Position numbers and translations under genes: made by a program
In this document: piece by piece, positions 1 through 64,000 of the stretch
Numbering within the stretch: position 1 is the first letter of the stretch
Layout of the letters: each line of letters begins with the position of its first letter
The notes under the pieces: generated by a model
What the model saw: the letters and a program-made list of their open reading frames with translations, nothing else
Database searches by the model: none
What the model was told of the DNA's origin: nothing
NCBI GenBank assembly: GCA_947570175.1
Contig: CANOTJ010000002.1
Location: 33,346-97,345, forward strand
Origin: an uncultured Mycoplasmatota bacterium
GTDB taxonomy: Bacteria; Bacillota_I; Bacilli_A; RF39; UBA660
Direction: 5' to 3'
Length of the DNA stretch: 64,000 bases

Positions 1-2243
1 TACTTTTAAAAGCCCCTGTCCTGCTCCAACATTAGTAATATAATTCATTTGCAAGTCTGATATATTAAGTAGTTTTGCAAGTTCTACTCTATCGGTACTT
101 GCTTGATTAAGCATTACAATAAACTCACTATTCGCTAACATTGTTCTAGCAGTATGGCTTTGTAAAAGGTCATCTACATTTTGGGTAATACCAGTAGCAT
201 AAGCACCATACTTACGAACTCTTTTCCATAAAGTAAATAGGAAGTTTGCTGAATATTCGTGTTGAAATAAAAGATAGATTTCATCAATAAAAATAAAGGT
301 ATTTCTACCTTTAGCCCTATTCATTGTTATTCTATTTAAAATATTATCAAGCACAACTAACATTCCGATAGGTTGTAGTTGTTTTCCTAAATCTAAAATG
401 TCATAACATATTAACCTACTATTTGTATCAACATTCGTTTGTTTAGCGAAAGTATTTAAACTACCATCTGTAAATAATTCAATAGCAAGTGCTATCTCTT
501 TTGCTTCTGGCTCTGTTTGTTTTAATAGTTCTTCTCTAAAATCTTGTAAAGTTGGTGGTGTTCCCTGATAGTTGCCTTGCTGATAATGTCTATATACTTG
601 AGCAGTACACCTATCAATTATTGATTTTTGTTTTGGTCCGAGATTATTTCCTCCTATCAACTGTTCACACAAAGATAAAATAAACTCTGACTTCAAAATA
701 ACAGGGTTTGCTCCATCTCCATATTCACTATTCATATCCATAGCATTTATATGATTATCACTCGTTGCTGATATATGGATTACTTCTCCCCCTAATGCTT
801 TAACAAGCCTACTTTCTTCTCGTTCTGGGTCAACTACAATTACATCTGCATTTGGATCACGAAGTATAACTGACACTATTTCATTTTTAGCAGTAAATGA
901 CTTACCAGAGCCACTAACTCCAAGAATAAAACTATTTCCATTTAGAAGTTGTCGCCTATCTGCTATAATCATATTTTTGCTTATAACATTTTGACCGTAG
1001 TAAATACCGTTCTCGTGATTTATCTCTTGCACCCTAAAAGGAATAAAAACACCTAGACTTTCGGTCGTAAGTGTTCTTAAAGTATCTATTTTTCTAACTC
1101 CGTGTGGCATAGCAGTATTAAGTCCGTCCATTTGCTGAAATTTTAGAATTGCGAATTGACAAAGGTGTTTTCTAGCCGTTGTAAGTAAACTCTCTGTATC
1201 ATTATCAAGTTGCTCTTTTGTATCTGCCGTATGCACCATTGTAAGAACTGATAAAAACATTCTTTGGTCACGAGTAGTTAAATCATCTAAAAACTCTTTG
1301 CTTTCATTTCTCTGTTGTTCTAGGTCATAAGGTATAACAGCACTAAAGTTTTGATTTGCATTTTGTCTGCGTTGCCAATTCGTGATATTTGTTTCTACAC
1401 CAAGTCGCCTATTTTCTACTTCTCGTACTGCTTCATCCATAGCGATAGGCACTACATCAATAGACATCATAATATTTCTATTAAGGTCTGTTAGTTCTGC
1501 TACCATAGTATCTTTAATATAACTAGCATATTCTTTTAAGAACAATACTCTACCATAGCGATTTCCCATTTTAAAATAGTCTTTTTCAAATTCTATTGAA
1601 TCTGGACATACATAATCTTTGAAACTATGTCCTTTTTTCATATTCGATAACATATCAAAATTGAAACAAGTTTCTTCTCCTACTCTATAAAAGTCGTGAC
1701 ATATACGAAGTCTATCAACTGCGTCTAGTTCGATACACTTTGAGCCTAATTGTGAGAAGTGATTACTTAAATCTGCTCCGATACGAGCAAAGTAATTTCT
1801 TGCTTCTTCGATATTCTTTTTATTAACTGAAACAGTAATAAATTTTTCTTGTATAATTCCATTTGCTCCAGTTGCTTGATCTAAAAGCATTTTATTATAT
1901 TCTTTTCTATATTCATCAAGACTATCTTCATTCATAGGAAGTAATATAGTCTTTTCAAAATCCACTTTATTTAATCTACGATTAGATATAGTGATTTTAG
2001 TAGTTGCTCCACAGTCAAAACTATTTAATAGTTCTGAATATTCCAAAAACATTGCTTCTTTATCACTACGACTTGCTACTGCATAATTTATATCTGTAAA
2101 TCTAAATGTTTTAGAGTATTTATTCTTGCCAACTAAAAAGACACCATCTTCCCAGATTCGTTGAACTGGTATGGTGTCCTGTACTCCTTTAGGAGCAACA
2201 AACTTTTCTTTATCATTTTTAAATAACATTTTTAGGGTTTTCA
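1..2243 (-). CDS. VirB4/TrsE-like conjugative type IV secretion ATPase (N-terminal about 747 aa; C-terminus lies beyond the window start)
   Basis: Minus-strand ORF starting at ATG 2243 with RBS AGGGGGTG; translation MKTLKMLFKNDKEKF..., Walker A 'LGVSGSGKSFTAKNE'; family layout of Tn916 Orf16 / PrgJ-type ATPases; the ORF track shows no stop before position 1. Confidence 0.85.
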
Positions 2244-2504
2244 TTATCTGCACCCCCTATCATCTTTTTTAGTAGAAATTCTTTCTACTTCCTCTACATC
2301 ATATTTATTGATAGGATAAGTTGTTCCCTCACTATCACGAGCAATATATTCTAACTCATCAAATACGAGTGCTTTCCAATCGTTTTTATGAACTTCTTTC
2401 CCATCAAGTTCATTCATTAGTTTCATTACTTCATCATCTACTTTATCAAGTAAATTCTCTTTTTCTAGTCTTTTTAACATTAACTCTTTTCTAAAAACTA
2501 ACAT
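2244..2504 (-). CDS. Small hypothetical protein of the conjugation module (86 aa)
   Basis: ORF track; sits between the prgI-like and virB4-like genes and is translationally coupled to them. Confidence 0.5.
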   Translation of the reverse strand: MLVFRKELMLKRLEKENLLDKVDDEVMKLMNELDGKEVHKNDWKALVFDELEYIARDSEGTTYPINKYDVEEVERISTKKDDRGCR

Positions 2505-2848
2505 TGTTTTCCTCCTTTTTCGATTTCATCTTTTAATAATTCATAATAAAAATTAGTGGGCTTGAAAGCTAATTGTTTAGGCACTAAAAACTCTGATTTT
2601 AACCAAGCCCATATAAACTTCTCGGCTGTCATACCATTGTAAGTAAGAAAGCCTAGTGCTGCAAATGGCGAAGCACCCAAAATGCACACCCAAGAAAGTG
2701 TTTCTATTCCGAATTTGCCCTTTAATAAGAAGTAAAGTAAAACTGCTACTCCACAAGCAAAGACAGAAAAAATGAACTGTCTTAAAGACAGTCCAAAGAA
2801 TATACTTTCGGTATAATTTCTAATCTCTCGATTTATTTTAACTTCCAC
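2498..2848 (-). CDS. PrgI/VirB3-like small membrane protein of a Gram-positive T4SS
   Basis: 116 aa, two predicted TM helices (FIFSVFACGVAVLLYFLL; ILGASPFAALGFLTY), positioned immediately upstream of virB4 as in PrgI-family genes. Confidence 0.65.
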   Translation of the reverse strand: MEVKINREIRNYTESIFFGLSLRQFIFSVFACGVAVLLYFLLKGKFGIETLSWVCILGASPFAALGFLTYNGMTAEKFIWAWLKSEFLVPKQLAFKPTNFYYELLKDEIEKGGKQC

Positions 2849-2851
2849 TTA

Positions 2852-3166
2852 TTATCTGCTCCTTTCTTGTTTTTTTAACTTTTTTTCTTGTTCTTTTTTA
2901 TCTTTTTCTTCATCATAGATATACTCACATAATTCTTTTGTATCTAACTTTGCCATATCTCTAGCAATTTTTAAAGAATCTAAAGCATAGCCATTTGTAA
3001 TGCCACTCCTAGAATCATCATTATCTTTAATATTATCTTGTAAGTTTTGATAATAAACATCATCTTGCAAATTTTCTCTACCATTTCGTAGCAAATATTC
3101 TAATGCCAATGCACATTGAAACGGATCTTGCCCTTTTATGATTTCCTCATATTTTTTCATAAACAA
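2852..3166 (-). CDS. Hypothetical protein (104 aa)
   Basis: ORF track; in the conjugation operon. Confidence 0.45.
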   Translation of the reverse strand: MFMKKYEEIIKGQDPFQCALALEYLLRNGRENLQDDVYYQNLQDNIKDNDDSRSGITNGYALDSLKIARDMAKLDTKELCEYIYDEEKDKKEQEKKLKKQERSR

Positions 3167-3616
3167 TTACCTTTCCCTTTCTTTGTTTTTGAATTTCATA
3201 TTGTGAGTATCGTAGAAAGAAGATACATATTTTGAAATATCTTCTTTTACCATTATACTCTCTTTACTTGCTAATTCTTTGTCACTTTCTGTTTTAGAAG
3301 ATAAAGATTTCATAAAAGCCTTATCTTCCTTATCTTTTAATTCTCTAAAACCTTTATCTTCCCATAATAAATTAGCAATATAATTTAATTTTTGTAATAT
3401 CTTATTACTACCACTTAATATTTCGATATTTCCTGTCATAAGTCCATTGGTAATAAACCATTTTTCAAAGTCAATTTGTCCTAGTTCCTTATATCTTCTC
3501 GTTAAACCTATATTTTCTTCACTATAATAATCTTTTGGGTAAACATTATTGCTACATTGTCTTGTATAGACTTTTCCATCTTTGTAAGTCATACTTTTAA
3601 AAAGTTCTCTACTCAT
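3167..3616 (-). CDS. Hypothetical protein (149 aa)
   Basis: ORF track; in the conjugation operon. Confidence 0.45.
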   Translation of the reverse strand: MSRELFKSMTYKDGKVYTRQCSNNVYPKDYYSEENIGLTRRYKELGQIDFEKWFITNGLMTGNIEILSGSNKILQKLNYIANLLWEDKGFRELKDKEDKAFMKSLSSKTESDKELASKESIMVKEDISKYVSSFYDTHNMKFKNKERER

Positions 3617-3622
3617 AGTTGC

Positions 3623-4801
3623 CTACCTTTCTTCTCTATCGTGAAAGGCAAGATTACCACCGTTTATTACCTTTTCGTATGCTTTTTCTCCAGAATTTTT
3701 ATCATAATAATATCTGCCATACCCCCAAGACAAATTATTTTTTTCTTTATCAATGGTATAATTAAAAGCAACAATATACTCTTTTCGATTCATACTAGGA
3801 ACATCTTTCTCTACTAATGCAATAGCCTCATCTTTTCTAAATCCTGTTTCAAGTATTTTTAAGTTACCATTATAATTTTTTTCTTCAAAGCCTATAGTTT
3901 CTTTATATTCATTCTCTATTCTTTCTTTATTATTAGATAGCCATTCTTGTAGCATTTCATAACTAGAACGATTAAAATTAGAATATTCTTTTGAATCTAA
4001 AAATTGATTTGCAACGTAATCACAGAAATCATAATTAGTATCACATTCTAAAACCCCATATTTATTTATCATATCGTGTAATAAGTCATATCCTAAAACA
4101 AAAGTAAAATATGCCTTTTCGCTTTCTAAATCTGTCTTATCAATATATACTTCATCAATATATTCCTTTATATTTTGTTTTAATCCAACAGTATTTAAAG
4201 ATACATTTTCTGCATAATTTCCATCTATATAGTCCTGTTGGCTTTTATAAATTGTGACTAGATTTTCTTTTGGGTTATCATAATTAGTTTCATCTGCTTC
4301 AATAACATAACCTTTATAAGTCATAGTTTCTTGAAATGCTAATCCATCAAAATATTTCATTATATTTGGTGTATCAAGATTTGTTTTTTCATCTAAATAT
4401 TCTTTAGTAATTCCATTATTTGCACAAAATTGTAAGTACCATTGCACTCCATCTTTATTGTTTATATCTTCTGGATATAGTTCTTCGATAGAAGTCCATA
4501 TATTATAATGAGTTTCAGCAGTGATATATCCAATTTGATACACACTTTCTAAATCTTTAAATAAATAATTATCAAAACTATAATCCCATTCTGGTACTTT
4601 AGCATAACCCGTTTTCATTTCTTTAGTAAATGGTGTAAATTCTACTATTTTATCTACTCCATTACTAATAATACTTGTAGTGTCATTAGTATCTGGATTT
4701 ATCAAAATATAATCTATTTTTGTTCCAAATAGTTCTTCACCTTCTTTTATCGAGTTTTCTATATTATTTTTAATAAAATTTATAACATCTTCTGTTGGCA
4801 T
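3623..4801 (-). CDS. Hypothetical ICE protein (392 aa), acidic, no TM segments
   Basis: ORF track; contiguous and translationally coupled with neighbouring conjugation genes. Confidence 0.5.
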   Translation of the reverse strand: MPTEDVINFIKNNIENSIKEGEELFGTKIDYILINPDTNDTTSIISNGVDKIVEFTPFTKEMKTGYAKVPEWDYSFDNYLFKDLESVYQIGYITAETHYNIWTSIEELYPEDINNKDGVQWYLQFCANNGITKEYLDEKTNLDTPNIMKYFDGLAFQETMTYKGYVIEADETNYDNPKENLVTIYKSQQDYIDGNYAENVSLNTVGLKQNIKEYIDEVYIDKTDLESEKAYFTFVLGYDLLHDMINKYGVLECDTNYDFCDYVANQFLDSKEYSNFNRSSYEMLQEWLSNNKERIENEYKETIGFEEKNYNGNLKILETGFRKDEAIALVEKDVPSMNRKEYIVAFNYTIDKEKNNLSWGYGRYYYDKNSGEKAYEKVINGGNLAFHDREER

Positions 4802-5097
4802 TATCTCGCCTCCTTATCTTTGTTTCTATTATTTTTTAACAAATCTTCTATTTTATCAACTGCCTTATTTTTTGAAACAAAAGTATTATAATCTACAAAA
4901 TCATTCGGATATTTATCGCCAAGTTTTATCTCTTTATTAGTTATCATTGAGCCTATTCTATTTACACAAACGCTTTTTTCAATGGAGGCAATATCATTAC
5001 CAAAATCACTATCTCGTAAATCATAACAATAAAGTCCTTTACTTTCATATTCTTTTCTTTCTTCATTACTCAAAATATGAGTTACTAAATATTTCAT
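4801..5097 (-). CDS. Hypothetical protein (98 aa)
   Basis: ORF track. Confidence 0.45.
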   Translation of the reverse strand: MKYLVTHILSNEERKEYESKGLYCYDLRDSDFGNDIASIEKSVCVNRIGSMITNKEIKLGDKYPNDFVDYNTFVSKNKAVDKIEDLLKNNRNKDKEAR

Positions 5098-5111
5098 AAA
5101 TCATCACTCTC

Positions 5112-5948
5112 CTATAATCCCATCATTTCTCGCACTACACGATCGGCTAGTTTTATTGTTCCGACTAACACTAACATATTGAAAATCAACTCGCCTATAT
5201 ACTTCCAAACTTGAGTAACGGCTGCTGCGTTTGCATCCACAACTGGTGGGCTAGAAGCAAATAGTGAGAATATGATACAAGCAAGAACAATAATTGCTCC
5301 CTCTAGGCATACAGAACAATATGATTTTAAGAAACTCTTTCCAACATTTTGTACTGGCTCTCCGGCAAATGTGCTTAAAGGTATCGGAGCAATAGCAGTA
5401 TATAAATACAATTTAAAGAATCTACCATACACAGTCATTATCATTATAAAAGACAAGACTGTTATAAATAATCCACCTATCAAAGTGACAGCCCATAATG
5501 GAATTGACTCGAAAAAGCCACAACTTTCTATTGCATTTATAATCCCCTGTGGAAGTGTTGTTTGTGTTGCTCCACCAAGTCCTGCTGCTGTCATAATTGT
5601 TGATATTGCACCCTGTACTATCTTAAATATAGATAACATTAAATTAAGTCCATAGGTAACAACTATCTTTGCTATGGCAAATCTAATAAATAATTTTAGT
5701 GCGTGTTCTGGCTTCTTTACTTCTGCAAATGAGCCACAAGTTTTCATTACACCTACAACAAAAAATAACACTAAAAGTGCTAAACCTATTGCTTGTAATG
5801 CTCCGTGAATATTAACAATAACATTCCAAATTGTGCCACCCTTAAATTGTTCTGGCGACTGTGTAATAAGTCCCCATATTTCCGATAACTTACTATTCCA
5901 AGTTTCCAAAGCATTCTGTAAATTTTGTACTACCCAATTTCCAGACAT
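5112..5948 (-). CDS. VirB6/TrbL-like polytopic membrane protein of the T4SS
   Basis: 278 aa with at least 5 hydrophobic helices and glycine-rich TM segments; positioned between the Maff2-like and virB4 genes. Confidence 0.6.
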   Translation of the reverse strand: MSGNWVVQNLQNALETWNSKLSEIWGLITQSPEQFKGGTIWNVIVNIHGALQAIGLALLVLFFVVGVMKTCGSFAEVKKPEHALKLFIRFAIAKIVVTYGLNLMLSIFKIVQGAISTIMTAAGLGGATQTTLPQGIINAIESCGFFESIPLWAVTLIGGLFITVLSFIMIMTVYGRFFKLYLYTAIAPIPLSTFAGEPVQNVGKSFLKSYCSVCLEGAIIVLACIIFSLFASSPPVVDANAAAVTQVWKYIGELIFNMLVLVGTIKLADRVVREMMGL

Positions 5949-6017
5949 TTAATGCACCTCCTTATAAATAAAATTAGGGAGTAAGATTTTCTCTTACCCC
6001 TCTGCTTCTTCAACATC

Positions 6018-6350
6018 TTAACTACCTGTAATCATATTTAGGATTTCTTTTGCAAAAGTAATGATAATACCACCTGCAACAGTCAAGAAACCATTTGCTC
6101 TTTGGCTAGGGTCGTGACTCTTTAATGCAAGACCCACTTGCACAATTCCCCAACCTAGTAAAATCATACCGATAGCACGAATCAAACCAAATATAAAGTT
6201 TGATAAATTGTTTACTACTGCTAAAGGATCATCTGCTGCAAAAACTGTCATACTTGTTCCAATAGTTAGTGCAAATGCACATACTCCTAAAGCATATACT
6301 TTAAATAACTTCTTTCCTTTTTTTCCTAATTTTAATTTATTATTTTTCAT
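6018..6350 (-). CDS. Maff2-family / VirB2-like small membrane protein (candidate pilin-like subunit)
   Basis: 110 aa; K-rich N-terminus, signal-like segment ending 'VFAADDP', then two TM helices; typical of Maff2 proteins next to the coupling protein in Clostridial ICEs. Confidence 0.6.
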   Translation of the reverse strand: MKNNKLKLGKKGKKLFKVYALGVCAFALTIGTSMTVFAADDPLAVVNNLSNFIFGLIRAIGMILLGWGIVQVGLALKSHDPSQRANGFLTVAGGIIITFAKEILNMITGS

Positions 6351-8157
6351 TTTTCCTATTCTCCTTTTCCTTAAAATATTCTTCTATCTCCTCTGAAGAT
6401 AAAAGTTCATAATCTCCATCAATTTCTTCTATTTCTGTAATTGGCATATTAGGTACACCATCTAAAATTGAAATTGAGGCTACTGCATTTTCTGTTCCAC
6501 CGTGAATATATGGCTTTTCTTTCCCATCTGTGGTCTTTGCTACATTAGGGTGTTTTAAAATGTCATACTTAAAGTCCATTATAGGTCTTTCGCCCCTTAT
6601 GAATAACAAAGCGTAACGATTATCTAAAAGCCTTACTTCATCTGGTGTTAAGAGTTCTCTACCACTAATTTGATAGTTAGTAGAATAATTACCAGAATGA
6701 CCGGTACTCTTACCGTGTGTATCTAAATCTATCGTTTCTTTTCCGAGCAACTCACTAACATACTTGTGTGTACTTTGCTCGTTTCCACCAAGATATAGAA
6801 ATTCATCACAGTTACCAACAATACTCTCCCATTGTTTCTCGAATAAAGCCTTTAACTGGGCTAGATTTTGTAAAATAATGCTTACTGATACTTCTCTACT
6901 TCGCATTACTGAAAGAATCTTGTCGAAGTCATCTGGTAAAGATACATTGGCGAACTCGTCCATTACAAAATGGACGTGTACTGGTAAACTTCCACCGTAC
7001 TTATGGTCTGCCAAAAAAAACAACTGCTGAAACAGTTGCGTATATAAAATGCTTACAAGAAAATTAAAACTTGTATCATTGTCGGGTATAAGTGCAAATA
7101 ATGCCACTTTCTTTTCTCCTAGTGATGGTAAATCTAATTCATCTACCATTGTAAGAGAAGCCAAACTTTCCAAGTTAAACTTTTCTAGTCTTGAAGCAAG
7201 TGTAATTTGTATTGATTTTAGTGTTTTAGCCGAGCCACTTCTATAATCACGATAATACTTGACTGCAATGTGTTCTGGCTCTCTACTTTCTAACTTGTTA
7301 AATAAGACATCTAACGGGCTTAAATAACTATCATCATCTTCGTGTACTTCCCCTGCTCGAAGTAACTCCATAACCATAGGGAAATTTTGTTCTTCCTCTG
7401 GTGCTTCATACTTCAAATAAAACACAAGTGCCAAAAGTAGCATACTTGCAGCCGTGTCCCAGAATGGGTCATTACTAGATGAGCCTTTCGGTGTTGTTGC
7501 CTTAAACAAGTTTGTCACAAGTTTTTGAACATCATTGTCTGATTTTAAGTAAACAAACGGATTATAACAATGACTTTTTTCCATATTGATTAAGTCTAGC
7601 ACCTTTACTTCATACCCAGACTTTTCTAATAGGTGTCCTAAATCTCTGACTATCTCGCCTTTCGGATCAAGAACAACAAAAGAAGTATTCGTCTGCATAA
7701 TATTAGGCTTACAATAAAATCTTGTTTTTCCTGCTCCACTACCACCACAGACCAAAACATTCAAATTTCTTCGGTGTTTTTTACCATTTAATCCTAGTCC
7801 TACATTTTGTGTTAAGATTTTGTTATTTGATATAGGCATTTGCTTATACTTTTTATTTACTTCTCTTGCAATACCCCACTTTGCAGAGCCGTGTTCTTCA
7901 CGCCTACGATAGTTCTTTTGGCTAGATAGGTAAATACTAATTCCCATAATATATGCTAATATGAAAATTAGTATTGTTCTTACACTATCACTACACCAAG
8001 ACAAATGAAAAGGCTCATTTATTGCATTAGGAAATTCTTTTATAATTAAAGAAAGTCCACCACTTACATAGGGAGCAATTAAAAGAGCCAACCATATTGT
8101 AGGAATAATACCAAGTATAGAAAGCCATTTTACTGTTCTAGCAGTATCTTCTTTCAT
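6340..8157 (-). CDS. Type IV coupling protein (VirD4/TraG/TcpA family ATPase)
   Basis: 605 aa; two N-terminal TM helices; Walker A 'VLVCGGSGAGKTR'; Walker B-like 'FVMDEF'; adjacent to the relaxase region. Confidence 0.85.
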   Translation of the reverse strand: MKEDTARTVKWLSILGIIPTIWLALLIAPYVSGGLSLIIKEFPNAINEPFHLSWCSDSVRTILIFILAYIMGISIYLSSQKNYRRREEHGSAKWGIAREVNKKYKQMPISNNKILTQNVGLGLNGKKHRRNLNVLVCGGSGAGKTRFYCKPNIMQTNTSFVVLDPKGEIVRDLGHLLEKSGYEVKVLDLINMEKSHCYNPFVYLKSDNDVQKLVTNLFKATTPKGSSSNDPFWDTAASMLLLALVFYLKYEAPEEEQNFPMVMELLRAGEVHEDDDSYLSPLDVLFNKLESREPEHIAVKYYRDYRSGSAKTLKSIQITLASRLEKFNLESLASLTMVDELDLPSLGEKKVALFALIPDNDTSFNFLVSILYTQLFQQLFFLADHKYGGSLPVHVHFVMDEFANVSLPDDFDKILSVMRSREVSVSIILQNLAQLKALFEKQWESIVGNCDEFLYLGGNEQSTHKYVSELLGKETIDLDTHGKSTGHSGNYSTNYQISGRELLTPDEVRLLDNRYALLFIRGERPIMDFKYDILKHPNVAKTTDGKEKPYIHGGTENAVASISILDGVPNMPITEIEEIDGDYELLSSEEIEEYFKEKENRKNEK

Positions 8158-8341
8158 CTTTCGCTAAACGCTTTACAAACGGTCTTTTTTTTTCTGGGGT
8201 TTCAAAGATTTTCATAAGTAAGTCATCAACTAATTCTGTATCTTCATTATTTCTTATTAGTTCATTTCTTTTATCGTTAAGTGCATTAACAATAATACCT
8301 TTTTCATATTCTTTTAACTCTAATATAATAGTATCTTTCAC
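8138..8341 (-). CDS. Small hypothetical protein (67 aa)
   Basis: ORF track; overlaps the start of the coupling protein gene. Confidence 0.4.
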   Translation of the reverse strand: MKDTIILELKEYEKGIIVNALNDKRNELIRNNEDTELVDDLLMKIFETPEKKRPFVKRLAKDERRYC

Positions 8342-8353
8342 TTTGTATTCCTC

Positions 8354-9232
8354 CTATCTTTCATAGGCTTTATTCTTTTGTTCTTTAGCCATTTTTTCAA
8401 AACAAGTATTCATTCTACTATTCATATCTTCCATAGCACCTCTAATATCGCCAAGCATATTTTTAACTTCGCTTGATTCCATATCTTTTAGTGATTCTGG
8501 AAGATTATCAAAGTTATATGATGAAACATCAATACCGTGTTTCTTACATATTAAGTAAGAAGCACAATAACTTTTAAAATTATCTAGTTCTTGATTACCA
8601 CTTTCTTCTAGTCCAACTTTTGCTAGTTCCACAGATAAAGCATTGAATATAGCAGGTGCTTCAAGTCCTTTGCGAATATATAGTACATTATCTTCCTTAT
8701 TCCACTCTGCTCCTACTCCATCTGGTAATTCTTTATTCCCAGAAACATCAACAGGACATTCATACAAAAATGCTTTTAATAAATCTCTGTCATTATAGTT
8801 TCTAGTATTTTCTCTAGGCTTTGCGTTAGTTTGTGAAATATCAAGCATTCTTTTTGGATTATAGAAAGTTCTCGTTTTTCCACTTTCTTTATCGTAACTT
8901 TCGCTAGGTTCTAGTATTTTTATAAAGACTGGATTCTTATGCACAAATGCTCCTGCTTTTCTCCAGTCATCATACTCTTTTATTTGAGTAGCATTTGGCA
9001 TTTGAGCAGAAATTAAAAGAGCATTATTAACAGAGTAAACATTAAATATTGCTTGAGTATCAAGATATTGTTTAAATTTTACTGGATCTGTTCTAACTTC
9101 TTCAGCAGTTTTATCTGCCAAATCATATAACTCTTGTCTTTCTACTTGTTTTTTCTTTGCCCATTCATCTTTATTGAAAGGCATATTACTTTGTTCTTGT
9201 TTATTAGAACTTATAATATCATCAAAATTCAT
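8354..9232 (-). CDS. Hypothetical ICE protein (292 aa); possibly ssDNA-binding or anti-restriction-like, which I cannot confirm
   Basis: ORF track; position between DUF3801-like and coupling protein genes. Confidence 0.45.
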   Translation of the reverse strand: MNFDDIISSNKQEQSNMPFNKDEWAKKKQVERQELYDLADKTAEEVRTDPVKFKQYLDTQAIFNVYSVNNALLISAQMPNATQIKEYDDWRKAGAFVHKNPVFIKILEPSESYDKESGKTRTFYNPKRMLDISQTNAKPRENTRNYNDRDLLKAFLYECPVDVSGNKELPDGVGAEWNKEDNVLYIRKGLEAPAIFNALSVELAKVGLEESGNQELDNFKSYCASYLICKKHGIDVSSYNFDNLPESLKDMESSEVKNMLGDIRGAMEDMNSRMNTCFEKMAKEQKNKAYER

Positions 9233-9235
9233 TTT

Positions 9236-10003
9236 CTATTTCCCTCTTTCTTTAGATTTTTTCTTTTTGTTTTTAGGTTGCTCGTGTTTCGTTTCTTTGT
9301 TTGAAACATCTTTTTTCAAATCAGATTTTTCTAATTCTGCTTTTTGTTTCTGTTCTTCTTTGATATTTTTAATTTCTTCTCTTACAGATGGCTTTTTATC
9401 AGAATTAGTACCCACCTCTGTTTTGTTTTTGCTCGTTGATGAATGCTCGGACTGAGGGCTTTTTGCAGTCTTTGCTAACTCCGGGTTTGACATTGTATTT
9501 TCTTCCTTTTGAACTGGCTTTGACATTAAATCATCTACCAAGTCATCAAGGCTCTTTGTTTCAACACCTTTGTCATTTGCTTCTTTGCCATCACGGGATT
9601 TCATAATTTCGCTCTTAATAGAGGCTTCATCATAAGTAACTAACTTGAATCTATTAACAATTCTATTGATTTTAGCAGCGTCTTCTGCTCTACACATAAT
9701 ATCTACTTTGCCATCTGGATTTTTCTTATCAAATAGTGCAGTAAATAAAACACCATATCTTTTGGCTTCTTTTTGGAACAGTTCTAAATCTTCTTTTCTA
9801 ATAGTAAAGATTTTTAACTCTTTTCCAGACTTTAACATTTTATTTAATGTTGTTTTGCCTTTAGACTTCTTTTGGTCTTTTGATAAAGCATAAAGTCCTG
9901 CGATACAATTTTTAGTTAATGATCCTCCAGTTTTTAATAAAAACTCTGTACCCTCTAAATACATTTTGAAAATTGTTTCAGCAGCGTCACCTGATGTGTT
10001 CAT
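9236..10003 (-). CDS. DUF3801/PcfB-like protein of conjugative elements, with a K/E-rich low-complexity C-terminus
   Basis: 255 aa; N-terminal about 150 aa conserved-looking, tail KEEQKQKAELEKSDLKK...; the location between relaxase and T4CP matches PcfB-type genes. Confidence 0.5.
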   Translation of the reverse strand: MNTSGDAAETIFKMYLEGTEFLLKTGGSLTKNCIAGLYALSKDQKKSKGKTTLNKMLKSGKELKIFTIRKEDLELFQKEAKRYGVLFTALFDKKNPDGKVDIMCRAEDAAKINRIVNRFKLVTYDEASIKSEIMKSRDGKEANDKGVETKSLDDLVDDLMSKPVQKEENTMSNPELAKTAKSPQSEHSSTSKNKTEVGTNSDKKPSVREEIKNIKEEQKQKAELEKSDLKKDVSNKETKHEQPKNKKKKSKERGK

Positions 10004-11357
10004 TATCTTTCACCTCCCTATCTTTTTGTTCTTCAAAATCTTTTACATTTTGCTCCATCTTCGGAGTTCTTTCTTCTATACCATCACATAAAACCACCTC
10101 CTCTCGTAACGGTGTAATTTCTTTATTTAAAAGGTCTATTTCATTTCTAACAGATTCCTTTTCACTTTGACTTTTGGCTTTCTTGTGCCTGTACCACAAC
10201 TTGCTTCTTTTATCTAATAAACTGTCTAATTCTTTTGTTTTTTGTGTCTTAAACGCAAAAAATTGCTCGTAAGTATCTAATTTATTACTTACGAGCAAAT
10301 CAGTTTGTTTTGATATTTTATCTAACTCTTTCAATTCTACACGAATCTCTGGAGATAATCTTTTATTAGGATATTCAGTAGGAAATACTTTCAGCAAATA
10401 GCAATAGTGTAAATATAAAGCATATAAGCCTTTGTGTTTTTGCTTCTTATATGGTGTGTAAGTCTTTGATCTTTTCTTATTGCCATATTCATCTATAAAA
10501 GGTATTCTAGGTGCTTGTTCTATTTCTATTCTCTCTTTTATTCTATCAATACTATAATCATACCCAAAGCTTCTTTCAATACGAATATGCTTTTTATAAG
10601 GCTCTCTTACTACACTTAATCTACTACCACGATAAATAAGGTCGTAGTCCATTGCTTTCATTAAACATTCAAAATCTCTAAATGAATAGGCTTGAGCAAT
10701 GGCTCGGTCTATATCTTCTTTAGTCGTTGTATAATAGTTATTTTTTTCAATATAGCCTTTATAGTAATTAGCATAATTGATTTTACTATTTCTACACGGC
10801 TTTTCTTCTAATACAGAAAGTCCATATTCTTCACATAGTGAATCCGATAGTTGTCTTAATCTAGCATAAGTTTCCCTTTTATCATAATATCTCTTACCAT
10901 CTTTAAATGACACAGAATTGATAACAAAGTGATTATGAATATGCTTTGTATTAAGATGGGTACTTACGATTACTTCAAAACGGTCGCCCCACATTTCTTG
11001 TGCCAACCTAACACCAATAGCGTGTGCTTGTTCTGGAGTAACTTCTCCCTCTGCAAAAGACTGGAATGCGTGAAAACCTAAAATACCACCAGTCTTATTA
11101 TATTGCTGTTTAGTAATAAGCATTTCTTCGTATGCACTTTCAACAGAACAATTAAGAGAAGAAACATAGTATTGATTTTCAGTTTTAAAATCTGCTTCAG
11201 CATACTCTATAACATTATGAAGTTCTTTGTATGCTTCTTTTCCATAGTCACTATTAAGAGTTTTTTCTATATTAGTAGTATAGTCTATAACGTGGTCTAG
11301 TCTTTTTTCAATTTTCCATATACCTGTCGTAGCCATTGCTCTCTCCTTTCTTTCCAA
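9987..11357 (-). CDS. Conjugative relaxase, MobP-type (relaxase/mobilisation nuclease domain)
   Basis: 456 aa; histidine triad 'VSTHLNTKHIHNHFVINSVS' (HxDxxxHxHxH-like 3H motif) in the N-terminal domain; C-terminal K/E-rich coiled-coil. Confidence 0.75.
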   Translation of the reverse strand: MERKERAMATTGIWKIEKRLDHVIDYTTNIEKTLNSDYGKEAYKELHNVIEYAEADFKTENQYYVSSLNCSVESAYEEMLITKQQYNKTGGILGFHAFQSFAEGEVTPEQAHAIGVRLAQEMWGDRFEVIVSTHLNTKHIHNHFVINSVSFKDGKRYYDKRETYARLRQLSDSLCEEYGLSVLEEKPCRNSKINYANYYKGYIEKNNYYTTTKEDIDRAIAQAYSFRDFECLMKAMDYDLIYRGSRLSVVREPYKKHIRIERSFGYDYSIDRIKERIEIEQAPRIPFIDEYGNKKRSKTYTPYKKQKHKGLYALYLHYCYLLKVFPTEYPNKRLSPEIRVELKELDKISKQTDLLVSNKLDTYEQFFAFKTQKTKELDSLLDKRSKLWYRHKKAKSQSEKESVRNEIDLLNKEITPLREEVVLCDGIEERTPKMEQNVKDFEEQKDREVKDNEHIR

Positions 11358-11419
11358 TAAAAAAAGAGCCTATCATTTTACTGATAAGCCCCACATAAAT
11401 CTAATCGCTAAATTGTAAT

Positions 11420-11515
11420 TTACCACAATAAATTTATTGCACAAGCAACAACTATACCTATTAGGATTATTATCCATCCTATTGTTTTTTTATGCTCTTT
11501 AAACCATTTTGACAT
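11420..11515 (-). CDS. Possible 31-aa membrane peptide (MSKWFKEHKKTIGWIIILIGIVVACAINLLW)
   Basis: ATG at 11515 preceded by AGGAGTGG RBS; single TM helix; below the ORF-track cutoff. Confidence 0.3.
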   Translation of the reverse strand: MSKWFKEHKKTIGWIIILIGIVVACAINLLW

Positions 11516-11626
11516 ATTTACCACTCCTATCTGTTCGACAAATTACTATTTGTTTTTTCTCTATAATTATATCAAAAAAAGAACAAATCATAAATACAAT
11601 CTGCTCTATAAATTGTAATTTGTGCA

Positions 11627-11878
11627 TTACATTTCATCTTTATTTGGCTTTCTGACATTATTTATAAATTCTTCATCACAAGCACCATATTTTTTATAGT
11701 TTTTTCTTGCTTGTTCTAATGTCATACTTCTATTACAATCACTTTTTTCTTTTAAGTCATACATATTATTCATAAAAACATCATTTTCCCAAAAACATAC
11801 AGGGCATATAAATCCTACACATTCACTAACTTTTTTGGGTAATGTTTTATATTCACAACATAAGCATTTCTCTTTCAT
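11627..11878 (-). CDS. CPCC-family cysteine-rich protein
   Basis: 83 aa with CxxC...CPVC pattern (CLCCEY...CPVCFWENDVF). Confidence 0.6.
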   Translation of the reverse strand: MKEKCLCCEYKTLPKKVSECVGFICPVCFWENDVFMNNMYDLKEKSDCNRSMTLEQARKNYKKYGACDEEFINNVRKPNKDEM

Positions 11879-11971
11879 TACTTTACCTCACTAAATTACT
11901 ATCTTGTGTTCCAATTATATCACAAAGGACAAGTAATTTTCAACTTAATTACCTGCCCTACTTATTGTAAT

Positions 11972-12421
11972 TTATCTTTTAAAATAACCTATAATAGTTC
12001 CCTTTTGTAAAATATGCCCATTCATTGCTTTCAAAAGTTTCTTTTTCATAATATTAGATGACAATTCTAAAGTGTTATCTAATGAATATATTGTATATTT
12101 ATAATTGTGTTTTTGAAACATTGGTGGTTTTGCTCCTGCATATTTATGAAATCCATAGGCAATTCCTTGCATAACATTATCCATATTTCCAACATTTTCT
12201 GGAATTACAGAATTTGCCTTTATATTCCACGCAATCCAATGAGTAAAGTTCTTTATCGGATGACTTAAATCTTCTAAAATTATTACTAAACTTTTTGCTT
12301 TATCTGATAAATTTTTAATTCTAAATTCTGGAGATATATTTTTTCCATACCCAGTATATTCTACTGGAATCATATCCCCATTCTTAAAAGTTGTTTCAAA
12401 TTCTAATTTGTCATATTCCAT
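11972..12421 (-). CDS. YbhB/YbcL-family PEBP (Raf-kinase-inhibitor-like) protein
   Basis: 149 aa; conserved 'HWIAWNI' and 'YGF' segments typical of bacterial PEBPs. Confidence 0.65.
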   Translation of the reverse strand: MEYDKLEFETTFKNGDMIPVEYTGYGKNISPEFRIKNLSDKAKSLVIILEDLSHPIKNFTHWIAWNIKANSVIPENVGNMDNVMQGIAYGFHKYAGAKPPMFQKHNYKYTIYSLDNTLELSSNIMKKKLLKAMNGHILQKGTIIGYFKR

Positions 12422-12456
12422 AAATACACCTAACTTTCAACTTGTAATTTGTCTTT

Positions 12457-13344
12457 CTAAAACAATGTTATTTGCTCGTTCCTTTTTATTTGCTTTTTAT
12501 ATGCCTTAATGATGTCTTTCATATCATATAATATTCCATATTTATTACACTCATCAGTAAACACCTTATATAATCTTTTATAATTCGGTACTATACAATT
12601 ATATCTGTTATCATAATATTTAATATATTTTTCTTTTAAACCATTGAAGTCTTGATCTAGTTTGTTAAAATAATAATCTCTTTGATTTTCTCTTAAAGTC
12701 ATTCCCATAAAGGTATTAATAAATTTAGCACCATTTTTATATGCAAGTCTAACTAACTCTTTTATATCTTCTTCATTATCTGTTATAAATGGTAAAACAG
12801 GATTCAGCATAATACCTACGAAGATACCATTGTCGCTTAATTGTCTAATCGCTTGAAATCTTTTAGAAGATACACAAACATTTTGCTCGATTATTCTTGA
12901 TAATTCATCATTTGGAGTAGTGATTGTAAATTTAATAATTACATTGTTTTTTGAATTTATTTCTTTTAACAAATCAATATCTCTTAAAATTAAGTCACTT
13001 TTCGTATCAATAGAAACACCAAAACCATACTTCGATATAAGTTTTAATGCTCCTCTTGTTTGTTCATATTGTTTCTCTAACGGATTATAAGTATCGGACA
13101 TTGATCCAATCCCAACAACACCTTTTTCTCTTTTTTTTAATAGTTCTTGTTCTAAAATAGATAAAGCATTTTCTTTTCCACGAACAATATCAAAATTATC
13201 AATATGATAACAATTACTTCGTGAATCACAGTAAATACATCTATGAGAACATCCTCTATAAAGATTCATATTATAATCAATACCATACCACTCCGACCCA
13301 TATTTTACTTTGGAAAGTATTGTTTTCGCTTTTATAAATTCCAT
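12457..13344 (-). CDS. Radical SAM protein, SPL (spore-photoproduct-lyase-like / COG1533) family
   Basis: 295 aa; CxxxCxxC cluster 'CSHRCIYCDS' near the N-terminus. Confidence 0.7.
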   Translation of the reverse strand: MEFIKAKTILSKVKYGSEWYGIDYNMNLYRGCSHRCIYCDSRSNCYHIDNFDIVRGKENALSILEQELLKKREKGVVGIGSMSDTYNPLEKQYEQTRGALKLISKYGFGVSIDTKSDLILRDIDLLKEINSKNNVIIKFTITTPNDELSRIIEQNVCVSSKRFQAIRQLSDNGIFVGIMLNPVLPFITDNEEDIKELVRLAYKNGAKFINTFMGMTLRENQRDYYFNKLDQDFNGLKEKYIKYYDNRYNCIVPNYKRLYKVFTDECNKYGILYDMKDIIKAYKKQIKRNEQITLF

Positions 13345-13345
13345 T

Positions 13346-14092
13346 TTATTTACTAATCAACTTTTCAAAAGAATTAGCATTCAATATAGTATTTGATATA
13401 AACTCGCCTTTATAGAAGTTAGCCCAGTTATTAAATATACAAGGTGCATTTTTGGCTTTTTCCAAAGAATCAATTTTGATGAAGTTAATCTTAACATTAT
13501 TCTCTTTGGCATATTCAGTTAATTCTTTTACTTCATATTCTACATAAGGACACTCATTACTATAATAAATCGTAAAATCTTGATTATCTATTTTCATTGT
13601 TCTTGCATTATCATTAAATTTAGGTGTTTCGCAATCATCAAATTGAAGTGCTAATAATTCATAATCACCTATTTCATCTACAACTTTAAAGCCATAATGA
13701 AGATAAAACTCCTTTTCTCCAATAAAAGGCTTTTTCTTTTTTGAAGTTAAAGTACATATCCCACTCATACCTTTTTCTTTCGAATCATTTATTGCATATT
13801 CAAGTAGTTCTTTCGCGATACCATTTCCTTTAAAACTTCCTGCTACCCATAAACAATAAATATATTCATAATTCTTACCACTTATTGGCACCCAAGCAGT
13901 TTCTATTGGTTCATATTCAATAAATACCTTTCCTCTAGCATTTAGTTTTCTAAAAATGTGTCCATCTTCTAATTTACTTTTAATCCATTGTTTTTTGCTA
14001 TTAACACCTATTTGATGTTTTTTATCTCCAATCGCACAACAGATATGCTCATCATCAATATTTTCTAATGTTAAATTTACATATTCATTCAT
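13346..14092 (-). CDS. GNAT N-acetyltransferase fused to a YoaP-like C-terminal domain
   Basis: 248 aa; acetyl-CoA motif region 'FKGNGIAKELLEYAI'; C-terminal half resembles YoaP-like domain. Confidence 0.6.
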   Translation of the reverse strand: MNEYVNLTLENIDDEHICCAIGDKKHQIGVNSKKQWIKSKLEDGHIFRKLNARGKVFIEYEPIETAWVPISGKNYEYIYCLWVAGSFKGNGIAKELLEYAINDSKEKGMSGICTLTSKKKKPFIGEKEFYLHYGFKVVDEIGDYELLALQFDDCETPKFNDNARTMKIDNQDFTIYYSNECPYVEYEVKELTEYAKENNVKINFIKIDSLEKAKNAPCIFNNWANFYKGEFISNTILNANSFEKLISK

Positions 14093-14093
14093 T

Positions 14094-14666
14094 TTATTCT
14101 ACTCCTTCTAATGATTTTATACCATTCATAATTATTTCTAGTGATAAGTCAAAACTTTCTTTAATTGATATTGGATTCCCAAAAGCATTATTATTTACGA
14201 GCAAAGAAAACCCCTCTAAAAAACCTCTTAATGTTCTTATAATGTGATTTATATTATCTTCACTAATATCTAAAGACTTCATTACTTTAAATAACATATT
14301 AAATAGTCTTGTAGTAGCATTTTCTTTTTGGGCATTTTCATATTTGTTATACCAAAGCATAGCAGTAAAAACGCCTTTATTATTAGTAGCATAATCATAA
14401 AAAGCATAACACATATTCTTTAAAGCCTCATATCCTGATACTCCAACAGCAGAATCAATCATACTCTCTTCCATTTGCTTCCAACCATACACCATAAGTC
14501 TAGATTTTATTTCATCAAGACTTCTTATATGATTATACAAAGATGGCGATTTAATATTTAATTCTTCAGCAATTAGTTTGAGTGATAAATTATCTAACCC
14601 AACTCTATTTGCAATACAAGCAGAAGTCTCAATAATAAGTTCATCGCTAATGTTATTTTTTGACAT
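14094..14666 (-). CDS. TetR/AcrR-family transcriptional regulator
   Basis: 190 aa; N-terminal HTH 'LSLKLIAEELNIKSPSLYNHIRS'; first gene of the 14666->11627 operon. Confidence 0.75.
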   Translation of the reverse strand: MSKNNISDELIIETSACIANRVGLDNLSLKLIAEELNIKSPSLYNHIRSLDEIKSRLMVYGWKQMEESMIDSAVGVSGYEALKNMCYAFYDYATNNKGVFTAMLWYNKYENAQKENATTRLFNMLFKVMKSLDISEDNINHIIRTLRGFLEGFSLLVNNNAFGNPISIKESFDLSLEIIMNGIKSLEGVE

Positions 14667-14810
14667 ATTGCCCTCCGTAACTAATTGTAATATGATTTTA
14701 ACTAATTAAATTAGTTTTGTCAATAGTAAAAAGAGAAATTATAAAAATAATCTCCCCTATAAATTACTATTTATCTGTGAGATAATTATATCATTTTACA
14801 ATTAAATAAT

Positions 14811-15089
14811 CTATCTCTCATAGAAAACTTTTTTATTATTTTTTTCAGTTAGTTTTAATATCATTTTATTTTCATATTCATTTATCTGCTCCATAGTTAG
14901 CCACTCCGGTTTTTCATCTAATTTATTATAGATTTCTTTCATAGCAGATATTTGTTCTGTTATAGATAAAGCCCACAAATGTTTTTCGTAGCCATTGCCT
15001 AAAAAATATTTACAGTCCGATTCAAGCCTACTTAACATTTGATATAAAAACTCTGGATCATTGTTATCTTCAAAATATTTTTTACTCAT
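14811..15089 (-). CDS. Small hypothetical protein (92 aa), possibly an LPD-type accessory domain protein
   Basis: ORF track; sits upstream of the JAB-domain gene. Confidence 0.4.
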   Translation of the reverse strand: MSKKYFEDNNDPEFLYQMLSRLESDCKYFLGNGYEKHLWALSITEQISAMKEIYNKLDEKPEWLTMEQINEYENKMILKLTEKNNKKVFYER

Positions 15090-15113
15090 TTTTTACTCCT
15101 TTCAATATTTTAA

Positions 15114-16058
15114 TTATCTTACTTCTTTACTCTGTCGCAGTTTTTGAGATTTTTCTTTATCAAATAAATCACAAGTACACATTATTTCATCATCTACGAT
15201 TAAATCGCCTTTATTATCAACGCAAACCATATCTTTAATAGTTCCATACTCGATATGTTTTAAAACTTTGTTATAGGTATCTTTGTCTTTCGTTCCTATA
15301 AAAACTCTAGTAGAGCCACTATTTCTTGCAATATTTTTAAAAAAGCCATTTAAGTTCTCTAACTCTTGATTAAACATTTTATTTGGAATATCTAGTACCA
15401 TTCGTATATTACATTTACAATCAGTTAATATTGCCGTTGAATATTCCTTTTCATTCTGTATTTGTTTTAATATGGCTACTAATTCATCTCGATTTAAAAT
15501 TCTAACATCATATAAACTATTCTCTTTTACTTCATTTATTATAGAACTTTCTAATGTTTTTTCTTTAGGCATTAAAATTCTACCTTTTGAATCTTCTTCT
15601 ATAATCGAGTATCTATTAGAATTACCTAAAACAATATGTCCTAAAAAGCCATCAACATTAGCAGCAAATTCACGAGTAATATCTAAATCTTGCATTGATG
15701 GAATAGCCGATTCAGAAATATGATTATGTGCTAAATAATAACCGTCTGCACCAAGTCTTTTAATTCTATTATTCATTCTTTCAAAACTCCTAACAGGATT
15801 ATTGATAGTATCTTTCCCACGAGAGAAAACTACTACTGCATTTGGAATTTTACTTGTAATTGCTTCTTGCCCTATGATTTTGTCCTTCTTCATATAAAAA
15901 ATTCTAAATGTTTCATATCGTGGATCTCTGAAGATATTACATACATTAACTAAATCATTTTTCTTTTTAATTTTTGATTCACTTAAATCAATATATCCTT
16001 TATCATTAAATGATAAGTTTTCTAATTTGTTATAGACAACTTTTACTTTCTTATCCAT
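15114..16058 (-). CDS. JAB/MPN (RadC-like) domain protein
   Basis: JAMM-like motif 'YLAHNHISESAIPSMQDLDITR' (HxHx7SxxD); the start is moved to Met22 (ATG 16058) to avoid a 60-nt overlap with mobC. Confidence 0.55.
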   Translation of the reverse strand: MDKKVKVVYNKLENLSFNDKGYIDLSESKIKKKNDLVNVCNIFRDPRYETFRIFYMKKDKIIGQEAITSKIPNAVVVFSRGKDTINNPVRSFERMNNRIKRLGADGYYLAHNHISESAIPSMQDLDITREFAANVDGFLGHIVLGNSNRYSIIEEDSKGRILMPKEKTLESSIINEVKENSLYDVRILNRDELVAILKQIQNEKEYSTAILTDCKCNIRMVLDIPNKMFNQELENLNGFFKNIARNSGSTRVFIGTKDKDTYNKVLKHIEYGTIKDMVCVDNKGDLIVDDEIMCTCDLFDKEKSQKLRQSKEVR

Positions 16059-16060
16059 CT

Positions 16061-16390
16061 TTACTCTTTTTCCTTTGGAAGTAAAAATTCTTTTTTTATC
16101 TTCAACATAAATTGATTCCACTTATCTGATTCTTTTTGATATAAAGGATAATCAATTAAATTAAGTGAGTTTGCTTTTCTTGCAATTTGATTAAGATTAT
16201 TACCTATGGCTCTCATTTGATTTAATGCTTCGTAAAATCTTTCATCCGGTTTTTCTCTAGGCTCAAATCCTACAATTAAATTTCGTAGTAATTCCGATTC
16301 ATTAAGTCCAACTTTCTTGGCTTTCTTTTTTAAAAGAGTTGCTTCTTCTCTATTAAGCCAAACTTGTTTTTTTATACTTCTAGTTCTCAT
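16061..16390 (-). CDS. mobC: MobC-like relaxosome accessory protein (ribbon-helix-helix)
   Basis: Motif 'RAIGNNLNQIARKANS' characteristic of MobC family; the start is chosen at ATG 16390 with GGAGGTG RBS. Confidence 0.65.
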   Translation of the reverse strand: MRTRSIKKQVWLNREEATLLKKKAKKVGLNESELLRNLIVGFEPREKPDERFYEALNQMRAIGNNLNQIARKANSLNLIDYPLYQKESDKWNQFMLKIKKEFLLPKEKE

Positions 16391-16535
16391 CTTGCACCTC
16401 CGACTTTTCATTCTCTAATTTCAAACATCTTGCTTCCATTTCATTTATTCTATTGATTTGTAAGCAACACATTAAAGTAGTCATTGCAAGACCACCAACT
16501 ATCATACCTAATATAAAAAATAATAATTCTTTCAT
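16380..16535 (-). CDS. Possible 51-aa membrane protein (MKELLFFILGMIVGGLAMTTLMCCLQ...)
   Basis: ATG at 16535; one TM helix; overlaps the mobC start; below the ORF-track cutoff. Confidence 0.3.
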   Translation of the reverse strand: MKELLFFILGMIVGGLAMTTLMCCLQINRINEMEARCLKLENEKSEVQDEN

Positions 16536-16595
16536 CTTTAATCTTTCCTTTCTAAAGTCATAAAAGATTAGTACAATATTGCACTAATCTTTTAA

Positions 16596-16705
16596 TCATT
16601 TTATTTTCTTTATTCTTCATAAGGGGTTTGGGGATTTCCCCACAAGCGAAAACTTACGGGAGTAGGTTTTCAGTGCTGGCTAGGACATAGTGTCCTAGTA
16701 TAATG
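16596..16705. promoter_or_regulatory. Palindrome-rich intergenic region; candidate oriT or regulatory site next to mobC
   Basis: GGGGA-TT-TCCCC hairpin (16630-16641), 'CTTACGGGAG' (16654-16663), perfect 8-bp inverted repeat CTAGGACA-TAG-TGTCCTAG (16680-16698) followed directly by TATAAT (16699-16704); no U-tract, so not a simple terminator. Confidence 0.35.
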
Positions 16706-17242
16706 CTAGTGTTCTAAAGTACATCTACAACATTTTGAACAGAAATATTCGCAAGTTTCACATATACTTTTATCACTTTTTTCTTCAATTTCTTCTTCAT
16801 CTTCTTCGATTTCTACTGCTTCTATTTCTATAAATTCATCTATACTTGGGTTAATTTTTTTATCAAATAAATCAACTTCATCAAATATATCTTGCACAAT
16901 TTCCATTGCATTTTCTTCACTATCTGCATAAACAATAAACTCTAATTCTTTATCTTTTTTTGCATTAACTTTATATTTTTTCATATCAAAATTTCCTTTC
17001 ATAATTGAATTTTTTCCATCTACAAAACCAGTAACTTTTAATAATTCTATAAAGTCTAAATCTAAAACTTCACATAAATATATAAGCGTTACTATGTTTG
17101 GAATAGTCCTTATTCCATTCTCAATTCTTGTTACTTCTGGCTGACTTATACCAACATATTGAGCTAATTTATTTTTAGAAAGTCCTTTCTCTATTCTTCT
17201 TTCTTTCAAAATTTCCCCCAACAAATAATAATTAAATCTCAT
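16706..17242 (-). CDS. XRE-family HTH regulator with acidic linker and a C-terminal cysteine-rich tail
   Basis: HTH 'LSKNKLAQYVGISQPEVTRIENG'; tail 'CETCEYFCSKCCRCTLEH' (7 Cys in the last 18 residues). Confidence 0.65.
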   Translation of the reverse strand: MRFNYYLLGEILKERRIEKGLSKNKLAQYVGISQPEVTRIENGIRTIPNIVTLIYLCEVLDLDFIELLKVTGFVDGKNSIMKGNFDMKKYKVNAKKDKELEFIVYADSEENAMEIVQDIFDEVDLFDKKINPSIDEFIEIEAVEIEEDEEEIEEKSDKSICETCEYFCSKCCRCTLEH

Positions 17243-17245
17243 AAT

Positions 17246-18205
17246 TTATCTCTCTCTTTCTTTCGTATTTTTATTTTTAATTCCTAATTTAGTACATAAA
17301 AAATCATTGACATCCTTACCTATTGGAACTGGATTATCAATGACTTCGTATCTATCTTTTAATAAATATTTTATTGCTTCAGTTGATTCTCTACCTGCCT
17401 TATCGTTATCTAAATGCAAGTAGATTTTTTTAATATTTGGGTGTTGATTCAAATAATAATTTAATGCAAGTGGCACTTTGCTATCTTCTATATTCTCTGC
17501 CGGTTTATAAACTCCTGCAAGTGAAAGTAGCGATTCATTGTACCACTCTTTATCATTTAATTTCATTAAAGTTGCATAAGAAAGTAAGTCTATTGCACTC
17601 TCAAATAAGTGTACTCTATCATTTTTTTCTAGTGCTTCTAACTGAAAAGAAAATGCCTTATGACTTCCATTTGCTTCACCTTTGAAATTACTTTCATTTG
17701 TTCCCCTATACATTGCATATCTGGCTATTTTATTCTGATCGTAACCTATAAATACTGCATTGTTATTAGGAAATTGTTGATAAATTAAGTCATTATCTAT
17801 ACATTCTTGTATAATATCTTCATCAATTCCCCTACCCATAAGATAAGATTTTACCCTATCATTATTAGGTGCTTTCTTTGGCAACATTAGTCTATCTGGT
17901 ATCGTCTTTTTGACTGTTTTATATATTTTAGGTGGTGCTGCAACAACACTTCCTACAATAGTTTCTACGGCTTGTAAAAAGGTATAATCTCTTACTTTCA
18001 TTAAATAATCTATTGCACTTTTACCACCTATACTTTGTGAAAACCAGTACCACATACCATTTGATATTTTCAAACTATCGTGCGTTCTAGTCATATAAGT
18101 ATCTCTGCTAAAATGAACTAACTCATCTGGCTCATAGTTTTTTAGATAAGTTAATAAGTCCATTTGCTTTGCTCTTTTTATCACTTCTGGAGGATAATAT
18201 GCCAT
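17246..18205 (-). CDS. DUF3991/Toprim-domain protein (primase-like ICE protein)
   Basis: 319 aa; C-terminal Toprim acidic motif 'LHLDNDKAGRES' and 'DVNDFL'. Confidence 0.55.
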   Translation of the reverse strand: MAYYPPEVIKRAKQMDLLTYLKNYEPDELVHFSRDTYMTRTHDSLKISNGMWYWFSQSIGGKSAIDYLMKVRDYTFLQAVETIVGSVVAAPPKIYKTVKKTIPDRLMLPKKAPNNDRVKSYLMGRGIDEDIIQECIDNDLIYQQFPNNNAVFIGYDQNKIARYAMYRGTNESNFKGEANGSHKAFSFQLEALEKNDRVHLFESAIDLLSYATLMKLNDKEWYNESLLSLAGVYKPAENIEDSKVPLALNYYLNQHPNIKKIYLHLDNDKAGRESTEAIKYLLKDRYEVIDNPVPIGKDVNDFLCTKLGIKNKNTKERER

Positions 18206-18213
18206 AATATTAC

Positions 18214-18600
18214 CTACCTTTCTCGTGATTTTTTCTTTTCTTTTTGTTCTTCTACCAAATTATCTAGGGTATCATAAGTGCTATCTTCTAGTGCTTGATG
18301 AATACCTGCGTCACAGTTCATCCACCCTTGATATAATTCTTCAAGTGGATCTTTACATTTATTTAATGCTCTTATTTTTTCCATATCATAATGCTCATAC
18401 TCTGGGTAAAAATCTCCAAGTATTTCTTCTTTCATTACTTTTTCATAAGAACTTTGTATTATTTCATCTGGAGTTTTAGACTTTAAATTTTCAATAAAAT
18501 TATTATATTCTTGCTCCATTTTATTATAAACTTCTTGTCTAATTTTCATTTCATTATTCATAATCTTACCTACCTTTCTTTTAAAATGAAAAAAGAGCAA
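18214..18600 (-). CDS. Hypothetical protein (likely 115 aa starting at ATG 18561)
   Basis: ORF track; internal Met14 fits better than the listed start. Confidence 0.4.
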   Translation of the reverse strand: MLFFHFKRKVGKIMNNEMKIRQEVYNKMEQEYNNFIENLKSKTPDEIIQSSYEKVMKEEILGDFYPEYEHYDMEKIRALNKCKDPLEELYQGWMNCDAGIHQALEDSTYDTLDNLVEEQKEKKKSRER

Positions 18601-18633
18601 CTCTAGTTTTTAATACTAAAAAATTGCTCGTTA

Positions 18634-18870
18634 TTATAAAGTATTATCAAAAAATCTAGCAGTTGGAACATTAAGAATCTTTGCTATGTCATCAAGTAAG
18701 ACAATAGTTACCAATCTTTTATACATTCCTTTATCTTCTAGTTTTTCGATAAAATCTTTTTTTCTGCCAAGTCTTAAAGATAAATCTTCTTGGCTCATCT
18801 TCGCCTGTTCTCTATAATATTTAATATTTGAAATAACAATATCACGAAGTGTTTTATCTTCTCTTTCCAC
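18634..18870 (-). CDS. Small XRE-family HTH protein (78 aa)
   Basis: HTH-like 'KMSQEDLSLRLGRKKDFIEKLE'. Confidence 0.55.
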   Translation of the reverse strand: MEREDKTLRDIVISNIKYYREQAKMSQEDLSLRLGRKKDFIEKLEDKGMYKRLVTIVLLDDIAKILNVPTARFFDNTL

Positions 18871-19127
18871 TAATCCTCCTCTAATAAACTTTTGATATAA
18901 TCTTCATTTGTTAAATCATTTAGTCCGACATCTAATACAAAACTTATCGCTATAATAACATACAAAGCCGGTACTCTTTTCAATTTCAGCCGTTCTAATT
19001 TATCAATAAAGTCTGGAGGCTTACCTATCATTCGTGATAACTTTTTAGCAGTTAAATGTGCTTTTGTTCTATAAATTGCAACATTTTTGGCTAAATTAGT
19101 CATCATTTCCAAATCTTCTTTATTCAT
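18870..19127 (-). CDS. Small XRE-family HTH protein (85 aa)
   Basis: HTH-like 'LTAKKLSRMIGKPPDFIDKLER'; its promoter carries the shared box described in the findings. Confidence 0.55.
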   Translation of the reverse strand: MNKEDLEMMTNLAKNVAIYRTKAHLTAKKLSRMIGKPPDFIDKLERLKLKRVPALYVIIAISFVLDVGLNDLTNEDYIKSLLEED

Positions 19128-19239
19128 TCATAATGTGTCCTTTCTGTCACACATTATAAAAGATGAAAAAATAAAAAACCAATGTGCAATTTTTTAATTT
19201 TTACACTTGACACAATGATAAAAGCGATCAAGATAAAAC

Positions 19240-19614
19240 TTAATCGCCATCATTTTGTTCTTTTAAAAGTCCCATTTTCTTTAAAAGAAAGTATGCACTT
19301 CTACAACCTGCACAAACAAGTTGTTTCTTCTCTAATGTGTTTCTATCAGAAGAAATTATTATATATTCTATCAAGCCAGACACTTCTTTTTTAGTCAATG
19401 CTACTGGAATATCATCTTCTAATACTTTCTTTAAATTAGGATATTTGTCTATAATATCAGAACACTTATAAGCAGAATCTTTATATTCTTTATTCGTTCC
19501 CATAAGATAAGATGATACAAAATTTACAATATCCCAATAATTTTCTTCACACTCTTGGTCAAACATTTTATTGAAATCCACTTCTTGCCCTCCTAACGAC
19601 TTGTAATTTTTCAA
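19240..19614 (-). CDS. Hypothetical protein, paralog A (124 aa) with a conserved C-terminal motif
   Basis: C-terminus 'CAGCRSAYFLLKKMGLLKE' matches 'QGMRECYFLLRKLDLLK' of the upstream gene. Confidence 0.5.
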   Translation of the reverse strand: MKNYKSLGGQEVDFNKMFDQECEENYWDIVNFVSSYLMGTNKEYKDSAYKCSDIIDKYPNLKKVLEDDIPVALTKKEVSGLIEYIIISSDRNTLEKKQLVCAGCRSAYFLLKKMGLLKEQNDGD

Positions 19615-19617
19615 TAA

Positions 19618-19947
19618 TTACTTTAGTAAATCTAACTTTCTTAATAAGAAATAACATTCTCTCATACCTTGTATGAATATTTCTTTTTCTTCAATTTCTC
19701 TGCTATCTTCTTTTAATGATAAATAATTTTTAAGTACCTTTACTTCATACTTTGATAAAGAAAACAAGCAATGATTTTCAAGTACATCTGCTAATCTATC
19801 ATTTTTATTCATTAGATTACTTTGCTTTTTTAAGAGTGAATCATATTCAGGGTTACTCTTTTTCAAGCGAACTAGCATATCAGAAAGATATTCTGCAAAA
19901 TTATCATCACAATAGTCTTTGATAAATGTTTCATCAAAATTATCCAC
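19618..19947 (-). CDS. Hypothetical protein, paralog B (109 aa)
   Basis: Shares the C-terminal motif with 19240..19614; tandem arrangement. Confidence 0.5.
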   Translation of the reverse strand: MDNFDETFIKDYCDDNFAEYLSDMLVRLKKSNPEYDSLLKKQSNLMNKNDRLADVLENHCLFSLSKYEVKVLKNYLSLKEDSREIEEKEIFIQGMRECYFLLRKLDLLK

Positions 19948-20006
19948 CTTTTCACACCTCCTGCGACTATTTTATATCGTGGATATTTTAAATGCTAATG
20001 TGTAAA

Positions 20007-23000
20007 TTACCTTGCATATTCCTTATTACACCTTTGACTTTCTACTTCAACACTATCATCAAAATCTATAACTTCTTTGTCCTTTTCATTCATATTAAGT
20101 AAGACATTTACTTCATCTAATCGTTTAGATTTTTCTTTTAATTCTTGTTCTTGTTTAAATGGTCTTTTACATTCTTCTTTGGCATTTTCAAATTGAATTT
20201 TGGTATTTTCTAACTCTGTTTGTTCTTGCTTTAAATCAAAAGAGAAACCATCTATTTCATTATTGATACGAGTAATATTACCTAAATTATCATTACCAAG
20301 CATTACTGAATGTGATAACTCATTTTTCAAATATATATGAAAACTACCATACTCATAATCAAGTTCCATCTTAAAACCTCTATAACTTCCTATCTCTTGT
20401 TTTTCAGTTTTTTCAATGTTCTTACATAACTCAAGTATCTTATCTCCTGCTTGTTTTTTATCGGTATAAGTAACACCTTTTATAGTCATACTTTGAAATT
20501 TATCATCACTATTTGGAGTATTTTTTTCGACTAATTCTATATCTTTTTTAAAGCCTTCTATTCGTGATTCTAGCCTTTTTATTTCACTAGGATAATACTT
20601 TGCCACTTTATCTTCCATAGCATATATTTGGCTTAAATGATTTTGTTTTAAGAGTTTTAATTTAGCAACCTGTGTGTCTAAATCAGTCTTTTCCATTATC
20701 AAAGGATTACCGGCAGCAAGTGCTTTAATCTGTGCATAATTAAGTGCTGCTTCATCTATATCTTCAGCAAATCTCACAGGAGTTTTAGAAGTCATTATCT
20801 GTGAAATGAATCGTTGTTTATTCTCTACTAATTGATAAAGATATGCGTCAAAAGTTCCCTCTGTAACATAGTTATAGATATAAACTTCTTTATTTTTGTT
20901 ACCCTGTCTTAATATTCTTCCTATTCTTTGGGTAAGGTCAGCAGGTCGCCACGGACAGTCTAGGTTATGAATTGCAATTAGTTTATCTTGGCAGTTTGTT
21001 CCTGCACCCATTTTGGAAGTGCTACCAAACAATATTCTTTTTATACCACTTCTTACTTGTGAAAACAAAGTTTTCTTTTGTATATCTGTATTTGCATTAT
21101 GAATAAACTCGACTTCATCTTCGGGAACACCTAATTCTTGCAACTTTCTTTTTAATTCATCATAGACATTAAATTTATCTTCACTTGGTGTAGATAAATC
21201 ACAGAATACTAATTGTGTTAAGTGTTCTTCTTTATGCTCTTGCCATATTCTATAAATATTATTCGCACATAAAGACACTTTACTATTCGGATCATCTGGC
21301 AACATATCATTCATAAGTCTTTGGTCAAGTGCAAGTTTTCTACCATCATTTGTTATTTTTAACATATTATCAGTTGATGGGTCAACCTTTTTATTTCTAA
21401 CCATATCTGCCCTATTAGAAAGTTCTTTTACCATTTCTTTTTGTATTTCAGTAGGCTTTGCTACTATCGTTTCGTAGTGGGCTTCTGGGACTGGAAGTTT
21501 TAGCATATCTGCTGTTTGAATATCAGCTACTTCTTTAAACATTGCCATCAATTCTGGTAAGTTATAAAACTTTGCAAATCTAGTCTTTGCTCTGTAACCT
21601 GTTCCCTCTGGAGCAAGTTCAATAGCCGTTACTGTTTCACCGAATGTTGAAGCCCAAGCGTCAAAGTGTTGTAGATTTCTTTTTTCTAACTCTGCATATT
21701 GCAAATATCTTTGCATTGTATAAAGTTCTACCATACTGTTTGATACTGGAGTACCAGTTGCAAAAACAACTCCTCGACCACCAGTTAATTCATCTAAATA
21801 CCTACATTTCATAAATAAGTCACTCGACTTTTGTGCTTCTGTTTGTGCTATACCACCAACATTTCGCATTTTGGTATAAAGGAATAAATTTTTAAAGTAA
21901 TGGGCTTCATCTACGAATATTCTATCAATACCTAATTCTTCAAAAGTAACAACATCATCTTTTCGGCTCGTATCATTTAACTTTGCTAATTTTGCTTCAA
22001 GACTTTTTTGTAGTCTTACTAATTGTTTTATAGTAAAGTTTTCTCCATTATGGTCTTTTAAATCTTGTACTCCGATACTTATATCATCAATTTGATTTTG
22101 TAAGATAATTCTTTGTCTTTCAGCAGACATTGGTATCTTCTCAAACTGGCTATGAGAAATGATAACTGCATCATAATCTCCTGTTGCTATACGAGAACAG
22201 AACTTTTTACGATTAGCAGTTTCAAAGTCTTTCTTCGTAGTAACGAGAATATTAGCACTTGGGTAAAGTTGCAGAAATTCTGAACTAAATTGTTCTACGA
22301 TATGATTAGGTACTACGAACATACTCTTATTACATAGTCCTAGTCTCTTAGATTCCATAGCAGCAGCGACCATTTCAAAAGTCTTTCCTGCTCCTACTTC
22401 GTGGGCTAGTAGTGTGTTTGTATTTCCATATAAAACTCTGGCTATGGCATTAACTTGGTGTGGTCGCAAAGTTATCTCTGGATTCATACCGTGAAAATTG
22501 ATATGAGAGCCATCATACTCACGAGGACGATTAGAATTAAACTTCTCGTTATAGATTTTACTTAATCTTTCTCTACGGTCTATATCGCTCCATATCCACT
22601 CATCAAAAGCAGTTTTAATTTGCTCTTGTTTTGCCTGTGCGATAGCAGTTTCTTTTTTATTTAACTCTGGTACTTTTTTACCATCTTTCTCAATATAGTC
22701 ATATATTCTAACATCTTTTAAATTAAGTGTTTCTTCTATAATTTTGTAAGCATTTATTCTTCCTGTTCCATAAGTAGAATATGCTTTTACATTTCCCCTA
22801 TCATAGTTTTTACCCTCAACATTCCATTGGGCTGTACTCTCCATAAAATGCACTTGTATTCTATCTCTAATATTATAAGATGGCAATAATAGATAATCTA
22901 TAAAATCATCTATAACATCTGTTGGAAGCCAAGTAGCACCAAGTCTAACACTTATCTCTTGTGGCTCTAAATCTTTCGGCATTACTTCTTCAAGACATTT

Positions 23001-26000
23001 TACATTTATATTGAATCTAGGGTCATCTTCGGCAAACTCTTTGGCTATCTTTAATTTCTCACGAATATTACCAGATAGGTACTCATCAGCAGTTACCCAT
23101 ATATTAGGATCCCCATATTCTGGTACATTAAATATGACACCCTCTAGGTCAGTTATCATTTTGTCCATATCAAGTCCACATAGTTTTTGCATAAACTCTA
23201 AATCAACTCTAGCCTTTTCAGATATTGAAACAATTAAGGCTTCATTTGCAGTATCTACACCTGTTACTTCCTTATGTGGAAGTATTGTTCTTTTAGTAAA
23301 CATATCTGCTTTTTTAAGAAGTTCTTTGTTCTCATCAAGTATCTCTAAAGAACATAGTAAATAAAAACTATTGTCATTAGAAAAAGCAGAGGTATTTGCT
23401 CTGCTATTGATAAGTCCATATTTTTTAGTAAAACTGTCATATAGTTTATTAAGTTTTACTTGTTCTTGTTTTATATCTTCATCTGGAAAGTCCTCTGTTT
23501 GTAATTCTAATAGATTTCTTACACACTCTCTTATTTCAATTAAGCCTCTAATACGATTTTCAGTAGTAAGTGGCAATTCTTGTGGGTACATTCTACTATT
23601 CTCACGATAATAGACTTTATTATCTACTATGGTATATGAGAAGTTTTTAACATTATAGTCAGCAGGAATAGATAAATCTTCTTCATCTTCCCCTATATCA
23701 TCTATCTCATATTCTTTTATTTCGGCGTGTATATTAGAAATAGCATTGTTAAGTTGTTCTTCTAGTGATATATCTTCTCTTGCTTCACAAGTAGAGTCCA
23801 TACCATATCTAGTAGATTCCATTTTCATATTACCACATATCATATCTGGGTTATCTACAAAGTATTTATTCATTTTAATACCATTTTCATCAGTATCTAA
23901 ATATACCCAGTCTGGCTCTATATCAGTTATTGAATCTCGCTTTTGTAAGAAGATAATATCAGAAGTAACTTTCGTACCTGCATTATCTTTAAAGGTATTG
24001 TTTGGAAGTCTTATTGCTCCTAACAAGTCGGCTCGTTGTGCTATATACTTTCTAACACTAGGATTTTCCTTATCTAAAGTACCTTTACTTGTTATGAAAG
24101 CAACAATTCCACCTGGTCTTACTTTGTCGAGAGTTTTTGCGAAAAAGTAGTCGTGAATAAGAAAATTATGCTTATCATATCTCTTATCCAATAATTTAAG
24201 ACTATCAAATGGAACATTACCTATTGCTCCATCAAAGAAAGAATCTGGAAGTTCTGTATTTTCATAGCCTTGTACTGCAATAGAACTCTTTTGATATAGT
24301 TGTCTAGCAATTCTACCACTTATCGAATCAACTTCTATACCATATAACTTACAGTCTTTTAAGGTATCTGGTATCATACCTAGAAAATTACCAACTCCAC
24401 AACTAGGCTCTAGTATGTTTCCATCTTTCATACCCATACTTTCTAATGCTTTATACATCGTACGAATGACTACTGGTGGTGTATAGAAAGAAGTTCTTGT
24501 AGAACTCATTGCTGACCTATATTCTTCTTCATCTAATATATTTTTAAGTTTTAAATGCTCATCTGCCCAAGAAGAATTATTTTCTTCAAAGGCTTGTGAT
24601 AAGCTACCCCATCCAACATATTGAGATAAAACTTTTTGTTCTTCTGGAGTTGCAAAGCGATTTTCTTCTTCACATTGTTTCAACACTTTAATTGCTGCTA
24701 GATTACGATTGAACTTTTCTCTATCACTTCCAACACCTAATAAGTCATCAGTAATATGAAAGTTATTTCTATCTTCGTTTTTGATTTCTGGGTGTATATC
24801 AAAAGTGGTAACTCGTTTTCTTCGCTTTTTAGCAATATTAGGTATAATTGTTTCTTTTTTCTGTTCTGCTTCTTTTTCAGCAAGTAAAGATAATACTTTG
24901 CTTAATTCTTCATTACGAAAAATAGGAAAACCTACACCATTTTGGAAAGTAATATCTTGTAATGAAACGACATCATTATCAATACTATCAATGGTATATT
25001 CTCTATCGCCAATAGTTATATTTTTACCGATTAAATCTTCTTCTAATTTTTCACGATCAGCGACCTTTGTTTCATACTTTTTACGATATTTTTTTAGTCT
25101 TTCTAAATCGTGATTATTAACTTTATCTACTGTGCCATCTTCGTTATAATCAAATAGTTCATTTAATAAAAAATCATAAACTTCTAGTCCCTCTAAATCA
25201 ATGTCATCAGAGTAAATAACGATATTCTCGTTAGAATCGAAGTTTACCTTAATATCGCTCATATCATAAAGTGATAGGATATGCTCTACTAAATCTACTT
25301 CATCATCATATTCTCCATACTCATTATGCTTTTCTAATTCTCCATTTTCAGTAACTTTGATTTTCAAATGGTCGTTACACGGATTTTCTTTTACTTTCTT
25401 ATCAAACTCATCAAAGGAAAATTCTTGATTAAATAATGGGTATTGATAGTCGTATAATCTAACAATGTCATTATCTAATGAAAGTATTTCAAATTTATCT
25501 GCACCTATATAGACTTTGTCGCCTACTTGATAATCGTAGTCTGGGAAAGTTTCATTTAATTCTTTGATAAAGTTTTCTATTATCTTTTTATCTTCATCAT
25601 CACTTTCTAAATCATTCCCTAGATTTTGAATATACTCTATAAAGCCTCTTAATTCACTTGGATTATGAATTTGATTATCTATATCTCTAATAACATCTTC
25701 TTCTGTTTCGCCATTTTCAAGATTTGCTTCATACCCCTGTAAATCATATTCTTTGATAAAATCATTTAATCGTTTTGCTAGGCTATCTTCTTGTTCTTCA
25801 GTAAAAGTATCTTCTTGATTCAATTCATCTATGCGTTGTTGATCTTTTTCTAACCAAGCAGGATACTCTCTTAATTCTTTTGGATTAAGGTATCTATCAA
25901 GGCTAATTAGTTCTTTTATTCTCTTTTCAACATAATTCCATTTAAGTAATGTCTTTATTTCATTATCAAAATATCCACGATATAAAGTAAGTCCTTTACT

Positions 26001-27803
26001 ATCAGCATTATATCCTACGCCAGATCCACGAATAGTATATGAACTACCACTTAAACCATACATATTTTTTATATAGTTAATATTTTCAATAGCAGATAAA
26101 CTACTTTGAAGTTGTCTATATATTGCATACTTTGTTTCAGTATGTCGTGTTTGAAAATACTTATCTATAAACTCTTGCGAAAACTCTAACTCTGGTATTT
26201 CTTTGCTATTTTCTTCATCTAATAAAGTCATCTGCTCTTTTTCAGATGGCAAATATTTTTCTCTATCATTTAATTGATGAAGTAAAATCATTGAATCATA
26301 ATGATATGTTAAATCTTCCCAAGATACAAAACTTTCTGTATCTCGTGATAAAAAATTACCTTTCCATAGTAATAAACCATTTTCAAAGGCTTTGTAACCA
26401 TACATTTGCGTTCCAACAAAAATACCCACATATACATTTTCAAAAGAATTTTTAATGAACTCGGCTCTTTTTAAAGGCTCTTTTTCTAGTTCAAAATATC
26501 TTTTTACTTCTACTTTGGGTATTTTTAAATGTGCATAAGCAAGTATTTGATTTATTTTATCATCTGTAACAACATACGGACAATGTGTTCCACTATCCTC
26601 GTTCCAAAAATCTAATTGTAGATTAGTTCTCTCGTTACTATTTCCTCTGCTCTCGCTTTCAAGTTGTTCATTAAGCCTATCCACTTCATCTGGTCTTTGG
26701 CTTTCAATTCTTCTGTTATATTCTCTTTCTTCGCCATTTCCTCTATCATTTGTTCCACTCTCGTTTCGGCTGTCGTTTGAACTTCCATCAAGTGTTCTGG
26801 TAATTTGCCCTGCATTAGAAGTGTCGTGTATAGAGGCTTGTCGTTCTTCTTCAAGTGGCTTAATCTCATCAATGCGTATTTCCCATTTACTTGTTCTTCT
26901 TGTGGTGGTACTAGGTCTGGTATTTGATAATCGCCCACCATTTTGTAACTTATTTCTTTCATCTAAATCACTCCTCTCGGCATTATTCTTGCCATCATCT
27001 AAATCATACTCGTTTTGCTTATTATTATCAAATGTGTGAATCTTATCAATTTCACTTATTCGCACATTTTTTATTGTGCTATATATTTCACGAAGTCCAG
27101 ACTCGGCAATATCACTTGTTGCCATACCTAGTCTTGTTATCGTATCATAAGTATTGAAATTTAATAACTCTCTAAAATCTTCCTTATCAAAGTAATCATT
27201 AGGATTTATTCCACAACGCTTTAACATAACATAAGCAACACTATTCTCTAATACTTTCTTATAAATAGTTTTTATATACAACTCATCAAGTTCTTCTAAA
27301 AAACTATTATCTTTAAAATACATTAGATTTGATAAATAGTCTGGCAAGTTATCTTCTACCATATTTTTAGCACTAGAAATAATAGCACTTGCTATGGTAG
27401 AGTTATCTTCTAATTCTCCATATCTATTTTCTAGGGCTTCGATAACATATTCTTCATAAGGTTTCGTAACAGACCATAGTATAACATTTTTACCGTGCTT
27501 ACTATTCGTATCACTTACATCAAATACATATCTTAAATAAGTATTTCCATTATTTTCTGCAAGAAGTGCTATTCCAGTTGCTCCTTTATTAACCCATCTT
27601 TTTAAAGATTTATTCCAAGTTTCTATTTCAGCACAAGCACTTGCATAAGGCTTTTGTGCATAAATTAAAACTTGATCGGAAAATGGATACTTATAATTCA
27701 TTGCAGCACACTCTAAAAATGATAGCCATTCACTTTGATTTGTACTTAAATCTTTTAATGTTTCCGAATATAATTCTATTATATTTCTTAATTTATTAGC
27801 CAC
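20007..27803 (-). CDS. Giant 'polyvalent' ICE protein (2598 aa): N-terminal conserved region, low-complexity linker, N6-adenine DNA methyltransferase domain, SNF2/DEAD-like helicase domain and conserved C-terminal domain; presumed anti-restriction / DNA-modification function
   Basis: MTase motif I 'ILEPSCGVGNFLG' and motif IV 'GNVPFD' (aa about 1130-1200); helicase Walker A 'AHEVGAGKTFEM', motif II 'FVDEAHYFKN', motif VI 'LTQRIGRILRQGN'. Confidence 0.85.
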   Translation of the reverse strand: MANKLRNIIELYSETLKDLSTNQSEWLSFLECAAMNYKYPFSDQVLIYAQKPYASACAEIETWNKSLKRWVNKGATGIALLAENNGNTYLRYVFDVSDTNSKHGKNVILWSVTKPYEEYVIEALENRYGELEDNSTIASAIISSAKNMVEDNLPDYLSNLMYFKDNSFLEELDELYIKTIYKKVLENSVAYVMLKRCGINPNDYFDKEDFRELLNFNTYDTITRLGMATSDIAESGLREIYSTIKNVRISEIDKIHTFDNNKQNEYDLDDGKNNAERSDLDERNKLQNGGRLSNTRPSTTTRRTSKWEIRIDEIKPLEEERQASIHDTSNAGQITRTLDGSSNDSRNESGTNDRGNGEEREYNRRIESQRPDEVDRLNEQLESESRGNSNERTNLQLDFWNEDSGTHCPYVVTDDKINQILAYAHLKIPKVEVKRYFELEKEPLKRAEFIKNSFENVYVGIFVGTQMYGYKAFENGLLLWKGNFLSRDTESFVSWEDLTYHYDSMILLHQLNDREKYLPSEKEQMTLLDEENSKEIPELEFSQEFIDKYFQTRHTETKYAIYRQLQSSLSAIENINYIKNMYGLSGSSYTIRGSGVGYNADSKGLTLYRGYFDNEIKTLLKWNYVEKRIKELISLDRYLNPKELREYPAWLEKDQQRIDELNQEDTFTEEQEDSLAKRLNDFIKEYDLQGYEANLENGETEEDVIRDIDNQIHNPSELRGFIEYIQNLGNDLESDDEDKKIIENFIKELNETFPDYDYQVGDKVYIGADKFEILSLDNDIVRLYDYQYPLFNQEFSFDEFDKKVKENPCNDHLKIKVTENGELEKHNEYGEYDDEVDLVEHILSLYDMSDIKVNFDSNENIVIYSDDIDLEGLEVYDFLLNELFDYNEDGTVDKVNNHDLERLKKYRKKYETKVADREKLEEDLIGKNITIGDREYTIDSIDNDVVSLQDITFQNGVGFPIFRNEELSKVLSLLAEKEAEQKKETIIPNIAKKRRKRVTTFDIHPEIKNEDRNNFHITDDLLGVGSDREKFNRNLAAIKVLKQCEEENRFATPEEQKVLSQYVGWGSLSQAFEENNSSWADEHLKLKNILDEEEYRSAMSSTRTSFYTPPVVIRTMYKALESMGMKDGNILEPSCGVGNFLGMIPDTLKDCKLYGIEVDSISGRIARQLYQKSSIAVQGYENTELPDSFFDGAIGNVPFDSLKLLDKRYDKHNFLIHDYFFAKTLDKVRPGGIVAFITSKGTLDKENPSVRKYIAQRADLLGAIRLPNNTFKDNAGTKVTSDIIFLQKRDSITDIEPDWVYLDTDENGIKMNKYFVDNPDMICGNMKMESTRYGMDSTCEAREDISLEEQLNNAISNIHAEIKEYEIDDIGEDEEDLSIPADYNVKNFSYTIVDNKVYYRENSRMYPQELPLTTENRIRGLIEIRECVRNLLELQTEDFPDEDIKQEQVKLNKLYDSFTKKYGLINSRANTSAFSNDNSFYLLCSLEILDENKELLKKADMFTKRTILPHKEVTGVDTANEALIVSISEKARVDLEFMQKLCGLDMDKMITDLEGVIFNVPEYGDPNIWVTADEYLSGNIREKLKIAKEFAEDDPRFNINVKCLEEVMPKDLEPQEISVRLGATWLPTDVIDDFIDYLLLPSYNIRDRIQVHFMESTAQWNVEGKNYDRGNVKAYSTYGTGRINAYKIIEETLNLKDVRIYDYIEKDGKKVPELNKKETAIAQAKQEQIKTAFDEWIWSDIDRRERLSKIYNEKFNSNRPREYDGSHINFHGMNPEITLRPHQVNAIARVLYGNTNTLLAHEVGAGKTFEMVAAAMESKRLGLCNKSMFVVPNHIVEQFSSEFLQLYPSANILVTTKKDFETANRKKFCSRIATGDYDAVIISHSQFEKIPMSAERQRIILQNQIDDISIGVQDLKDHNGENFTIKQLVRLQKSLEAKLAKLNDTSRKDDVVTFEELGIDRIFVDEAHYFKNLFLYTKMRNVGGIAQTEAQKSSDLFMKCRYLDELTGGRGVVFATGTPVSNSMVELYTMQRYLQYAELEKRNLQHFDAWASTFGETVTAIELAPEGTGYRAKTRFAKFYNLPELMAMFKEVADIQTADMLKLPVPEAHYETIVAKPTEIQKEMVKELSNRADMVRNKKVDPSTDNMLKITNDGRKLALDQRLMNDMLPDDPNSKVSLCANNIYRIWQEHKEEHLTQLVFCDLSTPSEDKFNVYDELKRKLQELGVPEDEVEFIHNANTDIQKKTLFSQVRSGIKRILFGSTSKMGAGTNCQDKLIAIHNLDCPWRPADLTQRIGRILRQGNKNKEVYIYNYVTEGTFDAYLYQLVENKQRFISQIMTSKTPVRFAEDIDEAALNYAQIKALAAGNPLIMEKTDLDTQVAKLKLLKQNHLSQIYAMEDKVAKYYPSEIKRLESRIEGFKKDIELVEKNTPNSDDKFQSMTIKGVTYTDKKQAGDKILELCKNIEKTEKQEIGSYRGFKMELDYEYGSFHIYLKNELSHSVMLGNDNLGNITRINNEIDGFSFDLKQEQTELENTKIQFENAKEECKRPFKQEQELKEKSKRLDEVNVLLNMNEKDKEVIDFDDSVEVESQRCNKEYAR
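20816..22466 (-). other. SNF2/DEAD-like helicase domain within the giant protein (aa about 1780-2330)
   Basis: Walker A, DEAH-like box and QRxGRxxR motif VI. Confidence 0.7.
23816..24806 (-). other. N6-adenine methyltransferase domain within the giant protein (aa about 1000-1330)
   Basis: SAM-binding GxGxF and NPPF-like 'NVPF' motifs. Confidence 0.7.
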
Positions 27804-27836
27804 TTATCTCACCTCCTTATCTTTATTTTTCTTTTA

Positions 27837-28175
27837 CTACTCATTGTTAGAGTTATCTTGTTTAAGACTTTCTCTAGCATTTACTAAAACTTCATAATAG
27901 TTAGTTTCTATTTCTATATCTTCGGTATTAACAAGTAACATATAGATAATTTCACTTGCTTCGTTAGGATAGAAACGAACATCAACAAAAGTTTCTTGTT
28001 CTTCAGTAACTCGTGGGATACTATATCTCAACAATTTTTCTTTCAGTTTAGTAGCAGTTTCGCTTATTTTTTCATTATTAGAAGTCGTATATCTGGTAAG
28101 CATTTCAATTAAATAATTAAATTTTTCTATACTTAAATCCACCTTAACTGGTGGTATTCTTTTTTGATATGGCAT
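27837..28175 (-). CDS. Hypothetical protein (112 aa)
   Basis: ORF track. Confidence 0.4.
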   Translation of the reverse strand: MPYQKRIPPVKVDLSIEKFNYLIEMLTRYTTSNNEKISETATKLKEKLLRYSIPRVTEEQETFVDVRFYPNEASEIIYMLLVNTEDIEIETNYYEVLVNARESLKQDNSNNE

Positions 28176-28177
28176 AA

Positions 28178-28444
28178 TTAACCATCCTTTCTATTTTCTT
28201 TATAGCCACTTAAAAAAGCAATGATTTGCTTATTCTTAACGGCATTTTTAAATTCAATGATAATCATAGTTTCATTATTTTGTAGATTTGGTATTTTCGT
28301 TAAATCTTCCAATTTTAAAGCAAGTATTTTTTTATCAGTATTGAATCCTGCTTCAAATAGTTTTTCTAAAGTCTTTGTAATTTGACCTATATTATATTTA
28401 GTTTCCAAATAAATCCCTCCTAGACTTTCTCTACTAATTCGCAT
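28178..28444 (-). CDS. Hypothetical protein (88 aa)
   Basis: ORF track. Confidence 0.4.
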   Translation of the reverse strand: MRISRESLGGIYLETKYNIGQITKTLEKLFEAGFNTDKKILALKLEDLTKIPNLQNNETMIIIEFKNAVKNKQIIAFLSGYKENRKDG

Positions 28445-29076
28445 ATATAGATAATTTGCTTATTCGTATTGTGTCTGCAAGTGATTAAAGTTAGTGTGCT
28501 TTTTTCGGCATTTCTAACAATATTAGCAGTTCCTGTTTTCTCAATGTCGTATTGATTAACGACTTTGTACTTGTACTCGCTACCATTATAGAAAATACTT
28601 ACTTCATCATCTCTTTCGAGTTTATGAAGATTTTTGAAATAAGCAGTTCTTCCATTTCCAGAATGTCCTGCTAAAATCACATTACCTTTGTCTTTATCTG
28701 GCATATCAGATTCTTTGACAACAAGTATATTTCTATTAACATTGTTATAATAACTACCTTTATTTGCTAGACCTTTTTCTAACCCAATTTTAGGTATCTT
28801 AATTACTGCAAAATAATCTATTTTTGTTTTAGTAGGTTGTGGCTTTTCAGTTTCTACTTTTTCTTCTGGTACTTCTGGAGTAGTATCTTCTGTAATTTCT
28901 TTTTGTTCTTCAAAGAAAGTATCAATTAACTGTTCTTCGTTTTTTGTTTCGAGATAATTATATAAATACTTACCACCGATAATTAAAGTACCTAAAATAA
29001 TAAGTAAAGAGCCAACTACGATTAGTTGACCCTTACTATTTTTATTATTCTTGATTTTGTTTTTTCTTTTTAACAT
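28420..29076 (-). CDS. Sortase (transpeptidase), class B-like
   Basis: 218 aa; N-terminal TM anchor; catalytic 'LAGHSG' His region and 'TLITCRH' active-site Cys motif. Confidence 0.75.
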   Translation of the reverse strand: MLKRKNKIKNNKNSKGQLIVVGSLLIILGTLIIGGKYLYNYLETKNEEQLIDTFFEEQKEITEDTTPEVPEEKVETEKPQPTKTKIDYFAVIKIPKIGLEKGLANKGSYYNNVNRNILVVKESDMPDKDKGNVILAGHSGNGRTAYFKNLHKLERDDEVSIFYNGSEYKYKVVNQYDIEKTGTANIVRNAEKSTLTLITCRHNTNKQIIYICELVEKV

Positions 29077-31774
29077 AGATAATCGCTCCTATTCCTCCTA
29101 GAATAAACATTGTTCCAACAATTTCAATGAAATGTGATTCAGTAATACCTGTGCTTGGCACTTCAACGATTACTTTTTCATCAGTCATTGTTGCTTTTAC
29201 AATTTCGCCATCTTCAAGAATCTCAAAATACATTCTCTCTGGGTTTAAAGTATAGCCCTCTGGTGCTTCCTTTTCTAAAATATAGTATTTTCCATAGCGA
29301 ATTTCTGGAATAGTGATTTTTCCATTGTCATCAGTTCTTCCACTAAAAATCAACTCATCTTTATCATTGTAGATTTCGATTAAAGTATTTGGTAGTGGCT
29401 CTCCTGTTGATACATCAGTTTTAGTAAATTCAAGAGTTCCTGTTACTGGTTTATTTTTCATTTCAGCCTTAACGATTTCTCCGTTTTCTTTTAATTCAAA
29501 ATAAACTTTCTCATCAGTTATTACATAGCCTGTGCTTGGCTCTTTTTCTACGATATAGTATTTTCCAACCTTTAAATCAGTAATAACGATTTTTCCATCT
29601 TGATCTGTTTTACCAGTAAAGATTAGTTCATCATTTTCTGTATAGATTTCAACGATAGTATCTGGAATAACATCTCCATTTACTAAATCAGTTTTAGTAA
29701 ATTCAATAGTAGCCTTTTTAAGATAATTTAAAGCACTATATGATTCATAAACAACTGGAGTTTCATCATCAACTTGTTTTAATGTGAAATAGTGTTTATT
29801 TCCATCAAGAATATAGTCATCTTGTGTTTTTACTTCAATTAGATAGTATTTTCCTAGTGGAAGTTTCTTTGTTTTGGCATAGCCGTTTTCATCAGTAACG
29901 ATAGTATCTACTTTGTCGCCTTTATTATAGTATAAATGGTTTCCATCAGCAGACTTAATATCTTCTTCTGCATAGATTTCAAAAGTAACACCACTCAATT
30001 TTTTCTTGGCATAAACATATTCGCCATCTTTAATAACTAAATCTTCGCCGACTTTGTAAATTTCTAATTGACCTTTAATAGGTGTGTTCTTATAAGTTAC
30101 TGTGATAAATGCTCCATAAGTTGTGTAATTGTAATGTGTATCATTTCCAATAGTGAATTTTAAGCCATTTTTATCTTTTATATATCCACTTGGAGCAGAT
30201 ACTTCAATTAGTTTGTAATTTCCTGCGACTAATTTTAAAGGTGTTACTAAAATACCATTCTCATCAGTCTTAAATTCACTAATTACTTTACCACCTACGA
30301 ATTGTGATACATATTGTTTTGTATCTTCATTATAGATTTTGAAAGTAGTATCTTTAATAGCAATAGTCTTACCTGTTTCTTCATCTACTTTTCTTACTTG
30401 TAAATAAGCAGTCAAAGAGTTATTCAAAACATTGTAATATTGTTCTTTCTCACTTGTTTCACTTACTGTGATATAGAAGTCATAAATCTTCTCATAACCT
30501 GTTGTAGTATTTACTTGATGGAATTTCCAAACTCCATAAGGTAAATTGATAGAAGCATAACCGTTCTTGTCAGTTGTAATTTCATCAAACTTATTTCCAT
30601 TTGGAAAATAGATTTCAAAAGTAATGCCTTTTTCAGCATTTAAGAATTTTGTTTCTCCCTCAACGTGTTCGTATTGTTTTAAAATGCTTACATAGTTTTT
30701 AATTACTTTTTCTACAACATCTACTCTTGCAGAGTCTTTTCCTTTTACATCAATATTGTAGCGAGTTTTATCTAATTCATAACCCTCACTTGGTTTGATT
30801 TCTTGTAAATAGTAGTCGTTCCAGTCTAATACTGCGTCACTTTTAAAATATCCGTTTTCATCTGTAACAACTGTTGTCACTAATCTTCCAGTAGCAGTTT
30901 CGTATATACCATACTCTGCTCCTTTTAAAGTTGCTTGACCCTGTGCAGTTCCAGTTTCAACATCTTGTTTATAGCCCTCTACTGGTGTTGTATAACTATT
31001 TACTCTAACTCTAGCCATAACTGGATCAGTAGTTCCGGGTACAAACATATTTTGAATTTCGTTTCCTACGAATAACTTATAGCCACTAGCATAAGGCATA
31101 TTCTTTGTTAAAGTTAAATCAATTTTCCCATTTCTAGTAGGCTTAATTGTTAGTGTATTTCCATTAACACTATATTCTGCACCACTAACACTTACACTAT
31201 AATTTCCAAGTACATTGTTAGTATCTGTAAGAGTTATTGTTTCTCCTACTTGTGCTTTATACACACCACCATCAAAACTTGGTCTATCATAGTGGTGTTC
31301 GATTAGTCTATTGATTTCTGCTTTTTCTGCTGACACATCAAAGTTAGTACCTGCTCCCCATCTTTCTGTTGAGAAAGTTGTATTTGCTCCTTGACCAATG
31401 ATAATGTCCCATATCATACCTTGTGTTGCTGCACGATATTGTAGTGTCTGGTGTCCGGGATAAGTATAACCGTAGTAGCCGATTAACAATAGCCTTTCTT
31501 TTATTTCATTTGGAAGTCCTGTTGCTTCCCAACTTCCGGGATTATAAGTAGTTCCCTCTGGTATATTTGGCTCTATACAATATGATACTTCGCCATCCAT
31601 TTCATATTGCATAAAATACCACGAATGATGGTCTGTTCCATCTGCTCTTGCTCGGTCATAGTAATAACCGGATTTTGTTTTTGTTAAAGTTGCTGCATTT
31701 ACTGCTTGAGCATTAACAGTAAAGCCAAGTAAAATACCTAGTGTTAAAACTAGGCACATTCCAATTTTTTTCAT
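29045..31774 (-). CDS. Cell-wall-anchored surface adhesin with Cna-B/SpaA-type repeats and a possible N-terminal thioester-like domain
   Basis: Signal peptide MKKIGMCLVLTLGILLGFTVNAQA; five repeats of 'TD(E/D)NG...G(K/N)YY...E...P.GY'; C-terminal 'VPSTG' + TM helix + KKKK tail; N-terminal 'SYCIEPN' Cys motif. Confidence 0.75.
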   Translation of the reverse strand: MKKIGMCLVLTLGILLGFTVNAQAVNAATLTKTKSGYYYDRARADGTDHHSWYFMQYEMDGEVSYCIEPNIPEGTTYNPGSWEATGLPNEIKERLLLIGYYGYTYPGHQTLQYRAATQGMIWDIIIGQGANTTFSTERWGAGTNFDVSAEKAEINRLIEHHYDRPSFDGGVYKAQVGETITLTDTNNVLGNYSVSVSGAEYSVNGNTLTIKPTRNGKIDLTLTKNMPYASGYKLFVGNEIQNMFVPGTTDPVMARVRVNSYTTPVEGYKQDVETGTAQGQATLKGAEYGIYETATGRLVTTVVTDENGYFKSDAVLDWNDYYLQEIKPSEGYELDKTRYNIDVKGKDSARVDVVEKVIKNYVSILKQYEHVEGETKFLNAEKGITFEIYFPNGNKFDEITTDKNGYASINLPYGVWKFHQVNTTTGYEKIYDFYITVSETSEKEQYYNVLNNSLTAYLQVRKVDEETGKTIAIKDTTFKIYNEDTKQYVSQFVGGKVISEFKTDENGILVTPLKLVAGNYKLIEVSAPSGYIKDKNGLKFTIGNDTHYNYTTYGAFITVTYKNTPIKGQLEIYKVGEDLVIKDGEYVYAKKKLSGVTFEIYAEEDIKSADGNHLYYNKGDKVDTIVTDENGYAKTKKLPLGKYYLIEVKTQDDYILDGNKHYFTLKQVDDETPVVYESYSALNYLKKATIEFTKTDLVNGDVIPDTIVEIYTENDELIFTGKTDQDGKIVITDLKVGKYYIVEKEPSTGYVITDEKVYFELKENGEIVKAEMKNKPVTGTLEFTKTDVSTGEPLPNTLIEIYNDKDELIFSGRTDDNGKITIPEIRYGKYYILEKEAPEGYTLNPERMYFEILEDGEIVKATMTDEKVIVEVPSTGITESHFIEIVGTMFILGGIGAIIYVKKKKQNQE

Positions 31775-31840
31775 TTTTAATTTTCTCCTTTCTTGCTCCT
31801 AAAATTAGGGCATAAAAAATGACTCTTGTTTTAAGAGCCA

Positions 31841-32536
31841 CTAATACATACTTTTTAATTTTGCGTCATTTCCCTCGCCACTTTCACAAAAGAAGTGTAA
31901 ATAATAACCTGTTCCCTCATCATCAATTACCGGATATACCCTATAATACCTTATGTCTGGTTTTATCGGTGCTTCTGGGTGTTGTTCGTTATAATCTAAA
32001 ACATAATCCAGTTCTTTACTTTTAATCTCTGCACCTCGAGCATTTGCTTCACTATCGGTTGCAAACTCTTTTTTACCACCAGTTATTGAATCATAAAGTT
32101 TTGTAGTTGCTCCACCATTTTGTGGCTGACTACTTGGCTTTTGACTTGAGGTTGGATTATTATTTTCTTTTGGTTTTTGCGTTTCTTTTGGAGTATCCTT
32201 TGGAATTTCTTTTGAAACAGAATTATTTTGTTTATTTTCTTGTTTCACTTCATTTTTACTAGCCGAAGAAACATTGTTGTTTTCTGGTTTAGGATCTGAC
32301 TTAACTTCTTCCTTTGTTTCTTTTACTTCCACAACTTTTTGCTCTGGTATTTTTTCACTTTCTGTTACTTTGTTTTCTTCGCTTTTAGATTCTTCTGCCA
32401 CTTTTTCTTCTACGATTTTCTCGCTAACATTAACCTGTTCTAGTTTTGGCTGTTCTTCTTGTTTATTCTGCAAATAGAAAACTGTACCTCCTGTCAATGA
32501 AATTAAAATGCTTATCAAAATCAATATTTTTTTCAT
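31841..32536 (-). CDS. Secreted low-complexity K/E/P/S-rich protein (231 aa)
   Basis: N-terminal signal/TM helix; long charged low-complexity region; conserved-looking C-terminal about 80 aa. Confidence 0.45.
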   Translation of the reverse strand: MKKILILISILISLTGGTVFYLQNKQEEQPKLEQVNVSEKIVEEKVAEESKSEENKVTESEKIPEQKVVEVKETKEEVKSDPKPENNNVSSASKNEVKQENKQNNSVSKEIPKDTPKETQKPKENNNPTSSQKPSSQPQNGGATTKLYDSITGGKKEFATDSEANARGAEIKSKELDYVLDYNEQHPEAPIKPDIRYYRVYPVIDDEGTGYYLHFFCESGEGNDAKLKSMY

Positions 32537-32701
32537 ACAAAATCATCCCTTTCTTGATTTGTTGAAATTAGTATAAACTAAAATATTTTTAATTGCATTT
32601 GTGTAAATTTCTAATATATATTTTTTTCAGTTAGTAATAACAGTTAGTATATATACTAGGGGTAGGTTGTAGGAAGGGGAACAATGGAATAGTAACTCCC
32701 A

Positions 32702-33643
32702 CTATCTAGCACCCTGTTGTTTCTGTCTTTCCATAGCCCTATTGTAATAGTCTAATGCTTTGTAAATATGCTTTACCCATTCAGTTGTTGGCATACCTCT
32801 AGGCATTTTAGGTTGTAAGTCTTTAAAATCTAATTTTAGTTTTTCTACTTGATTAGGTTTTTCACGGCTCATTATTTCTTCAATCTTATCTTCATCTAAC
32901 TTCCCACTCTTACTCAATTCTTTCATTTCTTGGGCTTGAGATACTGTTGGTGAAGCAACATTACATTCCATACTATTTAAAAGCCATTCTTGTTCTTGTT
33001 TAGTAAGGAATGATATTTCATACGCTGGGCTTAATGCTATACTTGGTGAAATATTAAGCGAATCATTATCTACCATATCAAGTAATGGTTTTATCAGTTC
33101 AGTAAGTCTTATAAATCTATGAACATTAGATTTACTTTCGCCCACTTCTTCTGCTAATATCTCAAGAGATTTTTTCCCAGACAACTTGTTACCGACTTGG
33201 GAACAAGTTAAATCATTTCTTTGTCCTTGATGTGTCATTGCTTCCAACTTCATTTTATAAGCATAGGCTCGTTCACTAGGTAAGATATGTTCTCTTTGTA
33301 AGTTACTATCTACCATTATTATAGTGGCTTCATCATCTGTAAGGTTTCTAACTATACACGGCATAGTTCCTTTATTAGCAATTTCACTTGCTTTTTTTCT
33401 TCTATGTCCAGAAATAATTTGATATTTACCATTTGGAAGTGGTCTAACAAGTACAGGTAACAATACACCATACTCACTTATGCTTTGTGCCATTTCTTGC
33501 ATTTCTTCATTCACAATTACCTTAAATGGGTGATTTGGGAAGTCTTGAATATCTGTTAGTGCTATATCAACAACTTTTTCTGAATTTCTATCTTGTCGTT
33601 CTTGTTCTGTTGTAAATAAATCATCTAACTTTGGCAACGGCAT
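32702..33643 (-). CDS. parB: ParB/Spo0J-family partition protein
   Basis: ParB box 'QIISGHRRKKASEIA'; start proposed at Met30 (ATG 33643); the listed longer ORF would overlap parA by 110 nt. Confidence 0.75.
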   Translation of the reverse strand: MPLPKLDDLFTTEQERQDRNSEKVVDIALTDIQDFPNHPFKVIVNEEMQEMAQSISEYGVLLPVLVRPLPNGKYQIISGHRRKKASEIANKGTMPCIVRNLTDDEATIIMVDSNLQREHILPSERAYAYKMKLEAMTHQGQRNDLTCSQVGNKLSGKKSLEILAEEVGESKSNVHRFIRLTELIKPLLDMVDNDSLNISPSIALSPAYEISFLTKQEQEWLLNSMECNVASPTVSQAQEMKELSKSGKLDEDKIEEIMSREKPNQVEKLKLDFKDLQPKMPRGMPTTEWVKHIYKALDYYNRAMERQKQQGAR

Positions 33644-34445
33644 TTTTATATCGGTCTTTGCCACTTTCAAGCACCTCCTTTGCAAATGAAGAATATGCGT
33701 CTGCCACTTTGCTATTTTTGTCATACTCAAAAATACTATTTCCAGTAGAAGTTGCTTCTGCTGTCTTTATTGCAAAAGGTATTTGCGTATCATAAAACTT
33801 AACTGCACTTCCATAATTTTCTTGTAGTTGTGTTCTCATTTCTTTTGATAAGTTAGTTCTCTTATCTACTAGAGTAATTAAAACGCCATCTACTTTTAAT
33901 TTAGGATTGATTTGATTTCTTACTTTACTAACAGTCTTTAATAGTTCGGTCATTCCCATAGCAGAAAGATATTGACTTTGCATTGGGATTATAACACTAT
34001 CGGCACTTGCTAACGCATTAACTGTTAGTATTCCTAAAGATGGCTGACAGTCTATAAGAATATAATCATAATTTTCTTTTACTTTAGATAAACAGTTTCT
34101 CATAGTGTACTCCCTACTCATAGCACTAAACAATGACATTTCTAATACTGATAATCTTAAATTAGATGGAATTAAATCTATATTTTCTTGATGGTGTAAT
34201 ATAGATTCACTTGTCTGGATATTTTCATCATTCATTGACTGTTCCATTAAATTAGCAATAGTTATCGGTATTTTATCAAGTTCTCGCCAACCCATAGAAA
34301 TCGTAAGACTTCCCTGTGGATCTGTATCAACTACTAATACTTTTTTGCCTTCCTTTGCTAAAGCAACACCTAGACTAAAAGTTGTGGTGGTCTTGCCCAC
34401 TCCACCTTTCTGATTAGCCACTGCAATAACTTTGCATTGCGACAT
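33621..34445 (-). CDS. parA: ParA/Soj-family partition ATPase
   Basis: Deviant Walker A 'NQKGGVGKTTTT'; start chosen at ATG 34445 (MSQCKV...) with AGGAGG 9 nt upstream. Confidence 0.8.
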   Translation of the reverse strand: MSQCKVIAVANQKGGVGKTTTTFSLGVALAKEGKKVLVVDTDPQGSLTISMGWRELDKIPITIANLMEQSMNDENIQTSESILHHQENIDLIPSNLRLSVLEMSLFSAMSREYTMRNCLSKVKENYDYILIDCQPSLGILTVNALASADSVIIPMQSQYLSAMGMTELLKTVSKVRNQINPKLKVDGVLITLVDKRTNLSKEMRTQLQENYGSAVKFYDTQIPFAIKTAEATSTGNSIFEYDKNSKVADAYSSFAKEVLESGKDRYKNAVAKVR

Positions 34446-34807
34446 ATACATTTTCCTCCTTTCTTTAAACTCTAGCCACTCTATAAAAATAAAATGGCTA
34501 TGTATGGGCATAAAAAAAGAACTGACTATTTCTAACCAGTTCAAAGTATGTTTATAAAATTATCTTTTATTTGCCAACTTTAATAGCAATTTATCAATAT
34601 AATAAGTATCTTCATTATCTTTAATCAGTTTGTTTCTAAACTCTACTAATTCATCTATAATTATTCTATATTCATTATAATTTACTTTAAGTTTTATTTT
34701 TTTCATAAAAATTACACTTCCATTCATAAATATAGTATAATATGAATTGGTATTAAAATAAAAATGTGTGTTCTACTTTTTAAATGAATTTATCGACAAT
34801 TTATAGG

Positions 34808-35030
34808 GGGTTGCAATGTCGTAATCACCTTTCTAATTCTCATCATAAATATCATTAAAATCACTATGTTTTTATCAATTTTTAGTAATTTTACCACTTT
34901 TTACATTAAAATGTGCAAGATCTAAAATCAAAGAAAGCCTTTATTTATAAGGGTTTGCTAGGGGGTTGCAATAAATCGTAATCAACCAGTTGATAGTCGT
35001 ATTTTGTCGATTATTTTCCATTTATTTCAC
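34808..35030. repeat. Copy A of an about 220-bp direct repeat (about 80% identical to 36722..36940), bounded by 'GTCGTAATCACC' / 'ATCGTAATCAACC' boxes
   Basis: Manual alignment of the two regions; shared blocks 'CACTATGTTTTTA', 'TTTATTTATAAG(G/A)GTTTG', 'AAATCGTAAT(C/T)AACCAGTT', 'TTGTCGATT'. Confidence 0.7.
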
Positions 35031-35459
35031 TTCCTTTATTTTGCTTATTTCAAAATATTGAGTTTTCACTCCAGCTTCATTCAAAATTTTAAAAGCTTCT
35101 TCATCAGGATATTTATTAGCATAAATAACTTTTTTAATTCCAACATTTATTATAAGCTTTGCACAAATCATACAAGGAGACTTTGTTACATAAATTGTTG
35201 AATTATTTAAATCATACCCTTTCTTCAAGGAGTTTAATATTGCGTTTTGTTCTGCGTGAACAACTCTGCATAACTCTTGCCTTTCACCACTTTTTAAATT
35301 ATAGTTCTTTCTTAAACAAGTATCTATTGTACATGGTATACACCCATTAGGTACAGAATTATTTCCTTTTCCTAATACTTTTCCCTTTAAAAAAATAACA
35401 GCTCCAACTTTTCCCTTTGCACAATTAGCATTTTTTGACTCTTCAATCGCTATTTTCAT
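35022..35459 (-). CDS. dCMP/cytidine deaminase family zinc enzyme (ComEB-like)
   Basis: 'HAEQNAI' and 'PCMICAKL' zinc-binding motifs; start likely Met11 (alternative TTG at 35489 overlapping the upstream stop). Confidence 0.7.
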   Translation of the reverse strand: MKIAIEESKNANCAKGKVGAVIFLKGKVLGKGNNSVPNGCIPCTIDTCLRKNYNLKSGERQELCRVVHAEQNAILNSLKKGYDLNNSTIYVTKSPCMICAKLIINVGIKKVIYANKYPDEEAFKILNEAGVKTQYFEISKIKEVK

Positions 35460-35490
35460 AAATCTTTCATTCACTAGAATCACTTCCAAA

Positions 35491-35781
35491 CTATCTATAT
35501 AAATTTTTTAAAACATTAGTAAGACAATCTTCTGCTGTTTTATCTGTATCAGAAAAACGTATTCTAACTAATCTTCCATTTACCTTAAATACATAAGGAT
35601 TTTTTGTCTTCATAATAAAATCTAATATTCTTTCCTCACTAGGTTTTCTTCTATCTATTTTTATAGAAGTTATCTCATCTACATTTTCTAATTTTACATC
35701 ATCAAGATTTACATTTCTGCAACGTTCTAATTTTTCTCTTAATTCTTCAATATTATATTTATTCATAAAATCACACTCCAA
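35491..35781 (-). CDS. Hypothetical protein (96 aa), co-transcribed with the deaminase
   Basis: ORF track; -35 TTAACA / 17 bp / -10 TATAAT promoter at 35784-35812 on the minus strand; its 3' end is duplicated as a remnant at 37447-37580. Confidence 0.5.
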   Translation of the reverse strand: MECDFMNKYNIEELREKLERCRNVNLDDVKLENVDEITSIKIDRRKPSEERILDFIMKTKNPYVFKVNGRLVRIRFSDTDKTAEDCLTNVLKNLYR

Positions 35782-35783
35782 CT

Positions 35784-35836
35784 AAATTATATAGTTAATC
35801 ATAATTATTGTTAAATGTGCAATTTTAATTTTTATC
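35784..35836 (-). promoter_or_regulatory. Predicted sigma-A promoter with upstream 'AATTGCACATT' box
   Basis: Reverse complement reads AAAATTGCACATTTAACA-17bp-TATAAT, then an RBS and ATG 35781. Confidence 0.45.
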
Positions 35837-36705
35837 TATTCATTAATGGTACTTTCTATTTTTGGTTGCTCATCAACATATTGATAATTAAGTGCATTTT
35901 CTTTAGATATTGCAGATTTATTTGTCTCTTTTTCATAGGAAAGCCTTGCATCATTTGCAACTTTTCCGCCTCGCTTTGCAACATTCATATTTTCCTTTAA
36001 ACCCTGTGGATGTTCAGAAGTTGCAATATCGCGAGCAGCAATTTCACTAATATTAGTTAGCGCAACTTCTATATCAGTCATATTATCTCTTAAAGATTCT
36101 TTTCTAAGTCCTTTTAACTCTTTATACTCACTTGCTTTCATTCCAGACCAACCTTTATAAATTTCGTTTGTAAGTAAGGCATATTCCATCGGCTTGGTTA
36201 TGCCTCCTTCTTTCCAAATATCTGTAAGTTTAAATCTATCTACAATTCCTGTTAGTCTAGCCTTAATCCATTCATCAGAATATCCTTTGTTACGATAATA
36301 ATTTACTGCACGATTTATTGCAATTTCAGGATCAAATACTTCATCAATCCTCTCACTACCTAAATTAGCTAACCAAACTTTAAATGGTTCGGCCTTAGGG
36401 CTAGAAACTGATTCAATTAATCTTAATATTCCCTTTGTATCTAAAGCATCAGTTATACGATTTTTACCATCCTGAGCCTTCATTTTCAACTGCACGATTT
36501 CTTCGTGCAGTTCACTTCCTTCATCAATTAATCTTCTTTTTAAATCGCTCCAATAATTTCTTGGGATTTTTGCTTCAGTTAATGCACTTATTACATCGAC
36601 AACGCTAAAATAATATTCTTCTTTTTCACTATCCCAAATGCTTCTTATTTCTTTACCATCAAATAAATTTGATATTGTTTCTAATTTGTTGTTCAAATAT
36701 AACAC
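35836..36705 (-). CDS. Bro-N domain protein (phage anti-repressor / DinD-like)
   Basis: N-terminal 'FDGKEIRSIWDSEKEEYYFSVVDVISAL' Bro-N signature. Confidence 0.6.
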   Translation of the reverse strand: MLYLNNKLETISNLFDGKEIRSIWDSEKEEYYFSVVDVISALTEAKIPRNYWSDLKRRLIDEGSELHEEIVQLKMKAQDGKNRITDALDTKGILRLIESVSSPKAEPFKVWLANLGSERIDEVFDPEIAINRAVNYYRNKGYSDEWIKARLTGIVDRFKLTDIWKEGGITKPMEYALLTNEIYKGWSGMKASEYKELKGLRKESLRDNMTDIEVALTNISEIAARDIATSEHPQGLKENMNVAKRGGKVANDARLSYEKETNKSAISKENALNYQYVDEQPKIESTINE

Positions 36706-36721
36706 CTCTTTTCTATATTCT

Positions 36722-36940
36722 TAAATGTCTTAATCACCTTTATAATTTCTATTATAAATAACAACAAAATTACTATGTTTTTACGAGTTTTTAGTGTTTT
36801 TAACCATTTTTCAAATGAAAATATGCAAAATCTAAATGGAAGAATTTTCTTTATTTATAAGAGTTTGATGATGTTCTTAATTAAATCGTAATTAACCAGT
36901 TTATATTTTCACCATCTTGTCGATTCTCCATTTTTAATCA
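36722..36940. repeat. Copy B of the about 220-bp direct repeat (pairs with 34808..35030)
   Basis: Manual alignment; lies between the GNAT gene stop and the Bro-N gene start. Confidence 0.7.
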
Positions 36941-36945
36941 CTTTC

Positions 36946-37446
36946 TCACTGTAATTCTATTTTATAATATCTTGTTCCATCAATTTCTTCTAATAGTATT
37001 CCACCATTATTTTCTATAACTTTTGCAGAAGCAATATTACCTGCAGAAGATTGCCCATAAATTTCCTTAAAACCTAATTTGTTAAATTCATCTAATACTA
37101 ATTTTAATATTTTAGTACCATATCCTTTTTTTCTTTCAGATATCCTAATTGCATAATAAAAATTTCCTGACCATTTTTTCCATTGATCATCTATTTTAGT
37201 TCTTAGAGCAATATATCCTACTGGGATATCATTAACATACATAATATAAGTGACAGTTGGTGTATCATACTCACTAATATTCTGATATTTTCTTGCAAGT
37301 TGAGTTTCTAAATAGGCTTTAAATACATCATAAGACAAACCATTACATAAATTAGTTGACCCTGATTCTTTTAGTGGGATATCTTGATACATTTCATATT
37401 CAATAATCCCCATATTCATATTTAACTCTTTTAATTCATATTTCAT
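36946..37446 (-). CDS. GNAT-family N-acetyltransferase (166 aa)
   Basis: Motif 'RKKGYGTKILKLVL'; AGGAG RBS. Confidence 0.7.
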   Translation of the reverse strand: MKYELKELNMNMGIIEYEMYQDIPLKESGSTNLCNGLSYDVFKAYLETQLARKYQNISEYDTPTVTYIMYVNDIPVGYIALRTKIDDQWKKWSGNFYYAIRISERKKGYGTKILKLVLDEFNKLGFKEIYGQSSAGNIASAKVIENNGGILLEEIDGTRYYKIELQ

Positions 37447-37580
37447 TTTATCATAACTCCTATTTATATAAATTTTTTAAAACATTAATCAAACAATATC
37501 CAACATTTTCATCTGTATCTGAAAACATATTCTAACTAATTTCCCATTCACTTTAAATATATAAGGATTCCTTACCTCTA
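37447..37580 (-). pseudogene. Truncated, frameshifted remnant of the 3' end of a paralog of the 96-aa gene 35491..35781
   Basis: About 80% nt identity to 35491-35620; translates '...NPYIFKVNGKLVRI' versus '...NPYVFKVNGRLVRI', then a frame change due to a 1-nt difference in a T-run. Confidence 0.6.
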
Positions 37581-39281
37581 TAATAAATGATTCATTACCA
37601 ATTTTTTCCTTTTTAACTCGTTTTCCAATTTTGTAGTTATATCTTTGACTGTACTCTTATTAAATGGATTAGGCATATTATATTTATCTATTAAATCACT
37701 AAATGAGTAATATGACGCTACTTCCCCTATTTCTTTAAATAATTCTATACTACTTTCACAATTACTCCATATAGCAAAAGCCCCGAAATAAGATAATGCA
37801 TAATCAATATAATAGAATGGATCTAAATAAATATGAGATTGTCTATAAAAGTATCCACCATTATCTAGATTGATATGCCCACTATTGCTTTTTTCTAAAT
37901 GATACTTGTTAACTAGTTCTAACCAGGTATTTTTTATATCCTCAATTCTTAAATCTTTTTTAGAATAAATCGTTTGTTGAAATTCATCAACTAAACATAT
38001 ATATGGTAAATTGGCCACCAAATTATATATTTTCATAAAACAATATTTTTTGTAATCATCTTCCTCGAATAAATTACTAACATGATTCATCATGATTAAT
38101 TCCATACTATAAGAAAATATTTCGGCTATTTCCATGGTTGGATATTTTAATAGTGGTGAAATAATGTATTCTTTATCTTTTATAGAAGCGCAGTATTTTT
38201 GATAAGAATGTCCAATCTCATGTGTAGTTGTTTGTACATCTAAATACGAATTTTTATAATTACCTGTGATTACAGGTAATCCTGTTTCTGTTAAATAATT
38301 TGTAATCGAAAAATTTACTTTATCATCTCTTTGAATAAAATCAATATAATTATTTTCAAGCATATTATTAAATAAATTTGATAAATCTTCATCTACTTCT
38401 CTAAATGATTTTCTAAGTTCATTTAATAAATCATTACCATATACTTTTAATTTAGGCATTTCTTCAAAGAAAACGGTATCAAAATATTCTAGTTTTGTTA
38501 ATCCTAATTCTTCTTTTTGCCATTCACCTAGTTTTATACATAACGGAACTATACTTTCAATAATATTATTTCTAAATTTACTGATATCACTATAATCATA
38601 ACCAAATCTTTTTAGTTTATATAAACTGTATTCTACATAATTATTAAAGCCTAAATTTTTAGCAATCTGATTTCTTATCATTATAAGTTCATATAATATA
38701 CTAGTATATTCATCTTTATGTTTATAATAAAAATCATTTACTGTATCATGGGCTTTTTTTCTAAAGTTTCTATTTTTGTTACTGAAAAAACTACTAATAG
38801 TTCCTATTGTTTTTTCTTCTCCATCATATAATACTTTAGTCTTGTTTAAATTTCTATATTGAGTTTTTAACTCATTTTCTTTTTTCAACAATTCAATATT
38901 TTTATCAGATGTTATCCTTATTTGATATTCAATTATTTTAAAGAAATTATTAGGCATACTCTTCAATAATAAATCCTTAAACCTTGAATGATTCATTTCA
39001 TCATAAAAAGGTAAAAATAATAAATCAAATTTAGGCTTTAAAGAATTCCAATATTCTATTTCATCTTTATAATATTCATCATTTAAATTTCGCATATTTC
39101 TTATGTCTGCGTAATCAAACATCTCTTCAATATGGTTTTGAATGTTGTTAATATCCTTTACTATAGATAGATATACTTTAAAATCATCCAACTCTTTCAA
39201 TCGGTTGATTAAACTTTCTAAAGTTAATTTTGTTTGATCAAAATCAACTCTTTCATATTTTATTTGATCAAATCCAATCAT
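37578..39281 (-). CDS. M3-family oligoendopeptidase (PepF-like)
   Basis: 567 aa; zinc motif 'TTTHEIGHSYQ'. Confidence 0.75.
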   Translation of the reverse strand: MIGFDQIKYERVDFDQTKLTLESLINRLKELDDFKVYLSIVKDINNIQNHIEEMFDYADIRNMRNLNDEYYKDEIEYWNSLKPKFDLLFLPFYDEMNHSRFKDLLLKSMPNNFFKIIEYQIRITSDKNIELLKKENELKTQYRNLNKTKVLYDGEEKTIGTISSFFSNKNRNFRKKAHDTVNDFYYKHKDEYTSILYELIMIRNQIAKNLGFNNYVEYSLYKLKRFGYDYSDISKFRNNIIESIVPLCIKLGEWQKEELGLTKLEYFDTVFFEEMPKLKVYGNDLLNELRKSFREVDEDLSNLFNNMLENNYIDFIQRDDKVNFSITNYLTETGLPVITGNYKNSYLDVQTTTHEIGHSYQKYCASIKDKEYIISPLLKYPTMEIAEIFSYSMELIMMNHVSNLFEEDDYKKYCFMKIYNLVANLPYICLVDEFQQTIYSKKDLRIEDIKNTWLELVNKYHLEKSNSGHINLDNGGYFYRQSHIYLDPFYYIDYALSYFGAFAIWSNCESSIELFKEIGEVASYYSFSDLIDKYNMPNPFNKSTVKDITTKLENELKRKKLVMNHLL

Positions 39282-39476
39282 TATTTACACCTCTTTCATT
39301 TTTAACGTTATCATAATCAATAATTTCTATTAGCAACAAGCACATGGCGATAAGTAAATCACTGACAATTACCATATTTTTGTTTATCTTAATTGTTTTC
39401 TTTTTTTGAAATGTTTATCCATATAATTATAACATAATTCCTAAACAAAAGAAAAAAGTAAACAATGATGTTTACC

Positions 39477-39725
39477 TTAATTTCCACTTTGAATATTGCA
39501 TATTGTTTGATTAATGACATTTGTTTGTACATTGTTTATAGTATACCAACCATATTTAGTCATTGTATCATAAGTATCTGCTTGAGCTTGCATAATTACA
39601 TCTAATCCTTCCTTTAACAATTTTCTTACATCAGGATTAGAGCTTTCTAATGTTCCATGTACAAATACTTCTACAGTACTTTTAAGAACCAACAAATAAT
39701 TGTCCATAATCAATTGATCATTCAT
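39477..39725 (-). CDS. CotF-like (spore coat protein F family) small protein
   Basis: 82 aa; resembles Coat_F domain proteins. Confidence 0.45.
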   Translation of the reverse strand: MNDQLIMDNYLLVLKSTVEVFVHGTLESSNPDVRKLLKEGLDVIMQAQADTYDTMTKYGWYTINNVQTNVINQTICNIQSGN

Positions 39726-39909
39726 TTGCTTGGTCCTCCAATAAACTCATTAATCTCTTTTGCAATGAATTGTGATTCTCTAATTGTTTTTCCATAAATG
39801 ATACAAGCTCCTGATTTTCTAATAATTTCATAGATTCCTTAATAATTGATTCCAAATTATTTTCATGTCCGACAGCATCTTCTACATAATCTAATTCTTT
39901 TTGTGTCAT
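39718..39909 (-). CDS. CotF-like N-terminal partner protein (about 63 aa from ATG 39909)
   Basis: 'DAVGHENNLESI' Coat_F-like N-terminal motif; GGAGG RBS. Confidence 0.4.
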   Translation of the reverse strand: MTQKELDYVEDAVGHENNLESIIKESMKLLENQELVSFMEKQLENHNSLQKRLMSLLEDQANE

Positions 39910-40039
39910 AAAATACCTCCCTCTTTCCTTGATATAATGACACAAAATAACAAAATACAAGATTTACTTTATTTTAAAGGAATTATTGAAGATTACAATA
40001 TAAAATTAGAATCTATAAAAAATGAAAAAGTAGATGATG

Positions 40040-40205
40040 AAAACTTAAAAATAGTTGTATCAGTAATAAAATAAATAAAATTAGTTGTGTTCTTAAAAAT
40101 TATTGATATAAAGATTTATAAATAGTAAAAATAGTTAAATTAGTTTTGAGAGAGTTGCAAAAGGTATGTGAAAAATCATATCTTTTTAATTTTGTATAAA
40201 TTTAA
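40040..40205 (+). promoter_or_regulatory. Candidate MobV oriT/promoter region
   Basis: Direct repeats AAAATAGTTGTATCAG / AAATTAGTTGTGTTCTT / AAAATAGTTAAATTAGTT; 'TAGTTGTGTTCTTA' resembles the pMV158-type nick core (GTGTG/TT). Confidence 0.3.
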
Positions 40206-40223
40206 AGATTGGAGGAATGATAT

Positions 40224-41510
40224 ATGAATTTAAATTATGCAATATTTAGAAGTGAACCTATTTATACAATTAACGATTTGGCACAAATAGGATCACATAA
40301 CAAACGTGAAAAACAGGCTTATAATTCTAATCCTGATATTAAGGTAGAATTAAGTAAAAATAATATAGAGTTAAAACCCTTAACAGAAAAATATGTTAAG
40401 GGTTTTAAAATACTTGTAAAAGATTATGAAAAGGAACATAACGAAAGAATGAAAACAGAGCGAGATGATAGAAAAAGAACTTTTAATCAAATGTTAGATA
40501 AATCTAAAAATGTTATTGCAGATGAACTATTATTTACTGCCACAAATAAATTTTTTAAAAATATGACAGAAAAAGATATACTTGACTGGGCTAATACTTG
40601 TATGGATTTTGTTTATGAGGATTTAGGTTATACTAAAGAACAAGTTTTACATAGTGTCATCCATTTAGATGAGGCAACACCACATATTCATTGTGTAGTT
40701 GTACCACTTGTTAAAAAGTTTGATAAAAGAACAAATACAGAAAGATATACTATTTCTAAAAAACAATATATTAGAGATAAAATACATTTATCTGAATTAC
40801 AAGATAAATACCATAAAAGATTAACTGACAAAGGTTATGATTTAGAAAGAGGTATTAAAGGTAGTGATAGAAAACATATTAAAATCAAAGATTACAAAAA
40901 GATAAATAGAAAATTAGAACAGAACTTAAATACTAGAAATGATAGACTTGATAAAATAATGAATGAATTAGATAAACGAATGGAAACTACTAAAACAATT
41001 CCATTTGATAAAAAACACATTGTAGTAGAAAAAGATACTTTTGATATTATGCATAAAGCTATAAATGAATCTAAAAAAGTTATGGAATTACAGCCTAAAA
41101 TAAATGAAATATTTAATGAGATAAATAACTATGCTGATAGTTATAATTCTTTAGAAAAGGATAATCAAAAATATCAAAGAGAAATTAAATCATTAAAAAC
41201 TAAAAATAGTAATCTATTACAAGAAAATAATAAGTTAAGAGCTTATATTGATACTATTTTAGAGGTTATTAAGAAGTTTTTTAGAAAACTATTACAAATT
41301 GATAATGAACCTACAAAAGAAGCCACTACAACTGAAATAAAAGACTATTATGATAATCAAGATTTTAATTCTAACGATATTTACGAAATAGCTGAAAATA
41401 CTACAAAAGAAGATGAGTTATTTGATTATGCTGATATTCCTAGTTATTTGAAGACTAGCAAGAAATCTTATAAAGATAATGACAAAGATGATTTTGAAAT
41501 AGGTTTATAA
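40224..41510 (+). CDS. MobV-family relaxase (Mob/Pre plasmid recombination enzyme)
   Basis: 'HLDEATPHIHCVVVP' HxDE...PHxH motif; 428 aa with C-terminal coiled-coil. Confidence 0.8.
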   Translation: MNLNYAIFRSEPIYTINDLAQIGSHNKREKQAYNSNPDIKVELSKNNIELKPLTEKYVKGFKILVKDYEKEHNERMKTERDDRKRTFNQMLDKSKNVIADELLFTATNKFFKNMTEKDILDWANTCMDFVYEDLGYTKEQVLHSVIHLDEATPHIHCVVVPLVKKFDKRTNTERYTISKKQYIRDKIHLSELQDKYHKRLTDKGYDLERGIKGSDRKHIKIKDYKKINRKLEQNLNTRNDRLDKIMNELDKRMETTKTIPFDKKHIVVEKDTFDIMHKAINESKKVMELQPKINEIFNEINNYADSYNSLEKDNQKYQREIKSLKTKNSNLLQENNKLRAYIDTILEVIKKFFRKLLQIDNEPTKEATTTEIKDYYDNQDFNSNDIYEIAENTTKEDELFDYADIPSYLKTSKKSYKDNDKDDFEIGL

Positions 41511-41579
41511 ATCAAAATAAATGGTTTTGCAAAAATGGCTAAAATATGGTATAATAAATACACAAGGAGGAGTTATATT

Positions 41580-41987
41580 ATGCCAAAAGATAATGTTACT
41601 ATTGCTGAAGTTTTAGAAAACATTCAAAAAAACATTCAAGTAAACCATATTGACTTGCAAACTTGGGAAAGATATTTTCTGTTTTATTATCAAGCAAGCA
41701 ATACAATGGAACTTGGTTTAGAAAATTTAATAAAATTAAATGGGATTTTGTCAGATGCCACAGTAACAGATATTAAAACAACAAAAGATGAAATTAGATT
41801 TAGATTAGAAGGAGATTTATTAAAAAAAGATTTGTCAAGATTACATTCAGCTTTAAATTATATTCGTAATGCATTTGATGACAATGGTTTTTTAAAGCCA
41901 GAATGGGCAATGTCTGAATCAGAAAAGAAAAAAATGATGTTTAACAATGACCCTGAAATAATAGAAAAAAGTTCACTAAAAAGATAA
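41580..41987 (+). CDS. Hypothetical protein (135 aa from ATG 41580)
   Basis: AAGGAGGAG RBS ahead of ATG 41580; follows mobV. Confidence 0.5.
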   Translation: MPKDNVTIAEVLENIQKNIQVNHIDLQTWERYFLFYYQASNTMELGLENLIKLNGILSDATVTDIKTTKDEIRFRLEGDLLKKDLSRLHSALNYIRNAFDDNGFLKPEWAMSESEKKKMMFNNDPEIIEKSSLKR

Positions 41988-41992
41988 AAATA

Positions 41993-42045
41993 AAACAGAA
42001 ATTCAAAAGAAACTTTGTAACTTATGAATTTCTGTTTTTAAAAAC
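41993..42045 (+). terminator. Rho-independent terminator
   Basis: AAAACAGAAATTC ... GAATTTCTGTTTT stem followed by a T-run. Confidence 0.6.
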
Positions 42046-42133
42046 TATAATTCCATTATAGTAACCCACTACTAAGTCGGTAAACCAACTTAGGTGGGCA
42101 AAGGGATAAATACCCCTTTTGAAACCCCATTAA

Positions 42134-42180
42134 GCAACATATTACAAAGTTTCACAATGTAATATTGTTGCCTTTTTATT
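42134..42180 (+). terminator. Hairpin plus T-tract, terminator-like
   Basis: GCAACATATTACA ... TGTAATATTGTTGC then CTTTTTATT. Confidence 0.45.
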
Positions 42181-42202
42181 ACACTATCGTTTCATAAAAA
42201 GA

Positions 42203-42262
42203 AATAACCTTAATGCTAAAGTCTAACGACTAAAGCAAAAAGGTTATTTTTTTCTTTTGATA
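42203..42262. terminator. Possible bidirectional terminator downstream of the XRE gene
   Basis: AATAACCTT ... AAGGTTATT stem flanked by A-run and T-run; long loop lowers confidence. Confidence 0.35.
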
Positions 42263-42340
42263 AATCAAAAGTATGAATAAATAAAATTACTTTTCCCACT
42301 TTCACTAAAAATAAATTTTTAGCAAAACGTGTTCGTAATT

Positions 42341-42949
42341 TTATTTTTCTTCATCTATAAAATCTCCTGTAAGAGTATTTAATTTTGTTGTAGATTTTAT
42401 TTTTGTTTTAGGAAATACCCCTCTATCAAATTTAGGATATTTTGATTTATCTAATTTTTCTAGATTAGGTCTAATCATAGGTATTAACTCTTTTAGTCTA
42501 TCTAATATCTCATCATTTGAAATTTCTTTATTTTCTATTTTTACTAGTTCTAATTTATCAATTAAATCAGCGATTCCACCTTTAATAGCGAAGTCAGTTT
42601 TTCTTCTTGTTTCAAATTCTTCTAAAACATCAAAATAAAATTGTTCGTAAGATTTAATTTGTTCTTGATAATCAGTAGTAGATCTTTTACTTAATAAATC
42701 TTTTCCCAAATTTATATCAACATCATCATATCCAGCAAGTTTCATAAGTTTAACTAAACTTAAACCTAAAGTTTCAGCAATACCTTTTAAATATAAAATG
42801 TTTGGTTTTAATCTTTTACCTGCCTCAATCCTTGATACTTCGGCACAATCCATATTTGATTTACGAGCAAGTTCTCTTTGTGATATTCCTAGTTTTTCTC
42901 TTGCTTCACTTATAGTTTTACCAAGTTCAGTAGTGTTTTTCTTTAACAT
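42341..42949 (-). CDS. XRE-family HTH regulator with C-terminal domain (about 202 aa)
   Basis: HTH 'ISQRELARKSNMDCAEVSRIEAG'; start chosen at ATG 42949. Confidence 0.65.
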   Translation of the reverse strand: MLKKNTTELGKTISEAREKLGISQRELARKSNMDCAEVSRIEAGKRLKPNILYLKGIAETLGLSLVKLMKLAGYDDVDINLGKDLLSKRSTTDYQEQIKSYEQFYFDVLEEFETRRKTDFAIKGGIADLIDKLELVKIENKEISNDEILDRLKELIPMIRPNLEKLDKSKYPKFDRGVFPKTKIKSTTKLNTLTGDFIDEEK

Positions 42950-43100
42950 TTTAATACACCTCTTTTTCGTTTCTTGAATTAAGTATAGCACATATTGCTG
43001 TAATAATCAACAACATTGTAATCATTCTGTTGACAAACTCATTTTATAATGTTATAGTAGTATCAGTTTTGATGTAAAAATCATCAACAAGAAAGGAGGA

Positions 43101-43358
43101 ATGCTTATAAGGAAGTTTCAAATACCACAGAAGATTTGGAAAGATAAAAGAATTCCAAAAGAAACAAAATATATTTACTCTTATATTTATACAAAAGGAT
43201 TCGATAGAATAATCACAGATATAAATATAGGAGAAATACAACAGACCATTAAAATAAAAAATAAGGGTTTGAAAAAGAGTTTAGATATATTAGAACAATT
43301 AAAATATCTAGCATATCAAGAGTATGCAACAGGAATGTACACCATAACACTTAACTAA
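43101..43358 (+). CDS. Small basic protein (85 aa), probable DNA-binding/excisionase-like partner of the recombinase
   Basis: Strong RBS AAAGGAGGAAtg at 43090-43100; plus-strand orientation with the recombinase. Confidence 0.45.
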   Translation: MLIRKFQIPQKIWKDKRIPKETKYIYSYIYTKGFDRIITDINIGEIQQTIKIKNKGLKKSLDILEQLKYLAYQEYATGMYTITLN

Positions 43359-43705
43359 AAAGTTTATAGGAACGTAGTTAAGTAAGGTACAGTAAGATGA
43401 AAGGCTTATGTTAGTACCTATTCTAGTAATAGAATGAATCTAGTTTGAAGTAAGACATAATTCAAAGAACAAATAAAATTTAAAAAATAGTATGTGTTAT
43501 TTCAAACAATATAATCTTAGGGGCGAAGATTTAAAATAATGCCTCTAGGATAACTCTGTCTAATTTTAGAAGTATGACTTGTAGATAATACAGTTTTTTT
43601 TGTTGTTTCTTAAAACTTGTTTGTTTAAATATTTAAAATAATGGAAAGGAATGAGATTAGCTATGAAAAATTATGATTAAAAATTAAACGAAAGGGGGAA
43701 TTTTA

Positions 43706-43858
43706 TTGGCTGATGAAAAGAAATTAACACAAATAGAAATTGATAATCTAATTGATGAAACAATTAACCTATCAATTTTATCAAAATTATTAGAATTAAA
43801 TTTAATTACAAATAAAGAGTTTTATACACTTAAAGAAAAAATAAAGAATTTCTATTAA
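43706..43858 (+). CDS. Possible 50-aa protein (TTG start)
   Basis: AAAGGGGG RBS 7 nt before TTG; below the ORF-track cutoff. Confidence 0.25.
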   Translation: MADEKKLTQIEIDNLIDETINLSILSKLLELNLITNKEFYTLKEKIKNFY

Positions 43859-43949
43859 AGGGATACAGATTCCATAAAAAATATTATATAATGGTTATAA
43901 GAACACGACTGCAGTTCGTAAAAAACTAAAAATGAAAGTGAGGTATTAA

Positions 43950-45707
43950 ATGGCACAAGTTGAGATTATTGCAGCTAATCTCAAAACTAATATTAAAAAT
44001 TCCATTAAAAAAGTATTAAAAAAAGTGTGTGCTTATGCAAGAGTAAGTACAGATAGTGAGGAACAACAGACAAGTTATAATTCACAAATTAAACATTATT
44101 CTAATATGATTAAATCAAATCCTGATTGGAAGTTTGTAGGAATATATGCTGATGAGGGTATTAGTGGTACTCAAGTTAAACATAGAACAGAATTTCAAAG
44201 AATGATAGATGATGCTTTAAATGGTAAAATAGATATTATTATAGCAAAATCAATATCTAGGTTTGCAAGAAATACTGTTGATACTTTAAATACAGTTAGG
44301 AAATTAAGAGAACATAATGTTGATGTTTATTTTGAAAAAGAAAATATCCATACTTTAGAATTAGATAGTGAGATGTTTTTAACTCTTTATAGTGCATTTG
44401 CTCAAGCTGAAAGTGAATCAACTTCACAAAATGTAAAAATGGGTTTAAAAGCCAAAATGAAACGTGGTGAATATGTTGGAAGACCTAATCCTTATGGATA
44501 TGATTGGAATAAAGATACACAAGAATTATCTATAAATGAAAAAGAGGCAGAAGTTGTTAGAATGATATTTAATTGGTATGCTGATGGTATAGGTTGTAAA
44601 ACAATATCAATGATATTAAATAAACAAGGTATTATTTCTCCTGGTGGTAAAAAATGGTCGCAACAATATGTAAGGACAATGTTAGATCAAGAAAAATATA
44701 TTGGAGATTTAATGGGGCAAAAGGTTTATACAATTAGTCCTCTTTCTCATAAAAAAATTAAAAACTATGGAGAAAAAGAAAGATATTATTCAAAAGATAG
44801 ACACGAGGCAATTATTTCAAGAGAACTTTGGGATAAGGTACACGATATTTTGAAAAAAAGAAATGGTAAACCTATGTTAAATGGCAAAAAGCATCAAGAA
44901 AGATATAGTATGCGATATGCTTTTAGTAGTAAAATTGTTTGTGGCTTTTGTGGAGCAAATTATTCTAGAAGATCAAGTGGCAAAAATAAAAATGGAAAAC
45001 AAAATATTTATTGGGCTTGTATGGGAAGAATAGATAAAAACGAATGTGAAGAATCTATCTATATAAAAGAAGAAATACTTGAAAATTTATTTATTCAAAT
45101 TTATAACTCCATAATAGATAATAAACATAAAACAAAAGATAAATTATTAGGAGCAATAAAATCTGTTATAGAAGAAAACCATGCAAAGACTAAACTAGAT
45201 AAATTAGAACTACAAGAAAATAATATTCGTACAAAAATATCTAATTTAATTGATTTAAAACTAGAAAACATTATTGATAAAGAGGCATACATTGAAAAAG
45301 AAAAAGAACTACAAAATCAATTAAACAATATCTTAGAACAAAAAGAAGAATATAAAAATCTAGAAAATGAAAATCACAAAATAGCAAAACAATTAAAAGA
45401 TATAGAAAAAGTTTTAGATACCCCATTAAAACTAAAAGAATTTGAACGAGAAGTCTTTGATAATATTATAGAAAGAATAATCATTGGTGAAATAGAAGAA
45501 GATGGTACACACAATAATAAGATAATTAGATTTATCTTAAAAACAGGAGCTGAATTTAAAAAAAACTTAAGTGAAAATACAGCTAAATTTAATGGAAATA
45601 ATAATGTGTCATTAGAGCAAAGAAAGACCACTATTAATATGGATATAATATTTCTTTTTAAACATAACAAAATTACTTCATTTGAGATGGAATCTAATAT
45701 AATTTGA
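43950..45707 (+). CDS. Large serine recombinase (resolvase catalytic domain + recombinase domain + zinc ribbon + coiled-coil)
   Basis: Catalytic Ser region 'YARVSTDSEEQQTSYNSQ'; 'GISGT', 'IIAKSISRFARN'; Cys-rich 'CGFCGANY...WACMGR'; 585 aa. Confidence 0.85.
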   Translation: MAQVEIIAANLKTNIKNSIKKVLKKVCAYARVSTDSEEQQTSYNSQIKHYSNMIKSNPDWKFVGIYADEGISGTQVKHRTEFQRMIDDALNGKIDIIIAKSISRFARNTVDTLNTVRKLREHNVDVYFEKENIHTLELDSEMFLTLYSAFAQAESESTSQNVKMGLKAKMKRGEYVGRPNPYGYDWNKDTQELSINEKEAEVVRMIFNWYADGIGCKTISMILNKQGIISPGGKKWSQQYVRTMLDQEKYIGDLMGQKVYTISPLSHKKIKNYGEKERYYSKDRHEAIISRELWDKVHDILKKRNGKPMLNGKKHQERYSMRYAFSSKIVCGFCGANYSRRSSGKNKNGKQNIYWACMGRIDKNECEESIYIKEEILENLFIQIYNSIIDNKHKTKDKLLGAIKSVIEENHAKTKLDKLELQENNIRTKISNLIDLKLENIIDKEAYIEKEKELQNQLNNILEQKEEYKNLENENHKIAKQLKDIEKVLDTPLKLKEFEREVFDNIIERIIIGEIEEDGTHNNKIIRFILKTGAEFKKNLSENTAKFNGNNNVSLEQRKTTINMDIIFLFKHNKITSFEMESNII

Positions 45708-45770
45708 TTATAAAAAGAGATTGATGTCCCAAATCCCTTTTAAAATTATAAATAATGTAACGTTTTCATT

Positions 45771-46229
45771 TCAATATTTTCCTATTTTTTTAACCTTCCC
45801 ATCTTTGTATTTCATATAATATCTAGTTTCCGTTTTCTCAATTATTTGAAACCCTAATTTTATATATAATTTGATTGCCTTTTTGTTTTGCTGATAAACC
45901 CAAAGATAAATTATCTTATTTGCTAATATTAATTCTTTTATTATACTCGTACCGATTCCTAAATTTCTATACTCTTTTTCTAAATATATCTCATCTATTA
46001 AGATTCCATCCTCCCTATCTTCCACTAACAAACACCCTATCTGATGATCATTTATATAGATTATTTGATAATTATTTAACTGTAGAGGAACATGATTTTT
46101 TACATACTTCTCTATTCTATCAATTTCTTCATTCGATAATTTTCCAGTATACTCAAAAACCGTTTTCAATTTATAATTAATTAATCTAGAGACATCCTTT
46201 TTCGTTGCCTTTTTCATTTCATAATTCAT
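45771..46229 (-). CDS. GNAT-family N-acetyltransferase
   Basis: 'YRNLGIGTSIIKELI' motif A; start chosen at Met11. Confidence 0.65.
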   Translation of the reverse strand: MNYEMKKATKKDVSRLINYKLKTVFEYTGKLSNEEIDRIEKYVKNHVPLQLNNYQIIYINDHQIGCLLVEDREDGILIDEIYLEKEYRNLGIGTSIIKELILANKIIYLWVYQQNKKAIKLYIKLGFQIIEKTETRYYMKYKDGKVKKIGKY

Positions 46230-46323
46230 AAAATTTCTCCTTCTTATCCCATTGATCACTTATTCTTTAATAATTTAAAATTTTTATTGGAATAGATTGT
46301 TTCTATTGAAAAACATTCCCATT

Positions 46324-47376
46324 TTATATTCTTTTATAAATCTTATTCAAATCGAATATCAAACTTTTTAAAGGAAATTTAGTACCAGGGCACGAAGTTC
46401 TAACAAGCGGATTAATATCCTGATGTCCAACAATATGCTCTTCATCTATCTTAAAATTAATATGATAGGTATGTTCTACATAATCAATGATTTCGCACAT
46501 CAATTTTAAAGTGGTTTGATATTGCTTCTTCGTTAAAGACCCATCTATAGACTCGTTTTCAATGGAATATGTATAATAATTTGCATTTATTTTTCTATTT
46601 CTTACAATATTGTTTTTTGCAAATTTATAATATACATCACTAGAATCATTTAAAGATGTTCCATTTGCCCAAGCACTATCTTCTAAACTAACAAATTGAG
46701 TATAATCACCACTTTCAGATATAGCAAAATGGCTTGAGACTTCTAACGTATTTGTATAAAAATTTTTGATCATTTTTCCATAATCAAAACTAATATGACA
46801 TACAATCATATCAGGAATACAACCATGATGACCATGATATTTATTTGGGCTATAATAGTCATAATATCTAGGTTCTTCCCTAATACTATGTCGTAGATTT
46901 ACAAGATACTGTTTATAATTTTTTTCATTAAGGGTATTCTCTAATTTCAATAATAAATGAAAAATATCTTCATGAAATCTATTTAACACCAAAAAATAGT
47001 AATAAAATATAAGATATAAATATTTATCTTCTCCATTCTCTAACATTCTACTGATTCCCTTTATAAAAAAAATATCATCTAAATTTTTTCTATCATATAA
47101 AGTATAAAATATTGTCTGATTATCATATTCTAGTATTTTTAAAAAAAAAATATCTAAATCAATATGATGAATTTGTATAAAGAAAAAATTTATATAACGT
47201 TTATCATTTGTTCTTAATATAGCTTTACTTATATCATTTAAATTTTGATTAGGAAAATAATAGGTATATAAAAACATATATCTAGGATTATTACTATGAA
47301 TGATCTCCTTTTCTAATATCAAAATTTCGGGCATTTCTGTATTACCTTTAGATAACTTGAGTATTCTTTCTACCAA
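46324..47376 (-). CDS. Protein with a C-terminal Amidase_2/PGRP (N-acetylmuramoyl-L-alanine amidase) domain and an uncharacterised about 170-aa N-terminal domain; no signal peptide
   Basis: 'CHISFDYG...HFAISESG' and 'CPGTKFP' amidase_2 motifs. Confidence 0.55.
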   Translation of the reverse strand: MVERILKLSKGNTEMPEILILEKEIIHSNNPRYMFLYTYYFPNQNLNDISKAILRTNDKRYINFFFIQIHHIDLDIFFLKILEYDNQTIFYTLYDRKNLDDIFFIKGISRMLENGEDKYLYLIFYYYFLVLNRFHEDIFHLLLKLENTLNEKNYKQYLVNLRHSIREEPRYYDYYSPNKYHGHHGCIPDMIVCHISFDYGKMIKNFYTNTLEVSSHFAISESGDYTQFVSLEDSAWANGTSLNDSSDVYYKFAKNNIVRNRKINANYYTYSIENESIDGSLTKKQYQTTLKLMCEIIDYVEHTYHINFKIDEEHIVGHQDINPLVRTSCPGTKFPLKSLIFDLNKIYKRI

Positions 47377-47564
47377 AACATCATCCCTATTCTTTTAAGT
47401 GTTTAAACTACCCTATCATAACTTCTTATACTAGTATTATGAAACCTATTATCATTATACTATACTTACCATTTTCTATAAAGATTATCATTTTAAAGCA
47501 AAGAAAAACACTAACTATTAAGTAATATGACGATTTATCTAAACTGTATTACCCAATTAAATGA

Positions 47565-48431
47565 TTAATTCTCATTCTGATCAGCATAAATGGATTTCCT
47601 TTTTTCTTTTCCAAAATGATAGTTGAGACACTCTTCTAATATAGTATTTATTTCTTTAATTTGTTCATTCAAAATATCTCTACGTTTCAATACTTCCTGA
47701 TATATTACATATCTTTTTTGAATATCCTCTATAGCCATAATCATATCAAGCTTAGTAGCTAGATTTAACTGTAAAGATAGACTATTACAAATAAAATTTC
47801 TAATAGTTTCATATTTTTCTCCTGTTAATTCTATGAGATTTTGAATTTTAATGGATTTTTCAAATTGGGACATCAAAGTTTGTACTATAGTTTGAATTTT
47901 TTGATTATATAAAGTTAACGCATTTTCTACTTGTTCTACATAATCTGAATTTTCTTCATCAAATGAATCAATTCTTTGCTCCATCTTTCCTATTAATATT
48001 CCTTTTTCATTCTTTTTGCTATCAAAATAAACCCCTACATTCTCATTAATTTTTGTAATAATTCTATTACCACAAAGAACCGTTCCACATTGTTTAAACC
48101 TTTGGTTGTAAAGAACTCCATCCACAAAGTCATAACCATCTATGGAATAACATGCTGCTTGGGAATGACCTGGTATATTTCTAATTTCAAAATCATCAAA
48201 GGTAAAAGTTTCATAATTCCAAGAGCTTTTAGTATCATTATTATATCCAAAGCATTTTTCTAAAAGGACATTCCCATTTATACTAATAGCACAAGTTACT
48301 GCTTCTTGATTATTTGTTATCTCTTTATCTATCAAGATATTTACAATTCCCTTTTCACTTTCATAAGATATTATACTTCGATCTAATTTCAATAACTTTT
48401 CTTCTACACTATCCCATAATATTTTTGCCAT
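47565..48431 (-). CDS. Hypothetical protein (288 aa)
   Basis: ORF track. Confidence 0.45.
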   Translation of the reverse strand: MAKILWDSVEEKLLKLDRSIISYESEKGIVNILIDKEITNNQEAVTCAISINGNVLLEKCFGYNNDTKSSWNYETFTFDDFEIRNIPGHSQAACYSIDGYDFVDGVLYNQRFKQCGTVLCGNRIITKINENVGVYFDSKKNEKGILIGKMEQRIDSFDEENSDYVEQVENALTLYNQKIQTIVQTLMSQFEKSIKIQNLIELTGEKYETIRNFICNSLSLQLNLATKLDMIMAIEDIQKRYVIYQEVLKRRDILNEQIKEINTILEECLNYHFGKEKRKSIYADQNEN

Positions 48432-48462
48432 AGTCTATACTCCCTCTATATAAAACTAATAT

Positions 48463-48969
48463 TTATTTTCTATTATCTATAATATTTATTACTTCCCCTA
48501 TGTACATTCGATGAATAGGTTCCTTCTTATAAAATCGATCAATCTCACTTTGTGGGATACTATGATTATCAATATTTTCAATATCCATATCTTGAAAATA
48601 AATCTTTCTACATACAATTGTTAGTTTAGCCTCTTGAAACGAAATCCCATTTTCAAGAAAGTTAGGGGTTAGTTTAATAAGAGAAAGCTTATTACTATCC
48701 CTTCCAGATTTACTTCCCAATATAGCTAAATCTTTTTTATATTTTAAATCATAAAAACTAATAGTATAATATTCATTAGTTTCTAAAAATTCATAAGTAT
48801 AACGATTGGGTTTGATGTAAATAGTAGCTACAGGTTTATTCCAAATTGTTCCAAAGCCTCCCCAACTAATCGTCATAGCATTAAATTTATCTTTTGTTCC
48901 AGCTGTTACTATTGCCCATTTTTGATCAAGATCATAAAATGGAGCTAAATGAAAATTTTCTAAATCCAT
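48463..48969 (-). CDS. Flavin reductase-like (FMN-binding split-barrel) protein
   Basis: 'AIVTAGTKDKFNAMTISWGGFGTIWNKP' typical of flavin reductase domain. Confidence 0.6.
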   Translation of the reverse strand: MDLENFHLAPFYDLDQKWAIVTAGTKDKFNAMTISWGGFGTIWNKPVATIYIKPNRYTYEFLETNEYYTISFYDLKYKKDLAILGSKSGRDSNKLSLIKLTPNFLENGISFQEAKLTIVCRKIYFQDMDIENIDNHSIPQSEIDRFYKKEPIHRMYIGEVINIIDNRK

Positions 48970-49113
48970 AATTTTTTCATCTCCATAAATTAACTTATAC
49001 TATTGTACCATATTTATATCTATATATAAAAGAAATAATATTAAAATTCTGATTAAAAAACAACACCGATAAATCGATGCTGTTAAAATACAAATAAATT
49101 TTTCATATTTTAC

Positions 49114-52100
49114 TTATCTTTTAGATCTCAAATATGCCAAAATACTAGACATTCCTACCATACAAAATAGTACAATAACAACTTCAAAAGCATTGTATTC
49201 TCCATCTAGCCAATAATCTACCACATTTTTCATTTCTTTGCTATTCTTCTTAGAATCTACATCTAATTTATGAGCCTTTTTTGTTTGTTTTACATTATTT
49301 GTTTTCCTTTTTCTTTGTTTTTCTTTTTTAACAACATTAGAATTTTTTTGTAAAGTACTCATTTTATTATTTTCTTTAGTAGACTCTTTTGATCTATCTT
49401 TTTTAGTTATAGATACCGTATGCTTTCTAGTATTCTCTTTTTTACTCTGATTTTTATTCATATGATCCTCTGATGAATTATCTTTTTTAGAATCATCCTT
49501 AATCACAATCTGTATCTTATGCATGGATACATTTTTATCTGAATCCATAACACTATAAGTAACAGGGTAATTTCCAGATTTATAAACATTTAAATTTGTA
49601 TGAATCTTTGTATTACTTTTGCTAATTTTCAATTTTCCATCTTCATTATCATTAACTTCTATTAAAGAATATAAATCGATATTAGAACCTATAGAATACT
49701 CGTAAGTCTCACTAGAAGAAATAATATATGGTAAACCACCTCGTTTTATTCTATAAACAAATTCAAAGTATGGCTTTTGGTCTTCTTCTCTTAAACTGTT
49801 ATAAGCGGCAAGTACATCCGATTTTACTTTAAAATTTTTAATCCTATTATTTAATTCTTCATCTATTACTTGATTTTTATAGGCTTCAATGATTTCAATC
49901 AATTTTGCTTTCAAATTTTGATAAGATAATTCATCTACTTCTGCTTCACTCATACCATCAACTCTTAATCCATTAGACATGACAATATATTGTGTTTTCT
50001 TATTTGGCGCACGTAATGTTGTAACTTCCTTACCAGTCAAAGTACTATAAAATTTTACTTTGCTTGCATATCTATCTGGATAATAAACCTCAACGACATA
50101 TCCTGGTTTAATTTCTACATCATGAGCACCTTGATTATAATCGAAATATGTACCATTTACAGAATCATCAGAGATAAGTTTTCCATCTTGATCATAAATT
50201 CTTACATACTCACCACCATGCATAGAGGCACCATTTGGATATTCAATTCTAACCTTTGTATAGGCATCTTTAAATGTTAAACGACAACCGATTGTATTAA
50301 AATAATAGGATAAAATATCCATTCGTAAATAATTATCATATTGAACATCATCTATTATCTTATAAGAATACGTATAACTATTTTTGACCCCTTCTTTTAT
50401 ATAAACAGGAAAATGATCTTGATTATATTCGTTATTAATTGGCATTTGGATATAATAATTTCCTACTGGTAGATCTTCTATCTCCACATTTGGAGATGTA
50501 ATTTCTATTTGTTTTATAATATTGTTTCCTGATTTTATTCGAAGAATTTTTCCTTTGATATCAGAAAAATTCTTAATTTCAATATGAATTGACAGATTTC
50601 CAGTAACATTATATTTTTCTAAAATATCATTCGTAACTAATGAATACTTTCTATTAATATTTTCTCCTTCTAATATTTGTTCTAATGACGAATCATTTAC
50701 AGTATCTTTTAAAATACTTAACATAGGATAATCCTTTGAATATATTTCATCTTTTACATTATTGGCAATATCAAGTCCCCATGCTTCCATATATGGAATA
50801 ATATTTACATGATATATATCAGCAAGAGCTAAAGCGTAAATATTTTGATTAGAATTAGCATCCACTAACAAAGTATGATTATTTAAGTGTTCTCGATACC
50901 AACTAAATATCTTTGAATAAGTGGTTCCCCCTTCAAATGTATCAAATAAATTTACAATCATATATAATCTAGTACCAACTTCATTAGAATTCCAAGTACC
51001 ACCATTTTCTCTATTAGCATTTCGATTATTTTCAGTTGTACTTAAATTTCCTAACCAATCTCCTGGATAGAAATAAATATCCTTATCAACTTGAATATAA
51101 TGACCAATAATATTATTCCCGGTTTCTCCTAATCCCATAGTTCCTTTACCAAGATTTCCTTGATATCCATGAGCTAATTCATGTAATCCTCCCCAGTTCA
51201 TTTGAAAAAATGAAGAGATAGAAGAGTTATTGATACCAACATGGTGTCCAGCGTAATAAGCTGCCCCTGCTCCATGCGCATTCGCCTTCACTAAGTATTT
51301 GGTCCTAACATTCTGATCAGTTAATTTTTCAGGATTTAAATCTAATCCAACATATTCATCCATTTTGTCTACCACTTTTTGATAATATTCCAAAAATTGA
51401 TCAAATGTTTTAAAACTATTTCCATATAAATTATGGTTTACCATTTTGTCAATATCCGCAAACGGGGTTATAATAGTTAACACTTCGTTTTCTACTACCC
51501 CATATGTATTTTTAGAGGTCTTCCATTTTTGTCTAAACTCTCCTTCATCATCTTTGTAATGATAGTAATTTAATGGTTGTATAGTCCCGTCATATTCCAA
51601 TTCTATTTTAAAAGTTTTATGAATATTAATATCGTTTCTTTTCAATATAGTTGAAGTTAAAACTGGTACAGAATCATAATTTACCCCATTTTTGGAATTT
51701 GAAAGCGTTATCCATTCTCCATTATTTGGTATATTCATAGAGCCTTCTTTCCATGAATCATTAGCCATAAAACCAACACTAATTTGATTATCTGCTGATA
51801 ATATGCGCGCTTTTATATTTTGTCCTGCTGCCAAATAAACACCAAGGATTTGACGGTCTCCACTATTGCATCTAGAGAACCCCGCTAAATTCATATTCCA
51901 AGTAGATGGAATGGTATAAAGTGTTCTCTCTACATTAATTTTAGATTCTAAATTAGGTTCTATTTCATTTGTTGTATCCTGAATTTCTTCTTTTTTCTCA
52001 TTTAAAGAATTAGCTACATCTAGAGTTTGAGGATTTATAACATCTTGTTCTTCTACTATTTGATCATTAGAAATATTCGAAGTTTCTTCAACAGAATCCT

Positions 52101-52722
52101 CCACCTCTTCAATTGTCAAGTCATTTTCTTTTAGATCATTTACATCATTAAGTTGCGTTGTTCCCTCTGGTATTTCATCTATTTCTTTATTTGACTCCTT
52201 TTGTATATTATTCTCCTGATTAGAAGATAATAAAGAATTATCTAAATTATCTACTTTTTCTCGTTTTTCTAAATTTTCTACTTCTGTTGACTGTTTTTGT
52301 TCTACTATTTTTTGTTCTTCTGGTCCTTTTACTATAACAGGAACAACAATAGAAGATTTATTTCCATGCGAATCTGTAACCTTATAAGTAATGTTATAAG
52401 TTCCAATCTTATTTACATTTACCTCTCCAGTATGAGTAATATAAGGAGTTAAATCTCCATCTTCAAAGTCTTTTGCGAAAATTCTAAATCTTGCATCCTT
52501 AACATCAAATTCTTTTACACTCCCTATGGTAAATGTTATTTTGGTAGCCCCATAAAAAACTGGCGCATTTTTAGTATTCTAATAACTATTCTCGTTTTTT
52601 CTTATGTTATCTTCTGGTTGAGCATTTACTTTAAAACTATAAAATAAGATAAAACAGCTTAAAGTGGCAATTGATATCAATAAAAAAAACTCGAGTCTTT
52701 TAATAAACGTAGATTTCTCCAT
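49114..52722 (-). pseudogene. M60-like/enhancin-type zinc metallopeptidase gene with signal peptide, Ig-like domain and C-terminal TM anchor, interrupted by an in-frame TAG at 52579-52581
   Basis: ATG 52722 -> MEKSTFIKRLEFFLLISIATLSCFILFYSFKVNAQPEDNIRKNENSY*; the same frame continues NTKNAPVFYGATKITF...VTDSHGNKSS... into the 1001-aa ORF (49114..52119) carrying 'GGLHELAHGYQ'. Confidence 0.6.
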
Positions 52723-52845
52723 AAAATTTTCCCCCTTTTTTATTAGTCAGTATGCTATCATATTTTCCAAAAGATTGCAAGTCTCCAGTCTTTAATCTTA
52801 ATATATTATATTACCTTACTTAATTATTTGTTTATAATTGTCTTG

Positions 52846-54402
52846 TCATTCAACAAAATCTTCTGTAAAAGATTCATTAGAATTTTTAATTTTATCAATA
52901 AATTCTTGTTTATCATTCAAATTCAAAATCTTAAGACATTCCCATATTGTGCAATCATTAAGACTAGTATTAAATTTCTTTAATCTTTCAAAAAATCTAT
53001 CATCTTTTTTATACTCCTCTAAAATATAAATAGCTATTGGAATTCCCACTATATACCATGTATCCTTAAAAATTGCTTTTTGTTGAATAGTATAGTGTTC
53101 AAATATATCCATGGTCATCATATAATTATGATCATCAAAAAGTTCATTATATAATTCTGGATTAATATCGCCCTTCTTCTTATATAGTAAAATAATTTTA
53201 TATATATAATATAACTTAGAAGCATAAAGAAATAGTAAACTTCCAAGATTTTGAAAGTGCTTCTTTTGATCTTCTAAATATGAACCATCTAGCTCTTCAC
53301 AAAAAATAAGTTCCCCTCCATAAGATAACGCTTCTGTTAATAAATCACTAACAACATTCCTCTTGTCTTTGGGTTGATTGATATAGTGCAGCAGTTCATG
53401 AATCAGTACTATACTATCTAATAATGTCCCTTCTAAAAAAATAGTCAATCTTTTATTGTGATGATTATCATAGAAAGAAATGCCATCTTGGATTGTACGA
53501 TAAAAATGATCTTTTCTTTTTTCATCTTTCTCCTTTAACATTAAAATTTTCTTTTGAATAAGTTCCTCGATATTAATGGGAATATGATGGTGATTAAAAA
53601 AGGTTTGAGATAAATGAATAGTTTCTTCTTTACTAATGATCGTATAAGAAATATCATGAAAATCTGTATTGTTATAAAAATGATCATATGTTCTTCTTAT
53701 ATAATTTGTTAAATTGTATAAATCCTCTATTGTATCTATTACAAAAGAGTTTCCTTGGAAAAATGATAAATTATCAAACCACTTTTTATATTGTTCAATC
53801 CTTTTTGGACTAATCATTTTTTGTAGTTTAGAATATTCATCCAATATTTCTTTTTCCTGTAGAGAATACGTTTTTAATAAATCATGATATTTAGAATTTT
53901 GAGCCAGTAAATCACTTCTTTTTAGTGCAAATAACCAAATAATTTCTTCTCTATCTAACATATCTATAAATTCTTTTTTAACAGTTTCTTCCATCTTATC
54001 TATTTGAATATCATGATAAAAGATTAATTTAGAAACAGAATTTTTTATATTCTCATCTAATTTATAATGATTAGCAAAGTTAAGAAAAATCTTTTGTGAT
54101 TCTATCCAGTGCCCATAAAAATGACCAATTCCTTTTTCATCCTCTTTATATACTTGAGGTTTACCAATATCATGAAATAATGCAGCTAAACGAAGAATTA
54201 AGTTGGATGGGACATGGTCAACAACATGAAGAATATGTTCATATACATCATAAATATGCCATGGATTATTTTGATGAAATCCCCTACATTTTTTTAATTC
54301 TGGAATAAGTGAAAATACAAAACTTTCATGTTCTAAAATAGATTGACTTGGCTTTTCACTTGTTAGAATTTCGTATAACATTTCTATCTTCATATTATTC
54401 AT
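52846..54402 (-). CDS. HD-domain phosphohydrolase (CCA-enzyme-like HD) fused to a C-terminal domain with an HExxH motif
   Basis: 'HIYDVYEHILHVV...LAALFHDIGKPQ' HD motifs; downstream 'LIHELLHYI'. Confidence 0.55.
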   Translation of the reverse strand: MNNMKIEMLYEILTSEKPSQSILEHESFVFSLIPELKKCRGFHQNNPWHIYDVYEHILHVVDHVPSNLILRLAALFHDIGKPQVYKEDEKGIGHFYGHWIESQKIFLNFANHYKLDENIKNSVSKLIFYHDIQIDKMEETVKKEFIDMLDREEIIWLFALKRSDLLAQNSKYHDLLKTYSLQEKEILDEYSKLQKMISPKRIEQYKKWFDNLSFFQGNSFVIDTIEDLYNLTNYIRRTYDHFYNNTDFHDISYTIISKEETIHLSQTFFNHHHIPINIEELIQKKILMLKEKDEKRKDHFYRTIQDGISFYDNHHNKRLTIFLEGTLLDSIVLIHELLHYINQPKDKRNVVSDLLTEALSYGGELIFCEELDGSYLEDQKKHFQNLGSLLFLYASKLYYIYKIILLYKKKGDINPELYNELFDDHNYMMTMDIFEHYTIQQKAIFKDTWYIVGIPIAIYILEEYKKDDRFFERLKKFNTSLNDCTIWECLKILNLNDKQEFIDKIKNSNESFTEDFVE

Positions 54403-54425
54403 TCCTATCTATGACACCATATCTT

Positions 54426-55247
54426 TTACTTCGTTTTCACTTTACATTCTAATGAAATACTATCTAAATCATTTGGAACATATAAATTTCCAGAAAAATA
54501 AGGCTTATTTTCTTGTAAATATCGGTCTTCTCTATGATTAAGATCTTCATCTTTTATATGGTATAAAATCAAATTTTTTACATTCAATTTAGTAGCCATT
54601 TCACAAACATCTTTTGCAGTTATATGACCTTTTTCATAAGGTCTTTTTACATCTTTTTCACTATCCAAACAAAAGGCTTCATGGATTAAAAAATCAGCAT
54701 TTTCTACTAAATCATAATTCTTCTCATCTAAGGGTTCATCTCCATTACATACTAAAATTTGTCCACTAAGTGTTTTTAAATAAAATCCATATTGTACTTC
54801 TTTTTTAGCATAAACATCATAAAAAATAAAATTTTCTCCTAATATAGAAACTTGTTCTCTATTTTCAACAGAAATAAGTTGAATTTTATCATCCAAATAA
54901 TCACTTTGTCTTTTATTTAAAATCAATTTGGCAATTGTGCGAATTGCATCTGTTGTGATACTTGATGCATAAATGTGAACATCCTCTTTATATTCGCCAG
55001 ACATCATTGCAAGCGCTATCTTTCGAATCAACCATATAATCCCTATAATATGATCAATATGATTATGTGTAACAAAGATATTATGGATAGAGCTAGGAGG
55101 AATTTCTGCCTTTCTTAACTGCTCTAAAATATGGATTCCCCCCCCGCCATCAACTAGCATATATTCTTGATTTTTTTTAAGAGCAAAACATGCGTTATAA
55201 AATTGAATGGAACTAGCAGAACCTGTTCCTAGCATCATTAATTCCAT
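54426..55247 (-). CDS. MBL-fold metallo-hydrolase, RNase Z-like
   Basis: N-terminus 'MELMMLGTGSASS' and 'FVTHNHIDHIIG' (HxHxDH). Confidence 0.6.
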   Translation of the reverse strand: MELMMLGTGSASSIQFYNACFALKKNQEYMLVDGGGGIHILEQLRKAEIPPSSIHNIFVTHNHIDHIIGIIWLIRKIALAMMSGEYKEDVHIYASSITTDAIRTIAKLILNKRQSDYLDDKIQLISVENREQVSILGENFIFYDVYAKKEVQYGFYLKTLSGQILVCNGDEPLDEKNYDLVENADFLIHEAFCLDSEKDVKRPYEKGHITAKDVCEMATKLNVKNLILYHIKDEDLNHREDRYLQENKPYFSGNLYVPNDLDSISLECKVKTK

Positions 55248-55314
55248 TGAAAATCATCTCCTCTATAAATTTTTTCTATGTAGAAGTTACTTCTTTTATT
55301 TTTTATTTTTAAAT
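55158..55314. repeat. 157-bp direct repeat copy 1 (155/157 identical to 57191..57347)
   Basis: Manual alignment; covers the 5' end and upstream region of the MBL gene 54426..55247. Confidence 0.85.
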
Positions 55315-56118
55315 ATTTATTTCTAATCCAACTCCCACTTCCATTATATCTAATTTTTTTGCCATTTCTATTTTTGCTTTTAGTGAAACGCAGTGACAAG
55401 GATATAATAATTTGATATTATTTTCTTCTAAATATTTTATAGTTTTTTCTAGTCTCTCATTTATATCAAACAAATGAAAACCACCGATAACTCCATATAT
55501 TCTATCATCGTTGCAAACTTTTTTAGCATATTCTAAAATATTACAAATACCGCTATGGGAGCATCCAGTTATAACAAATAAACCATTATTGCTTTTATAA
55601 ACGATTGCCGAATCATCGTTTATTGTATCATCGATTTTTTCTCCATTAACAATACTTTTTCCAATTGAATATCTTTGTTCAAAATCATTCAAAGTAGGAA
55701 TCTCCCCTAAATATGTAATATGTTCACTAATTTGAACTGGTTCTTTAGATAAATTTAGTCGGCAAACTTTAAAAAGTTCTTCCTTAGATAAAGGGCTCCC
55801 AATATATAATCCTTTTGAATCTTCTTTATAATCAAAACAATCCGGATGGGCAATTAATTGGGTATTTCTTTTATTCTCAAAAAAATATTTTAAACCGCCT
55901 GTGTGATCATCATGCCCATGAGATATTACTAATTTATTTACACTATTTAAGTCAATACTCATTTTACCTGCATTTTCTAAAAAAGTATTGGAATACCCTG
56001 TATCAAATAATATTTTATCATCACCATCTTCAATATAATAAGAGACTCCTGGTTCTCCCAAATAATATTCATCAATAAAGGTATTATTATCTTCCAACAC
56101 TTTTAATTTCATTTTCAA
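55309..56118 (-). CDS. MBL-fold metallo-hydrolase
   Basis: 'VISHGHDDHTGGL' HxHxDH motif. Confidence 0.65.
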   Translation of the reverse strand: MKMKLKVLEDNNTFIDEYYLGEPGVSYYIEDGDDKILFDTGYSNTFLENAGKMSIDLNSVNKLVISHGHDDHTGGLKYFFENKRNTQLIAHPDCFDYKEDSKGLYIGSPLSKEELFKVCRLNLSKEPVQISEHITYLGEIPTLNDFEQRYSIGKSIVNGEKIDDTINDDSAIVYKSNNGLFVITGCSHSGICNILEYAKKVCNDDRIYGVIGGFHLFDINERLEKTIKYLEENNIKLLYPCHCVSLKAKIEMAKKLDIMEVGVGLEINI

Positions 56119-56134
56119 TTTCCTTTCATATTTA

Positions 56135-56806
56135 TTAACCCTCTAACTCATGTTTTAATTCATCAGAACAATAAAAATTCATATACTCAATTCTTTCTTT
56201 TTCACTTAAATCACAACTATTATTTTTAAACATATTTTTTAACTTTTTATAATCACCATTAATGCTTTCATGACTGGCAACAATCATATTCATTTTAGAT
56301 ACATTTGTTAAATCCAAGTTTATCCCATTTATTTTAGCAAGTGACTCTATAAATATTCTTTGACTTCTACCATTACCTTCACGAAAAGGGTGTAAAGCAT
56401 TAATATCTGCAAATAATTCCACTAATTTATCTAATGTTGTTTCATTATCATAATCTACAAAGTATTTTTCTTTTTTTAATTTATTAAATACATCAGTACC
56501 AAATGATTCTATATGTTCTGTTAAGCAAAATAAATCTTGTTTAGCAATATTACAATTTCTTATATCTCCTGCCCATCTATAAATATCTTGAAACAAATAT
56601 TTATGAATATCTTTTAAATACTTAAAATCAAAATTTCCTTTTAATGGTTTTTCATTTAATTCATAGGTCCTTAAAGATACAAGTTCTCTTTCAGCATTAA
56701 ATAAATCTTCATCATTTGTTATATTCAATTTATTTATTAAAATGTCAGTATCTTTATAACAGTAATCAGCGGTTTTTTCATAAGTATATTTGTATTTATT
56801 ATCCAT
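56135..56806 (-). CDS. Fic/Doc-family protein (AMPylator; class I toxin-like)
   Basis: FIC motif 'HPFREGNGRSQR'. Confidence 0.8.
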   Translation of the reverse strand: MDNKYKYTYEKTADYCYKDTDILINKLNITNDEDLFNAERELVSLRTYELNEKPLKGNFDFKYLKDIHKYLFQDIYRWAGDIRNCNIAKQDLFCLTEHIESFGTDVFNKLKKEKYFVDYDNETTLDKLVELFADINALHPFREGNGRSQRIFIESLAKINGINLDLTNVSKMNMIVASHESINGDYKKLKNMFKNNSCDLSEKERIEYMNFYCSDELKHELEG

Positions 56807-57002
56807 AGATTCTCCTATATTTTTCTAAAACTTTTTTTCTTTCTATTTCAGTTGTTGACTTTCCAATTATACAATTATAAAGCTTTTGTTTTATTTCTTT
56901 AGTTAAAGGCATTCCTTCTTGTGCCATTGCACCATCAATTTTTTTTATTTTTTCTTGTATTTCTTTTTCAGTCTGATTTTTACTATTATTCATTAATATC
57001 AC
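56799..57002 (-). CDS. Small VbhA-like Fic antitoxin candidate
   Basis: 67 aa immediately upstream, 8-nt overlap with fic; contains 'KSTTEIER' resembling the (S/T)xxxE(G/N) inhibitory motif. Confidence 0.5.
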   Translation of the reverse strand: MILMNNSKNQTEKEIQEKIKKIDGAMAQEGMPLTKEIKQKLYNCIIGKSTTEIERKKVLEKYRRIYG

Positions 57003-57139
57003 TTACTTTCCTAAAGTTTCTAACATATTCATTATACTATAAAAGTCCTTTTTAATCATCAATTTATAGAGATAAATTAAGGAAAATGCTTTCGCTTGGG
57101 TACCTTGGGTACTGTAGTTATTATCAAACTATATAGAAC

Positions 57140-57250
57140 ACTATTTACTACAACACATTACTTATGCTTTATTTTCCCACCATCAATCAACATATATTCT
57201 TGATTTTTTTTAAGAGTAGAACATGCGTTATAAAATTGAATGGAACTAGC
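57140..57250 (-). pseudogene. Truncated 5' fragment of an MBL/RNase Z-like gene (MELMMLGTGSASSIQFYNACSTLKKNQEYMLIDGGKIKHK*)
   Basis: Lies inside repeat copy 2; homologous to the N-terminus of 54426..55247. Confidence 0.6.
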
Positions 57251-57347
57251 AGAACCTGTTCCTAGCATCATTAATTCCATTGAAAATCATCTCCTCTATA
57301 AATTTTTTCTATGTAGAAGTTACTTCTTTTATTTTTTGCTTTTGTAC
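57191..57347. repeat. 157-bp direct repeat copy 2
   Basis: Differs from copy 1 only at 'gagcaaaaca' versus 'gagtagaaca'. Confidence 0.85.
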
Positions 57348-58865
57348 TGCCTGCATTTGTTTTGAATCTTCTATTTTTTCTTCTATCTCTATATTTTGAA
57401 GTACTAATCTTTCTTTCATCTCTTGTATTTGTTTTAAAAGATTGCTGACTGTTTCATTATAATACATAGCATATCTTTCTAATAATTCTTGTTCTATTTC
57501 ATTAACTTCTAGTAAAGAATTCACGTTAATTTCTTTCGCTTTCCATAACATATCCTGCTTTTTTTCTACTTCTTCAATAATTTTTTTGTAGTTTTCTATT
57601 TGTATTTTAGTAGAGTCCATCTGAATAATTTTTTTCATCTTTTTTATTTGAATATTGATTAAGATGGCAGATGTGAAACAACCAAAAAATTTATTTTTGA
57701 ATAATTTTACTGGAACAAGAGAAATAGTAAGACGAATAATGGTTGTAATCATTAATTTTATCTTAGTTAATATTTTTTGTTGTTTTGGTATCATATTTAA
57801 ATATTCCATTTCTCTTTGAAAACGTTGAATTTCATCATTTTGCTTTAAAAGATAGCGATCGACTAAAGAAAGACAGTTAGTAGCATCCATTTTTATTTCC
57901 TTATTTATTTGTTCTTCTTTTTTCTCTTCATCTTTTTTTTCTTTTTCACTTTCTTGCTTTTGGGATGGCATTACTGTTTTTTCTTTGTTCTTTTCTACTA
58001 CTTTAAATAAAGATTTTTTTAAAGGTGAACTTTCTATTCCTTGTTTTATAGCAACTGAATTTACACCATTTTTGATTAGAGAATTCTTCTTTGAAATAGT
58101 ATTCATAATATCTTCTTGGGACTCTAAATTAGAATAATTATCATCATTTTTAGGCGTAAAATTAGAATTAGAATTCTTTCCTTTTGTAGTAGTGTGCAAT
58201 GGACTATCTTCCTTTTTAATGGATAAAACACTATCTTTTTTAAAATAAATATCTTCTACGATTTTCGTTGTTGCAGATCCAACTGCATGTAATGATAATC
58301 CCCCAAGCATTTTCACGCCTGTTTTTATTTTCTTTTTTAAGGAAGAAGATTTTTTCTGTTTTTCTTCTGATTTTTCCTGTTTTTCTTTCCTAACTACTCC
58401 TTTTTTTTCTTTTAAAATCTCTTTTGTTTCTTCTTTTTGGTAATCTTGTTTCTCCATTTCTGTTTGCTTTTGGTTTATTTTTTGATCAATTATTTGAATC
58501 ATTTTTTTAGTTTCTTTCTTTTTTTTAGGATCAAGAATAGGAATTTGGGAAACTTCTTTTTTAATATTTATTACTCTTTTTTTGATAGTAGATAGAGCTT
58601 CCTTTTCCACTACTGAATCTAATTGTTTAGAAACTTGAATCAATTCTTTTTCGATTTTTTTTATTTTCTGTTCTTTTTTCTTTTTAGATTCTAATAAGCC
58701 TAAAAAAAGTCCTAAAATTGTAAGTGAAATAATTTTTAATCGACTATATTTTTGAATCTCTTTTTTCTTTTTCTCCTCTAACTCTTCTTGTTTTTTCTTT
58801 TTACGCTTTCTTAGAATATTTAGAAATGTTTTAATTTTATTAATAATAGATCCTTTTTCCCTCAT
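57309..58865 (-). CDS. K/E-rich coiled-coil membrane protein (518 aa)
   Basis: Low-complexity KKKKE repeats; TM helices 'IISLTILGLFLGLL' and near the C-terminus. Confidence 0.45.
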   Translation of the reverse strand: MREKGSIINKIKTFLNILRKRKKKKQEELEEKKKKEIQKYSRLKIISLTILGLFLGLLESKKKKEQKIKKIEKELIQVSKQLDSVVEKEALSTIKKRVINIKKEVSQIPILDPKKKKETKKMIQIIDQKINQKQTEMEKQDYQKEETKEILKEKKGVVRKEKQEKSEEKQKKSSSLKKKIKTGVKMLGGLSLHAVGSATTKIVEDIYFKKDSVLSIKKEDSPLHTTTKGKNSNSNFTPKNDDNYSNLESQEDIMNTISKKNSLIKNGVNSVAIKQGIESSPLKKSLFKVVEKNKEKTVMPSQKQESEKEKKDEEKKEEQINKEIKMDATNCLSLVDRYLLKQNDEIQRFQREMEYLNMIPKQQKILTKIKLMITTIIRLTISLVPVKLFKNKFFGCFTSAILINIQIKKMKKIIQMDSTKIQIENYKKIIEEVEKKQDMLWKAKEINVNSLLEVNEIEQELLERYAMYYNETVSNLLKQIQEMKERLVLQNIEIEEKIEDSKQMQAVQKQKIKEVTST

Positions 58866-58922
58866 AAAATCACCTGAATTAAATATGGTTATTATACCAT
58901 GTTTTCAAAAAAAAGGAAAACT

Positions 58923-59243
58923 TTATAAGCTCTCTTTTAAACCTTTTTTTATATTGTATATTAATTGTTTTTCTCTTAAATCTTGAAAACTATTTTCTTC
59001 TTTCTTATCTGATTCAAATTCAGTTTGAAAATTTGGAAAAAATAATTGAAGATATTCCTTTGCTGCTTCAATCATTCTCTTTTGTATCAATACAAAAATA
59101 GCCTCTAATTTAATGAAGTCTAGTCCTTCTACTCCCCATTCCTCTAAATTATTAAAATATCCCAGAATATCGGAGATATTGCCAAACTCAATAATTTCTC
59201 GTATATGATCCATATAAAGCGATCCTATGTATTCTTCTTCCAT
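58923..59243 (-). CDS. Hypothetical protein (106 aa)
   Basis: ORF track. Confidence 0.4.
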   Translation of the reverse strand: MEEEYIGSLYMDHIREIIEFGNISDILGYFNNLEEWGVEGLDFIKLEAIFVLIQKRMIEAAKEYLQLFFPNFQTEFESDKKEENSFQDLREKQLIYNIKKGLKESL

Positions 59244-59355
59244 CTTACTACTTCCCCCTAACTTAAATAAATGATTAATATCATAACATATATTTTAACT
59301 TACTAATATATTAATAAGTTAATTCTTTAAATTCAGTAATATTACACACTCATCT

Positions 59356-59751
59356 TTATTGACTCAATTGGTCAGAACACCCTGTCTTAGAAGTATCAGG
59401 AAAACCATATTCATAATTAGAATAGGCTCCTGTCTTCTTTTTTATTTGAATTTGAAAATCTGATGGTATTTTCTCATTTGTAACAGGATCTTTAATCTCT
59501 TTGGAGTCTAAATAGCCTCCCTTTACTAGGTCCTGTAAGGTAATCATTTTTCCATCTCCAAGTTCTGTATTATGTTCTGCACCATAAGAACGAGCAGCTT
59601 TTAATATATTTTGATATTGAGTAACACATAGTTTTTTTTCTGATTCATCCATTTTCTTTGTAACCATAGGAACAGTAATCATTGCAATAACTGCAAGTAC
59701 AATCAAAACAGCTAATAATTCTATGAGTGTAAAAGCGTCTGTATTTTTCAT
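59356..59751 (-). CDS. Type IV pilin / pseudopilin with prepilin N-terminal cleavage-methylation domain
   Basis: 'DAFTLIELLAVLIVLAVIAMI' class III signal; start chosen at ATG 59751. Confidence 0.7.
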   Translation of the reverse strand: MKNTDAFTLIELLAVLIVLAVIAMITVPMVTKKMDESEKKLCVTQYQNILKAARSYGAEHNTELGDGKMITLQDLVKGGYLDSKEIKDPVTNEKIPSDFQIQIKKKTGAYSNYEYGFPDTSKTGCSDQLSQ

Positions 59752-59814
59752 AATCCACCTCAACTATAATTATAGTAACATAGTCTGTTTGTTTTATCAA
59801 TAGAAAAAAGAGCT

Positions 59815-60600
59815 TTAGCTCTTCCATAATTGATAACCTTTTGCTAAGAGTACTTGAGAAAATGGTGCGCGATAAATAAAATCTGGATGTTTAGAACAAA
59901 TGGCTTTTAGAATCTTTTTTACAATCGATTTTAATTCCTTTTTTTCCATCAAACGAAAGAAAAAAGTCTCCCGTGTTCGAATGGAATCAAGTAAATAATT
60001 AAAGTAAGAATCTACATCCATCCATTCATATTTATTTTCTAACATTACTTGATTAAAACCTGTATAATAAAGTCCAGGTTCAACTAAACAAACTTCCACT
60101 TTACTGTCTAACAATTTTAATTCTTTTCTTAAACACTCGGTCATTTTAATAATACTAGCTTTTGTAGCACAATAACTTCCTAAAAAAGATAGGGGAATTA
60201 TTCCTGCTAAAGAAGCAATATTAATAATTCTACCCTTATTTTTTTTCATCATCGTTTTTAAAATAAGCTGTTCTACTTCTAAATAAGAAAATACATTGGT
60301 TTCAAAGTTTTTTCGAATCTTGGAAATAGGAATTTCACTCATTGATCCCCCATATCCAATCGCAGCATTGTTTACAAAAATATCAATATCTAAATGTTCT
60401 AATTTTTCTCGATCTTTCGCATTTGTTATATCCAATTTAAAACACTCTACATTATCAAAATTCTCATATTTCTTATAAACCATTTCCAATTGTTTATCGT
60501 TATGAACAGTAACATAAATAAAGAATTTTTTAGAAATTAGCTGATCGATTACAGCACTTGCAATTCCACTTCTAGCACCAGTAAAAAGAATTTTTTTCAT
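59815..60600 (-). CDS. SDR-family short-chain dehydrogenase/reductase
   Basis: 'FTGARSGIASAV' (TGxxxGxG) and 'YCATKAS' (YxxxK). Confidence 0.75.
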   Translation of the reverse strand: MKKILFTGARSGIASAVIDQLISKKFFIYVTVHNDKQLEMVYKKYENFDNVECFKLDITNAKDREKLEHLDIDIFVNNAAIGYGGSMSEIPISKIRKNFETNVFSYLEVEQLILKTMMKKNKGRIINIASLAGIIPLSFLGSYCATKASIIKMTECLRKELKLLDSKVEVCLVEPGLYYTGFNQVMLENKYEWMDVDSYFNYLLDSIRTRETFFFRLMEKKELKSIVKKILKAICSKHPDFIYRAPFSQVLLAKGYQLWKS

Positions 60601-60623
60601 AATACCACCAATAATAGTGTTTT

Positions 60624-61073
60624 CTAAAATTCATGATCTATACAAATATTTTTTTGAAATACAGTAGTATCCACCTTTTGATATCCAAGCTTTTGATAGC
60701 ATGCATGGGCAGCTTTTCTATAATTAAAAGAATAGAACTTTAAAAAAGCAATTTGATTTTGATAAGCAATTTCTTCTACTTTGTTCAACATTTTGGTGGC
60801 AAGTTTTTTTCTTCTAAAGTCCTGATCAATACAAAAATAACTAAGCCAATAATAAACCTGATCATCTTCATAACTATATTTTTCCTCGAAAAAAATATGC
60901 CCAACTATTTTCTGATTATATAAAGCAACTAAAGACTTCCCATTACAACTATATTGATGCATATTTTTATACAATTGACTAGGATTTTTGATATGAAAAC
61001 ATCTATTAATTAAAGAAATCGTTTCATCAATATCTTCTTCTTGTAACAATCTTACATCCAACATCTCCGTCAT
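60624..61073 (-). CDS. GNAT-family N-acetyltransferase
   Basis: 'FRRKKLATKMLNKV' motif A region. Confidence 0.6.
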   Translation of the reverse strand: MTEMLDVRLLQEEDIDETISLINRCFHIKNPSQLYKNMHQYSCNGKSLVALYNQKIVGHIFFEEKYSYEDDQVYYWLSYFCIDQDFRRKKLATKMLNKVEEIAYQNQIAFLKFYSFNYRKAAHACYQKLGYQKVDTTVFQKNICIDHEF

Positions 61074-61159
61074 CCTTTTCTATTTTCTTCTGCTTATTTA
61101 TAATATCATAATCTTATCTAATTGTATAGAATAATTTATAAAAATTAACATTCGATTCA

Positions 61160-62872
61160 CTACTTCTTATTTAGTTTTAATATTTTCTTCTTTTGATTTA
61201 TAATCTTTACTATATCGTCATTTAATCGTTCTCTTTCTGTAAGTTTAGGAAGCATCAAATTTAATTTTTCTTCTATTTGGTCATAAATACAATCATCAAT
61301 ATTGGAATGAAATTTAAAATAACCATAAAGTCTTTCATTTAAGGCATCGGAATATCTACGAATAGGAGATGTAATTTTACAGTAAGGAATTTTTTCATAG
61401 TTTGTTAAACTATAATAATGTTCCTTATCACTATAATTACGATAAATCAATGGATAGTTGTTTTCTAAGCAATCCTTGGCAACAAAATGATTTGTTAAAA
61501 TAGAATAAGTACTTACAAGTTGTCTTGATTTCGATGTAATTGATTTTTGAGTAAAAGGATAATCTAATGGATAAGTCAATGAAGAAATTGTTTGATAAAG
61601 TAGATTTAATACTTCCTCTTTTTTAGGATTATCACATGAATTGTCTAATATTTGATTGACCATATCATAGCTAAGTCTTTCTGATACATTAATTACAGCT
61701 TGGCTACATTGATATGATATATTACCTAATAAATCAATATAAAAACTATATTTTAACACCTTTCTAGATTCACCAGCCATTAATGATGCATAATTTTCAG
61801 CAATGGTTTGTGGTAACATATGATAAGTATAATCTCTTAAATAGATGCTAGATGCTTGATCAAACGCTTTTTCATCAATAGCCTTTGTGAAATAATCTCG
61901 AACATCTGATATATAAACATGAATGGTTGTTCCATATCCATTTTTTGATATAGAAATAGCATCATCAATATCCTTGGTTTTCTTATCGTCAATAGTGATA
62001 ATATACCCTGGTTCCTCTTCTTTTTTAGGATCTATTATCATTTGTGGAATATCAATAGGAACATTTTTACATCGCTTTTTACATTCCTTTAAATAATTCT
62101 GATATAATACCAATTTGCGATACTTTTCCTGTAAACTTAATTGAACCGATTGTTGTTTATCAATTGTTAAATGATGATTCTTTTCTATTTCCTGTTTTAA
62201 ACAGATAAGATACTGATCATAATCAGGATTAAAATGTTTTTCTTGCTTTTGATGAATTAACTGAATCATTGTATGAAGAATCTTTTCTAAATCATTTAAA
62301 CAAGCCAAATCATAATTTATATCAATAAAGTGTTTTGCTTTTTTCCCTATTTTAATTACAGGAAAAAAAGAAGATAAAGAATTCAGATTCATAATATATA
62401 TCATCAATAAATTAAAAAAATCATTATAGTTATCTTCTTTATAAAAGGAGGGAATTTCTAATTTTTCTTTTGGTTTAGTTATATTTTTTTGTAGTGGAAT
62501 TTCATCATTTTTTTCAATAAAATTATATTCTAATTGTCGAAGAATTTTCTGTAAAAATTGATAATAATCTTTATACCTATAATTTGTATTTTCAATTTTC
62601 TTTTTCAATTTTTCAGAAATCAACTCATAAGATGAAGTTATTTTTTCTTTTGGATAAAAGTTTAAATAATATATAATTCTTAATATATATGTATTGTTAG
62701 ACAATATAGATGTTAACTTCAACTGATCAATTCCTTGTTCTAATAAAAATAAGAGTTTCTTAATTAATACATTATCATCATCTATCGATAGTGATTTTTT
62801 CAATTTCTCTAAAGAAACTTTTTTTCGATTTAATTCAAAAATTATTAACCGGTTATTCATATTCCCACCCAC
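61160..62872 (-). CDS. RNB-domain 3'-5' exoribonuclease (RNase II/R family) lacking obvious N-terminal cold-shock domains
   Basis: 'IITIDDKKTKDIDDAISI' and 'HMLP' RNB motifs. Confidence 0.6.
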   Translation of the reverse strand: MGGNMNNRLIIFELNRKKVSLEKLKKSLSIDDDNVLIKKLLFLLEQGIDQLKLTSILSNNTYILRIIYYLNFYPKEKITSSYELISEKLKKKIENTNYRYKDYYQFLQKILRQLEYNFIEKNDEIPLQKNITKPKEKLEIPSFYKEDNYNDFFNLLMIYIMNLNSLSSFFPVIKIGKKAKHFIDINYDLACLNDLEKILHTMIQLIHQKQEKHFNPDYDQYLICLKQEIEKNHHLTIDKQQSVQLSLQEKYRKLVLYQNYLKECKKRCKNVPIDIPQMIIDPKKEEEPGYIITIDDKKTKDIDDAISISKNGYGTTIHVYISDVRDYFTKAIDEKAFDQASSIYLRDYTYHMLPQTIAENYASLMAGESRKVLKYSFYIDLLGNISYQCSQAVINVSERLSYDMVNQILDNSCDNPKKEEVLNLLYQTISSLTYPLDYPFTQKSITSKSRQLVSTYSILTNHFVAKDCLENNYPLIYRNYSDKEHYYSLTNYEKIPYCKITSPIRRYSDALNERLYGYFKFHSNIDDCIYDQIEEKLNLMLPKLTERERLNDDIVKIINQKKKILKLNKK

Positions 62873-62968
62873 TGTTTTAATAATATAACATATTCAAAAA
62901 AACATGTAAATAAAAATACTACTAAATGATATAACATTTCAGTAGTACTATCTTTTTTATAAAATAAA

Positions 62969-64000
62969 TTAAAAATTTAACATTAACCATTCTGGTTTAA
63001 TCAACATTAAAATTCCAATTAGTAACATAATAATTCCTCCAATTAAATGAGAATATTTACTATACTTATTTGAAATTCCAGTTACCTTTAAAGTTACCAT
63101 AGCAATAACAAAAATAATAATATCATCTATTAGAAAAAAGACAATATAAATAAAGATATATAGCATATAATGAAGGGTATTTAAATTGCTAAGAGAAAGA
63201 ATTTGAGTAAATAATAAAGGAAGCCCTGCCGAACATGAAAGTTCAATAAAATTAACAGAAATAGCTAAAGTTATCACTCCTATTAAAGCAAGAATAAGAC
63301 TTTTTTCTAGAGTAAACTTTTTTATTTTTTCTATTATATTTTTTCTTTTTTTAGAGTCTACCACTTCACATCCAATATCATTTTTTATTGCTTTATAATA
63401 ACTTCTTAAATTGAAACCTGCTCCAACTAAGGCAATTAAAGCAATCACTGTTCTTAACCATATAATGGTATTCATTTTAACAGCTATATTTAGCCAAGCA
63501 ACCATAAAGAGCAAATAAATTATAGCCGAAGAAAATAAAAATGTCAGTCCTAAAATCCACATTCTCTTTCGATTTTTTGTTCCAATTAACATACTAATCA
63601 AAAATAATAATACCCACATAGCACAAGGGTTAAAACCATCTACAAGTCCCATTACGGTTGCAATAATCGGAAGAGAAACTTTTTTCACATCAACTTTTCC
63701 TAATATAGGAACATCTTTCATTGTGTCTTCCTTTTTTTCTTCCGGTTTTTTAACAGAAGGTTCTTTTTTAGAAATCGTTTTTCCATCTATCACTTCTTTT
63801 ACAATATCTTCACAACCTTCTTCTAAACAGGTAGTTATATTTTTTTCAATTGTAGTTTTAGTATTTTCATTAAATCCCACCATATAGTGATCTCCAATAA
63901 CCGTAAAAGGAACATAATTGCTATTGGAATTGAAAGCAGATTTCACTTTTTTCAATAATTCTTGGTTCTCTTCTTTATACCAGACTTCATACAAATGAAC
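62969..64000 (-). CDS. Thioredoxin-like domain fused to a CcdA/DsbD-type thiol-disulfide transporter membrane domain (N-terminus may lie beyond the window end)
   Basis: Soluble N-terminal domain then a TM region with Cys in 'GFNPCAMWV' and 'ELSCSAGLP'; the reading frame is open to position 64000. Confidence 0.5.
   Translation of the reverse strand, partial: VHLYEVWYKEENQELLKKVKSAFNSNSNYVPFTVIGDHYMVGFNENTKTTIEKNITTCLEEGCEDIVKEVIDGKTISKKEPSVKKPEEKKEDTMKDVPILGKVDVKKVSLPIIATVMGLVDGFNPCAMWVLLFLISMLIGTKNRKRMWILGLTFLFSSAIIYLLFMVAWLNIAVKMNTIIWLRTVIALIALVGAGFNLRSYYKAIKNDIGCEVVDSKKRKNIIEKIKKFTLEKSLILALIGVITLAISVNFIELSCSAGLPLLFTQILSLSNLNTLHYMLYIFIYIVFFLIDDIIIFVIAMVTLKVTGISNKYSKYSHLIGGIIMLLIGILMLIKPEWLMLNF

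Follow-up and report, generated by a model that had tools for sequence, protein, structure and literature searches.

Gene context and reading frame

The 64,000-nucleotide stretch of DNA analysed here (the window) carries genes of an integrated conjugative element (ICE), i.e. those for ParAB, an adhesin, a sortase, a primase, a relaxase, a type IV coupling protein (T4CP) and a large serine recombinase. Among them, a single uninterrupted open reading frame (ORF) occupies positions 20007-27803 on the minus strand and encodes a protein of 2598 amino acids, which agrees with the first-pass annotation of these 7.8 kb as one ORF. It starts with GTG, and AAGGAGGTGA, located 5 bases upstream, constitutes a strong ribosome-binding site. 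The catalytic motifs are all intact. Every methyltransferase and helicase motif quoted previously could be located in the protein: EPSCGVGNF at residues 1132-1140, NVPF at 1196-1199, GAGKT at 1804-1808, DEAH at 1965-1968 and QRIGRILRQGN at 2292-2302.

The gene is part of a long, operon-like string of co-directional genes, with the adhesin and sortase genes on one side and the primase and relaxase genes on the other. The gap to the upstream ORF is 33 nt, and the downstream neighbours encode primase, RadC, LPD11 and DUF6664. A possible parallel is cnaC-srtD-dam of pCW3. Beyond 46 kb of the window the genes look chromosomal, and the left end of the element falls outside it. The earlier description of the locus as an ICE is supported by the conjugation, partition and recombinase genes, with an incomplete context in the window; the element is of the Firmicute type. 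Upstream of the relaxase gene, inverted repeats of the oriT kind were sought; weak AT-rich palindromes only, and no oriT, were obtained. The gene may belong to the leading region, with its transcription directed at oriT.

Domain organization of the protein

At least eight modules were mapped in this one polypeptide (Table 1). When the full-length protein and six of its segments were scanned with Pfam, there were matches to N6_Mtase (41 bits for the segment scanned alone; cut-off 20.4), SNF2-rel_dom (40.2 bits), ResIII (36.5 bits) and Helicase_C (26.7 bits), all above the cut-offs, so that both partners of the proposed fusion of an N6-adenine methyltransferase and a helicase were recovered. ArdC-N and the LPD families, for which a Pfam search had also been suggested, were without a match. 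ArdA, YodL and MutS_I were likewise undetectable by Pfam in the 2598 residues, and nothing was matched in residues 1-1000, 1400-1790 and 2330-2598. Neither the full-length protein nor a head-domain profile gave a meaningful match among the PDB sequences.

Table 1. Modules of the 2598-residue protein and their coordinates in the window
Module	Residues	Window positions	Strand	Basis or remark
ArdC-like head	1-258	27030..27803	-	ArdC-N-type domain (putative ssDNA-binding) and helical domain in place of metalloprotease
Linker, N/E/R/D/S-rich, presumably disordered	259-404	26592..27029	-	Composition
Domain D2 (3 helices, 4 strands, 1 helix), without Pfam family	405-520	26244..26591	-	AF2 model
Domain D3, tandem duplicate of D2	540-645	25869..26186	-	AF2 model, hhalign
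Helical segment, acidic part about 661-755	646-755	25539..25868	-	Charge, modelled helices
Repeat R1, putative small four-stranded barrel and helix (SH3/Tudor/YfhH-like)	756-820	25344..25538	-	
Acidic variable insert, net charge -19, low-confidence model	821-922	25038..25343	-	
Repeat R2, putative second SH3-like unit	923-990	24834..25037	-	Smith-Waterman, model, hhalign
Putative LPD36-like helical domain before methyltransferase	1010-1090	24534..24776	-	Position and GVGS motif
Gamma-class N6-adenine DNA methyltransferase	1095-1340	23784..24521	-	Pfam N6_Mtase, FYTP/EPSCGVGNF/NVPF
Conserved inter-domain region, DarB-like core	1341-1775	22479..23783	-	PHROG 10089 and 11801 matches
SWI2/SNF2-type SF2 ATPase	1776-2335	20799..22478	-	Pfam, BLASTP to P1 DarB
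C-terminal extension of unassigned fold, common to phage DarB-like proteins	2336-2598	20010..20798	-	PHROG 10089 match

The methyltransferase-motor core resembles phage P1 DarB

By sequence, residues 1010-2578 are assigned to the LPD36/gamma-class N6-adenine methyltransferase/SWI2-SNF2 module of phage P1 DarB, with LPD36 as a putative part. The match to PHROG 10089 ('DarB-like antirestriction') extended over residues 1012-2578 (E 0, 1596 bits). DarB-like homologues from Erwinia, Klebsiella and Burkholderia phages were 31-38% identical over residues 1010-2578 (60% of the query), and phage homologues aligned out to about residue 2565-2578 of the C-terminal extension. Identity to P1 DarB itself was 24-36%, in blocks. 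The BLASTP matches were collinear (E 6e-25, 8e-22 and 4e-11 in order along the protein), of which the latter two covered the ATPase; the methyltransferases were 31% identical and had YTP, EPSxGxGxF and GNVPF motifs in common. P1 DarB and the PHROG 10089 phage proteins also show the same module order, i.e. a methyltransferase followed by an SNF2-type ATPase with a helical insert and by the C-terminal extension.

In the methyltransferase, FYTP at residue 1106, EPSCGVGNF at 1132 and NVPF at 1196 represent the N-terminal TP helix, motif I and the NPP(Y/F)-type motif IV of gamma-class (EcoKI/TaqI-like) enzymes. The two lobes of the SF2 ATPase are separated by a helical insert (1976-2200) of about 225 residues, and its motif VI, QRIGRILR, is found at 2292. 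No LPD family of Pfam matched any part of the protein; LPD36, as defined in PMC5512222, was recognizable solely by its position and by GVGS at 1023, which fits the GxGU motif; the PHROG DarB-like match begins here, at residue 1012. The region between the methyltransferase and the ATPase is 83-99% identical in the orthologues and probably corresponds to DUF8437 of newer Pfam. PF28554 is listed for the SNF2 fragment of a homologue.

The two systems differ in carrier and in N-terminal part. P1 DarB (2255 aa) is a virion head protein that is injected with dsDNA, whereas the carrier here is an ssDNA-transferring conjugative element. The methyltransferase of DarB begins near residue 90; here it is preceded by about 1000 extra residues, which comprise the ArdC-like head, D2/D3 and the SH3-like repeats. 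The mechanism of DarB 'has not been defined', and the effects of plasmid-borne darB were DNA-mediated artefacts (PMC11109961).

An ArdC-like head without the metalloprotease motif

In its fold the head matches ArdC, an antirestriction protein of plasmids. Its model shows helices followed by four strands, and by analogy it is predicted to contain an ssDNA-binding domain of the ArdC-N type. A squiggle-like VFDVSDT at residues 93-99 is the counterpart of VFNADQ in ArdC, and F94, D95, D98 and T99 were invariant across 28 homologues. Identity of the head to ArdC of IncW R388/pSa (PDB 6SNA) was 10%, and Pfam gave no match. ArdC is a stand-alone protein of 297 aa, whereas the ArdC-like unit described here forms the head of a giant protein in which the ArdC metal ligands H201, H205 and E229 (HExxH) are without a counterpart. 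HExxH was absent from all 2598 residues, no peptidase family was found in Pfam, and over residues 113-258 of the head alignment no His was invariant or nearly so. Because both HExxH and a conserved His are absent, the head was classified as ArdC-like and not as ArdC. ArdC counteracts HsdRMS, works in the recipient and can do without its protease (PMC7213743). This agrees with the head having lost HExxH.

Short proteins (≤450 aa) with a 'stand-alone' head domain were considered as a free-living form and rejected. The matches listed seem to be capped in length at some 1.74-fold that of the query (the longest had 450 aa with a query of 258 aa, and 1062 aa with one of 611 aa), and many of the short proteins are cut off at contig ends or fused to transposon genes.

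Linker, duplicated domains and repeats

The low-complexity linker, noted before as S/N/R/E-rich at residues of about 280-400, was seen with wider limits (Table 1). It contains two conserved short motifs, GRLSNTRP (290-297) and WEIRIDE (307-313), and GRL was present in the equivalent window of 81 of the 165 homologues, vs 8 of the 165 shuffles.

The linker is followed by a second internal duplication, D2/D3 (residues 405-645), which had been missed by the first-pass annotation. Alignment of D2 with D3 by hhalign gave a probability of 91% (E 1e-6, 98 columns). The AF2 block of D2 had a pLDDT of about 73-94, and D3 is more conserved than any other part of the protein's N-terminal half. No family in Pfam matched D2/D3. 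At E≤0.001, a search with the D2-D3 profile retrieved 2341 representative clusters; in most the match lay at about residue 400-670, and the proteins were up to 3287 aa long. By hhalign, D2/D3 showed no detectable relationship to R1 or to the ArdC-N region of the head (probability <1%).

The two internal copies of 'GDxxYxIxSxDNDxVxLxD' that had been pointed out are indeed present. Their cores lie at 761-785 (R1) and 932-950 (R2) within the larger units of Table 1, and the Smith-Waterman score of R1 against R2 was 63, compared with 27.7 +/- 5.0 (maximum 47) for 500 shuffles. Profile-profile comparison gave a probability of 90.7% (E 1.2e-6). The models hint that R1 and R2 may be small SH3/Tudor-like barrels. 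The acidic part of the preceding helical segment has a net charge of -21. This segment is missing from some otherwise near-identical orthologues (78-79% gapped in loci L003, L006, L009 and L010), and the insert between the repeats is 75% gapped in L008.

Relation to conjugative polyvalent proteins

The architecture is not new, as it was already described by Iyer, Burroughs, Anand, de Souza and Aravind (Iyer et al., 2017; PMC5512222). An LPD36-MTase-SNF2 module with an ArdC-N header is typical of their conjugative polyvalent proteins, 93% of which have the header; as here, an ArdC-N-type header stands at the extreme N terminus, before LPD36 (putative in the present protein) and MTase-SWI2/SNF2. 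Interchangeable MutS-I, LPD25 or LPD11 modules occur in that class, and relatives of the present protein carry MutS_I, LPD25 and LPD11. The protein differs from the class in having neither a zincin metalloprotease nor an LPD domain recognized by Pfam, and in its intermediate modules (D2/D3, SH3-like repeats, acidic helices), which are without a Pfam family. A zincin protease is frequent but non-obligatory, being found in about 70% of the ArdC-N-containing polyvalent proteins (PMC5512222). The gene corresponds to the 'SNF2' gene of Tn5252-family and the 'COG4646' gene of Tn1549-family ICEs.

Proposed role during establishment

On balance, the gene product is fairly likely to be a polyvalent protein with an 'establishment' or antirestriction function in the integrated conjugative element. 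By analogy with DarB and ArdC, from which protection against restriction is inferred, such a protein would probably help the transferred DNA to escape restriction. The protein might travel with the DNA through the type IV system or be synthesized early in the recipient. On entry into a new cell, the ArdC-like head would bind the arriving DNA, as a single strand or at ss/ds junctions, and so tether the protein in cis to the DNA of the element. The SNF2 motor could then travel on the freshly synthesized duplex, with adenines being modified by the methyltransferase at the same time; alternatively, the complex might simply occlude or displace type I enzymes. As an outcome, the restriction systems of the recipient would not cut the element DNA. 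D2/D3, the SH3-like repeats, the acidic helices and the linker motif might serve as exchangeable adaptors for the binding of nucleic acids or proteins, or possibly let the transfer machinery recognize the protein. Gamma-class methyltransferases work on duplex DNA, so that methylation would not readily account for the protection of a single strand on its way in. The protein has no zincin protease to release its modules, which also counts against this explanation, as do the darB findings cited above, the failure to identify an oriT and the frequent interruption of homologues by inserted elements.

The protein might instead act in the donor or resident host, as a solitary processive adenine methyltransferase-translocase that marks element or host DNA before transfer, or in an epigenetic or regulatory role, with the head as a DNA-binding anchor. 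The duplex normally required by methyltransferases would fit such a role, nothing indicates a translocation signal, and the gene, with its short distance to the upstream ORF, shares a co-directional string with the constitutive-looking partition, adhesin and sortase genes. However, pre-methylation in the donor cannot fit the specificities of recipients unless the enzyme is very promiscuous, and the genes downstream (primase, RadC, LPD11 and DUF6664) have typical early or establishment functions. Moreover, P1 DarB, once injected, works in cis (PMC5512222), and it is the recipient cell that has to contain ArdC (PMC7213743). A role in the donor is therefore considered rather unlikely.

It is much less probable still that the protein is a defence or exclusion enzyme, which by a logic of the DISARM, BREX or type ISP/III restriction-modification kind would shield the host-element pair from phages or competing elements. 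Coupling of a methyltransferase to a helicase is also type I and III logic, and local matches were obtained to PADLOC/NCBIfam models of BrxHI/II (67 bits), DrmD (41 bits), DpdE and PLD-helicases. These were confined to the generic helicase C-lobe (residues of about 2170-2430 with PADLOC), and scored far below the family cut-offs, which for DrmD is 610. No partner genes (DrmA/B/C or BrxA/B/C/X/L) were found nearby, as none of the 7 neighbouring ORFs scanned matched PADLOC. Pfam, NCBIfam and PADLOC at the thresholds used revealed no recognizable nuclease family, whether Mrr/PD-(D/E)xK or PLD, of the kind carried by single-polypeptide restriction-modification enzymes (type ISP, IIL or III-like). 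On match coverage and neighbourhood, identity with DISARM or BREX was rejected. The domain order and the ArdC-like head fit counter-defence proteins.

Orthologues and variation of the N-terminal modules

Ten related loci from independent gut metagenome-assembled genomes (MAGs) contained intact ORFs of 2373-2648 aa, with a best-segment identity of 62-97% and a conserved start. Their hosts are labelled Tenericutes or Bacilli. That errors in assembly or sequencing have merged several genes into this frame, or that it is a decaying pseudogene, might be suspected from its unusual length and from the many database relatives that are truncated or fused to transposon genes, but is extremely improbable given the same uninterrupted ORF in ten independent loci, the ribosome-binding site, the undamaged motifs and the full-length homologues on completely sequenced plasmids.

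Giant methyltransferase-helicase proteins are common and are carried by elements that spread resistance genes in Firmicutes; by tblastn, 2230 plasmid records were matched, besides many phages and many ICEs. To our knowledge, no member, P1 DarB included, has a defined mechanism. The locus leaves the current picture of conjugative antirestriction unchanged, but the gene is a clean and intact case whose domains have been mapped completely, among them two widespread families that lack annotation. Variants in which nature has swapped modules around a nearly unchanged catalytic core are ready controls for structure-function work.

One speculative reading, to which we give little weight, is that the N-terminal 1000 residues form a recombining cassette system that is swapped between near-identical methyltransferase-motor cores to retarget the enzyme. 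Its parts could be at least two undescribed domain families (D2/D3 and the SH3-like R1/R2), an ArdC-derived pseudo-protease head and the GRLxxTRP motif. If this were true, the new targets might be, for example, different defence proteins of recipients, or the type IV coupling protein, which would allow the enzyme to be transferred together with the DNA.

Homologues are often interrupted by inserted elements. This implies that the gene is dispensable for survival of the element. Serine-recombinase elements target these genes, as was already reported for the S. suis homologues.

The giant gene and its catalytic core

On the minus strand the giant gene forms a single ORF of 2598 codons without interruption, as the first-pass annotation had read it. 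Its start codon is GTG, with AAGGAGGTGA ending five bases before, and it lies 33 nt after the preceding ORF and 59 nt before the next within a long co-directional gene string. That the ORF is a sequencing chimera or other artefact is refuted by a genome scan, in which intact giant ORFs of 2373-2648 aa (best-segment identity 62-97%) were found at ten related loci; the MAGs are independent, come from the gut and bear the labels uncultured Tenericutes, Bacilli or Oscillospiraceae.

The motifs from which a methyltransferase and a helicase had been proposed are all there (EPSCGVGNF at aa 1132, NVPF at 1196, GAGKT at 1804, DEAH at 1965 and QRIGRILRQGN at 2292), and the assignment holds: Pfam SNF2-rel_dom (40.2 bits), ResIII (36.5 bits), Helicase_C (26.7 bits) and N6_Mtase were above their cut-offs, the last with 41 bits against 20.4 when its segment was scanned by itself. 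Residues 1012-2578 match PHROG 10089 'DarB-like antirestriction' with 1596 bits. Phage P1 DarB aligned with the giant protein in three collinear BLASTP blocks, i.e. the methyltransferase (E 6e-25, 31% identity; YTP, EPSxGxGxF and GNVPF common to both), the ATPase N lobe (E 8e-22, 24%) and the motif VI region (E 4e-11, 36%). Since GNVPF is also found in P1 DarB, NVPF is the DarB-like family's own form of NPPY/F and no defect. Across aa ~1010-2578, identity to DarB-like proteins of phages (Erwinia PEp14, Klebsiella SopranoGao, Burkholderia Bcep22 and others) is 31-38%. In the DarB-type module LPD36 is positioned directly N-terminal to the methyltransferase (Iyer et al., PMC5512222), and GVGS at aa 1023 is consistent with its GxG(G/A/S) signature.

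The class to which this protein belongs, the polyvalent proteins of phages and conjugative elements, was defined by Iyer et al. (2017; PMC5512222). The LPD36-adenine methyltransferase-SWI2/SNF2 module, with DarB as archetype, is among its commonest units, and 93% of the conjugative members carry an ArdC-N header (PMC5512222).

An ArdC-like head and a motif in the linker

For aa 1-258, the head, no match was obtained in Pfam or in a PDB sequence-profile search. A homologue search gave 672 proteins; the homologue lists reach only ~1.74x the query length (450 aa for the 258-aa query, 1062 aa for the 611-aa query), so that full-length giant homologues are absent from them and fragments are over-represented among the short entries. 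The AlphaFold model of the head is confident (pTM 0.89, pLDDT 93). The family-invariant VFD..DT at aa 93-99 occupies the place of the ArdC VFNADQ 'squiggle', whereas the ArdC metal ligands H201, H205 and E229 (HExxH) are without equivalent. As HExxH is absent from the whole 2598-aa protein and no His is conserved across aa 113-258 of the head homologues, the head is, judged by its sequence, ArdC-like with a second domain that is degenerate and non-catalytic. This agrees with experiments in which antirestriction by ArdC, whose site of action is the recipient, was independent of its protease (PMC7213743).

The linker (aa 259-404) is rich in N, E, R, D and S, as had been noted. This 'low-complexity' stretch nevertheless has a short motif that is conserved, [HQY]xxGRLxx(T/S)(R/E)P, and WEIRIDE-like residues come after it. 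GRL was present in the equivalent linker window of 81 of 165 homologues, compared with 8 of 165 shuffles. The motif might serve as a signal for processing, docking or translocation.

Two internal duplications

Coverage of 104 homologues showed conserved blocks at aa 405-660 and 756-820 and variable ones at 665-755 and 820-920. The AlphaFold model of aa 400-1010 (pLDDT 76.6) has good confidence inside domains and unreliable inter-domain geometry. It shows two consecutive domains, D2 (~414-507) and D3 (~543-634), of one topology: three helices, four strands and one helix. D2 and D3 match each other in hhalign (91% probability, E 1e-6, 98 columns) and constitute a second internal duplication, overlooked in the first-pass annotation. 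Their joint profile retrieved 2341 representative clusters at E<=0.001 out of 1.84 billion proteins, mainly at residues ~400-670, in proteins of up to 3287 aa, in some of which the profile matched as many as five stretches. The pair is covered by no Pfam family, even in the newer precomputed annotation available for homologues containing it.

The duplication that had been recognized, two repeats of GDxxYxIxSxDNDxVxLxD, was recovered at aa 761-785 and 932-950, and the likeness exceeds chance: the Smith-Waterman score of the surrounding repeats R1 and R2 was 63, against 27.7 +/- 5.0 (maximum 47) for 500 shuffles, and hhalign gave 90.7% with E 1.2e-6. Each repeat is modelled as a helix with four short strands. 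The best structural matches, none statistically secure with the 611-residue query, are all SH3/Tudor-type barrels: YfhH (1sf9), a PWWP domain bound to ssDNA (6kco; 1.9 A, 47 residues), the Tudor domains of SMN, SETDB1 and BAHCC1, CarD and TnsB. An SH3-like barrel is therefore the probable fold in these models, whereas D2/D3 were given no fold assignment. R1 is flanked by two strongly acidic stretches, ~661-755 (helical, net charge -21) and 821-922 (net charge -19).

Mosaic N-terminal modules and disruption of homologues

The N-terminal half is mosaic even in orthologues that share 88-99% identity with the window in the methyltransferase-SNF2 core. The acidic helical segment is absent at four of the gut MAG loci (L003, L006, L009 and L010); L007 is without D2 and D3, and its head is just 40% identical. 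The 821-922 insert is missing from L008, a more distant locus with 67-73% identity in the core, and in relatives further removed MutS_I, LPD25 or LPD11 is found in this region. Such whole-module differences between the sequences imply that N-terminal modules are exchanged by recombination, a cassette-like behaviour shared with the polyvalent proteins described before.

Relatives were detected by tblastn in 2230 plasmid records, with both head and core covered on Firmicute plasmids of Clostridium perfringens, C. botulinum, Listeria, the Bacillus cereus group and Streptococcus. Homologues are often cut right behind the head (P0001, P0005, P0009, P0052 and P0089), and the head is in frame with TnpV (PF14198) or large-serine-recombinase sequence. 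At locus L012 (10001-17905) three ORFs and then an SNF2 remnant of 999 aa come after a head-TnpV fusion. These fusions are explained by the fact that the gene, named 'SNF2' in the Tn5252 and 'COG4646' in the Tn1549 family of streptococcal ICEs, is a favoured insertion site of serine-recombinase IMEs (PMC7168690).

Genomic context

Genes of the element in order of transcription, followed by the linker features of the giant gene
Feature	Position	Strand	Remark
ParA	33621-34544	minus	
ParB	32702-33730	minus	
Thioester/SpaA adhesin	29045-31774	minus	909 aa, SpaA repeats
Sortase	28420-29076	minus	between adhesin and giant gene
Giant gene	20007-27803	minus	
Two DUF6664 proteins, DUF3848	downstream of giant gene	minus	DUF6664: tandem paralogues
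DUF3991-Toprim primase	17246-18205	minus	
HTH, RadC-like, solo LPD11, a few cargo genes	downstream of primase	minus	
MobA/VirD2 relaxase	9987-11357	minus	
VirD4-type coupling protein	6340-8157	minus	
[HQY]xxGRLxx(T/S)(R/E)P motif	26913-26936	minus	aa 290-297
WEIRIDE-like stretch	26865-26885	minus	aa 307-313

The earlier placement on an ICE is reasonable given this gene content: conjugation genes and a serine recombinase are present, and chromosomal-looking genes (amidase, HD, RNB) follow beyond ~46 kb, although the left end of the element lies beyond the window. An oriT was not located in an inverted-repeat search upstream of the relaxase. The adhesin and sortase genes immediately precede the giant gene; this trio also occurs in L003, L010 and L012, and we take it to resemble cnaC-srtD-dam of C. 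perfringens pCW3. In the work cited in PMC8225981, srtD was required for efficient transfer of pCW3.

Downstream of the giant gene, polyvalent-protein-associated domains also occur as solo proteins at 14811-16121, 18214-18600 and 19240-19947, all on the minus strand (a 92-aa LPD11, a RadC-like JAB, DUF3848 and two DUF6664). With the Toprim primase added, the group has the look of a gene cluster for establishment.

Proposed function

What is shown is homology and architecture; the function inferred for the giant protein, with the best support, is one in antirestriction or establishment. Its ArdC-like head would anchor it on the transferred strand, and the SNF2 motor with the methyltransferase would act processively in cis on the DNA of the element; alternatively, type I enzymes might be displaced or occluded. 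A gamma-class enzyme would not be expected to methylate ssDNA, and the giant protein has no protease by which modules could be released. For DarB itself the mechanism 'has not been defined', and part of its plasmid-based effects were artefacts of the DNA (PMC11109961). An action on the donor side finds some support. A defence role finds little: the DrmD, BrxH and DpdE matches (PADLOC, NCBIfam) are restricted to the generic C-lobe of the helicase and score far under the cut-offs of these families, and no defence partners are near the gene.

The first-pass observation of a methyltransferase-helicase fusion is confirmed, and its interpretation as protection from restriction is supported. The locus is well preserved and its class already known. 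Its modest novelty consists of the ArdC-like pseudo-protease head, two widespread unannotated families (D2/D3 and the probable SH3-like repeat), the conserved linker motif and a natural module-swap series on a near-identical core.

Other genes in the window

The relaxase is separated from the establishment genes by probable cargo (11972-14666, minus strand: PEBP-family, radical SAM, GNAT-YoaP and TetR), beside which a Cys-rich CPCC protein is encoded at 11627-11878. A plus-strand block at 40224-45707, with reversed GC skew, holds genes for a large serine recombinase of 585 aa and a Mob_Pre relaxase. The block represents either the ICE's own integration module or a mobilisable element, separate from the ICE, that has accreted at the end of it. 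Within the element and upstream of ParA, a MafB19/APOBEC-like cytidine deaminase (35022-35489, minus; dCMP_cyt_deam_1 E 6e-23, MafB19-deam E 1.5e-18) adjoins a Bro-N protein (35836-36705, minus); the deaminase could be of the housekeeping type, or a toxin or anti-defence effector.

Follow-up and report, generated by a model that had tools for sequence, protein, structure and literature searches.

What are two different cargo genes, a dCMP deaminase and a GNAT acetyltransferase, doing in equivalent positions between duplicated flanks in the 64-kb stretch of DNA analysed here (the window)? A reading of the sequence alone had noted two direct repeats of about 220 bp, each just downstream of one of these genes, and proposed that cargo was exchanged between conserved flanks; the repeat itself might be a recombination site, a promoter module, or a centromere-like or iteron region for parAB. 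Our analysis gives us high confidence in a different arrangement, in which the repeats are attachment-site junctions of an ICE of ~58 kb and of a small cassette lacking an integrase, inserted in tandem at the start of rbgA. A puzzling mosaic would thus be explained as ordinary mobile-element biology, and for a 58-kb ICE widespread in the gut the true left end is now marked.

Anatomy of the two repeats

The features on which the argument draws are the following.

1 to 34986, minus strand: left 35 kb of the ICE, running off the window at position 1 (Pfam)
34800 to 35034, minus strand: element copy A, probable attL-type junction of the ~58-kb ICE, comprising rbgA-5' arm, core, P' half-site and leader (profile match, positions 1-235)
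34803 to 34829, minus strand: box 2, putative second P'-like half-site, GGTGATTACGACATTGCAACCCCCTATA
34888 to 34918, minus strand: predicted sigma-70-like promoter in the leader (TGCACA, 18 nt, TGgTAAAAT; consensus scan)
34941 to 35021, minus strand: micro-ORF MENNRQNTTINWLITIYCNPLANPYK, ending in a stop; its opening 12 codons, up to Trp, repeat the rbgA N-terminus, and read-through into element DNA makes up the remainder
34959 to 34986, minus strand: class I P' half-site reading GTTGATTACGATTTATTGCAACCCCCTA on the minus strand, matched in reverse complement by the right-end P arm of the ICE (contig L129)
34987 to 34988, minus strand: probable crossover dinucleotide TG (CA on the plus strand), within AAC-TG-G
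34989 to 35016, minus strand: host-type (B) arm encoding NNRQNTTIN; an arm of that type directly precedes intact rbgA
35022 to 36705, minus strand: integrase-less cassette, with dCMP/cytidine deaminase (35022-35489), DUF6870 (35491-35781) and Bro-N (35836-36705) genes (Pfam)
36705 to 36942, minus strand: element copy B, apparent attL-like junction before the integrase-less cassette (profile match)
36713 to 36738: copy B box 2, also class II
36867 to 36896: copy B P' half-site, class II
36881 to 36931, minus strand: copy B micro-ORF MENRQDGENINWLITI, ending in a stop
36897 to 36898: copy B core CA
36946 to 37446, minus strand: GNAT acetyltransferase gene, cargo of the preceding cassette (Pfam)
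37460 to 37587, minus strand: DUF6870 3' remnant, the last ~36 codons with a 1-nt deletion, beginning at the M3 peptidase stop codon
37578 to 39281, minus strand: M3 oligoendopeptidase gene (Pfam)

The repeats are present where they had been placed, but at about 75% rather than ~80% identity: a repeat search pairs 34815-34911 with 36724-36820 at 77% and 34889-34995 with 36799-36905 at 73%, and conserved blocks of the two copies are visible in a MAFFT alignment. By profile they extend slightly beyond the earlier ~220 bp, to ~235 bp, and an HMM of copies A and B has only these two matches in the window (E = 7e-68 and 4e-61; next E = 3). The boxes said to bound each repeat are there (GTCGTAATCACC and ATCGTAATCAACC in copy A, GTCTTAATCACC and ATCGTAATTAACC in copy B), as is the reported gene order: all genes lie on the minus strand, and each repeat follows the 3' end of a cargo gene and precedes the 5' end of the next unit (Bro-N, or a 55-aa ORF followed by parA and parB).

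What the sequence-only reading had overlooked is that the 5' 50 nt of the repeat are a copy of the chromosomal rbgA start. On the minus strand, each repeat runs from the rbgA RBS through ATG and 11-12 rbgA (ylqF) codons to AAC-TG-G and on into element DNA, which consists of a ~28-bp P' half-site for a large serine recombinase, a stop-rich block, a promoter-like leader and, ~157 bp on, a second copy of the P' half-site. Copy A shares this architecture with the copies found elsewhere (at least 244), and the conservation of its micro-ORF has a 3-nt periodicity. The TG, at which we presume cleavage to occur, sits at the dyad ATCAAC-TG-GTTGAT, while the inverted-repeat score of the B arm against P' (13) equals random expectation (12.2 +/- 1.9). 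A leader block, GATCTTGCATATTTT...AAAA, is kept across 31 aligned copies; the leader is promoter-like, with a predicted activity that would read into the element. The earlier proposals of a recombination site and of a promoter module are both supported. Box 2 lies 155-158 bp past the first half-site in 66 of 76 copies. The rbgA-type arms of the window's two junctions differ (NTT versus DGEN), as if they had been brought from different hosts.

Between copy B and copy A, Pfam finds Bro-N, DUF6870 and the deaminase and no recombinase or transfer gene: an att-flanked unit without integration or transfer functions, followed directly by the ICE, whose left part encodes the 55-aa ORF, ParA, ParB, a thioester adhesin, a sortase, a 2598-aa SNF2 protein, a relaxase, a coupling protein and the first T4SS genes. 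We read copy B as the attL-like junction of a 2-kb cassette without a recombinase of its own, and modules of this cassette recur in other arrays. On the far side of copy B, the tail of the 96-aa gene (Pfam DUF6870) is duplicated and frameshifted, as had been noted (82% identity); what had gone unrecognized is that this remnant, fused to the peptidase gene, is probably a deletion scar. The M3 oligoendopeptidase gene itself would then be a former cassette that has lost its 3' junction. It is 76-77% identical at the nucleotide level, over the gene only, to cassettes in loci L037 and L040, which have element copies on both sides (L040) or an element upstream and rbgA downstream (L037). The left boundary of the array was not found in the window, and megablast of 34400-37700 against plasmid and phage collections gave no match.

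The ICE right end and the insertion point

We traced the ICE onward over the overlapping contigs L121, L123 and L129 at 99.97-100% identity (window to L121, 99.99% over 14.8 kb; L121 to L123, 99.99% over 11 kb; L123 to L129, 99.97% over 10.3 kb). Metagenomes in which this ICE occurs include ERZ14867576 and SRR26637661. L129 ends in genes for a resolvase-domain protein (154 aa), DUF6870 and two large serine recombinases (LSRs; 569 and 528 aa), followed by intact RbgA and RNase HII. LSR genes likewise adjoin junctions in L085, where one stands directly before rbgA, and in L117, where a triplet precedes an element copy. The window's own serine recombinase (43950-45707), considered as partner of the repeats, was set aside: its identity to the array-associated enzymes is only 26-29%, and it is encoded on the opposite strand.

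NCBIfam TIGR03596 identifies the target gene as YlqF (324 bits; cut-off 208), in agreement with Pfam; a family considered as ParA (f3) is likewise RbgA by both collections. Intact rbgA closes the array in at least 38 loci, and the left 50 nt of the element correspond to its RBS and first codons; at least 38 intact genes begin M..NRQN..INW-[YF]PGHMAK behind the shared RBS, and the similarity of element to rbgA stops at AACTGGT. The right junction in L129-L132, too short for detection by profile, was read by eye. The P arm of L129 (GGGGGGGTTGCATAAAAGTGTAATCAAC) and the P' of copy A form ~28-bp imperfect inverted repeats around TG, with ~24 of 29 positions agreeing by eye. Excision would be expected to yield a circular form whose joint, the predicted attP of ~50 bp, reads P-TG-P', or GGGGGGGTTGCATAAAAGTGTAATCAAC-TG-GTTGATTACGATTTATTGCAACCCCC; natural P-TG-P' junctions score up to 23/28, against 12.2 +/- 1.9 in random sequence.

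Two comparisons of empty with occupied sites locate the insertion. Over 5,111 nt, loci L133 and L140 agree at 99.9%, and they split right after AACTGG, into rbgA in L133 and a related ICE (50-aa ORF, ParA, ParB) in L140. The window and L052 share the DUF6870-GNAT unit (85% nucleotide identity), which in L052 is directly followed by rbgA, and diverge after AACTGGT at window position ~36895. Because both comparisons diverge there, we place the insertion point at AACTGG; the boundary of an MFS cassette common to L040 and L094 was not mappable, the DNA being too diverged. From the right end at rbgA and this insertion point, it follows that copy A is the attL of the ~58-kb ICE, an attachment-site identity that the sequence-only reading had missed, with the LSRs as the presumptive proteins that cut each site.

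At its far end the ICE thus carries the resolvase-domain gene, DUF6870 and the two LSRs, and behind them a P arm repeating P' in inverted orientation. With its RBS, start codon and N-terminal codons newly supplied by this arm and joined in frame at the Trp codon, rbgA stays intact after integration. DUF6870 does not appear to have been linked to a recombination module before.

Arrays upstream of rbgA and their origin

Related loci were chosen by an exact 20-mer in the core, and all counts are lower bounds among the matches listed; this selection, with the incomplete listing, biases locus frequencies. The loci are metagenome assemblies, in which repeats can be mis-joined. At least 244 element copies occur in at least 118 genome loci, always in one orientation and between lepB/rplS and rbgA, at a density reaching at least nine copies per 8 kb among the matches listed. 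Also among these matches, 66 of 124 intervals hold a single gene, and many different genes occupy the slot: 25 cases from 15 families between DUF6870 and the element, and 199 cases from 115 families directly upstream of the element. Neither an identity below ~60% nor a single copy without a variable gene, which would have spoken against the proposal, was encountered. Cargo includes GNATs, ASCH, UDG-like and nucleoside-modifying enzymes, HAD and histidine phosphatases, and transporters. The first gene after full-length copies, among the matches listed, encodes Bro-N in 32 cases, RhuM in 26, DUF6870 in 14, the 55-aa ORF or ParA in 6 and other proteins in 66. Cassette recombinases among the matches listed are of the serine type only, in at least seven loci.

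Most inner junctions have host-type left arms and are attL-like. Left-arm type reassorts freely with respect to P' class, and the two half-sites within an element stay linked, their classes agreeing in 65 of 69 copies (Fisher p = 2e-13); most exchange points therefore fall at or left of the core. LSRs normally recombine attP with attB only. With most inner junctions attL-like, a simple series of attP x attB events would suffice to build the arrays only if every cassette had a working attB-like arm at its end. The 2-kb cassette ends in a further rbgA 5' arm, which would regenerate the target and let the ICE insert behind it. Repeated tandem accretion, decay and deletion would then produce the mosaic, the DUF6870 remnant marking one such deletion. 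The region is cassette-like, as had been suggested; the idea of slots within one ICE gives way to separate tandem elements, the ICE and an integrase-less cassette.

Could ordinary homologous recombination do as much? If the repeats were only duplicated promoter or intergenic modules, RecA-dependent recombination between the DUF6870 tail and the 220-bp module could swap cargo without any site-specific event. The conserved promoter-like block would suit this, and a similarity of 75-95% over ~230 bp would let element copies recombine by homology; on the left of the cargo slot, the DUF6870 stop codon is the exact limit of homology, and the 4 mismatched half-site pairs among 69 look like occasional crossovers within the element. 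Such recombination very likely contributes to reshuffling, but as the whole explanation we consider it improbable, since it gives no account of why the left 50 nt are the rbgA start, why arrays always stand before rbgA, why palindromic arms surround TG, why recombinase genes lie at the element end, why breakpoints at AACTGG are sharp, or why boxes 157 bp apart are tightly linked despite free reassortment at the core. Had a tyrosine-integrase ICE made the junctions, as in streptococci, the target gene and the preservation of its N-terminus would be alike (PMC4701971), and the shared ~50 nt do resemble the direct repeats typical of such elements; yet the gene families examined include no tyrosine integrase, the ICE ends in two LSRs and a resolvase-domain protein directly at rbgA, and long inverted-repeat arms flank a dinucleotide as in serine-integrase sites, making this origin very improbable. 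Nor was a tyrosine integrase found among 12 longer unassigned proteins of the loci, one of which is by eye an IS110-type transposase.

We hold it scarcely credible that the element serves the ICE ParA/ParB as a parS/parC centromere-like or iteron region or an operator. Copy A does lie upstream of the 55-aa ORF, parA and parB and contains two direct repeats of GATTACGA-type boxes, but these boxes have their match in the recombinase half-site at the far ICE end, and copy B and most of the at least 244 copies have no adjacent par genes; the 55-aa ORF or ParA follows only 6 of 145 full-length copies (2 + 3 + 1; among the matches listed), so the association expected of parS is absent. A functional fold, whether an Frpo-like single-strand promoter, an attC-like hairpin, a cis-regulatory RNA or a leader-peptide attenuator, might be suggested by genes that all point to the relaxase, as in plasmid leading regions, and by the small ORF, which is conserved and has a strong RBS. 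As single-stranded DNA, however, neither strand of either copy folds with excess stability (z = -0.27 to -0.53), RNAalifold on 31 copies gives -0.66 kcal/mol with no compensatory pair, and Rfam has no match at gathering thresholds, its one L20-leader match (E = 4) being at chance level. With no stable conserved structure, the Frpo-, attC- and riboswitch-like ideas fall away; the conservation of the small ORF is accounted for by rbgA homology and the half-site, and in L054 and L105 it runs on as RbgA, which disposes of a leader peptide. A folded element therefore has almost no probability in our estimation.

Returning to attachment-site junctions at rbgA, we tentatively suggest a broader role, itself doubtful at present: that the rbgA 5' end in many gut Bacillota is an integron-like platform. 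Cassettes of one to three genes, each with its own promoter-like leader and ending in a copy of the rbgA start that regenerates the target, might be captured, excised and reordered in trans by the LSRs of ICEs, possibly with DUF6870 and the second half-site as accessories, and might travel between hosts with these ICEs; alternatively, they may be passively carried and reshuffled. Either way, many uncultured gut Bacillota have a hotspot before this essential gene of ribosome assembly, with more than 100 gene families stacked between recombination sites. If serine recombinases do move small units in trans, this would be a second, independent route to gene-cassette arrays besides integrons, and the natural attP/attB pairs, in at least three specificity classes, could become genome-engineering tools.

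Comparison with known systems

Known serine-integrase sites have, to our knowledge, neither the conserved 180-nt leader nor the second half-site, a point that weighs against the attachment-site reading.

That ICEs and CIME-like cassettes accrete in tandem is known in principle; the targeting of rbgA by serine recombinases and the dense arrays make this a new form of it. In the ICESt1/ICESt3 paradigm, ICEs or IMEs accrete in tandem with CIMEs (Pavlovic et al. 2004, reviewed in PMC5704250). Here, too, units that keep att sites without integration or transfer genes stand in tandem with an ICE at one conserved target gene, whose end is copied at every junction. Unlike ICESt1/ICESt3, the recombinases are of the serine rather than the tyrosine type, the target is the rbgA 5' end, a unit is often just one gene (in 66 of 124 intervals among the matches listed), the density of junctions reaching at least nine in 8 kb, and each junction carries a ~180-nt conserved promoter-like leader and a duplicated half-site.

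The composite SCC islands of staphylococci at rlmH (orfX), with CcrAB/CcrC and pseudo-SCC forms, and the Dehalococcoides ssrA islands (DsiB/DsiA) resemble this system in having two serine recombinases, one large and a second, at a single-copy essential gene, and in forming tandem islands bounded by a target repeat, some without recombinases. Unlike those of SCC, the window-family LSRs are not Ccr equivalogs: CcrB, CcrC and CcrA models score 61-102 bits for both LSRs against cut-offs of 700-900 (NCBIfam CcrB, 102 against 900). Because insertion is at the 5' end of rbgA and not at the 3' end of rlmH, an RBS and N-terminal codons have to come from the element; the units are much smaller, and DUF6870 belongs to the module.

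Streptococcal ICEs of the Tn1549/Tn5252 family also insert into the rbgA 5' end, with a tyrosine integrase and 12-54-bp direct repeats (Ambroset et al. 2016, PMC4701971). Target gene and end are the same, the RbgA N-terminus is preserved in both, and the conjugation module is Tn1549-like (MobA/VirD2 relaxase, DUF3801, TraG-like coupling protein, PrgI, VirB4); serine recombinases and palindromic arms set the present elements apart, and dense cassette arrays are unreported for the streptococcal ones. Finally, like integrons and the Vibrio superintegron, the loci hold long arrays running in one direction, in which a repeated recombination-site element separates cassettes of mostly one gene, with very diverse cargo in an order that varies across genomes. 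Unlike integrons, they are without an IntI tyrosine recombinase, none having been found in the loci, their repeat is not folded like attC, each unit has its own promoter-like leader, and the platform is the start of a housekeeping gene rather than attI.

The two repeats and their surroundings

The sequence-only reading proposed two direct repeats in this region, and we recovered both by repeat search, MAFFT alignment and a profile search of the window. The repeat search paired 34815-34911 with 36724-36820 (77% identity) and 34889-34995 with 36799-36905 (73%); MAFFT placed long conserved blocks in common between copy A (34800-35034) and copy B (36705-36942), and the two-copy profile matched only these copies in the window (E = 7e-68 and 4e-61; next match, E = 3). 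The 96-aa gene, a DUF6870 member by Pfam, was also said to have a duplicated tail, and its C-terminal third indeed recurs at 37460-37587 with 82% identity and a 1-nt deletion. Every array gene of the window lies on the minus strand, transcribed in this order:

M3 peptidase gene
37460-37587, minus: DUF6870 remnant
GNAT gene
36705-36942: copy B
Bro-N protein gene
35491-35781, minus: DUF6870 gene (96 aa)
35022-35489, minus: dCMP/cytidine deaminase gene
34800-35034: copy A
55-aa ORF (translation probably starting at MKKIKL)
34519-34542, minus: terminator-like hairpin (10 pairs and a T-run)
ParA gene, then ParB gene
thioester adhesin gene, then sortase gene
2598-aa SNF2 protein gene
MobA/VirD2 relaxase gene, then coupling protein gene

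The genes downstream of copy A constitute a Tn1549-like ICE. Within 20007-31774 it encodes, besides the sortase, the 2598-aa SNF2/ResIII helicase and a 909-aa adhesin that has a thioester domain, six SpaA repeats and a VPSTG sorting signal. The stretch 40224-45707, which lies upstream of the array, looks like a separate small mobilizable element: it carries a Mob_Pre relaxase (40224-41510, strand opposite to the array) with a 150-aa ORF beside it, an HTH_3 regulator (42341-42991, minus strand) and a 585-aa large serine recombinase (43950-45707, strand opposite to the array; 26-29% identity to the array-associated ones). Farther upstream, 54426-56806 holds a Fic/DOC gene and two metallo-beta-lactamase-fold genes, one with a weak, below-cut-off match to Anti-Pycsar Apyc1.

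Folding the 220-bp element and searching it against Rfam, as had been suggested, yielded neither a stable fold nor a family: single-stranded folds of both strands of both copies gave z-scores of -0.27 to -0.53, and RNAalifold on 31 copies gave -0.66 kcal/mol with no compensatory pairs. These results rule out an attC-like hairpin, a Frpo-type single-strand promoter and a structured RNA.

Cassette arrays at the 5' end of rbgA

Related loci were picked by an exact 20-mer from the element core, AACTGGTTRATTACGATTTA, which matched one IMG/VR contig and at least 119 stretches in one-genome-per-species GTDB contigs, the listed matches coming mostly from gut 'Bacilli', 'Tenericutes', Erysipelotrichaceae and Clostridia MAGs. 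Searching with an iterated nhmmer profile, we found at least 244 element copies at at least 118 loci, counts biased by the choice of metagenome assemblies through the core 20-mer, in which some joins could be wrong. At least 66 loci hold two to nine copies inside 8 kb (nine in L101, seven in L040), and among the matches listed the copies within each locus share one orientation, adjacent copies start a median of 1,184 bp apart (124 pairs) and 66 of the 124 intervals contain a single gene. Directly upstream of an element we counted at least 115 gene families in at least 199 cases; the variable slot that had been proposed behind DUF6870 is real, DUF6870-X-element being filled by at least 15 families in at least 25 cases. 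Loci L040 and L094 have cassettes in common (MFS transporter; f117-f34) in different order. Cargo among the matches listed consists of small enzymes and transporters: GNATs, ASCH, UDG family, nucleoside 2-deoxyribosyltransferase-like, HAD, histidine phosphatase, MFS, EamA, radical SAM, methyltransferase, DUF488 and M3 peptidase. The window's cargo deaminase (35022-35489) has partial, below-cut-off matches to ComEB and to the NCBIfam anti-phage dCTP deaminase (92 bits, cut-off 400), and nucleotide-modifying enzymes (UDG family, nucleoside deoxyribosyltransferase-like, ASCH) occur in several other cassettes.

The element consensus opens with GGAAGTGA and, five to six bases on, an ATG; the next 11-17 codons or so are conserved with a 3-nt period and finish as ATn AAC TGG TTG ATT ACG ATT. 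More than 150 copies encode M..N(RQN/ENKT)..INW-LITI. At two loci, L054 and L105, the match is confined to the first 51 profile positions and the ORF runs on as ...INW-FPGHMAKT, the N-terminus of RbgA/YlqF. The same GTPase closes the arrays: a family of about 290 aa follows the last cassette in at least 38 loci and matches Pfam MMR_HSR1/RsgA and NCBIfam TIGR03596 YlqF (324 bits, cut-off 208). Array neighbours are rimM, trmD, rplS and lepB upstream and rnhB, or mini-RNase III and others, downstream (rimM, trmD, topA and some others assigned by eye). In 38 of 38 loci among the matches listed, rbgA and element are alike as far as AACTGGT and differ beyond it. At these loci the N-terminal RbgA extension ahead of the conserved W[YF]PGHMAK is highly variable, both in sequence and in length (for example MENNRQNSTNINW, MNENKTNINW and MSNNEKQGGLHKSVINW), and seems to record the last element at the site.

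Occupied sites, junctions and the reconstructed attP

Two comparisons of empty with occupied sites place the insertion point. Loci L133 and L140 stay 99.9% identical through 5,111 nt of their cassette arrays and part immediately after AACTGG, where L133 continues into rbgA and L140 into the leader, 50-aa ORF, ParA and ParB of a related ICE. Likewise, the window shares a DUF6870-GNAT unit with L052 (85% identity) until homology stops after AACTGGT, at window position ~36895; beyond lie rbgA in L052, and copy B with its cassette in the window. The L140 ICE (5111-5540) has parA/parB at ~73% nucleotide identity to the window, an identical crossover point, and a fourth, unrelated P' arm (element-side half-site), GTAGTGGGGATTTTAGAAAAACCAC, followed by the same CTTATAAATAAAGG block.

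A chain of overlapping metagenome contigs leads to the far end of this ICE, from the window to L121 (99.99% over 14.8 kb), on to L123 (99.99%, 11.0 kb) and then to L129 (99.97%, 10.3 kb); summing the overlaps gives a core-to-core length of ~58.4 kb. Beyond the T4SS genes come ABC-transporter/two-component cargo and a terminal block of a sigma-70-like protein, PemK, a 154-aa resolvase-domain protein, DUF6870 (91 aa) and two large serine recombinases (569 and 528 aa), with RbgA and RNase HII immediately after. At the right junction, CAGGGGGGGTTGCATAAAAGTGTAATCAAC-TG-GTTTCCAGGTCATATGGCC, the arm on the left side of TG reverse-complements the copy A arm on its right side (GTTGATTACGATTTATTGCAACCCCCTA), with agreement at ~24 of 29 positions as judged by eye. 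This makes the reconstructed attP an imperfect palindrome of ~2 x 28 bp around the dinucleotide, the form expected of a serine integrase attP. DUF6870, for which we sought a fold and could assign none, recurs in L129 (within 13681-17874), L117 and the window (35491-35781): at the ICE end it sits between the resolvase-domain protein and the two recombinases, integrase-less cassettes keep it with cargo following, and a ~280-aa protein clustering with it opens some cassettes.

We distinguish at least three classes of P' half-site, each with matching palindromic P arms:

P' class I: TTGCAACCCC
P' class II: TTAAGAAC
P' class III: TAGTCTAAG

NRQN-type left arms, including those of both window copies, show no such symmetry to P' (13, against 12.2 +/- 1.9 at random), and arms of this type stand immediately before intact rbgA; they are therefore host-type (B) arms. 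Among the matches listed, 66 of 76 full copies carry a second P'-like half-site 155-158 bp downstream, and for 65 of 69 the two half-sites agree in class (Fisher p = 2e-13, ignoring kinship), class I at both in copy A and class II at both in copy B. Since left-arm type and P' class combine freely while the half-site classes are linked, exchange occurs at the core or to its left, and seldom between the boxes. The second box (window 34803-34829 and 36713-36738) keeps a fixed spacing of about 15 helical turns; we know of no serine-integrase site with such a phased second half-site. The interval between the boxes contains a stop-rich block, CTTATAAATAAAG, in which the orphaned micro-ORF terminates, and a conserved sigma-70-like sequence (in copy A TGCACA, 18 nt, TGgTAAAAT), for which we infer promoter activity.

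Copy A is thus the attL of the ICE, and copy B an attL-like junction of a 2-kb unit without recombinase or transfer genes, a CIME-like cassette whose last 50 nt form a further rbgA-type arm, with the ICE behind it. The GNAT gene is part of yet another unit. Element copies flank the peptidase gene in L040; in L037 an element precedes it and rbgA follows it. After the window peptidase, the 3' junction, the next unit's first gene and two thirds of DUF6870 are absent, which marks the DUF6870 remnant as a deletion scar. We found no left array boundary in the window, and lepB and rplS are absent from 46 to 64 kb. As a rule, large serine recombinases join attP to attB and to no other site; among the matches listed, the majority of inner junctions resemble attL. 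Some of the reshuffling probably comes from homologous recombination between the 230-bp copies.

Relation to known tandem islands

Tandem accretion of ICEs and IMEs with CIMEs is established (PMC5704250), with serine-recombinase examples in SCC composite islands and the Dehalococcoides ssrA islands (PMC3146451). Literature searches returned no paper on DUF6870 and none linking a serine recombinase to ylqF/rbgA. What is new here is the pairing of serine recombinases with rbgA, how densely the units are packed and how small they are, the conserved leader carrying a phased second half-site, and the placement of DUF6870 in the recombination module.

Follow-up and report, generated by a model that had tools for sequence, protein, structure and literature searches.

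Integrative mobilizable elements (IMEs) with a serine recombinase, as reviewed for Firmicutes, interrupt the genes that they target. They degenerate into CIMEs (decayed, cis-mobilizable elements), undergo tandem accretion and frequently bear toxin-antitoxin (TA) pairs; in the known IMEs and CIMEs of this type, both att sites are retained and the bounding direct repeats are very short (PMC5704250). Gene-intervening elements such as skin in sigK, SPbeta in spsM and gin in gerE are excised by serine recombinases (PMC4191935, PMC5595907), and the concept of "regulated gene integrity" has been put forward (PMC7192596). Among TA pairs, class I FicTA systems are exemplified by VbhT/VbhA of Bartonella schoenbuchensis and by EcFicT/EcFicA (Fic/YhfG) of E. 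coli. Their small antitoxin is encoded directly upstream of a single-domain Fic toxin of about 220 residues and overlaps it, and the published inhibition motif reads [S/T]xxxE[G/N] (PMC5033356). Finally, Campbell insertion-duplication and homology-facilitated illegitimate recombination (PMC3240628) lead to an insert with a truncated copy of the gene on its upstream side and an intact one on its downstream side, the direct repeats being the shared fragment and one junction lying in homology, the other in microhomology. These last two routes are laboratory-defined, whereas the structure described below is a natural one. It lies in a 64-kb stretch of DNA, called the window throughout, and combines a class I-like FicTA pair, the stub of an MBL-fold hydrolase gene and an intact copy of this gene.

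The FicTA block and the repeats that flank it

All genes of the locus are on the minus strand (Table 1). The block, 1.87 kb long (55305-57175), is composed of a leader, a FicA-like antitoxin, a class-I FicT toxin and a second MBL gene. A preliminary description had listed a Fic gene, an antitoxin-like ORF and an MBL hydrolase in this place, and both profile searches and sequence matches in the structure database uphold this content. FicT has the canonical HPFREGNGRSQR motif at residue 139, corresponding to the regular expression HxFx(D/E)GNGRxxR, and a regular-expression search of the toxin shows that the internal inhibitory motif is absent. Its NCBIfam matches are VbhT (7.2e-44) and E. coli Fic PRK10347 (3.4e-40), both under the full-length equivalog cut-offs, and its PADLOC match is PDC-S04 (1e-69). 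The closest structures by sequence are 8wt0 and VbhT (3zc7, 3shg), at about 1e-29, together with EcFicT (5jff).

Table 1. Features of the locus, numbered from the first nucleotide of the window.
Feature	Position	Strand	Basis
MBL273, intact 273-aa MBL-fold target gene	54426..55247	-	profile matches
G8 run (C8 on the + strand), codes for conserved DGGGG	55138..55145	-	homopolymer scan
Repeat copy 1, duplicate of copy 2	55143..55310	-	repeat alignment; core 55158-55304
MBL269, MBL-fold hydrolase, 269 aa (TTG) or 267 aa (ATG 56112)	55309..56118	-	Lactamase_B 8.9e-15
FicT, class-I Fic toxin (FicT/VbhT-like AMP-transferase)	56135..56806	-	Pfam Fic 6.7e-13
FicA-like antitoxin candidate, 67 aa (GTG) or 64 aa (ATG)	56799..57002	-	ORF list, homologue alignment
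Element left end	57003..57175	-	arm 57153-57175 + leader 57003-57152
MBL273 stub, 40-codon ORF (MELMMLGTGSASSIQFYNACSTLKKNQEYMLIDGG + KIKHK-stop)	57158..57280	-	ORF list, alignment
Repeat copy 2, native junction of the 518-aa gene and MBL273	57176..57343	-	repeat alignment; core 57191-57337
518-aa K/E-rich gene, function unassigned	57309..58865	-	ORF list

The FicA candidate is directly upstream of FicT and overlaps its start by 8 nt (56799-56806). The two genes are operonic and translationally coupled, and the pair is kept in every context examined. The antitoxin candidate carries an invariant GAMAQEGMPLT stretch, of which A-M-A-Q-E-G is unchanged in about 60 homologues. Compared with the published motif, it reads AxxxEG, the Glu and the Gly being kept and Ala standing for Ser/Thr. 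The pair is like class I FicTA in its gene arrangement and in the toxin devoid of an inhibitory helix motif, and it may be so in the invariant ..QEG.. of the antitoxin candidate; it is unlike class I FicTA in this Ala. It also differs in the lack of sequence homology of the antitoxin to VbhA or EcFicA: the candidate has no family or PDB match, either as a single sequence or as a six-sequence profile searched against the PDB. As FicT retains an intact AMP-transferase motif and FicA is conserved, homology suggests that FicTA probably functions in toxin-antitoxin or defence.

MBL269 fills a variable slot after FicT. With 23% identity, it is not a recent paralogue of MBL273; in related Bacilli MAGs, members of its family stand alone in the chromosome, and the Fic-MBL269 adjacency also occurs, truncated, in L011-13. 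ORF and Pfam searches gave no recombinase or relaxase between 55305 and 57175, and the block contains no transposase and has no inverted repeats at its ends. These features do not fit a transposon or insertion sequence, nor does the length of the duplication, which is 162-168 bp at this locus and 150-185 bp at the others. The window is devoid of tRNA genes, no Rfam family is present in 52.0-60.6 kb, and a promoter/terminator scan gave nothing beyond shuffle expectation. Phages contain no close match to the block, and plasmids only distant single-gene matches.

On the outer sides, the 518-aa gene has no match in Pfam, NCBIfam or PADLOC. MBL273 is like RNase Z and cyclic-nucleotide phosphodiesterases but stays under every curated cut-off (107 bits against 293 for RNase Z TIGR02651, 30 against 50 for anti-Pycsar Apyc1, and 53 against 400 for the cyclic-nucleotide phosphodiesterase model), and from these scores it can be described only as an MBL-fold hydrolase of this broad kind.

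The direct repeat has a spacing of 2033 bp, and its two copies (55143-55310 and 57176-57343) are identical at 160 of 168 positions (95%). In the near-perfect core (55158-55304 and 57191-57337, 145/147), the mismatches are at 55184 and 55186. The homology stops rightward at 55304/57337; on the other side, it continues more faintly out to 55143/57176 (11/15), with mostly synonymous differences (MLVDGG and MLIDGG). This extension is true homology, because in L004, a strain 1.3% diverged, the full-length gene has the stub-like allele. The preliminary description had rightly recognized a repeat, at 55158-55314 and 57191-57347, but the identity between these segments is 150/157, not 155/157, and the right edge had been set about 10 bp too far. 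In the same way, the stub, given there as 38 codons, is an ORF of 40 codons, of which 35-36 are homologous and 4 are new, followed by the stop.

Copy 2 contains the 9 terminal codons of the 518-aa gene (KIKEVTST-stop), a 28-nt spacer with the RBS and codons 1-36 of MBL273. Copy 1 begins 4 nt past the MBL269 stop, and MBL273 takes from it the RBS and codons 1-36. As these 9 terminal codons of the 518-aa gene are present in copy 1 as well, the original junction is that of the 518-aa gene with MBL273. Three independent SPAdes assemblies (ERZ14867584, ERZ14651003 and ERZ14864016) span both copies and show the structure with copy-specific SNPs. The repeat is neither chance nor an assembly artefact, and the scar as a whole is real since it is met again in other bacteria of the gut.

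Relatives of the block at amidase genes

The leader-FicA-FicT segment (57152-56135) has 84-88% DNA identity to counterparts in many unrelated contexts. Elsewhere, leader-FicTA directly follows the 5′ portion of an Amidase_3 gene, a stub that breaks off at GAT-SCN-GGN-CAC, and at least 8 different amidase N-termini are found in this position. An 8-kb mobilizable element that splits Amidase_3 at its DxGH codons has the order stub-leader-FicA-FicT as its left end. A complete 8-kb copy, L053, reads: stub, leader, FicTA, nuclease-like gene, Mob_Pre, HTH, large serine recombinase, rest of the amidase. Its flanks together rebuild ..LDAGH/GGKD.., and the element terminates in imperfect inverted repeats, in which ACCCAG lies 15-24 nt away from the junction. 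The element family, with the order terminal arm and leader, FicTA, variable cargo, Mob_Pre relaxase and large serine recombinase, reads as common in low-GC gut Bacilli. The cargo after FicTA includes defence genes, e.g. Wadjet, and L014-16 are arrays of stub and leader units that look like accretion. With Mob_Pre, a terminal large serine recombinase, imperfect inverted arms, a gene-splitting insertion and a TA pair, L053 is like the serine-recombinase IMEs (PMC5704250). It is also like the gene-intervening elements, as it interrupts an Amidase_3/CwlD-like gene at a precise codon and precise excision can rebuild the gene; Amidase_3 was not found as a target in the literature on such elements (PMC4191935, PMC5595907, PMC7192596).

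In at least 3 other lineages, the element is reduced to its FicTA end and the gene is restored by a 150-185-bp duplication of its 5′ region, although, the loci having been gathered with Fic as the query, the observation that FicTA is what remains is partly a matter of ascertainment. These scars consist of a stub, FicTA, truncated cargo and the duplicated 5′ region with the intact gene. The duplication measures 185 nt at 99% identity in L054, at least 55 nt at 100% in L055 (where the intact amidase has 220 aa), at least 61 nt at 97-98% in L116/L112 and 110+41 nt at 85-89% in L061. The left junction is constantly at the same motif and the right junction is different each time, truncating the cargo; in L055, it leaves the remnant of a Walker-A ATPase. 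The upstream boundaries of the repeat, some 57-60 nt ahead of the start codon, look alike in the window and in L054 (CAAAAGC..AAATAAAA).

The left end of the block resembles that of this family. The leader/promoter region 57003-57152 (TGTAGTAAAT..TCTAT..GGTAC..AAGCAT..TATAAT) is upstream of FicA in all contexts, and 57153-57175 is an eroded terminal arm, the 23 nt of which can be aligned with the left terminal arm of L015-2, a member of the family (p~0.005). Of the family arm, the window junction lacks both the ACCCAA motif and the first ~7 nt. Since the arm is eroded, the case for a site-specific origin rests on the position and on the parallel offered by L041 (see below) rather than on an intact att site. 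The right boundary of the block is the MBL269 stop codon, with no element arm, and attR is absent. The junctions read GGG/AAAATAAAG on the left and TTTAAAAAT/AAAAAATAAAAG on the right, the latter with AAAAAT microhomology. Hence the block is not a complete IME, its own recombinase and relaxase being absent and a single, eroded arm being left; nor is it a CIME, attR being lost and the flanking repeats being host sequence. With its left arm eroded and its right end missing, the remnant is no longer movable by site-specific recombination.

The stub breaks after the third G of the G8 run, making 57176/57175 an attL-like junction. The run is the sole G/C homopolymer of at least 6 in the window (0.04 expected). 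It has 7 G (a frameshift) in L004, and a 68% homologue codes for the same DGGGG without a G8 run. Compared by eye, the G-run site and the amidase attB agree at about 20/48 positions, a weak likeness. In the sister species represented by L041/L042 (flanks 91% identical), a different element of 1299 bp is inserted at the same bond (GGG/../GGGGG) with no duplication. Its perfect 20-bp inverted ends are both kept and carry the same ACCCAA motif. The 20-nt end motif is absent from the window and from JGI metagenomes; its single viral match, isolated and inside a coding region, was taken as chance. The idea that the L041 element, through its internal GGGAAAATAAA, gave rise to GGG/AAAATAAA at the stub junction was dropped, 39% of shuffles being as good. 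The signature that such elements leave in this lineage is shown by a serine-recombinase IME of the window itself, a clean insertion with imperfect 23-bp inverted ends and a CC core.

Variation among strains and exchange between the copies

Comparison of sister strains for presence or absence of the block had been suggested, and it reveals an empty allele: on the L002 contig, in a background 100% identical over 1775 bp, the junction of the 518-aa gene with MBL273 is uninterrupted. Of the "recent insertion or segmental duplication" proposed in the preliminary description, the insertion between once-adjacent genes stands, and the recency is not established. Recency had been deduced from the near-identity of the repeats. 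However, their divergence is uneven, 1/119 in the proximal part and 5/43 in the distal part (Fisher p=0.005), and the copies are further apart in L004 than in the window. Because of these two observations, the near-identity is at least partly due to homogenisation or to a mosaic.

The window and L001 have 2 differences in 7870 bp, which are the same C/T change at paralogous repeat positions (chance ~4e-5), and in L004, a G/A site co-varies in both copies; such co-variation could also come from repeat collapse in short-read assemblies. At the C/T site, copy 2 has T in 8 assemblies, and copy 1 and the empty allele have C. The paired C/T change and the empty allele show that the repeats recombine, as the earlier idea of an excisable block had implied. 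The copies are substrates of homologous recombination, and their likeness is maintained by non-reciprocal exchange. By a reciprocal crossover, a 2033-bp unit would be precisely deleted, and an allele of exactly that structure exists. FicTA and MBL269 of the window are 0.35% diverged from those of L004, as compared with 1.3% for the flanks (p=0.0004); the block may have spread between strains recently, so that the empty allele may be either ancestral or the result of an excision. Addiction had been offered as the reason for the presence of a TA pair inside the block. By analogy with the literature on ICE/IME maintenance (PMC5704250), this is plausible, but the existence of the empty allele does not favour strict addiction.

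Proposed history of the scar and other readings

We propose, with a probability of about 0.6, that the block is the decayed left end of an IME that entered a secondary attachment site and was healed by an illegitimate duplication. In a first step, a member of the IME family would have integrated at the G8 run, in codons 35-37 of MBL273, giving the stub-element junction 57176/57175. In a second step, illegitimate recombination would have joined the interior of the element, 4 nt past the MBL269 stop, to an intact copy of the target, 57 nt upstream of its start codon. The intact copy might have been that of a sister chromosome after excision, or incoming wild-type DNA, as in homology-facilitated illegitimate recombination. 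This event would have deleted the right part of the element, with the relaxase, the recombinase and attR, and left the 162-168-bp duplication, MBL273 being whole again with its own RBS. No recombinase acting on the G-run site of MBL273 was identified, and an intermediate with FicTA and a recombinase in MBL273 was not found. The recombinase of the window (43950-45707) is ruled out as the responsible enzyme, since it shares 27% identity with the L053 enzyme and the ends of its own element, with TAATGACACA arms and a CC core, are unrelated. The preliminary description had missed the IME-family identity of the block, the nature of the stub as an attL-like junction and the recurrence of the scar.

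A rather unlikely variant differs from this decay model only in the origin of the duplication. An element in the G run would have been excised, in the manner of lambda-gal, as a 2033-bp circle made of a 168-bp host fragment and FicTA-MBL269, and this circle would have re-entered an intact locus by a RecA-dependent single crossover of the Campbell type. The topology is exactly that left by an integrating circle with a 5′ gene fragment, and the same circle is predicted from excision between the repeats. A crossover within the repeat, with the resident allele as one partner and a diverged donor as the other, would also fit the mosaic of the copies: the distal stub has L041/L004-like alleles (TTGATT..GGT), and copy 2 has its T at the C/T site. 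However, a non-replicating 2-kb circle would have to survive and, if it passed between cells, to be transferred, and several amidase loci, each with another right junction, would independently have had to go through the same rare succession of two steps.

An unlikely alternative is a one-step insertion independent of any recombinase. In this case, a fragile or fork-stalling G8 run would have been repaired by template switching or from a staggered break, FicTA-MBL269 being copied from elsewhere in the genome and synthesis resuming 168 bp behind; the likeness to IMEs would be a coincidence. Both junctions indeed lie in homopolymer or A-rich sequence, with the AAAAAT microhomology; the terminal arm is incomplete, the GC content of the block shows no anomaly relative to the background, and the G run varies in length, as expected of a slippage-prone tract. 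Yet the stub-leader-FicTA order at 8 or more amidase genes, always at the same codons, would be left unexplained, as would the unrelated element of L041, with inverted ends of the same family, at the identical bond. A source locus with contiguous flanks was looked for and not found.

That the block is still a mobile cassette, the 147-168-bp repeats being functional attL and attR on which a recombinase from elsewhere acts in trans, is highly improbable. Presence/absence polymorphism in identical backgrounds (L002 and the window), the existence of att-flanked CIMEs (PMC5704250) and a serine-recombinase IME 10 kb away would agree with it. Against this, the repeats are host coding and intergenic sequence including the 3′ end of another gene, the right junction has no element arm, the element of the nearby recombinase has unrelated ends, and plain homologous recombination suffices for the empty allele. 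Finally, a false repeat from a duplicated or mis-joined contig end is practically negligible: repeats of 120 bp can be mishandled in short-read metagenome assembly, and the repeat edges are break points of many Logan contigs, but the window and the three assemblies agree in order, with unique sequence on 4/4 sides, and the structure is found again in L004, with other copy-specific differences, and at other genes of other organisms.

Under the decay model, the scar would be a modestly new twist on the known decay of mobile elements. Unlike known IMEs and CIMEs, the remnants are bounded by 150-185-bp duplications of the 5′ region of a host gene, which restore this gene; in the window, moreover, the site is secondary, in a non-amidase gene, and the right end and attR are gone. 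Unlike the case of gene-intervening elements, it was a duplication and not an excision that rebuilt the gene of the window, and for good; nothing points to developmental regulation. It is tempting, though doubtful at present, to imagine that the 5′ duplication of 150-185 bp is a regular outcome, split genes being recurrently healed by a defined process such as recombination of an element-bearing chromatid with one just freed of the element. The gene would be restored, the mobility genes stripped and the FicTA end anchored, a so far undescribed route of domestication of TA and defence genes, for which a conserved G-rich coding motif (DxGH, or DGGGG as G8) would serve as the landing pad.

The locus indicates that an interrupted gene may be repaired without loss of the cargo of the element. 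The visible scar would then be a gene stub, a TA pair and a long repeat of the 5′ end of the gene, which annotators would read as a segmental duplication or an assembly error. The comparison also points to a relaxase and serine-recombinase family in uncultured gut Bacilli that targets the codons of the amidase catalytic motif and carries FicTA by its left end, and it flags the G8 run as a secondary landing site that would have been used twice in sister species. The att sites may be of interest for the mining of large serine recombinases as genome-engineering tools. If healing proves to be systematic, it would constitute a route for fixing TA and defence genes in chromosomes.

Repeat, gene order and strain variants

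A repeat search of 52.0-60.5 kb returned a single long direct repeat, 55143-55310 versus 57176-57343 (95% identical, spacing 2033 bp). Base-by-base comparison delimits a core, 55158-55304 versus 57191-57337, in which 145 of 147 positions are identical (mismatches at 55184 and 55186); toward lower coordinates the homology is weaker (11/15) and reaches 55143/57176. The repeat announced in the preliminary description as bracketing the block is real, but identity at 55158-55314/57191-57347 is 150/157 and not 155/157, because the homology ends at 55304/57337.

Every gene around the block is on the minus strand. Copy 1 starts 4 nt past the stop codon of MBL269, the MBL-fold gene of the block, and consists of the last 9 codons of the 518-aa gene, a 28-nt spacer and codons 1-36 of MBL273, the intact MBL-fold gene. 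Since the 3′ end of the 518-aa gene and the 5′ end of MBL273 both lie within copy 1, the outer genes were formerly adjacent and the DNA between the copies is an insertion, in agreement with the preliminary description.

Features of the window, those around the block in order of transcription
Feature	Coordinates	Strand	Remark
518-aa gene	57309-58865	-	first in transcription order, then repeat copy 2
MBL273 stub, 40 codons	57158-57280	-	after repeat copy 2
Non-coding stretch, 173 bases		-	between stub and 64/67-aa ORF
64/67-aa ORF (antitoxin candidate)	56799-57002	-	precedes Fic gene
Fic gene	56135-56806	-	precedes MBL269
MBL269, MBL-fold gene	55309-56118	-	then repeat copy 1
MBL273, intact 273-aa MBL-fold gene	54426-55247	-	then HD-domain gene
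5.7-kb insertion	39925-45627	+	
Its Mob_Pre relaxase	40224-41510		69% identical to L053 relaxase
Its HTH_3 repressor-like gene	42341-42991	-	
Its large serine recombinase	43950-45707		
1001-aa gene	49114-52119	-	between HD gene and flavin-reductase gene

The structure is not an assembly artefact, as independent assemblies carry the block: L001 (ERZ14867584; 99.97% identical to the window across 7.9 kb, same structure), L004 (ERZ14651003; 98.7% identical, same structure, with its own copy-specific differences) and L005 (ERZ14864016). Many Logan contigs (k=31) break off where the repeat begins or ends, which would be expected of samples containing both copies. Two assemblies, L002 and L005, are structural variants, with 1775 bp downstream 100% identical to the window. 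L002 is an empty site, one repeat linking the 518-aa gene to MBL273. L005 has lost 135 bp of copy 1 (55169-55303), with AATA microhomology at the junction, and its MBL gene restarts at Met28.

The two MBL-fold genes share only 23% identity. The MBL269 family is widespread as a stand-alone gene in related "Bacilli bacterium" MAGs. Outside the species, the closest relatives of MBL273, an accessory gene, show 67-70% identity, and MBL273 itself scores far under the cut-offs for RNase Z, Apyc1 and phosphodiesterase.

The Fic module, its element family and attachment sites

The Fic protein has the canonical HPFREGNGRSQR and matches Pfam Fic, the NCBIfam models VbhT and E. coli Fic, the sequences of solved FicT/VbhT structures (~1e-29) and the PADLOC candidate-defence family PDC-S04 (1e-69); an internal inhibitory motif was sought in it and not found. 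The 64/67-aa ORF overlaps the Fic gene by 8 nt and is paired with Fic in every context examined, with an invariant GAMAQEGMPLT among its homologues. FicA antitoxins inhibit by a motif [S/T]xxxE[G/N], whose Glu is essential (PMC5033356), whereas the ORF reads AxxxEG, and no sequence similarity to VbhA or EcFicA was detectable. Because of these two points, the ORF is a well-founded antitoxin candidate rather than a demonstrated member of the family.

When FicA upstream regions from four contexts are aligned, homology reaches ~150 nt 5′ of the ORF. A GGTAC/GATAC site is kept at the equivalent position across all FicTA leaders and, for this reason, may be an operator for autoregulation. In the window leader (57099-57120, minus strand), a tandem GTACCCAAG GTACCCAAG overlaps a GGTACC palindrome; L004 has one unit.

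In loci L014-16 (FicTA beside Wadjet) and L017/18 (FicTA beside a Mob/integrase island), a short amidase 5′ stub ending in ..IDPGH stands directly before the leader. In L014 (6600-14672), L015 and L016, FicTA and Wadjet (JetABCD) lie between two amidase-stub-plus-leader units, the second after JetD, and the DNA beyond the second stub differs among all three strains. This suggests a tandem array of elements formed by accretion at one attachment site. A metagenome scan with Fic as query gave 66 further loci, among which the amidase-stub/leader/FicTA pattern occurs with at least 8 different amidase N-termini. In L053 (4560-12760), a complete ~8-kb element splits an Amidase_3 (CwlD-like) gene at DAGH/GG. 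Its order is stub, leader, FicA, FicT, a pPIWI-associated-nuclease-like gene (PF18165), a Mob_Pre relaxase, HTH genes and a 535-aa large serine recombinase. The amidase remainder follows ~100 nt past the recombinase, and the flanks rejoin as ..LDAGH/GGKD.. (attB: ..GATGCGGGGCAC/GGTGGTAAA..). At both ends of the element lie imperfect inverted repeats, in which ACCCAG is 15-24 nt away from the junction. Possibly, the insertion is a gene-intervening element within an amidase for the cell wall or spore cortex.

In the window, the stub ends ..ATG TTG ATT GAT GGT GGG / AAAATAAAG, where intact MBL273 reads ..GAT GGC GGG GGG GGA. The resulting G8 run (C8 on the plus strand, 55138-55145) is the sole G/C homopolymer of at least 6 in the 64 kb (expected 0.04). 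It codes for a DGGGG motif conserved in the MBL273 family and encoded as GGCGGTGGAGGA in a 68% homologue. In L004 (9640-9666) the run is G7 and splits MBL273 into ORFs of 40 and 201 aa; slippage of a phase-variation-like kind may be the cause, or an assembly error at low coverage (4x). The sister-species loci L041 and L042 have the gene order of the window and flanks 91% identical to it. Both have a different, 1299-bp insert (L041 7723-9021) in the MBL273 orthologue at the identical bond of the run (GATGGCGGG / insert / GGGGGAATCC), the target being neither duplicated nor lost. This insert has perfect 20-bp terminal inverted repeats (AGAATATARCTTATACCCAA), with ACCCAA at the same distance from the junction as ACCCAG in L053, and its cargo is a 263-aa gene with weak similarity to endonuclease/exonuclease/phosphatase proteins (PF03372, E=0.018). 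It looks CIME-like (a decayed, att-flanked derivative) because it is without recombinase. A 58-bp stretch within it resembles DNA upstream of FicTA in another locus, L011 (E=6e-5).

In family member L015-2, the terminal arm aligns with the 23 nt between the window stub and the leader (p~0.005), although the arm in the window is eroded: the first ~7 nt are gone, a 7-nt internal gap is present and the ACCCAA motif is lost. From the shared G-run bond and the eroded arm, a degraded attL is the best reading of the stub/block junction, and the G-run would be a secondary attachment site at which elements with ends of this family have inserted twice. Use of pseudo-sites by large serine recombinases is established. 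The G-run resembles the amidase site only weakly, and this resemblance is given no weight. The preliminary description, which saw a recent insertion or segmental duplication carrying a toxin-antitoxin-like pair, misjudged the nature of the block: the order stub, leader, FicTA is that of the left end of L053-type elements.

Elsewhere in the window, the 5.7-kb insertion is absent from L041, whose empty site reads ..ACCTCCC/ACTATTAAT.. It is bounded by imperfect 23-bp inverted repeats (TCTTTC.TTG.T.TAATGACACA) around a CC core, and it looks like an intact integrative mobilizable element (IME) that inserted immediately before a small gene and a Coat_F gene. The 1001-aa gene has a zinc-protease-like motif, HELAHGYQG. 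It is absent from that position in L004 and L041, where synteny skips from 52846 to 48971, and is another strain-specific insertion.

Origin of the duplication

The architecture of the window recurs at amidase targets: stub, FicTA, truncated cargo, duplicated upstream region and 5′ end, then the intact gene.

Duplication scars at amidase genes
Locus	Repeat	Identity	Spacing	Downstream gene
L054	185 nt	99%	1405 bp	interrupted again after GH
L055	at least 55 nt (contig-limited)	100%	1422 bp	intact 220-aa Amidase_3
L116/L112	at least 61 nt (contig-limited)	97-98%	970-972 bp	intact LysM amidase
L061	110+41 nt	85-89%	1268 bp	intact amidase

The left junction falls at the same codons every time. The right junction has a new position each time, within the cargo: it cuts a Walker-A ATPase remnant in L055 and is the MBL269 stop codon in the window. 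A truncated MBL269 also occurs in L011, where the context is different again. In L054 (11014-11060) the restored amidase copy is broken right after ..LDAGH (GHGR*), which may be a second strike on a healed attachment site.

Because no substitute 5′ end is present in the parent type, L053, the 5′ duplicate stems from host sequence and postdates integration. Most simply, the element interior would have been joined illegitimately to the upstream region of an intact target copy. This copy could lie on a sister chromosome from which the element had excised, or on wild-type DNA brought in from outside, in the manner of homology-facilitated illegitimate recombination (PMC3240628). The copies diverge unevenly (1/119 proximal versus 5/43 distal, p=0.005), and the distal stub alleles (TTGATT..GGT) are common to L041 and partly to the full-length gene of L004. 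An aberrant excision of the lambda-gal type, after which the excised DNA re-entered by homologous recombination, would yield the same product and would also account for this allele mosaic across the repeat. Either route may have operated.

Exchange between copies, age and relation to known elements

Over 7870 bp, the window and L001 differ by two positions only, each copy having an identical C/T change 4 nt ahead of the ATG (chance of such a pair ~4e-5). In L004 a G/A site co-varies in both copies, which differ at ~8 other sites. As read from assembled sequence, such paired variants are a signature of exchange between repeat copies, with the reservation that short-read assemblers can homogenise repeats. 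Both cases support the earlier view that the repeats are recombination-prone, and a reciprocal crossover between them would give exactly the L002 structure.

Compared with L004, the window shows 0.35% divergence in FicA/FicT and MBL269 (55305-57190) but 1.3% in the flanking genes (p=0.0004). The difference points to a recent transfer of the block among strains through recombination in the flanks, or to stronger constraint on it. Since the block may have spread recently, L002 may equally be the ancestral allele or an excision product. Considering the uneven divergence, the exchange between copies and this possible spread, it is unsafe to conclude from young repeats, as was done initially, that the event is recent.

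FicTA modules, gene-splitting serine-recombinase IMEs, CIME decay, tandem accretion and toxin-antitoxin maintenance are of known kinds (PMC5033356, PMC5704250, PMC4191935, PMC5595907, PMC7192596). In a non-exhaustive literature search, neither the gene-restoring scar nor Amidase_3 as an element target was found described. Serine-recombinase IMEs are typically bounded by very short repeats, whereas the window remnant has long, gene-restoring duplications of the 5′ end of a host gene. It further differs from known IMEs of this type in having lost attR and every mobility gene, and in occupying a secondary site in a non-amidase gene. Unlike known IME decay, the gene-restoring 5′ duplication scar is found in several lineages.
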